Source of the DNA: Macrostomum lignano
Taxonomy: Eukaryota
Length of the DNA: 64,000 nt
NCBI GenBank assembly: GCA_002269645.1
Contig: NIVC01001672.1
Coordinates: 119,428-183,427, forward strand
Direction: 5' to 3'
The translations under genes were made by a program, and so were the position numbers. Of the stretch, positions 1-64,000 are shown piece after piece. Each line of letters begins with the position of its first letter. The first letter of the stretch is position 1. The notes beneath the pieces are model-generated. The model worked only from the letters and a program-made list of their open reading frames with translations. It did no database searches and was not told the origin of the DNA.

Positions 1-913
1 ACACCGCAACTGTCTGTCTGCGAGGCGACTCAAACGGATTCCGTGCTTCATGCTCTCTGTCGTTTCAGTGTCCCGGAGTTTCGGAGAAATTCGATAAGCC
101 GGCGATTAGCCGACGACTCGGTCGGCATCGCGCCGTTGGCGTTTGTGCCGATGGTCGTGGTTCATGTGCATGGCTTTGCGGCCTTGACCTTGATCAGCAT
201 ACGCTATCTCGATGCTGTAACCGTCTAATACGATGACGGCAGTGTTAGGATCCCCTTTTGTCTTATAAAATTGGCCGATTAAGGCTCCAGTCCCCGGCCT
301 TGTACCTGATTCTGGTTCTTTGGTGTCTAATTTAAGCTGCGACGGGGCTGTGAGAGCTCGCGGCCAACATTCGAAATGAACCTACAATTACATGTAAGAA
401 GGCTAAATGAACCTACACAAACATGATTCATACGATCCCGCAGCTACGGCTCCATGCCGTTAATTTCCCTTTTGATGGAGTCAACCATTCATTCTGCAAG
501 CCTTTTGCTTGCGGGTGCCTATAGATGGAGTCTTTAGAGCAACAGTCTCGTTCCTCGTAGTCTCGCATCGTGACACTCAACAGCGTCGTATGTCGCTCAC
601 TTGTTCGTTGAGAAACGAATTTTATTTGTCTATTGAAAAGATAAAAACGAGACTGTGTCCTGCCATCGGTTCGATGGCAGTGTGTCGATCTGTTTGGATA
701 GGCGCATTGTCAATCGACTGGATTGGCAAAAGTACAAGATAAAGAAGATTGAAACTAAAATATGCATCTTCCTACTTGAAAATACGCTCGTACGTGTAAG
801 TAGAATTGTAGATTCTTAAACCATGCTAATATGGACTCGGATAACCAAGATGGGCTCAACAACAGCAGCAACAAAAATACGCTGCATGTGTGGGTCTTCA
901 GAAGCCAGCGTCA

Positions 914-1110
914 TTAAGACAGCAGGCAGTCGACGAAGCACCGGAGTGCACGCGCCTGTCCTTGTCGGTAGGGCGCGCCTGGAGCGTCAGCATGCAGCAG
1001 CACCTCCTGCACCGGCTGGGGGCAGTGCGACTCGGCTTGGATAATATGGCTTGCCAGCTGGAGTCGCCGACGGCGAAACAGCTGGGTCGCTTGGACGTAG
1101 CTCAGCCTTT
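914..1110 (-). mobile_element. Decayed 3' fragment of an RTE-clade non-LTR retrotransposon (post-RT region)
   Basis: Minus strand reads (T)QLFRRRRLQLASHIIQAESHCPQPVQEVLL...YRQGQARALRCFVDCLLS*, aligning to LRRRRLQLAGHVIRAEGCCPQPVQDVLL...FRRGQARTRRYVDCLLC of the copy at 45611-46449; indels present. Confidence 0.75.
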
Positions 1111-2229
1111 AGCTTTTTTAGCTCAGTTAGACCATAGACAAAATTTCTGCTCATCTGAGAACGAGATTCATCCAACAACGAACGGTAGGTAGAGCTGTCG
1201 TTAACCTTTGCGAAGGATGGTAAAAAATTCATCCCCAGACTATAGCAATCCATTCAGGTAGTATATATCATCCTTTGAATAATGAATACATAGAACTAAT
1301 TATAAGCAGACAAGAAATGAATTAGAATTGCGTTTTGTTTAAATAAAATTGAGTAATGCACGTAGGAAGTCAGGAAGAAAGAATTCGGTAAGTTTATATT
1401 GCGGCAGGCAAGTAACCCGTTTTGTGTCTGACAAGACGCATCTTTACCGAATGAATCCAGACCGCGACTGCGCAATGCCGCGATTACGGTTTTCTCTCAA
1501 ATTGCAAAAGCTGTTTAAGTATTCTTAAGCTGCATTGTGGTTGCAAAACGGATAACGAAAACTCTAATTTGAGCTGTTACGCTAGCGTAACATGATCGCG
1601 TCTGAATTTGAATGAACTCGAAGTGACTGCATCAATTTAAGAGGCTTCTATTAGTGGATCAGGCACTTAGCGGCTCAAATTCGGTGACTAGAAGAGACTC
1701 GTGGAACCCGCGAACAGCTAAAGTAAAGCTTTGGAGTCCGAAAGTTGCACTGCAGCCTGACAATACACGAAAGTATATAACTGTTCCACATTCTGAGCTA
1801 TTCACACCCACGGCACAGAGTGTGTACACATGTTTGACCATGAGAAAGTCAGAGCCCGTGTAAACTTTATGTAGGCCTATCCATGTGCGTTCTCAGGGGT
1901 CACAGCGGAACGGGCATTACTTGACTTATCCACAGGGGCTCCAGGCATCTGGATACAGCGGGGAGGCGTTGCATGCTAATCCCTGGCGACCACGGTCAGC
2001 TGGTGCCTGTGTCCTCAGCGCGGTCCCGCTCTGAAGAGTCCAGGAGGCTTGGTGTTGGCACCACTTACGATGGCTTGATTCTAGACTGGAGGCTTCAGTC
2101 ACATGAATATTGATGACATGTCCGTCTCCTGGCGATTTTGTCCGATTGTGAGTGCCCTGTCGAGTCCGATCGGTAATGCCCGGACTACAGGTGGCCTTGG
2201 CTCGATCTATGGTCACCGACTTCGCTCAG

Positions 2230-2278
2230 CCAATCGCGACAGTCGAGTTGTGCGGTCTGAAGCGGCCGTCTATTTAAA
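2230..2278 (+). promoter_or_regulatory. Putative core promoter of the defensin-like gene (CCAAT box 2230-2234, TATA-like TATTTAAA 2271-2278)
   Basis: Motifs lie 95-145 bp upstream of the ATG at 2373 in the expected order. Confidence 0.45.
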
Positions 2279-2372
2279 GTCGGAGATTTTTCCCAACCAG
2301 ACTCCGCCCGATCATCAGCTCGAATCGACAACTCACTGCAGCTAGGATAAGAAGTTCCCCGAGACAAGCTCA

Positions 2373-2765
2373 ATGGCTCAAAAGCTCGTCCAGCATCTTG
2401 CTTTGATGCAGCTGCTGCTTCTGCTGCTCCTGCTGCACAGCGGCGGCGGCGGCTGTAGCAGCGCCGGCCTCGATCTCGACGCCGGCCTTGAGACAGAGGA
2501 CGACAGCGCTGCAGTCGTCGGCCTCGAGACCGACAAGAGATGTGAGGCTTTGCCTGTCTAGCTCGTATCAAATTGACATTGAAATAAACTTAATTGACAT
2601 AATTGACACTAACTGACATCGGCAGACATGCACACCGGCCTGTCCTACTGCACCAGGCTGTGCCACTACAACTTCGGCCGGCACGCCAGATGCCGCGGCT
2701 ATTTCAATTCGGTCAGCCGCGGCTGCGACTGCGTCTGCGCCGCGTTCAACGGCTGGGGCCGTTGA
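2373..2765 (+). CDS. Secreted cysteine-rich defensin-like prepropeptide, 102 aa; join(2373..2541,2626..2765)
   Basis: Exon 1 gives a signal peptide ([31 protein letters not shown]), an acidic propiece and KR. 84-nt intron GTGAGG...ACTAAC branch...GGCAG in phase 1. Exon 2 gives YMHTGLSYCTRLCHYNFGRHARCRGYFNSVSRGCDCVCAAFNGWGR*. AATAAA at 2886. Confidence 0.85.
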
Positions 2766-3028
2766 CTGACCAGTATCGAGACTGCTCGAGCCCAATGCTC
2801 GTGTCTGCAACCGCGGCTTTGCAAAACGTTTCACTGACAATCATAAAGTTCCTGACGATCTGGAACAGCGAGATCATAGTTCTAGAATAAAACGATAATA
2901 AACGAGAAGAGTAGTTATGCTAGACTAATTAAAGAGACTTATCAGTTTTTTTCTTGGAAATAAGTATGTTTTTGTTTTAGAAAGTCTCATCTCTCTGGTA
3001 TTTAAAAGCTTTTGAGACCCTCTGTTGC

Positions 3029-3711
3029 TTGAAAGCATGCAGCTCTCTGCGGTTTGAAAGCAACAGCTCTCTGCGGTTTGAAGTCAACAGCTCTCTGAGG
3101 TTTGAAGGCAACAGCTCTCTGCGGTTTGAAGGCAACAGCTCTCTGCGGTTTGAAGGCAACAGCTCTCTGCGGTTTGAAGGCATGCAGCTCTCTGCGGTTT
3201 GAAGGCAACAGCTCTCTGCGGTTTGAAGGCAACAGCTCTCTGCGGTTTGAAGGCAACAGCTCTCTGCGGTTTGAAGGCAACAGCTCTCTGCGGTTTGAAG
3301 GCAACAGCTCTCTGCGGTTTGAAGGCAACAGCTCTCTGCGGTTTGAAGGCATGCAGCTCTCTGCGGTTTGAAGGCAACAGCTCTCTGCGGTTTGAAGGCA
3401 ACAGCTCTCTGCGGTTTGAAGGCAACAGCTCTCTGCGGTTTGAAGGCAACAGCTCTCTGCGGTTTGAAGGCAACAGCTCTCTGCGGTTTGAAGGCACAGC
3501 TCTCTGCGGTTTGAAGGCAACAGCTCTCTGCGGTTTGAAGGCATGCAGCTCTCTGCGGTTTGAAGGCAACAGCTCTCTGCGGTTTGAAGGCAACAGCTCT
3601 CTACGGTTTGAAGGCAACAGCTCTCTGCGGTTTGAAGGCAACAGCTCTCTGCGGTTTGAAAGCATGCAGCTCTCTGCGGTTTGAAGGCATGCAGCTCTCT
3701 GCGGTTTGAAA
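3029..3711. repeat. Minisatellite, 24-bp unit (GCAACAGCTCTCTGCGGTTTGAAG), about 28 copies
   Basis: Tandem periodicity; source of the spurious SSLRFEGN / PSNRRELL ORFs. Confidence 0.95.
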
Positions 3712-4274
3712 TGACCTGTGGTATTTAAATGATCAGAAGTCAACAATACTTCGTGAGAGCTACAAAGTGGCTGGCAAAGATGAGCAATCAAGACGCTAAA
3801 ATTAGATATCCCAGTTGCGTCGAACGGAAAATCAATCAGCGTTAAAACTAGCGAAAGGTTTCAAAGACGCGGAGAATATTTATCAGTCTGCAGCCGGAAA
3901 ATATCGTCAAAGCAAATTCCCTAATTAAGCCGCAGTTTGAGATTCCTGAGCAAATCTTCCTAGCGGAATTTGTAAACTGCCGATGCATCAATACCAAACA
4001 GCTTTGCAGCTTTGGGGAGACATCGAGTTTCCTTTTGCCAGCTGGCCCGAATGAGGCTTCAGTCTAATTAGCAGCGGCCAGCTAGTAGAATTCTGCAAGG
4101 AAATCTGCAGCAAACCAGTCCTGAAATTCTACACTTTGACTCTTCCTGCACCATCCTGAGACGTGGACACCTGAGAGTTCAGTAGTGGAAATTTATCTGT
4201 CAAAGTCTTTCACACAGAAAAATTTACCAAGCTGTGTTAGTTTTAGCTTCTGTCTACGAGCCCAGTGCGTCTAC

Positions 4275-5786
4275 ATGTAGGATCAATGTAGGATCATGTC
4301 ATATAGGATCATGTAGGATCATGTGGGATCGTGTAGAATCATGTCATATAGGATCGTGTAGAATCATGTCATGTAAGATCATGTAGGATCACGTCATGTA
4401 GGATCGTGTAGGATCATGTAATGTAGGATCGTGTAGAATGATGTAATGTAGGATCGTGTAGGATCATGTTATGTAGGATCGTGTAGAATGATGTCATGTA
4501 GGATCGTGTAGGATCATGTTATGTAGGATCGTGTAGAATCATGTAATGTAGGATCGTGTAGGATTATGTCATGTAAGATCGTGTAGAATCATGTAATGTA
4601 GGATCGTGTAGAATGATGTCATGTAGGATCGTGTAGAATGATGTCATGTAGGATCGTGTAGAATGATGTCATGTAGGATCGTGTAGGATTATGTTATGTA
4701 GGATCGTGTAGAATCATGTAATGTAGGATCGTGTAGGATTATGTCATGTAAGATCATGTAGGATCACGTCATGTAGGATCGTGTAGGATTATGTCATGTA
4801 AGATCGTGTAGAATCATGTAATGTAGGATCGTGTAGAATGATGTCATGTAGGATCGTGTAGGATCATGTTATGTAGGATCGTGTAGGATCATGTAATGTA
4901 GGATCGTGTAGGATCATGTTATGTAGGATCGTGTAGAATGATGTCATGTAGGATCGTGTAGGATTATGTCATGTAAGATCATGTAGGATCACGTCATGTA
5001 GGATCGTGTAGGATTATGTCATGTAAGATCGTGTAGAATCATGTAATGTAGGATCGTGTAGAATGATGTCATGTAGGATCGTGTAGGATCATGTTATGTA
5101 GGATCGTGTAGAATCATGTAATGTAGGATCGTGTAGAATGATGTAATGTAGGATCGTGTAGGATCATGTTATGTAGGATCGTGTAGAATCATGTAATGTA
5201 GGATCGTGTAGGATTATGTCATGTAAGATCGTGTAGAATCATGTAATGTAGGATCGTGTAGGATTATGTCATGTAGGATCGTGTAGAATGATGTCATGTA
5301 GGATCGTGTAGAATGATGTCATGTAGGATCGTGTAGAATGATGTCATGTAGGATCAATGTAGGATCATGTCATGTAGGATCGTGTAGAATCATGTAATGT
5401 AGGATCGTGTAGAATCATGTAATGTAGGATCGTGTAGAATATGTCATGTAGGATCAATGTAGGATCATGTCATATAGGATCGTGTAAGATCATGTCATGT
5501 AGGATCGTGTAAGATCATGTCATGTATGATCGTGTAGAATCATGTCATGTAGGATCGTGTAGAATCATGTAATGTAGGATCGTGTAGAATATGTCATGTA
5601 GGATCAATGTAGGATCATGTCATATAGGATCGTGTAAGATCATGTCATGTAGGATCGTGTAAGATCATGTCATGTAGGATCGTGTAAGATCATGTCATGT
5701 ATGATCGTGTAAGATCATGTCATGTAGGATCGTGTAAGATCATGTCATGTAGGATCGTGTAGGATCACGTCATGTAAGATCGTGTG
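4275..5786. repeat. Composite minisatellite, about 25-bp unit built of TAGGATC(A/G)TG subunits
   Basis: Tandem periodicity over about 1.5 kb. Confidence 0.95.
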
Positions 5787-6352
5787 TAGGGTCCTTTAGT
5801 CGGATTGAGAAAAGAGTTTAAAAGCAGCAGCTAATAAGTAGGTGGCTCATATAGAGAAGATTGATGCGAAATAGCATAGAAATTTTGGAGTTGGAATGCT
5901 GTCTATTTATGAGGATTATCGGAACACAATTGCCAGAGCAAAACAAATATATTTAGCAATCAGTTAGCACAAAATCCTACTGAGATTTTAGCAAAAATTA
6001 GCAAAATTAGCAAAATTATGGCACAAAAAAATGAGGTTTTCAATTATTTTAATATAAGCACAGCCAATTTCTTATCTGAAAAAAACGCCTCGCAATAAAA
6101 TTAAAAAATACTACTTTTAATTTTCTTACTACTTTTGAAAGTAGCAACACAGCGGGGGAACACATGGCAGCCAAAAACACCGAAGAATTTGGACCAGAAA
6201 GTGCAAATTATCAAAATACTCATAACGATTGTTCGACTGGATGAAGCTGAGAGCAAAGCCTTATGGAGATCGTGAGGATGGGGAAGTGGAGAATAGGGAT
6301 CTCGGTAGCAATTGACACATTCTGGGCCACTGAAGATGCAATGAGCGAGATA

Positions 6353-7437
6353 TGGGTCAGTGCGGAGATGGGTCAGTGAGGGAGGTGGGTCAGTGAGGGA
6401 GGTGGGTCAGTGAGGGAGGTGGGTCAGTGAGGGAGGTAGGCTCAGTGGGTAAGTGGGAGAGGTGGGTCAGTGAGGGAGGTGGGTCAGTGAGGGAGGTAGG
6501 CCAATGGGTCAGTGAGGGAGGTGGGTCAGTGGGTAAGTGGGAGAGGTGGGTCAGTGAGGGAGGTGGGTCAGTGAGGGAGGTGGGTCAGTGAGGGAGGTGG
6601 GTCAGTGAGGGAGGTAGGCCAATGGGTCAGTGAGGGAGGTGGGTCAGTGGGTAAGTGGGAGAGGTGGGTCAGTGAGGGAGGTGGGTCAGTGAGGGGGGTG
6701 GGTCAGTGAGGGAGGTGGGTCAGTGAGGGAGGTGGGTCAGTGAGGGAGGTGGGTCAGTGAGGGAGGTGGGTCAGTGAGGGAGGTGGGTCAGTGAGGGAGG
6801 TGGGTCAGTGAGGGAGGTGGGTCAGTGTGAGAGGTAAGTCAGCGAGGGAGGTGGGTCAGTGAGGGAGGTAGGCCAATGGGTCACTGAGGGAGGTGGGTCA
6901 GTGGGTAAGTGGGAGAGGTGGGTCAGTGAGGGAGGTGGGTCAGTGGGTAAGTGGGAGGTGGGTCAGTGAGGGAGATAGGTCAGTGGGTAAGTGGGAGGTG
7001 GGTCAGTGAGGGAGGTAGGTCAGTGGGTAAGTGGGAGAGGTGGGTCAGTGAGAGAGGTGGGTCAGTGGGTCAGTGGGGAGGTGGGTCAGTCGTGAGAGGT
7101 GGGTCAGTGGGTCAGTGAGGGAGGTGGGCCAATGGGTCAGTGAGAGAGGTGGGTCAGTGAGGAAGGTAGGCCACTGGGTCAGTGAGGAGGTGGGTCAGTG
7201 GATCAGTGTGGGAGCTGGGTCAGTGTGTCAGTGAGAGAGGTGGGTCAATGGATCAGTGAGAGAGGTGAGTCAGTGAGGAAGGTGGGTCAGTGGGTCAGTG
7301 GAGGAGTGGGTCAGTGGGGGAGGTGGGTCAGTGGGGAGGTGGGTCAGTCGGGGGAGGTGGGTCAGTGGGTCAGTGGGGGAGGTGGGTAAGTGAGTGAGGG
7401 AGGTGGGTCAATGAGATAGGTGGGTCAGTGGGTCAGA
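6353..7437. repeat. G-rich minisatellite, 17-bp unit (GGGTCAGTGAGGGAGGT)
   Basis: Tandem periodicity with variant units. Confidence 0.95.
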
Positions 7438-7911
7438 TTGAGAACAGAATCAATGATGAAGAAGTACCAGAGTGCATGCTGAGCTAAAGAAGCAAAAATC
7501 AAATATAAAAAATCAAAAAAGAGCTCAGAACCGAGCTCTGAGCTGTTTTTACTCATATATAAATTCTAAAACTATCAATTTACATTTTTTCAAGACATTT
7601 TAGCAGTAAAAACAGTCAAGCGGTAAGTAAAACACGCGCCGAGACAGCTGATCGCAGAGTAGAAAATTAGTAATCTGGCCCAAATATTGATTAATAAGCA
7701 ATTAGCAGGTACAGACAAAAGCAGATTCACAATTTGACTGTCACAATATTGATGCAAGTGACACAGGACCATAGTAAGCGCGCAATACAGGCAGTATGGG
7801 GCATACGTGAAGCAATAAACAATTAGTAATAATAATATTAGAAACTTCAAGAAACCCATTGGTATGAAGGGTTTTTTATTATAGCGTGTGTCGTGACACA
7901 TCAACTTCACT

Positions 7912-8410
7912 CTCAAATGGAATGGCACCCTTCTCAAATGAAATGGCACCCTTCTCAAATGAAATGGCACCCTTCTCAAATGGAATGGCACCCTTCTCAA
8001 ATGAAATGGCACCCTTCTCAAATGGAATGGCACCCTTCTCAAATGAAATGGCACCCTTCTCAAATGAAATGGCACCCTTCTCAAATGAAATGGCACCCTT
8101 CTCAAATGAAATGGCATCCTTCTCAAATGAAATGGCACCCTTCTCAAATGAAATGGCAACCCTTCTCAAATGAAATGGCAATCCTTCTCAAATGAAATGG
8201 CAACCCTTCTCAAATGAAATGGCACCCTTCTCAAATGAAATGGCACCCTTCTCAAATGAAATGGCATCCTTCTCAAATGAAATGGCCATTTATTTGAATG
8301 GCATCCTTCTCATATGAAGTGGCAACACTTCTAAAATAAAGTCGCACCCTACTCAAATGAAATGGCAACCCTTCTCAAATGAAATGGCAACCCTGACATG
8401 GCACCCTTCA
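7912..8410. repeat. Minisatellite, 21-bp unit (TCAAATGAAATGGCACCCTTC), immediately 3' of the kinase stop codon
   Basis: Tandem periodicity; degenerate towards 8410. Confidence 0.95.
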
Positions 8411-8454
8411 CAATGAAGACCTGAACACCCGGAAGGACCACAGTACAAGCCGTG

Positions 8455-11400
8455 CTACAATTGCGACTGCCGATAAGCCGCCGGCAGGCGCACAGATTCA
8501 AAGCTGCTGCCGCGGTCGCTGCCGTCTCCGGCCTCCGACCCCGACGACGCTGCCGATTCAGACGAGGACGCAGTCGATGCGGTCGCTTCGCCGTCAGCTT
8601 GCCGCCGCTTCTGTCGCCGCCGACTCCGCCGCCGTTTCTGCTGCTTCTGCTGTTGCTGCTGCTTGCGCTGACCGTTGCTGCTCCCGGCGGGAGGCCGCTT
8701 CTGCGGCGCGAACCGGAGTCGCCGATCGTCCTCAGTGGCGAAGGCGGCCGGATCCAGCCGGCGGGCGGCCAGCGCTTCAAACAGCTTGCCGCCGGCCGGG
8801 GTAGCGGAGGTCTCGCAGCCGGCGCCAAGCTCGGCGTAAAATGGCGATTGGGCGAGGTCGGGGAGGCTGGCCAAGCGTCGGCGCGGGTTCTTCTGCAGCA
8901 GCTGCTCGACGGTGTAGCGGCACTGCCAGCTCAGCCGGCCGGGCGTCTCGTATTCGTGACCGCGGATCATCTGCGCCATCTGCCGGTGCGACCGGGCGCC
9001 GTGCAGCGGGAACTGCGGGGAGAGGTGTGGGATTGGTGTGGGGTGTGAGGTGTGGGATTAGTGTGGGTATGAGGTTTGGGATTAGTGTGGGGTATGAGGT
9101 GTGGGGTGTGAGATTTGTGTGGGATTGGTGTGGGTTGTGAGATGTGGGATTGGTGTGGGTTGTGAGATGTGGGATTGGTGGGGGTTGTGAGATGTGGGAT
9201 TGGTGTGGGTTGTGAGATGTGGGATTGGTGTGCGTTGTAAGGTGTGGGGTTTGAGGTGTGGAATATGTGTGGGGTAAGATGTGGGGTATGAGGTGTGGGA
9301 TGTGAGGTGTGAGATTAAAAGTCTACGTTGATTGGTAGGGGATATGACGTGTGAGATTGGCGTAGGGAGTGCAGTGTGGGGATTAATGTGGGGTTTTATG
9401 TGGGACTAGGTGTGGGTTTCGTGCGGAACATGAGAAGGGAAGGAAGCTGCATGAAATAGACTGGGCCTCACCTTGCCGCAAACCAGAGCATAGAACAGAA
9501 TGCCCAGCGACCACCAGTCGACGGAGTGGTCGTATGGCTGACCGTTGAGCATCTCCGGAGCTGCCGGGCGGGCGAGGGTGGTATTGGAACTCTTGATGCA
9601 GAGATGGAGAAGAATCTACACGAATGTGTGAATGAATTGAACACCTGTGTGAATGGATTGAACACCTGTGTGAATGGATTGAACTCCTGTGTGAATGGAT
9701 TGAACTCCTGTGTGAATGGATTGAACTCCTGTGTGAATGGATTGAACTCCTGTGTGAATGAATTGAACTCCTGTGTGAATGGATTGAACTCCTGTGTGAA
9801 TGGATTGAACTCCTGTGTGAATGGATTGAAATCCTGTGTGAATTTACTGAATCTGCACGTCAATTAATTGAACATATGCGTGAATCACAAGATGTACACG
9901 TGAACAGAAAGAGCCAGATTGTGAATCACAGAATCTACACGTGAACAGAAGGAGCCAGATTGTGAATCACAGAATCTACACGTGAACAGAAAGAGCCAGA
10001 TTGTGAATCACAGAATCTACACGTGACAGAAAGAGCCAGATTGTGAATCACAGAATCTACACGTGAACAGAAGGAGCCAGATTGTGAATCACAGAATCTA
10101 CACGTGAACAGAAAGAGCCAGATTGTGAATCACAGAATCTACACGTGAACAGAAGGAGCCAGATTGTGAATCACAGAATCTACACGTGAACAGAAAGAGC
10201 CAGATTGTGAATCACAGAATCTACACGTGAACAGAAGGAGCCAGATTGTGAATCACAGAATCTACACGTGAACAGAAAGAGCCAGATTGTGAATCACAGA
10301 ATCTACACGTGAACAGAAAGAGCCAGATTGTGAATCACAGAATCTACACGTGAACAGAAAGAGCCAGATTGTGAATCACAGAATCTACACGTGAACAGAA
10401 AGAGCCAGATTGTGAATCACAGAATCTACACGTGAACAGAAAGAGCCAGATTGTGAATCACAGAATCTACACGTGAACAGAAAGAGCCAGATTGTGAATC
10501 ACAGAATCTACACGTGAACAGAAAGAGCCAGATTGTGAATCACAGAATCTACACGTGAACAGAAGAAACCAGAGTGTAAATCACAGAATCTGCTAGAACA
10601 GAGATACATAAAGACCGTGAAAGCACAGACAACGCACCCGCATAGGTGAGGGTGCCGCAGATAGTCCTAGTGTTTTGTCCTCGCTTAAGCCACTTGCACA
10701 ATCCGAAGTCCACCAGGACCGGATGGCCGGCAGCGTCCAGTACGACATTCTCCAGCTTCAAGTCCCGGAAGATCACACCGCGGCTATGCAGAAAGTCCAA
10801 GCAGCAGGCCAGTTCGGCAACATAGAACCTGGCCAGAGGCTCCGAATAGCGGCCGTGCCTGCGCCAGTCGGCAAACAGCTCCCCATTAGGCAGGAACTGC
10901 AGCAGCAGGTAGAGCCGCTTCCTAGTCTGCCAGTGGCACTGCAGAGCGGCCACGAAAGTCGAATAGCCGATAGCCAGTTGGACTCCGACTTCGTCTTTGC
11001 TTTGGCGGACGACGCCGTGGCCCTGGGATAGTAGGCGGGCCTTGTCGATCACCTTCAACGCGTACAGCTGCTTGTCATCCTCGGAGCGAACTTTTAACAC
11101 GTTGCCGAATGCGCCGGCAGAGATCACGTCGAGTACCTGAGCGCATGCATAAGATGATTCGATTTTTATGTTAAATACGAGCATACATGCGCGCGAGGTC
11201 TACTGCAAGTAGAAATGAAAACATTTTACATAGGGAGACGAAGATTTTAGAATCAGATATTTACGAACTATAATAAGTGTATAGATGGGCCACTTAGGCT
11301 TATTGACTAGATAAAACAGTTTCACTACTTTCAGTTCAGTAGCAAAGAAGAACATGTAAGCTATTTTAAGAAAAGAAAAAGCAACTGGAAAGACTTGTTG

Positions 11401-12236
11401 ACGTAAAAAGTAACTTGCTATTGGTTGGTGCAAGCTCCATTAAGATGTGCATCACAGCAGCTTTAGGTGGAACACAGAGTAAGGCCAATAAAATAGATGG
11501 GTGCAAGGGCGCCGTTAAGCTAATAGTTAGGTGGGCCAATAAATGAGCTTTGTTTAAAATAAATTAAAACGCTTCCATATTACTTGCTGCTGAACTGAAA
11601 GTAGCTTACACGTAAATGTGCTGAATGGCACACCTAGTTATTATACAGTATCCAGTCCAGTTACTATCACATGCAGGAGATTGGACCAAATTTTTGGAAT
11701 CGAACCCCCGGGTCCTCCTCTGACGCTTCCAAGCTCACTTCAAGCTCGCCGAGTTCGTGCGGCCCCGGTCGCACGGGGAACTCCGGCAGGAACAGCGACT
11801 CGATGAACGGCACGGGCCATTTCGACTTCGATCCGCCAAACGGATCGCCAAGTGTAGATTGTTGAATGCACCGACGGCTGCCGCGATTCCAGCGGTCAGC
11901 CAGCTCAGAAACTGGCGCTGCTGAGCCAGCCATAATCTGATGCTGTTGCTCAGGCTGCGGCTGCTGCTGCTGATGCTCAGACTCCAGCTCCGGTTCCGGT
12001 GGAGTTGCCAATCGATTTTGCTCGGCCCCGCTAACCAGCTCGTCAGCGTCCACGCCGTCAGCTCTGGCGACGCCGAGCCCCGACGAGGCCGCCCGGCCGC
12101 TGTGCGACCTGAAGCTCAGGCGGGAGGCCCAGCGGCGGATGCGGCGAAAAGACGACTGGCGCAGGCGGTGCAGCGAGGCGAAGCTGTGCTCTCGGGCACC
12201 CCCACGCTCGTAAACGACGCCCTGCCGGTTGCCCAT
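8455..12236 (-). CDS. RSKR: Ribosomal protein S6 kinase-related (RSKR/SGK494-like) AGC-type kinase; complement(join(8455..9012,9472..9560,10638..11136,11739..12236))
   Basis: [19 protein letters not shown]-terminal motif typical of SGK494. Kinase motifs [41 protein letters not shown]. All three introns are GT-AG with phases 0,1,0 joining in frame. Confidence 0.9.
9024..9420. repeat. GT-rich degenerate minisatellite in kinase intron 3
   Basis: Repeated GTGTGGG(A/G)TT-type units. Confidence 0.85.
9622..10590. repeat. Two adjacent minisatellites in kinase intron 2: 21-bp (GTGTGAATGGATTGAACTCCT, 9622-9852) and 41-bp (GTGAATCACAGAATCTACACGTGAACAGAAAGAGCCAGATT, about 9880-10590, about 17 copies)
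   Basis: Tandem periodicity. Confidence 0.95.
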
Positions 12237-12500
12237 GACAACCAAAACAAAGCTGGCGTCTCTCGATCTCGATGTCTGCGCACTGTTTTGTTATAGCTTT
12301 TTACTCTTTTTTAGTGTACCAATTGTCTCTGTAGGGTTGATTGATGAAGCATCAGGTATGATTTGATAGGAATGAAAAATTGCATATTCTTTTCCTCCAT
12401 GTCTTGTGTTGCATCTATTCTAGCCAATGTAATCTTTAGTTTAGTTAATAGATTATAACCAGTGTAATTATATTTATATTCAACAGCTTTTTATATTCAG

Positions 12501-12731
12501 CTGCTAAGGGTTAAGGAGCACTGTACAAGAACTAGCGATGTGTACGACCACCTCCTTATGTGCAACCAATGCACTAAAGTTAGGTATGCTGAGAAATTTG
12601 AAATTATCGATTGTAACTGCCAGAGTATGAAGTTGTCTACTCTTGAGGCATTGTACATTAAATAGCTAAAGCCCACCATGAACATCTAACTTGGTGGTAG
12701 AGGGGCGAGTGTCTATCTAAAAGTGTTCTAA
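12501..12731 (+). mobile_element. Penelope-like element relic: C-terminal part of a GIY-YIG endonuclease with premature stops
   Basis: Frame from 12501 reads LLRVKEHCTRTSDVYDHLLMCNQC...FEIID...LSTLEALYIK*LKPTMNI*LGGRGASVYLKVF*, matching the RxKEH...VYDH...EALYIK..KP.LN.Q pattern of PLE endonucleases. Confidence 0.7.
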
Positions 12732-12835
12732 CCCTATGTGCTTGCCTCTTATTTAGGGCCAACTAACTCTGCATACCCATACTTGCATCATTTTGGCTTA
12801 CTAGACTTAAAAATTTACCATCTCTTTGCATCAAT

Positions 12836-12885
12836 ATTATTGCCTGAAGATGCCAATTGTTTGGCAAAACATGTCGCACAAAGAT
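12836..12885 (+). ncRNA. Decayed minimal type I hammerhead ribozyme in the Penelope pseudo-LTR (probably inactive)
   Basis: TGC-CTGAAGA-T-GCC-AATTGTTT-GGC-AAAAC-ATGTC-GCA: core CUGAAGA, stem II GCC/GGC, GAAAC changed to AAAAC, palindromic ACATGT stem III, GUC cleavage triplet, 3-bp stem I. Confidence 0.5.
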
Positions 12886-13347
12886 TAATCCATAAAAAAA
12901 TCAATAATAAACATATATTTAGCTTATTTTAGTATAGACTTATAAGACTTAAATTCAATTAAGGGTTAGGGCCTATACTTGTAGCCAGAAAATTGAAGAT
13001 GCTCTATCCATTTTAACTTTTTAATATATATAAAATATACTAAAATTTAGGCTATATGATTAAAATAAAATAGGGAAATAATGCAAACTTAATACAAAAT
13101 TGAACAGTAATGATTAGTCTAACCAATCTGCTTGTGCTTGTCTGCCTGTGCTATGCTATATATTGAGACTAAGTATGCATTAATGCTGCTATATGACTAT
13201 GCCTCTTCTTTTTTCTTTTTTGAATTTTCCTATATAATCTATATATAACATGAGTGTAGTCAGTTTATTGAAATATATTAGTAAAGAAAGTTTGGTCTCC
13301 AAATTTGGAAGTGTCAGCCAATATATTGATATGAATGAGCCTATAGT

Positions 13348-14707
13348 CAGTGTTGGGCAAGTTGGCTTCAAAGGTAACGAGCTCGCCGACTCCCTCGCTA
13401 AGGCGGGGTGTTCCGGCTCGCTCCTTGGCCCCGTGCCCCTGGCCCCCATCCCCGCCACAGTCATTAATCGTCAGATTAACGACTGGGCGGACATCCTGCA
13501 CTTGCGCAGATGGGATGGTATCTCCAACTGCCGCCAATCTCGTGCAGCAGTGCCCAATCCGTCCCTTAAGCTGCGGAGAATCCTTTTGAACCAAAATCGA
13601 AAAGATATCCGCGCTCTCACTATGACCTTCACAGGTCACGGTTGCTTTGCCAGGCACTGTTTCCTCCGAAGTGCCCGCCGGAGCGAACTCTGCCCTTTCT
13701 GCAACCTTGAGAACGAAGACGCCAAGCACTTCATCTGCCACTGCCCGGCCTTCAACCAAGACCGGCTCAACCACCTCGGACCCAACCCGTCCCTGGACGA
13801 CGTTTGCCGGCCCGAGAACATCCCACGGCTCATCCGGTTCCTCCGGGCCACCAAGCGAGCCTCCGTCTTCCCCACCGAAGACAACGCTGCTGACAGGACC
13901 GGCAGACCTCCCTGACCGGCCCCGCGCCCTAGCCTATGCGGGTCTTTCAGGGATTAGCGGAATGGGCGACGCTCGCCTCCCCGCTGCGTCTTCGGACCGC
14001 CCTGCAGCTAAGTCAAGTAAGTCAAAGTTGGGCAAGTTACTTTGAAAAAGTAACTTCCAATTAAGTAACTTCCAGTTCCAGGGAAAGTAACTTTTGGCAC
14101 TTGTTCCAGTACCGGTACTTTTTATAAAAAGTAACTTCCGGTACTTTCATTACTGGTCCTTTATTTTAAAGAATGGCCAATTATTAAGTGCTCAAACATG
14201 TCTTTATGAAAAAAAACAAAAATTATTTGTTGGTCGAGACTTATACATGCTGTTATTCCTCAAAAAAGATGCTACATAATATTTTTTTATTATTGCATCC
14301 AAAATTTGAGTGAATAAACAAAACCTTTACAAAACAATGATTAGCAGCATCTGATATATCAGGACGCTATAGTCGTGATTTGTAGAAAAAAATTTGGAGG
14401 CCAAATTTCAAATTTCAACTTAAAAGATAAAAACCACACAAACTATGATCATCTCTTTTTTACCTTTTTATAATTGTACTGAGTATTTTGGTAAAAGTTT
14501 AGCGCTTTTGGGAAATTTTAGTGCTAAATTGGCTGTTTATCAGCTAAAATTTCAGTTTAAAGTGCCGGAGGACTGGATTTATCAAAAAGTAACTTCTGTT
14601 ACCCTAGTCTGACATTCTGAAAAAAAGAACTAGAAAAAAGTGCCACTTTAAAAAAGTAACTATTGATACTAAAAGTGCCAAAAGTGCCGGAACTTTGCCC
14701 AACACTG
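13348..14707. mobile_element. Non-autonomous hAT-type DNA transposon (MITE) carrying a LINE insertion
   Basis: TIRs CAGTGTTGGGCAAGTT (13348) and AACTTTGCCCAACACTG (ends 14707); perfect 8-bp TSD CCTATAGT at 13340-13347 and 14708-14715. Confidence 0.85.
13364..14026 (+). mobile_element. 5'-truncated I-group non-LTR retrotransposon (end of RNase H, CCHC finger, 3' UTR)
   Basis: VGFKGNELADSLAKAG is the RNase H C-terminal motif; CPFCNLENEDAKHFICHC fits C-x2-C-x8-H-x4-C; tail (TAAGTCAAG)2; 12-bp TSD GTTGGGCAAGTT at 13352-13363 and 14027-14038. Confidence 0.85.
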
Positions 14708-16015
14708 CCTATAGTAATACTAGGCCCTATTTGATTCTATAATCTTACTTTTATTAGCAATACAATTATAAGTTTTATTAGGAAAAAGTTGTTCCACTCT
14801 TTCTAAAATGAAAAAAGATTGATAAAGTCTATAAGTATAAAGTAAATTAAGTACAAAATAAAAATAATATGCAATACTTGCAAATTAAATTTCCTATAGT
14901 ATGTGCAAGTGCAATGTTTCAGTGGCAGTTTAGAATATATCATTGAAATAAAAAAATCTATTTTATATTGCAGTTAAAAATAAAAGCTTTTAGGCCTATT
15001 CAATTTTATATTGCAGTAAAAAAATTACATTTTATTTTATAACTCCATACTTTTACACCAACTATGATCAGAAGATAAATAAATAGGCTAGCCACCTATG
15101 ATTCATGAAAAAAGCTAGCTACTCTATGAATTTCTTATATTCAAGCAAAATATGATATATTATGACAATATTTATATTTTCAGTTTATAATAGATAGATA
15201 GATACCGACAGACCATTTTTAGTATATGGATCTTTTGAGTTAAAAACCACAGCTCAGGTTCATCTGAGATGCTAGCTCGATCAATTTTGTATAATTGCAA
15301 CCAGTTTTCTTCATTTGACAGTTAAATGAAATTTCGACCTGCTTTCGTTTGGATGGACACGGATGGCTAGCATTGAATAAAGAATGAACGTTTAGCTCAT
15401 ACTACAAGGAAGTCACAAATTAAGATTGTGTACACATAAAAAGCAAACCAAGCCGTTTGGTATTGGTATAATGTCTAAATGAAAACGATTCATAAAATTT
15501 ATGAAATGTAAATTTTCTTCCCAGAATTTAGCATTGTGAAAAATAAAAGGAACTCATTTTTGCCTCTATCAGGCATATGCAACTTTAAACGTTCTGCATT
15601 TGATACTTGAATATTTTAGAGCAAAATTTAATAAAATGAAGTTTTTAAATGGTACTTTATATGTTTCGTTAGATTTTGTTAAGCAGGTTTTTTATTTTTA
15701 CCGGTTTACCGGTTTACCGGTTTACTTTACACAGGCACGACAATTGACTGCAAAAATTGATATACATACACTGTTATTGGGTTATGGTTAGGGTTAAATT
15801 GATAGGGTTTAGGTTTGCATGAGTTATATTGTAAGAAACTACATGTATGGTTGGTTTATGATGGGGCCCAGTTTAATTAAGTTATAGCGGCAGTCATGCA
15901 ATTCGTGGAAACCAAATAATTCAACCCAATTAGTAATAGATTTGCAGACCCTATCTAGATTCAACAAAAAATCAAATTATGGGGATAACACCTTCTATCT
16001 CATATAGTCACAGGG

Positions 16016-17031
16016 TAGGGATTGCAATCCCGGGATCCCGAATCCCGGGATCCCGGACACTTTTTGGCCTGACGGAATCCCGGGATTAGGGGCTTGCACG
16101 CATAGCAAAATTACGTATCCAATAGAAAGTGGGACGTCTCCAATACGTAACTTTTTTGGTTGCAGGAACGTCTTTGATACGTATCCAATTTTTATGATCC
16201 TCTAAAGAAGCTCGTTTCAACAAAAATGGTGAACAGATAATGCTTGTAATTTTATTGATTATTTATTCCACCGTTTTTGTAGAAACGAGCTTCTTTAGAG
16301 GATCATAAAAATTGGATACGTATCAAAGACGTTCCTGCAACCAAAAAAGTTACGTATTGGAGACGTCCCACTTTCTATTGGATACTAATTTTGCTATGCG
16401 GGTTGGGATCCCGGGATTGGAAACTTTTTGATTGAGTGGGGGATATCCATAATACATTACACAAAGTAACATTCGCGCGTCGTGATCATGAGTCGTGATC
16501 GTGACGTGACTCTCGATTCTCAAATCGTGATACAATACAAATTATACAATACATACAATTACATGCAAGTCTCAAACTTGTGAATTACTTGTGTAACTTG
16601 TGAAGTGAGGTTGTGTAACTTGTGTTATGTACACAAAAGCATTGAAAAATGACTGGGAGATAATTTTGCATGCATGTATAGTATTACGATTACGAGCTCG
16701 TAAGTTACAAGTGTAGAAAATAACAAAACAAGAAAAGAAACCATTATATATTAGATAATAGATACTCGGTAATGCTGTCAAGTCAAGAAATATGAAAATT
16801 ATTACACACTATTACTGCTTTACACATTCGTGTTCTCGTTTTTTAGTAAAATCAAAAAGAAAAGTTATTACTTTTAAAAAACGTTTAAAAGAAGCGGGTT
16901 TTCTGGCATTCTGTCGGCAAAAATATTTAAAATGTCAATCCCGGGATTGGGTCCGGGATCCCGGGATTGAGTCGATCATTGCTTCGTCCGGGATCCCGGG
17001 ATCGTAGAACAGTCGGGATTTGCAATCCCTA
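16016..17031. mobile_element. Non-autonomous hAT-type element with subterminal ATCCCGGGAT repeats
   Basis: TIR TAGGGATTGCAA / TTGCAATCCCTA; GTCACAGG flanks both ends (16007-16014 with one extra G before the TIR; 17032-17039). Confidence 0.75.
16099..16400. repeat. Near-perfect fold-back inverted repeat (about 135-bp arms, about 32-nt loop) nested in the hAT element
   Basis: 16099-16233 is the reverse complement of 16266-16400 with few mismatches. Confidence 0.9.
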
Positions 17032-18493
17032 GTCACAGGCACTTTCCCGACGCGGGCCAAATTTTATGTCGGCAAGCATGCAATTATCATGCGAGCCAAT
17101 AATATCGGCGGGCATATTTCGGCGAGCAAACTTCGGTGGGAAAAAGGAGTAACTAACCTGCCAGCTTAGTGTCTCAATTTCACATCAGATTTCACGTACA
17201 ATATACGTACAATCCATAAATTGCAAATTTGCATTTTTGTCGCTGGCCCAACCTGTCTTTTTGTTTCGGATGTAAGGAAGGCTTATTATGCAGCGACACA
17301 TGTGTGACGGTTTGAACTGTTGTAGATCGTTTTGTGTGCCGTCGTTGTGAAAGTCTTTACAAAAGAATAATTATTAATTATTGTATCAAATTGTTCATCT
17401 TGTGGCGGCCAGACTACGCGACCGGCAGCACCAGTGCAGCCGCACTGGAAACCCCTCCCCGCCTCTGTCTAGCTGAGGTGGGGTGGGTACGCGCCAAGCT
17501 AGCCGGCTCGCTAAGCCGGGGGGGTTGGCGTAGCCAAGCACGCCATGCCACCTTTTCGCACCTCCCTTGGCCCCTCAATCCTCAGCCCCTGTTTGTTATA
17601 ATCATATAAATACACGCGCAACGCAGTGCAGAATCTTGGCTGCCATACCATCTATCGAACTAAAAGGCCTTCCGCCTCAATCTGTATGTATTGTTTGATA
17701 TTTTAAGCAGTTTTAGTTTACGCTCTTTTTGTTTAAATCTCTATACTTAAATTTCAAATTACTATATAAAACGTTTTGAATTTCGCCTCCAAGTTGGTTG
17801 TTTGGTTGGTCGCTCGATCGTCGCTCTTGAGTCTTGGCCTTGCACTGGCTCTAATACTTTTAATAGATAAATATATTGAATAGTTCGACAGTATTTCGAC
17901 AGCTCGACCCTGTACCGCCTCGCTTAGTTTGCTACACTTGTTCATTACTCGTATATATGTGGGTCATGATAGACCGCTACGCCACTCATCAACATCAGTC
18001 GTCAGCAAAAGAAAATTAGGCCTACAACTTCGTCACACATGTATGTATTGACAGCGTATATTTTCTGTGCAATGCCCCCGAATCGACATCGAAAGCACGT
18101 GCAATAGTAAATATAGATTACCAGTTTTTAAATCAAACGGAAAAATTATTGTACAGAATCAATTAATATCATGATGCGTCATAGTTTGAACCGAACTTTT
18201 GGGTTTTTCAGTGACAGCTGAGAATCTTTGCCGTGTCATTCTTTGATCTGATCGTTTTTGATCCCAGCCTTGACCTCATTCCCATAACCGCATTTCTGAC
18301 CCCAGCCTTGGCTTCATTCCCGCAATTTATTGTTTATTTAGCAATTCATTTAGCAATTTATTGTTGCCGAGTTGATGAGTTCAATGAGTTGTTGATCATC
18401 ACTAATGAGAATTATTTCGCATGCGCAATGAGTATATCGCAGGTCCTCATCGATTCTAACAGCAAATTTTCATCGGAGACACTCAATCAGTAG

Positions 18494-21242
<2,749 letters not shown>

Positions 21243-21907
21243 TTTGGTTGAGTCCCGGTTAACTTTAATCCAAGAGGCTTTTCTTGTCTAGACTAGTAAA
21301 TGTCCCGCGTATGGCTGCAGTTTTGTATCTTTATGATGTACGTGTGTGATGTACATGGAAGCGGGGGCATGCTATCTTTCCCTCTCTCTCTCCCCTCACT
21401 CTCTCACCCCTGTGCAGGGAAGTTCTACCAGGTGAAATGTCACCACCGAACTTTGTTTATATTGCGATTTATCAAGTAGCACTGAATAAAATTACATCGA
21501 AAAACTTGGGACAGTTGCAAAACGTAAAATTTTGGCGAAAATTATTGCGCTATGTTTATGAAGCTTAGCGCAAACTGTTGTTAAACTTTTTCTGTACATA
21601 TTTCACACGGATTCTTTCAAAGGTGCGTGTATATATTTTTCTAAACATCCGCCAACCACGTGATTTGACAGCAACCAAGTTTTGAATAAAGAAATGTATC
21701 AAGGTTAAAACAAAACAAAATGTAGTTTATTCAAATAGAAAGAGGTTTTAATCATGCAGGTGGACCTGGTGCTTTAGATCTCTTTTTCTTGAAGTAATCT
21801 TGAAGTAATCTTGCTTGAAGAGTCATAGTCGGTCAAATAGAGGCATAGCCAGTATTTTTCATTACATGAGGAGGCACATCTTTGTGTGGGCCCCAAGGCG
21901 ACAGTGA

Positions 21908-22126
21908 AGGGGCGCCAGTATCAAGGGGCGCCAGTATCAATTGGGGCGCCAATATCAAGGGCACCAGTATCAAGGGCGCCAGTATCAAGGGTCGCCAGTA
22001 TCAAGGGTCGCCAGTATCAAGGGGCGCCAGTATCAAGGGGCGCCAGTATCAAGGGGCGCCAGTATCCAGGGGCGCCAGTATCAAGGGGCGCCAGTATCAA
22101 GGGGCGCCAGTATCAAGGGGCGCCAG
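21908..22126. repeat. 16-bp minisatellite (GGGGCGCCAGTATCAA) between the two TNF-like genes
   Basis: Tandem periodicity. Confidence 0.95.
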
Positions 22127-22531
22127 CAAAAAGGAGTGCCAGCACCATGAGCGCCTGCGGCATGAAGTGCTGCCAAAGACAATTAAAGTAGTTGCTGGGG
22201 AACTGCTAAAACTGAGAATGTGGAAGTCATAATTTTTGCCAGTCTATTGTTGAGACCACCCTCTATCCCGGTAGCTTCACCCCTGAAATGATCTCATAGA
22301 AACCATATTTAGAGCCGCAAATTGCGTTTATATATAACAGAGAAACATATATGCATGTGCAACATTTAATACAAGTTATAAATTAGCATTGCAAAGAAGC
22401 TATTGATGAAAACTAATTGACTCCATAAAAATGAAACACTGATTTTTTTAAAAAAAAGTATTTTAATCAGAACAAACTCAAACAGTACTGTATGCATATA
22501 GTGAAAACTACTGTCTCATTCATACTGGCGG

Positions 22532-25500
22532 TCACTGTCGCATTTCTATTTCAAAGTAGGTCAGATGGCCGAGCTGGCTGATGGGTTTGCCTGAATCTGA
22601 GCTATTAAAGGTCAGCACTGAGCCACGTCGCAGGTACCGAGTGCCGAAGATGGTGCAGTGCGTGTAGAGACCGAACACTGTCTCTATGCAGCTGATCCAG
22701 GACTGCCCGTTAACTTTAGCCGAAGTGTCAACTGGCACAGATGGGCTTGGATTCCAAAAAGTCACCTTGAAATTGGTGATGGGTGAATTGGTGATGGATG
22801 AATTAGTGATGGATGAATTAGTGATGGATGAATTAGTGATGGATGAATTAGTGATGGATGAATTGGTGATGGATGAATTGGTGATGTATGAATTGGTGAT
22901 GTATGAATTGGTGATGGATGAATTAGTGATGGATGAATTAGTGATGGATGAATTGGTGATGGATGAATTGGTGATGGATGAATTGGTGATGTATGAATTG
23001 GTGATGGATGAATTAGTGATGGATGAATTAGTGATGGATGAATTGGTGATGGATGAGTTGGTGATGGATGGATTGGTGATGGATGAGTTGGTGATGGATG
23101 AATTGGTGATGGATGAGTTGGTGATGGATGAATTGGTGATGGATGAATTGGTGATGGATGAGTTGGTGATGGATGAGTTGGTGATGGATGAATTGGTGAT
23201 GTATGAATTGGTGATATATGAGTTGGTGATGTATGAATTGGTGATATATGAGTTGGTGATGTATGAATTGGTGATGGATGAATTGGTGATGGATGAATTG
23301 GTGATGGATGAATTGGTGATGGATGAGTTGGTGATGGATGAATTGGTGATGGATGAATTAGTGATGTATGAATTGGTGATGGATGAGTTGGTGATGGATG
23401 AATTGGTGATGGATGAGTTGGTGATGGATGAATTGGTGATGGATGAGTTGGTGATGGATGAGTTGGTGATGGATGAATTGGTGATGGATGAATTAGTGAT
23501 GGATGAGTTGGTGATGTATGAATTGGTGATGGATGAGTTGGTGATGGATGAATTGGTGATGGATGAGTTGGTGATGGATGAATTAGTGATGGATGAATTA
23601 GTGATGGATGAATTGGTGATGGATGAATTGGTGATGTATGAATTGGTGATGGATGAGTTGGTGATGGATGAATTGGTGATGGATGAATTAGTGATGGATG
23701 AATGGGTGATGTATGAATTGGTGATGGATGAATTGGTGATGGATGAATTGGTGATGGATGAGTTGGTGATGGATGAATTGGTGATGGATGAGTTGGTGAT
23801 GGATGAATTGGTGATGGATGAGTTGGTGATGGATGAATTGGTGATGGATGAGTTGGTGATGGATGAATTGGTGATGGATGAATTGGTGATGGATGAGTTG
23901 GTGATGGATGAATTGGTGATGGATGAGTTGGTGATGGATGAGTTGGTGATGGATGAGTTGATGATGGATGAATTGGTGATGGATGAATTAGTGATGGATG
24001 AGTTGGTGATGTATGAATTGGTGATGGATGAGTTGGTGATGGATGAATTGGTGATGTATGAGTTGGTGATGGATGAATTGGTGATGGATGAATTGGTGAT
24101 GGATGAGTTGGTGATGGATGAGTTGGTGATGGACTAATCGGTGATGGACTAATCGGTGACGGGACTAATCGGTGACGGGACCAACCGGTGATGGACGGAT
24201 CGGTGATGGGACTAATCATGATGGACTATTTGTAAACAAATGTAGACAAAAAATACACAATTTTCAACAAACAGCAGGCCTTACAGCTGCATTGATTCGG
24301 TAAACACCATCCAACTGAATTAAAACTTCGGATCCGCGGTCAGTGTGTCGCAGATGAAAGAAATCAGTCATTCTAAAGCAGCTGTATTCCTCCGCTTCCG
24401 CACATTTTAGCTGATAATTGGCTGCAATTTTGACGTTAAAACGGAATGTAAATGCAACACGCTAGACTATGTAAGGCTATGAGACTTCAGCTTTTCGGCA
24501 TTGATTTACTTGTTTTCGACGTATGAATTGAACTCGTTTTGTTCTGAACTTGCAGCTCAAGTCGTAGTCCGATCCACTTCTAAAAAGATAATTTCAAGAG
24601 ATAGCGTGTGAACTTTCAAATTTTAATTGAATATTACCGAGTCAGGGTCGACTCGACTCACTCATTTTGGGGCCGCAGGCACTCATTTTGGGGTCGCAGT
24701 ACTCGTTTTGGGGTCGCAGGCACTCATTTTGGGGCCACAGGCACTCATTTTAGCGCCGCAGGCACTCATTTTGGCGCTGCAGGCACTCATTTTAGCGCCG
24801 CAGGCACTCATTTTGGCGCTGCAGGCACTCATTTTAGCGCCGCAGGCACTCATTTTGGCGCTGCAGGCACTCATTTTAGCGCTGCAGGCACTCATTTTAG
24901 CGCCGCAGGCACTCATTTTGGCGCTGCAGGCACTCATTTTGGCGCTGCAGGCACTCATTTTGGCGCTGCAGGCACTCATTTTAGCGCTGCAGGCACTCAT
25001 TTTAGCGCCGCAGGCACTCATTTTGGCGCTGCAGGCACTCATTTTGGCGCTGCAGGCACTCATTTTGGCGCTGCAGGCACTCATTTTGGCGCTGCAGGCA
25101 CTCATTTTAGCGCCGCAGGCACTCATTTTGGCGCTGCAGGCACTCATTTTAGCGCCGCAGGCACTCATTTTGGCGCCGCAGGCACTCATTTTAGCGCCGC
25201 AGGCACTCATTTTGGCGCTGCAGGCACTCATTTTGGCGCTGCAGGCACTCATTTTGGCGCTGCAGGCACTCATTTTAGCGCCGCAGGCACTCATTTTAGC
25301 GCTGCAGGCACTCATTTTAGCGCCGCAGGCACTCATTTTGGCGCTGCAGGCACTCATTTTGGCGCTGCAGGCACTCATTTTGGCGCTGCAGGCACTCATT
25401 TTGGCGCCGCAGGCACTCATTTTGGCGCCGCAGGCACTCATTTTGGCGCTGCAGGCACTCATTTTAGCGCCGCAGGCACTCATTTTGGCGCTGCAGGCAC

Positions 25501-26453
25501 TCATTTTAGCGCCGCAGGGACTCATTTTGGCGCTGCAGGCACTCATTTTAGCGCTGCAGGCACTCATTTTGGCGCTGCAGGCACTCATTTTAGCGCCGCA
25601 GGCACTCATTTTGGCGCTGCAGGCACTCATTTTAGCGCCGCAGGCACTCATTTTGGCGCTGCAGGCACTCATTTTAGCGCCGCAGGCACTCATTTTGGCG
25701 CTGCAGGCACTCATTTTGTCACATTCAAAGCAAAATTATTGATTTCCATAACCGGTCACTTAGCTTTTACTGTGGGGGGTCATGCCCACCCTTGTCCCAA
25801 CCCGGTGGCGATGCCCCTAGAACCAGGGGTCGTGATGCGAGTCAGAGCTCTTATAAGGCTCATTCACACTGCCATCAAACGAGTCACCAAAGCACACGAC
25901 CAATGCACAAAGGAATCAAATTTGATGTACAAATTGTGTGATCACACGAAATTTGGTCTTATTTGATGGCAGAGTGGAACGATCCTTTAGACTGTGTGTT
26001 TTGTTATAGTCATCGCACAGTCTAAAAATGAACTAGTCTGTATTTCCTTCCGCAGCTGCTCGAGAGTACAGAGCTGCTGAAAAGTAACTCAAGTGACACA
26101 GTGAAGTTGATCACCTTTTCCATTGACATTGCAGACGATGCAGAGATCCTACCGTCCTTGAGACCGCGATTGTTAAGCAGAAAGACGCAACAGACGGCGA
26201 ACAGAGCAACAAGAATGGTCTGGCAGACGAGCCACAGGGCTGGCGTGACGGCGCCTTTCTGCAGGCAGGGTGGCCGGTGATCCACAGCCATGTCGTACAC
26301 CTGGCTGAACCGTTGGCTGATCACCGAGCGAGGTCGCGCCCGATCCTGGCGATGCTTTTTCGACTGTTGCCGATTACTGCTCGGATGGGTGTTCTTGGCT
26401 CGGAGGCTGACCTCAGCCTGTCCGGCGTTCATGTACAGGTAGCTGCCCGACAT
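22532..26453 (-). CDS. TNF-superfamily ligand-like type II membrane protein B; complement(join(22532..22765,24285..24421,24510..24579,[25993..26076 uncertain],26115..26453))
   Basis: Anchor [22 protein letters not shown]. The last three exons share intron phases (0,1,0) with paralog A and read [26 protein letters not shown]|VTF, SC...[18 protein letters not shown]...[11 protein letters not shown]. The 5' exon boundaries are tentative. Confidence 0.7.
22772..24228. repeat. 15-bp minisatellite (GTGATGGATGAATTG), about 95 copies, filling the last intron of TNF-like B
   Basis: Tandem periodicity; source of the spurious MDELV / IHPSP ORFs. Confidence 0.98.
24657..25717. repeat. 21-bp minisatellite (GCAGGCACTCATTTTGGCGCT), about 50 copies, in a TNF-like B intron
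   Basis: Tandem periodicity; source of the spurious AAGTHF ORFs. Confidence 0.98.
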
Positions 26454-27158
26454 CTTAATTCCCTGTGAATTACCTTGTGACCTTGTCGATCGACTTGTTT
26501 CTCGTTCGTAGTCGGTCTTGCAACGGCAAAAACAGAAGTTCAATTTCAGATTTTAGCTTACGGTCAGCCAACGATGTGCAGGCCCGATTGCAGCTATAAA
26601 TATAGTTGGCTTTCTGCTGCAGTATTTATCATGCTCTGCATCTTTTTGCTAAGTAGGTGGCTTACAATTTGTTTAAAGCTTGTTCTACATTTCTAAACAG
26701 CTTTTGCGCACATTCTTAAAGGCTAAGAATTAACACATTATTTACATTAGACTATCCTATGTTGAATACACAATTAAATCTTGAACTGTGCGTACATTTA
26801 GGCATGTGGTGTAGCTACATAGCTGACTTACGGGGCGCCAGCTATAGAACAGAATATAGAGTTCCCAAAGACAGTGAGACTGCTCATGCTTAACTGCTGG
26901 AAGCTGGCTGTTTCTTGTCATACAGTGTATGGAGTGGAGTGACTGCCACAGGAGAATCTCGGTTGAAAAAATATCGGGTCGGGCAATACGCCTGATAGCA
27001 CGCTTTCAAATTCCCTTTGTTGAGCCTTGGCACTGGCAGCTCCAGCAATCCCCCCCCCCTGAGGCTGAGCCTGACTATTTTTTTAATGCGAATTATTTTT
27101 AGACATTTTTAGAACTTACAAAGTATAAGTAACTGTTTCCTGTACTCCGCTGTCAGCC

Positions 27159-27230
27159 TCCTCGATAGTATAGTGGTCAGTATCTCCGCCTGTCACGTGG
27201 AAGGCCCGGGTTCGATTCCCGGTCGGGGAG
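27159..27230 (+). tRNA. trnD-GUC: tRNA-Asp (anticodon GTC)
   Basis: 72-nt cloverleaf TCCTCGATAGTATAGTGG...TCCGC-CT-GTC-AC-GTGGA...GGTTCGATTCCC...TCGGGGAG with paired acceptor and anticodon stems, intact A and B boxes, and an oligo-T terminator from 27235. Confidence 0.95.
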
Positions 27231-28360
27231 TAAATTTTTTGAGGCCATAGGCATTTGGTATCGGTATCGACGAACATTTTTTCAAAAAACTTTTATAATC
27301 TTTGAACACTTCAAAATGAATTTGTTGGCTATTACTTTCCATAAAACTTTGTAAGAAAATTTCCTTTTGCAATTGCCATATGGTTCAGCAATATCAAAAA
27401 TTGTAAAAATAGTGCTTAGAGCAATGTTCAAATGGCTGAATATCAATAGTACTCGTAAAGAAGTACAAAAAATGAAACCAGTCATTAAAATTTTAAATTC
27501 AGCCCACTATCTGTATCTGTTGGTTTTTGGTTGGGTTTGCTAATATTGAAACGCCGATATGTATAGTAGTGTACTTTCCGGGGCGAAATTTCACAATCTA
27601 GTTAGGTGCCTAAAATTGCTTTAAAATCTGCCTTGAAATGCAGCAGTAAATTTTTGTCTCTTTTGTGTAAGAAGATAAGCATTATTTTCTGTCCATGTGA
27701 GACTATATGTACGTGAAATTAGAAGCTGAATTTTGTTTAATAATTTTTAAGCCTAAAAGGGTTTAACCTTTAAACCTACTGCTTTTTGCGGCAAGTAGTA
27801 AAGTTAGCGTTTTAGCGTTTTATTATAAAACCGTTTACTGCTTAAAAACAAATACTGCTTGCTCATTCCACAGATACTATATTATTATAGTACCTGTGGC
27901 TCATCCATGCGAAGCAATTGCAATTTCAGAGCATTTTGAATATCGCGACCCGTACAAGCACGATAAGTTCCTAAATGCAACAGGAATTTTAGCAGTCTGA
28001 CAAACTATGAAAGAAAGATGTAAATAATCCAACCAAATTAGATCGGATAGAGCATTGCCCTGATCACCGCCTCGAATTCGGCTAACCTTGTCCTTGTCTT
28101 ATATGTGGTCTACCACCCGAATTTCTTATTTTTATATCGCTGATTTCGATCAGAAGCAAAAATATGACTTTCAACCCTTTAAAGCCTCTTATACACAAAG
28201 CATTTATAGACGATATGTTCTGCACTCTGCATATAGAGCTGGACAGAAGCTGCAAGCGGTTGAAGAAAACAGTCAAGTACGCCCGTCAGCGTCTACAGTG
28301 CAGTCCACTGGCTGTTTACACTGCATGTCATCCAACCCTGTTTACTTTCTCATACAACTA

Positions 28361-28661
28361 ACACACACACACACACACACACACCCTCCGTTGACATTTT
28401 CAGTTCGCACGGCCTCCGCGCGGCTCTTCTCTTTCTTCATGTCATGATAGGCATTGATGTGCCAAAATCGTAATAAAATAATGTACAATTTTCAAGGCAG
28501 CTTATTACACACGAATATGAAGCTGTCATAAATTGACAATATCAGACGGACAATCAAGCTAGTTGGACAAAAGTTGTTTGGGTTGGTTGTGTGTGTGAGG
28601 CTTGCAATCTGAGAAGGCCTCATCCACCGTAGCTGTATGGGCACGCCGAAGATGCAGAGAG

Positions 28662-28728
<67 letters not shown>
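28361..28728. repeat. (CA)n at 28361-28384 and (GA)n at 28662-28728
   Basis: Dinucleotide microsatellites. Confidence 0.95.
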
Positions 28729-28730
<2 letters not shown>

Positions 28731-29339
28731 GGCAGGGGTTCCAGCTCATACTTTTCTGTTGAAAAAAAACTGCTTGGGCAGTTTTGAAGTGGGGGAGGGG
28801 TGGAGAACCAGACTGAAAATTGACTGGAGGCAGCAGCAGCAGCAGGCTGGGCGAGGGTGGGTGAGGAGGCTGCAGAGCGAGAAGCATTGTACTTGGTAGC
28901 CCTGTGGCCATAATTTAGTAAATAAGCCAATCACATCACAGCGCGTGTATAGGTGAGGCAGCGACTTTAGTCTTGAAGGAAACTGCGTAGCAGACAGAGG
29001 CTTCTTTTGGATTGGAGAGCAAGGTTTCTGCATTGAGGCAGAGTGCACTTACCTCATGCTTCACGAACTCTCCGCCTATTATAGAGTGTAAATGTACATT
29101 TTTAATGCCGAGAGCCTTGGGTTGGCTGGCTGCTGTTGAACAAAAGCACCGGCCAAATTAGCCTCGCCCAGGTGAAACTGTAACCACGGAGGGCCGCACA
29201 GGGCAGCAGAGCAGACATACTGGATATCGCTGTATACACCCCACTTTTCCGCTACTAAATTTATTACAGAGAAAGTCTTATTATCTGACTTGAACTCGAA
29301 CAATAGGCAGAGGTAATCCATACTTCCATAGCTCGGACA

Positions 29340-30416
29340 ATGAGCGAAAACGTCAGCCTCATGGTGTCTGCTCAGCCGAAGCTGCCAGAAGGGCAGCAGC
29401 CACAGCAGCAGCAGCAGCAGCAGCAGCCGCTGAGCAGTGCACAGAAGCCTCGACCGTTAGGCCGAGTCCGAGTCCAGGGCCAGAGGGCGAACGGTCAGCC
29501 GAGAAAGTCCGAGGACTTCAGCGTCCAAGGCGAGGCATTTAGCGCGGTGGAAAAGCAGCAGAGCAGCAGCACCGGCAGCCTGCCGCCCATCACTAGCGGC
29601 CAGCAGACGCCGCAGCACCAGCGCCAGTCCAGCATCCAATCGACGTCGTCCAGCAGTCCAACTAGCGACGCCTTTAGGCTAACCCGGCTGCAACAGCGCG
29701 AGCAGGAGCTGCTGAAGAAGCTGCAGGACGCGGCCGCCCGAGAGAAGCTGCTCAAAGAACAAGTCGACAAGCTGGAGAAGATGCTAGGGACGGCGCAGAA
29801 GCTGCTGGACGATGAGAGAAAGGCGAGACAGGGTGTTGAGGCGCAACTGGCCGACTCGTCAGACAGCGGCGACAAATACCGCCTGCTGTACGAGGAAGAG
29901 TGCCGAGCTCACCAGGCCACAGCGCAGCGAATTGAGCAGCTGCAGGAGCTGCACAGGGAGGAGACGGCCAGACTGATGCAGCAGCTGGACAGTCTGAAAG
30001 ATCAGTTGAAGCAGACCGAGTCGCGGCACGAGGACGAGCTAGCGAAGCTGCACCGGGAGCATCAGCAGGCTCTGTCCGATCGGGACAAACGAATCGACAA
30101 TCTCAAGCGCCAGGTGGCCGGCGCGCTGGGCACGAATTCGCACGAGCGACAGTCGCAAATTGATCAGCTGAACAAAGAGCTGCAGAAGATGGTCCACGAA
30201 GTTGAAACACTTCGACGACGGACTGGGGGCGGCGGCTGTCAGCAGTGCCCGACCAAGGACGCGGCGATGCGGGACCAGGGCGAGCAGATCCGACAGCTGG
30301 GCGCGATTTGCCAACGGTTCCGAGGCCAGCTGAGTGAACAGGAGCAGATGCTCATCATGCTGCTTGGAAGCAAAACTTCCACCGGGGCTGCTGGGGTTTC
30401 AAAAGCTAAGCAATGA
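29340..30416 (+). CDS. Intronless coiled-coil protein, 358 aa, with Q/S-rich N-terminus; family not recognised
   Basis: Long ORF with the same GC3-rich codon usage as Hsp70 and myosin; heptad-like E/Q/K/L/R-rich C-terminal two-thirds; acceptor-like TTCCATAG 8 nt before the ATG. Confidence 0.8.
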   Translation: MSENVSLMVSAQPKLPEGQQPQQQQQQQQPLSSAQKPRPLGRVRVQGQRANGQPRKSEDFSVQGEAFSAVEKQQSSSTGSLPPITSGQQTPQHQRQSSIQSTSSSSPTSDAFRLTRLQQREQELLKKLQDAAAREKLLKEQVDKLEKMLGTAQKLLDDERKARQGVEAQLADSSDSGDKYRLLYEEECRAHQATAQRIEQLQELHREETARLMQQLDSLKDQLKQTESRHEDELAKLHREHQQALSDRDKRIDNLKRQVAGALGTNSHERQSQIDQLNKELQKMVHEVETLRRRTGGGGCQQCPTKDAAMRDQGEQIRQLGAICQRFRGQLSEQEQMLIMLLGSKTSTGAAGVSKAKQ

Positions 30417-30516
30417 TTTTTGCTAATTCTCCAGTGTTTTGTCATGCTAAATTAGGTGAGCTTGTTGTTAGCTCTGGCGCCATAGCAACCGAGTTTGAAA
30501 TACGCTACACTAGACG

Positions 30517-30698
30517 TTCTTAGAAACGAGCCGGAGGTCGGTAAGAGCACGCATAGCGCTGAATGGGGGTTTTGCCATAGACAAGTTCAGTTGGGAAAAA
30601 CCGTTTTAAATAAATGATATTTCTCTAGAGCATAAGTACATGCACCGGCGATGCGAAAAGTACACGTTCCTGACCGACCTCCACCTGATTTCTAAGAA
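30517..30698. mobile_element. Possible small MITE with imperfect TIRs
   Basis: TTCTTAGAAA...GGAGGTCGGT versus ACCGACCTCC...TTTCTAAGAA; no clear TSD. Confidence 0.35.
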
Positions 30699-31584
30699 AA
30701 ATCGATTTTAGCGTCCTACTTCAGTTGATTAATTTCTGTCGCCTTAGAGTATTTTTAGAGTCATTTTATACTTTGTCTATGGTAAAAACCCATTTCACTG
30801 ATGCATCTGCGAACATGTACTCTGTTCGCTTCCCAATATGCTGCTCATTTATCAACCAATGTTTCAACAGAGATACTTTTGTTCAATTAATCTTCTTGCC
30901 TTCATTTCTGTGCACCGAAATCGAAGTGATAATTCACATTTTACTTCAAGTTGCTCTCTTTGCTGCTTGTCTTCCGTTATGCTAAAATTTTCTATGTAAA
31001 ACCTGACGTTTCCTGCAACTCGTGTGCATGCATGTATATGACAAAATGTTAACTCATGACCTTGTTCAATCAATCACTCAATGCTCTGGCCCTCCAACTT
31101 CTGTCAGATGGCCAGCCCCAAGGTAACCTATAGATGAAGTAAGCAGCTGGGTCCTGTAGCTATAAAGAGAGGGCAGCGAGAGACAAACAGGAAGATTTTT
31201 AATTCTGAGTTCAAAATGATTCAGATCGCGAACAAGCTATACGAGCTACTCTTAGTATTAAATGGTGGATTTCTGCTTCGAAAAGTTGAGAACATGAAAA
31301 GTCATGCAAGTGCAGAACAAAAATCAGACTTCGGGGAGGCAGTTCAAAAAGTAAGGATAATTTTGTTCTCACAAGTGTCAAACTTCAAATCACCCAGACC
31401 GACCTTCAGGGTCGTGCAATGTTATAGTGGAACACGTCGATTCTGATTGGCTGAGCCTACACTGAATTTGTTAAAATGCTACCTAGACCCGAAACGCCAA
31501 ATTATCCTACCAGGCTCACCTCTAATAATAAAATAAGTATTTCTTGGTATTGTAAGGGTGCATGTAACTTTATAGGTTGGGAAA

Positions 31585-32326
31585 CAGATAGTGACAGTCA
31601 GATAGTGTCAGTCAGATAGTGGCAGTCAGATAGAGTCAGTGTCAGTCAGATGTCAGAGTCAGTGTCAATCAGTGTCAGTCAGTCAGACTAGTGTCAGTCA
31701 GATGGTAGTCAGATAGTGGCAGTCAGATAGTGGCAGTCAGATAGTGGCAGTCAGATAGTGTCAGTCAGATAGTGGCAGTCAGATAGTGGCAGTCAAATAG
31801 TGGCAGTCAGATAGTGGCAGTCAGATATAGTGTCAGTCAGATGGTAGTCAGATAGTGGCAGTCAGATATAGTGTCAGTCAGATGGTAGTCAGATAGTGGC
31901 AGTCAGATAGTGGCAGTCAGATAGATGGCAGTCAGATAGTGGTAGTCAGATAGTGGCAGTCAGATAGTGGCAGTCAGATGGCAGTCAGATAGTGTCAGTC
32001 AGATAGTGGCAGTCAGATAGTGGCAGTCAGATAGTGGCACTCAGATAGATGGCAGTCAGATAGTGGCACTCAGATAGATGGCAGTCAGATAGTGGCAGTC
32101 AGATAGTGGCAGTCAGATAGTGGCACTCAGATAGATGTCAGTCAGATAGTGGCAGTCAGATAGTGGCAGTCAGATAGTGGCACTCAGATAGATGGCAGTC
32201 AGATAGTGGCAGTCAGATAGTGGCACTCAGATAGATGGCAGTCAGATAGTGGCACTCAGATAGATGGCAGTCAGATAGTGGCAGTCAGATAGTGGCAGTC
32301 AGATAGTGGCACTCAGATAGATGGCA
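31585..32326. repeat. 14-bp minisatellite (CAGTCAGATAGTGG)
   Basis: Tandem periodicity. Confidence 0.95.
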
Positions 32327-33676
32327 GCGTTATCTTTTTTAAATCCCCTCCGTGACGCTCAAATAAATTGCGGAACAGTGAACTGTGTAGCCAGGGTCAT
32401 TGAGTAGTCCGAGATTGAACGAATTCACGACAACATCATTCTATAGAATGAAATCGGAGTCCAGAGATCGGATGTCTCATCACCGCAACAATTCCGCTGC
32501 TCGCGCGCACACTGCGAGGTACATGCAAGAGCATGCCAGAAGTTCGGGAAACTCAAGCACTTTGGCAAGTTGTTTAAAAGTGCAAGTAGCCATTCCAGTA
32601 TTACATGTAAATGTAAATGCACATGTGTTCGAGGCTAAGCGTCAGCAGAGCGTCCGTCTGCTCCAAAATGGCATCTCTTTGCTTCTTGGCCGCTTGAAGC
32701 TGGATCCAGACAATTTTTTTTCCTCTGAGTTGCCAATTAACATTTTGAGAGAAGAAGAGGTTTGGAGTGGTGTGTCCGTGAATGGTGCCAAGCTGCTGTT
32801 TGACAATGTTAAGGACATTGTCGTTGTACTCGCCACATTCTCTGTTGCCTTCAATTTGCAGCACGTGCCTTCTTCTCTAGAGGCATTTCTGGGGTATTCG
32901 AAGTTATTTCTAAGTTGCGTCGGCGTGATGCCATTTCTCGGGAGTCTGCGCCATCGCTAGTAGCAGGCTTTCGTTAGATGTGGTGCACTTGACACTCTTA
33001 AAGTAGCAGTTGAACACATACAATCTTGTCGTCGACAAAGCTGTTAAAATTAAAATAAAAAAATAAACAAATCAACGTAATAATAATTCTTATTAATTTT
33101 TAATTAATACATCATTTCTAATTCAGCATCTCTGAAAAAATCATGCATTTAAGAATAAAGAATTCGTTTTGCCTTAAATTATTTTTTATGCTATATTCGT
33201 AACTCATAAGGGAAAATTAATGGCTGGGCTGGACCTCCGTACGGACCTTATATTGGACCTTAACATCCGGACCTTTACAAACATCCGGACCTTTAGAGGT
33301 CCGTATATAGTGACGGTGCGGACCTTTGCGTGCGGACCATCTGTGGGCCTTTTTGGGACCTATCGTTCAATCATCATAATCATAATCATAATCATAATCA
33401 TAATCATTCATAATCATCGTTATACCTCACACTTGGTGTGAGGTGAAGAGTTGAGTGCAAGAGTTGAGCATCAACGTTGCTTTCCCAGCCAAAGTTTGAC
33501 AAGGCCCCAAGGGCTCGGAAAAGTCCTTGCAAAGGCTTCATGCATGATTTCCTAGGCTAAATTAAAGATTGACAGATTCATCACCCGTTGTTCAATTCGA
33601 AACGGGTTTCAAATAAAATTGGCCATCTTGTAACTGGCCTGGCATAATGCAGCGGGTTGAGAAGCATAACGTGAAG

Positions 33677-33752
33677 TACTACCGGCCATACCACGTTGAA
33701 AACACCGGTTCTCGTCTGATAACCGAAGTTTAGCAACGTTGGGTTCGGTACT
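33677..33752 (+). pseudogene. 3'-truncated 5S rRNA fragment (pseudogene or SINE3-type head)
   Basis: CGGCCATACCACGTTGAAAACACCGGTTCTCGTCTGATAACCGAAGTTTAGCAACGTTGGG matches roughly the first 75 nt of eukaryotic 5S rRNA; box C and the 3' end are absent. Confidence 0.85.
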
Positions 33753-34036
33753 CGCAGATTTCTAAAATCAATCTAATCAATAAAATCAATAAATAAATAT
33801 GATCTAATAAATAAAATCAATCAATTAAAATCTACAGACTTAATCGTTTCAGCATGTAAATATTGAATAACAGAATGAATTATTCGGTACTAAAACGATC
33901 AATGTTCCCATTTTCTACAATTTCTTTATTTTACAATTGTGAATGTTTTTAAAAAATATACGTTCCACGTTTGCTACTCTCTACTGAAAGTAGGCAACTT
34001 AGACGCAACCGTTAAAATTTGTCAGGCAATCCTTTT

Positions 34037-34131
34037 TTCGAGAAATTTCCAGAACGAGCTAAAAATAGCTCGCGGCGCATTCGCGGAGGATGGTGCGGGA
34101 AACTTCTAGAAACGGGCCGGAGTCTATAAAA
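34037..34131 (+). promoter_or_regulatory. Hsp70 promoter: heat-shock elements at 34037-34054 (TTCgaGAAatTTCcaGAA) and 34099-34111 (GAAacTTCtaGAA); TATA box 34125-34131
   Basis: Perfect alternating nGAAn arrays (4 and 3 units) upstream of TATAAAA. Confidence 0.9.
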
Positions 34132-34286
34132 GAGAAGCACCCGGCCCAGAATTGGAGGCAAGAAGAAATCGGATCGCAAGCCGAACGAAACGAACAGCAA
34201 AGCCAAGCAAGCCATCAAGGCAACTGACGCATCAGCCTACGCTACTACTCGTATATCAAGCAAGTGTGAGTTAATCGATCGACAAC

Positions 34287-36203
34287 ATGGGTAAGAGCAA
34301 CAACGGACCTGCAATCGGCATTGACCTGGGCACCACGTACTCGTGCGTTGGCGTGTTCCAGGCAGGCAAAGTGGAGATCATTGCCAATGACCAGGGCAAC
34401 CGAACCACTCCCAGCTACGTGGCCTTCACGGACACGGAGAGGCTGGTAGGCGACGCTGCAAAGAACCAGGTGGCGATGAATCCGGACAACACTGTGTTTG
34501 ACGCGAAGCGTCTGATCGGACGAAAGTTCGGAGACGAGACTGTGCAGAGCGACATGAAGCTGTGGCCATTCAAGGTGACGAACGACGGAGGCCGACCCAA
34601 GATTGAGGTGCAGTACATGGGCGAGAGGCGCAGCTTCTACCCGGAGGAGATCTCCGCCATGGTTCTCACCAAGATGAAGGAGACGGCGGAGGCCTACCTC
34701 GGCGAGAAGGTGTCTGACGCGGTGATCACGGTGCCGGCCTACTTCAACGACAGTCAGCGACAGGCAACGAAGGATGCCGGGGCGATTGCCGGACTGAACG
34801 TGCTGCGCATCGTGAACGAGCCGACTGCTGCGGCACTGGCCTACGGTCTGGACAAGAACCTGCAGGGTGAGAAGAACATTCTCATCTTTGACCTGGGAGG
34901 CGGCACGTTCGACGTGTCCATCCTGACAGTGTCGGAGGGCAGCATGTTCGAGGTGCGCGCAACCGCCGGCGACACCCACCTCGGCGGCGAGGACTTTGAT
35001 CATCGTCTGGTTGAGCACCTGATGCAAGAGTTCAAGCGCAAGTACCGCAAGGACATGAGCGGCAACGCTCGGGCTGTGAGACGCCTTCGGACTGCGGCTG
35101 AGCGAGCGAAGCGAACGCTGAGCAGCTCGGCACAGGCGAGCATCGAGATTGACTCGCTGTTCGAGGGCATCGACTTTTACACTAGCGTCACCAGGGCTCG
35201 ATTCGAGGAGCTGTGCGCCGACTTGTTTCGCCAGACGATGGAGCCGGTGGAGCGAGCGCTGAGAGACGCCAAGATGGACAAGAGCAACATCAACGAGATC
35301 GTGCTGGTTGGCGGATCAACCCGGATCCCGAGGGTGCAGAAGTTGCTGCAAGAATTCATGGGAGGTCGGACGCTGAACAAGTCGATCAACCCGGACGAGG
35401 CGGTCGCCTACGGAGCTGCCGTGCAGGCTGCGGTGCTGACTGGCGTGAAGGACGACAAGATCGACGACCTGCTGCTGCTGGATGTGGCGCCGCTGTCTCT
35501 CGGCATCGAGACCGCCGGCGGGGTGATGACCAAGATTGTCGAGCGGAACAGCCGCATCCCGACCAAGGCGACGCAGACGTTCACCACCTACTCGGATAAC
35601 CAGAGCGGCGTCACTATTCAGGTGTTCGAGGGCGAGCGAGCATTCACTCGAGACAACCACCTGCTGGGCCGGTTCAATCTGGACAGCATCCCGCCAGCGC
35701 CGCGCGGAGTCCCTCAGATCGAGGTGACCTTCGACGTTGACGCCAACGGAATCCTGGTGGTGTCGGCGAAAGACAAGAGCACCAGCAAGGAGGAGAAGAT
35801 CACGATCACGAACGACAAGGGCCGCCTCTCGAAGGACGAGATCGACAGGATGGTGCGGGATGCGGAGAAGTTCCGCGAGGAGGACGAGCGGCACCGCGAG
35901 CGCCTGGCGGCCCGCAACCAGCTCGAGTCGCTCGCCTTCCAGTACAAGCAGGCTGCCAACGACTGCAAAGACAAGCTGGGCGAGAAGGACTCCGCCGAGG
36001 TGGTGGCCGCCTGCGAGCAAGTGATTTCCTGGCTGGAGAACAACCAGACTGCCGAGAAGGACGAGATCGCCCACCAGCAGCAGCAACTCAGCAGCCGCTG
36101 CTCGTCAATCATGGCCAAGCTTCATCAGCAGCAGCAGCAGTCTGGTCAGCCTCAGCCTGGACATCAGCGAGCCGGAGGACCCACCGTTGAGGAGGTCGAC
36201 TGA
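34287..36203 (+). CDS. HSP70: Cytosolic inducible-type heat shock protein 70, 638 aa, intronless
   Basis: [22 protein letters not shown] and [14 protein letters not shown] signatures; C-terminal GPTVEEVD; AATAAA at 36248. Confidence 0.98.
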
Positions 36204-37492
36204 GCATCATGTGCGCTATTTCTTCAAGGACGAGTACTTAGCTCTTGAATAAAATTTTTACATTAGTATACATTTGCAATTACATATAATCAATGAGCTA
36301 AGTGCAAGTTTCTTAATTGTCTAATTGCATCCCTTTTCTAAAATTCATGCATAACTTTAGCGCTTGATCGCATATTTTTACATTCATAAGCGCGTTTTGT
36401 ACAGTTTTGCGGATAATTGTTGAATAAACGCGTTGAATTTTATATTAGTAATTTCTTCGTACATAGTCAATTAAATACAAATTGTGTGTTGCATATTATC
36501 GTTTTTTCTATCGTTCATGGACGGACGGGATTAACAATGAATTATTGTCTTGCGTGCAATGCTATTTGCGTGCAATACTACACAAAAATATCAAAGTAAT
36601 TATATATGGTTGCATGTTAAATTAAAAAAATGACAATCTTCACTGCCCCAGATCAGGTGCAATAATTGCTTATGAGATAAAAAATACTTTTTTCCTATCT
36701 CCAAAGTGTTTTTTTTTCCAGGAAATTGGCCTCTCCATGCAAAAATTACAAGATTACTCTCAGTGGTCCTAGAAATAATGTCGTCAAAAATCACCTTCCT
36801 CTGAACTCTGCGTGTACGTACATTGTAAATTGTAAGTAAATGTATGCATACTTTTAGTCGTCCTAGGTTACATAAGATGCAAATGTATAATACTACTCAG
36901 TACGTACAATTTCTGAGATCCCATCATGTTTGGCTCTCCATCTGCTACATGCGCAGTCGTCCAAACATTTACAAGTTTTAAAAAATGTAAGTGTCACCTT
37001 AGTGAAAAGTAGTTCAATTTCGTTTAAAAATATAACTTTGAACGAAAATATTGGTAAAAAACAGTACACACCATGCATAAAATACAGATCGAGACCATGA
37101 TCACCAAATTTGGCGACCATTATAGCTCGGCTTTTCAATTTTAACTTTTAAATGTTCTCAGTTGGGTATAACAAAAAGTACCGTAATATCTTTTGAAATC
37201 AAATGTTTTTCTTTATATACTGTTAGTTAACAGCAAATTTTATTAAGTTCAAAAGTAATTGTCAAGTAAATTGTGTTTTCAAGAAATCTATTTCGTTTTC
37301 TTTGAAAATACAGGTACGGTTGCAGTTTTAAATTATTGACAGTGCGTCACTCTATTGAATTTTTCTAATGCGTTAAGTCATTAACAAAAGCTACAGTCCA
37401 GTGTGTTAGTTTATTTTTGTTGTTGATTGTAGAACTGTACATTGGTGAAAGAATAACCGATAAAACAACGTTTATATTGCGGCCATCGGTCA

Positions 37493-62548
<25,056 letters not shown>

Positions 62549-62709
62549 GTGTGTTAATTGGTTAATTGGTACCATTTCTTATCACATGCACTGTATAATT
62601 GGTCGAGTGGTTGTGGTTTCCTATTGAGACAACTCTGACTGACTTCGTCTGTGCCTTTATGATTGGTTAAGACAGACACTAACACTGTAACTAACTGACG
62701 ACTACATGT

Positions 62710-62980
62710 AAGGCACTAAGACACACTAAGACAGACGCTAAGAGAAACTAGGACAGGCACTAAGAGACACTAAGACAGACACTAAGAGACACTAAGGCAG
62801 ACGCTAAGAGACACTAAGAGACAATAAGGCACACTAATACAGACACTAAGAGACGCTAAGACAGACTCTAAGACAGACACAAAGACAGACACTAGGACAA
62901 ACACTAAGAGAGACACTAAAATACAATAAGGCAAACACTAAGACAGACACTAAGAGACAACAAGGAAGACACCAAGACAG
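62710..62980. repeat. Degenerate repeat of about 10 bp (TAAGAGACAC), myosin intron 19
   Basis: Tandem periodicity. Confidence 0.85.
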
Positions 62981-62984
62981 ACTG

Positions 62985-64000
62985 TGATGCTCAGATGGCA
63001 ACTCTAGTGCTTGATGAATAACGAAGCTCGTATCTTGCTTTGCTTGTTTATTTGGCTTTAGGACCACATTAATGATAGCAGGGCTTGTAACAAGATTATG
63101 AAGCTAGGACTCTTATATATTAGGAAGGGATGAGGGAGGCGGCATTTGGGCGCAGCGGCCATAGACTATTGCACGAGCGTATGTCATGTCTCCCTCCAGA
63201 AGGAAAGAGTTGAACTATGTCTCCGAACAATGTAAACTTTATGTTAGGAACTCAACAGATAACTAATTCAAATTCAGCGTGTCAGATTTCATTTTGGTTA
63301 CTCGTAGTGTGTAGCTAATGCGGTTTTTTTAGCAGTCATGACGAGTAGCGGTCTGGTTGGCGACGCATCCGGGTGCTACGGCGAATTCCACCTGCTTCTT
63401 GTTCTTGCGCGCCTTGGGTCGAATTGTCGCTGGCATTCCCTGCCTCCGTGTCTGCGGGATCTCCTGCTATTGATTGTTCATCGTCGTGTGGCAGTGGAGC
63501 AAGTTGGTTGTCGCTTGCCAAACGCAGTTCGCTCCCGTCCAACACGAAGGCCGTGTTGCGGCCTCGGTTCATCACGTATTCGACAGTGGAGGGTGGAACG
63601 TCCGAAGCTGGCTGATACAGAACGCACTCGCCTTGGTTGAACGTGGAGACTACAGGAGCGCGTAGTTGGCGTCCGAAAACAATCTCAGCTGGCGTCTTGC
63701 CCTGAGGCATTTAATGATCTGATCTGTGGATCGATCTTTACAGGGAAAGGCCTCGATCCAACCAGAGTGAGAGTCGACTGCTATCAGGATGTTTCCAACA
63801 TTCTTTACGTACGCCCAGTCAACGTGAAGCTTTTTAAATGGGTATTCAGTCGATGGCCAGGTGTCTCTGGTCTTCCCCAATCTGGGCCGCAGCCTGTTGC
63901 ATACATCATACTGGCTGACAAATCGCTCGATGTCAGCGCGCATTCCAGGCCACCAGCAGGACAAGCTCATGAAGTTGAGTGTCGCCAGAGACCCAGAGTG
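62985..64000 (-). mobile_element. Ty3/Gypsy LTR retrotransposon remnant (integrase fragments; putative 3' LTR about 62985-63186)
   Basis: WWPGMRADIERFV...PFKKLHVDWA...LIAVDSHSGWIEAFP and GKTPAEIVFGRQLR. Polypurine GGAGGGAGA precedes a TG...CA segment containing TATATAAG and AATAAA on the minus strand. LTR limits are tentative. Confidence 0.85.

Follow-up and report, generated by a model that had tools for sequence, protein, structure and literature searches.

Predicted secreted, cationic six-cysteine peptide of Macrostomum lignano, CSαβ-like in motif and predicted topology

A two-exon gene in the window analysed here (the whole 64,000-nt stretch of Macrostomum lignano contig NIVC01001672.1, positions 119,428–183,427; coordinates below count from its first nucleotide) encodes a small precursor with a cationic mature part that carries six cysteines. 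Our preferred reading of this sequence, to which we give a probability of roughly 0.5, is a lineage-restricted, CSαβ-like secreted peptide that probably serves in host defence. The product is best filed as an uncharacterised secreted cationic cysteine-stabilised peptide rather than as a proven defensin. Its likeness to CSαβ peptides lies in the motif and the predicted topology only; membership of the invertebrate defensins is not established, both the canonical cysteine array and a match to a family profile having been looked for and not found. The gene model, an automatic defensin label and an AMP-like prediction are already public, and what is new here is mostly negative: the claim of a hidden gene falls, and defensin membership is not confirmed. 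Flatworm antimicrobial peptides are little known, and the question of a rearranged CSαβ peptide in flatworms is a modest one that concerns chiefly workers on AMP evolution.

Gene model, annotation and precursor

The coding part of exon 1 (2373–2541, +; 169 nt) runs from the ATG at 2373 to the first base of the Tyr57 codon and is followed by an 84-nt phase 1 intron (2542–2625, +) with a GTGAGG donor, an ACTAAC motif at 2608–2613 and a CAG acceptor. The coding part of exon 2 (2626–2765, +; 140 nt including the TGA) supplies the rest of Tyr57 and residues 58–102, and translation of the spliced CDS gives the six-cysteine peptide YMHTGLSYCTRLCHYNFGRHARCRGYFNSVSRGCDCVCAAFNGWGR as its product. Joined across the GT..AG intron, the two exons make a CDS of 309 nt and a precursor of 102 aa. 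Based on composition counts, the exons have 63–65% GC and a GC3 of 83%, compared to 38% GC in the intron. Five AG acceptors were tried by in-silico splicing, and the Cys-rich product was obtained from 2626 only, the acceptor given in the preliminary description: those at 2547 and 2562 lead to a stop codon after 8–13 codons, and those at 2657 and 2690 yield Ala/Ser-rich tails that lack the Cys array. The motifs that had been said to flank the gene were also located. A CCAAT box-like motif lies at 2230–2234 (+; ~140 nt 5' of the ATG) and the TATA-like TATTTAAA at 2271–2278 (+; ~100 nt 5' of the ATG), both with a putative promoter function, and two AATAAA hexamers that may serve as poly(A) signals lie at 2886–2891 and 2897–2902 (+; ~120–135 nt past the stop codon). 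A bacterial promoter and terminator scan was set aside as irrelevant to a eukaryote.

The 102-aa product is identical (102/102 residues, 100%) to the GenBank proteins PAA64764.1, PAA65225.1 and PAA71963.1 and to UniRef100_A0A267EUX9, which bears out the two-exon structure, the reading frame and the precursor layout first described for this locus. The same match disposes of the idea that the gene was hidden or unannotated, since GenBank holds its product three times and it is also listed as fAMP-LP 504 in Irvine et al. 2023. In GenBank, the gene BOX15_Mlig002610 carries the locus tags BOX15_Mlig002610g1 and g3, and assembly GCA_002269645.1 (Mlig_3_7) has it on three of its contigs. Bases 1–12765 of the window match NIVC01001672.1 at 100% identity. 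The CDS spans 393 bases on both of the contigs for which the locus was fetched (NIVC01001672.1 and NIVC01001717.1), and these two copies are 100% identical over the gene and 400 nt on either side, and 98.4% identical over 8.2 kb. The DV1 assembly is known to be redundant, which explains the three near-identical copies. A selection test on the NIVC01001672.1/NIVC01001717.1 pair was uninformative, the gene copies being identical, and the paralogues for which a tBLASTn search had been proposed were found neither in the 64-kb window nor in the two fetched loci.

The GenBank annotation was built from StringTie/TACO genome-guided RNA-seq assemblies together with a de novo transcriptome, with ORFs called by TransDecoder (PMC5730564); the public M. 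lignano RNA-seq behind it is SRP082513 and SRR2682326. Transcript data thus underlie the annotated intron, taken here at the level of the annotation. The lack of a Logan (SRA-run assembly) source was considered as a sign of missing expression and rejected, because another M. lignano gene in the window is likewise NCBI-only. The contrast between GC3 and intron GC, the single productive acceptor, the rarity of the Cys motif among shuffled sequences (see below) and the matching GenBank CDS place the peptide gene beyond chance, and we regard it as almost certainly a real, expressed gene.

The precursor begins with a signal peptide (residues 1–26; 2373–2450, +) that has a poly-Leu hydrophobic core and was positive by SignalP 4.1 in a published screen (PMC10414684 S5), in agreement with the signal peptide of the preliminary description. 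It is followed by an acidic propiece (residues 27–54; 2451–2534, +), which contains Cys28 and eight acidic residues (5 D, 3 E), and by the dibasic pair K55–R56 (2535–2540, +), a putative prohormone-convertase site at which ProP 1.0 is silent. The 46 residues after K55–R56 include six Cys and end in W-G-R-stop, and the 44-mer that excludes the last two residues has five Arg and one Asp. Computed net charges are −8.2 for the propiece and about +4 to +5 for the mature part, so that the described pairing of an acidic propiece with a cationic peptide holds. A seventh Cys, at precursor residue 28 (2454–2456), sits just past the SignalP cut at G26/G27. Cleavage at that point would leave Cys28 without a partner in the propiece; a cut after A31, an alternative site with small residues at −3 and −1, would remove it with the signal peptide.

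A C-terminal Gly followed by a basic residue is the signal for peptidylglycine amidation, and Gly101–Arg102 (2757–2762, +) is a possible instance of it, to be exposed by carboxypeptidase trimming. In the processing route that we propose, the precursor would enter the secretory pathway and be cut after K55–R56 by an enzyme of the prohormone-convertase type; Arg102 would then be trimmed and Trp100 amidated via Gly101, leaving a 44-residue peptide of ~5.08 kDa with three predicted disulfides. The computed average mass of the 44-mer is 5084.7, which three disulfides and the amide would bring down to about 5078 Da. The same precursor logic is known from damicornin of Pocillopora damicornis, in which a signal peptide, an acidic proregion and a dibasic site precede a cationic six-Cys peptide of ~40 aa that is amidated after removal of Gly; its Cys array differs from that of the flatworm peptide, and its fold probably differs as well. 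The cleavage at KR was not borne out by the published screen, in which ProP 1.0 predicted no propeptide cleavage (PMC10414684), so that the KR processing and the FNGW-amide end of the preliminary description remain putative. The silence of ProP at K55–R56 may reflect the missing P4 Arg that furin-type enzymes prefer, and cleavage by a dibasic protease of the PC1/3 or PC2 type is plausible. That the product is secreted we consider highly probable.

Cysteine framework, predicted fold and relation to CSαβ peptides

The mature part has the framework C-x3-C-x9-C-x10-C-x-C-x-C, and its CxxxC..C..CxC motif was present in 0.9% of composition-preserving shuffles. In the ten-Cys reference array of Tarr, the cysteine-stabilised-helix motif consists of C3, C4, C8 and C9, and a further bond, C2–C6, completes the fold, the canonical CSαβ bonds being C2–C6, C3–C8 and C4–C9 (PMC5116183). 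The flatworm peptide departs from the canonical six-Cys array at two points: its mature part has no Cys before CxxxC, so that C2, the partner of C6, is absent, and it has an extra Cys after CxC.

Structures were predicted using AlphaFold2 without an alignment. The model of the mature part alone (mean pLDDT 75) places CxxxC in a helix (5–16), the single Cys in a strand (21–27) and CxCxC in a second strand (32–38), and the full-length model (pLDDT 63) shows the same order of elements. Foldseek comparisons of both models with the PDB, by a method that is weak on peptides so small, returned no match at E ≤ 0.001; the best defensin, plant AtD90, ranked second with E = 2 and a probability of 0.11. 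The models suggest the disulfide pairs C65–C90, C69–C92 and C79–C94 (precursor numbering), because the single strand Cys would lie opposite the last Cys of CxCxC in the hairpin register. In the proposed fold, one alpha-helix would pack on a beta-hairpin, the helix CxxxC (C65, C69) would be bonded to the CxC of the last strand, and a cross-hairpin disulfide would join the strand C79 to the last Cys in CxCxC. Such a scaffold would be CSαβ-like, of defensin or mytilin type, minus the usual N-terminal disulfide. The chance that the peptide adopts a CSαβ-like fold is about even.

Several features are shared with the invertebrate CSαβ defensins (PS51378, PF01097 Defensin_2; for example Phormia defensin A 1ICA, sapecin 1L4V and MGD-1 1FJN), which are likewise small, cationic and secreted and have three disulfides (predicted in the flatworm peptide). 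Both have CxxxC in a helix and CxC in the last beta-strand, as well as the order helix, strand, strand, all of them by prediction in the flatworm peptide, and the distance from the second helix Cys to the Cys that follows it, nine residues, is exactly that of insect defensin A. Unlike these defensins, the flatworm peptide lacks the N-terminal Cys (C2) and its bond to the strand Cys, and an extra Cys right after CxC turns this motif into CxCxC. In addition, the loop from the strand Cys to CxC has 10–12 residues compared to 4–8 in defensins, and the defensin motif GGYC reads C-R-G-Y-F.

Searches at the sequence level did not recover this likeness. Pfam assigned no family to the precursor or to two variants of the mature part, even at E ≤ 10. 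Homologue searches returned only the protein itself, both in a word-index search of 5.8 billion clusters and in an exhaustive phmmer (HMMER) scan of 1.84 billion representatives, and the peptide is thus an orphan with no sequence relatives detected in either collection. A phmmer search of the PDB yielded neither a defensin nor the mytilin B structure 2EEM, the only hit being a chance match to a glucanase (E = 0.78). We also built a profile from ten canonical CSαβ defensins, which in validation recovered 37 PDB sequences, among them drosomycin and defensins from insects, molluscs, fungi and plants. Against this profile, the flatworm peptide reached an hhalign probability of 0.3% over seven columns and an hmmsearch score of −1.9 bits, a value that full shuffles equalled in 436 of 2000 cases and shuffles with the Cys held fixed in 696 of 2000. 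None of the Smith-Waterman alignments with nine CSαβ peptides (among them mytilins, myticin, MGD-1, Cg-Def, plectasin, termicin and heliomicin) was significant; the best was with mytilin A (z = 2.3 against full shuffles, 0.9 with the Cys fixed).

The automatic UniRef name of UniRef100_A0A267EUX9 cites the PROSITE invertebrate-defensin profile (PS51378), which implies an automatic match to that profile. This name is in mild conflict with the published survey of flatworms, in which lophotrochozoan CSαβ queries (BLAST and HMM) found no CSαβ homologues in 33 flatworm species, Mlig_3_7 included, and whose authors concluded that CSαβ peptides, big defensins and myticalins are not encoded by flatworms (PMC10414684). 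The preliminary description had called the peptide defensin-like. The Cys pattern, the predicted topology, the UniRef name and the positive calls of 8 of 11 AMP predictors speak for that term, whereas the negative Pfam result, a profile score no different from shuffles, the lack of any significant Foldseek match and the missing N-terminal Cys speak against it.

The closest Cys framework known to us is that of mytilin B (Mytilus, PDB 2EEM), with the array C-x3-C-x3-C-x4-C-x11-C-x-C-x-C-x2-C, for which we confirmed our working sequence against 2EEM. In the alignment with mytilin A, the best of the pairwise set, all six flatworm Cys fall on mytilin Cys, and R-C-x-G and the R-G before CxCxC also match. 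In mytilin, the Cys of the strand pairs with the Cys nearest the C-terminus, an arrangement similar to that put forward here for the flatworm peptide. Mytilins have eight Cys and four disulfides, compared to six Cys and three predicted disulfides here, and the mytilin array is not reproduced, the flatworm peptide having no counterpart to the mytilin Cys that comes first in the helix or to the one closest to the C-terminus. In mytilin precursors, the anionic extension lies at the C-terminus rather than in an N-terminal propiece. For mytilin B, z was 1.2 against full shuffles; with the Cys held fixed, similarity to mytilins A and B remains under z = 1, and 2EEM was missed by phmmer. Mytilin B has longer strands (PMC5116183) and a CxCxC strand, and a CxCxC strand is predicted in the flatworm peptide as well.

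[quoted passage not shown] The subset of Cys that it retains is different from that of the flatworm peptide, and it has sequence relatives in the recognisable ABF family; for the flatworm peptide, no relatives were detected.

Proposed role and competing readings

In the preferred reading, the peptide would act as a secreted antimicrobial effector, with the acidic propiece neutralising the cationic peptide until release. Balancing the charge with a propiece in this way is how cationic host-defence peptides are usually kept inactive before release. Irvine et al. 2023 applied SignalP 4.1, ProP 1.0 and 11 AMP predictors to all small helminth proteins, and BOX15_Mlig002610g1 is flatworm AMP-like peptide no. 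504 in their S5 file (PMC10414684). The entry has SP = Y with a predicted peptide from G27 and a blank PP column, meaning that ProP 1.0 saw no propeptide cleavage, and it was AMP-positive by 8 of 11 predictors (72.7%), run on the 76-aa pro-form; having no sequelog in other assemblies, it was filed as "Ungrouped" and dropped (PMC10414684). An antimicrobial function is accordingly a prediction in the published screen, and one that we hold tentatively, at somewhat less than an even chance. A search for data on expression, induction or activity returned nothing: the identifier Mlig002610 does not occur in any searchable full text, and it was not found in the supplements of three M. lignano expression papers (PMC5816591, PMC7336406 and PMC12896417), whose tables may be incomplete.

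Among the competing readings, the one that survives best, though we judge it unlikely, is a signalling peptide of neuropeptide or hormone type, processed at KR, amidated at Gly-Arg and acting on a receptor instead of on microbes. Flatworms have many amidated neuropeptides, and the precursor offers what is expected of an amidated prohormone, namely a predicted signal peptide, a dibasic site directly before the peptide and a C-terminal G-R, the classic amidation signal; small precursors that end in a single peptide are also common among prohormones. However, dibasic and amidation features are common to many AMPs, so they do not discriminate between the two roles. Receptor-bound signalling peptides are usually conserved at least inside a phylum, and no relatives were found in any other animal, flatworms included (coverage of other Macrostomum species is uncertain). 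The combination of a strongly cationic mature part with an anionic propiece is the more typical pattern among host-defence peptides, and the 8 of 11 positive AMP predictors also argue against a signalling role.

The orphan status of the gene, with no orthologue detected, would likewise suit another tissue-specific secreted role, for example in reproduction (prostate or seminal fluid), adhesive glands or the eggshell, classes that are fast-evolving and orphan-like. Genes tied to reproduction are documented to evolve fast in Macrostomum (PMC7336406). No sequence feature of the peptide points to such a role, and the absence of Mlig002610 from reproduction and positional RNA-seq supplementary tables counts weakly against it, given that these tables may be incomplete. 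We consider this possibility quite improbable.

A toxin-like or deterrent peptide, such as an ion-channel blocker on a scorpion-toxin-like scaffold that is released from gland cells or rhabdites, is very unlikely on present evidence. The CSαβ scaffold is common to defensins and to K+/Na+ channel toxins, and few changes interconvert them (PMC5116183). The flatworm peptide is small, basic, predicted to be disulfide-rich and possibly amidated, as such a toxin would be, yet neither the Pfam nor the PDB searches returned a similar toxin family, and the mature part contains no lysine at all and so lacks the functional Lys that pore-blocking toxins have. Diatoms are the food of M. lignano, and no venom is known from this species, both of which count against a toxin.

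A young or spurious coding model, in which a transcribed locus carries an ORF with no selected function and its features arose by chance, would account for the lack of homologues, for a CDS called by TransDecoder from a transcript assembly, for identical genomic copies in which constraint is not measurable and for the long antisense ORFs that exist because of the high GC content, but it is hard to reconcile with the coincidence of independent features (a signal peptide, the charge split between propiece and mature part, KR immediately N-terminal to the Cys-rich region, a CSH-type framework with an even Cys count that 0.9% of shuffles share, G-R at the stop, a GC3 of 83% next to an AT-rich intron, and a compact predicted fold with pLDDT 75 obtained without an alignment) and is very improbable.

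The host-defence reading has consequences that depend on the fold. If the CSαβ fold and the killing of microbes were both true, the peptide would fill a phylogenetic gap and add an unusual disulfide array to the superfamily. The scaffold would then persist in Macrostomorpha, an early-branching group, though diverged beyond the reach of Pfam and HMM searches, and the published claim that Platyhelminthes lack CSαβ peptides (PMC10414684) would be overturned. Otherwise, the peptide is another lineage-specific secreted orphan. The strongest form of this reading, a first genuine flatworm CSαβ-type host-defence peptide with a rearranged array in which a cross-hairpin bond replaces the N-terminal bond, is in our view doubtful. 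The candidate is cheap to test, because a 44-mer can be made chemically and M. lignano is a model animal open to transgenesis and RNAi.

Other features of the window

The region directly 3' of the peptide gene is rich in minisatellites, located at 3040–3710, 4274–5785, 6353–7436, 7911–8394, 9022–9301, 9625–9843 and 9880–10591, with periods of 24, 25, 17/42, 21, 25, 21 and 41 nt; copy numbers reach 60. The 24-nt array begins ~275 nt past the stop codon of the peptide gene. A strong GC skew at 4–8 kb is due to these arrays, and most of the differences between the NIVC01001672.1 and NIVC01001717.1 copies sit in minisatellites. Low-complexity tandem arrays with periods of 8/12 and 14/15 nt were also found at 22686–24219, 31645–32341 and 40076–40900. 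At 22.7–24.2 kb, long ORFs are open on both strands and the GC skew is 0.61; Pfam matches of the spurious ORFs of such arrays are limited to low-complexity models such as ASFV_J13L.

Two non-coding RNA matches lie between 27 and 30 kb: a tRNA-Asp(GTC) gene at 27158–27231 (+), and a borderline SNORA17-like H/ACA match at 29300–29427 (−; 29.4 bits against a gathering threshold of 29, E = 0.12) that overlaps the start of a 358-aa coiled-coil ORF at 29340–30416 (BOX15_Mlig030673). A 76-nt sequence at 33678–33753 (+) aligns with the two termini of the Rfam model for 5S rRNA at 44.5 bits, which exceeds the gathering threshold, with 43 internal model positions missing, and may be a 5S-derived fragment, a pseudogene or a SINE-like element. 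It is located ~530 nt upstream of an intronless, uninterrupted HSP70 ORF of 638 aa (34287–36203, +; Pfam E = 6e-255). The exact sequence of this ORF was not found in the protein collection, where other genes of the window are present, perhaps because its annotation uses another start or because the ORF was removed from the GenBank annotation by filtering. Further coding features include a protein kinase gene (8455–12236, −; 547 aa, Pkinase), ~5.7 kb downstream of the peptide gene, and a myosin motor-domain exon at 53145–54632 (+) in the 53–55 kb region.
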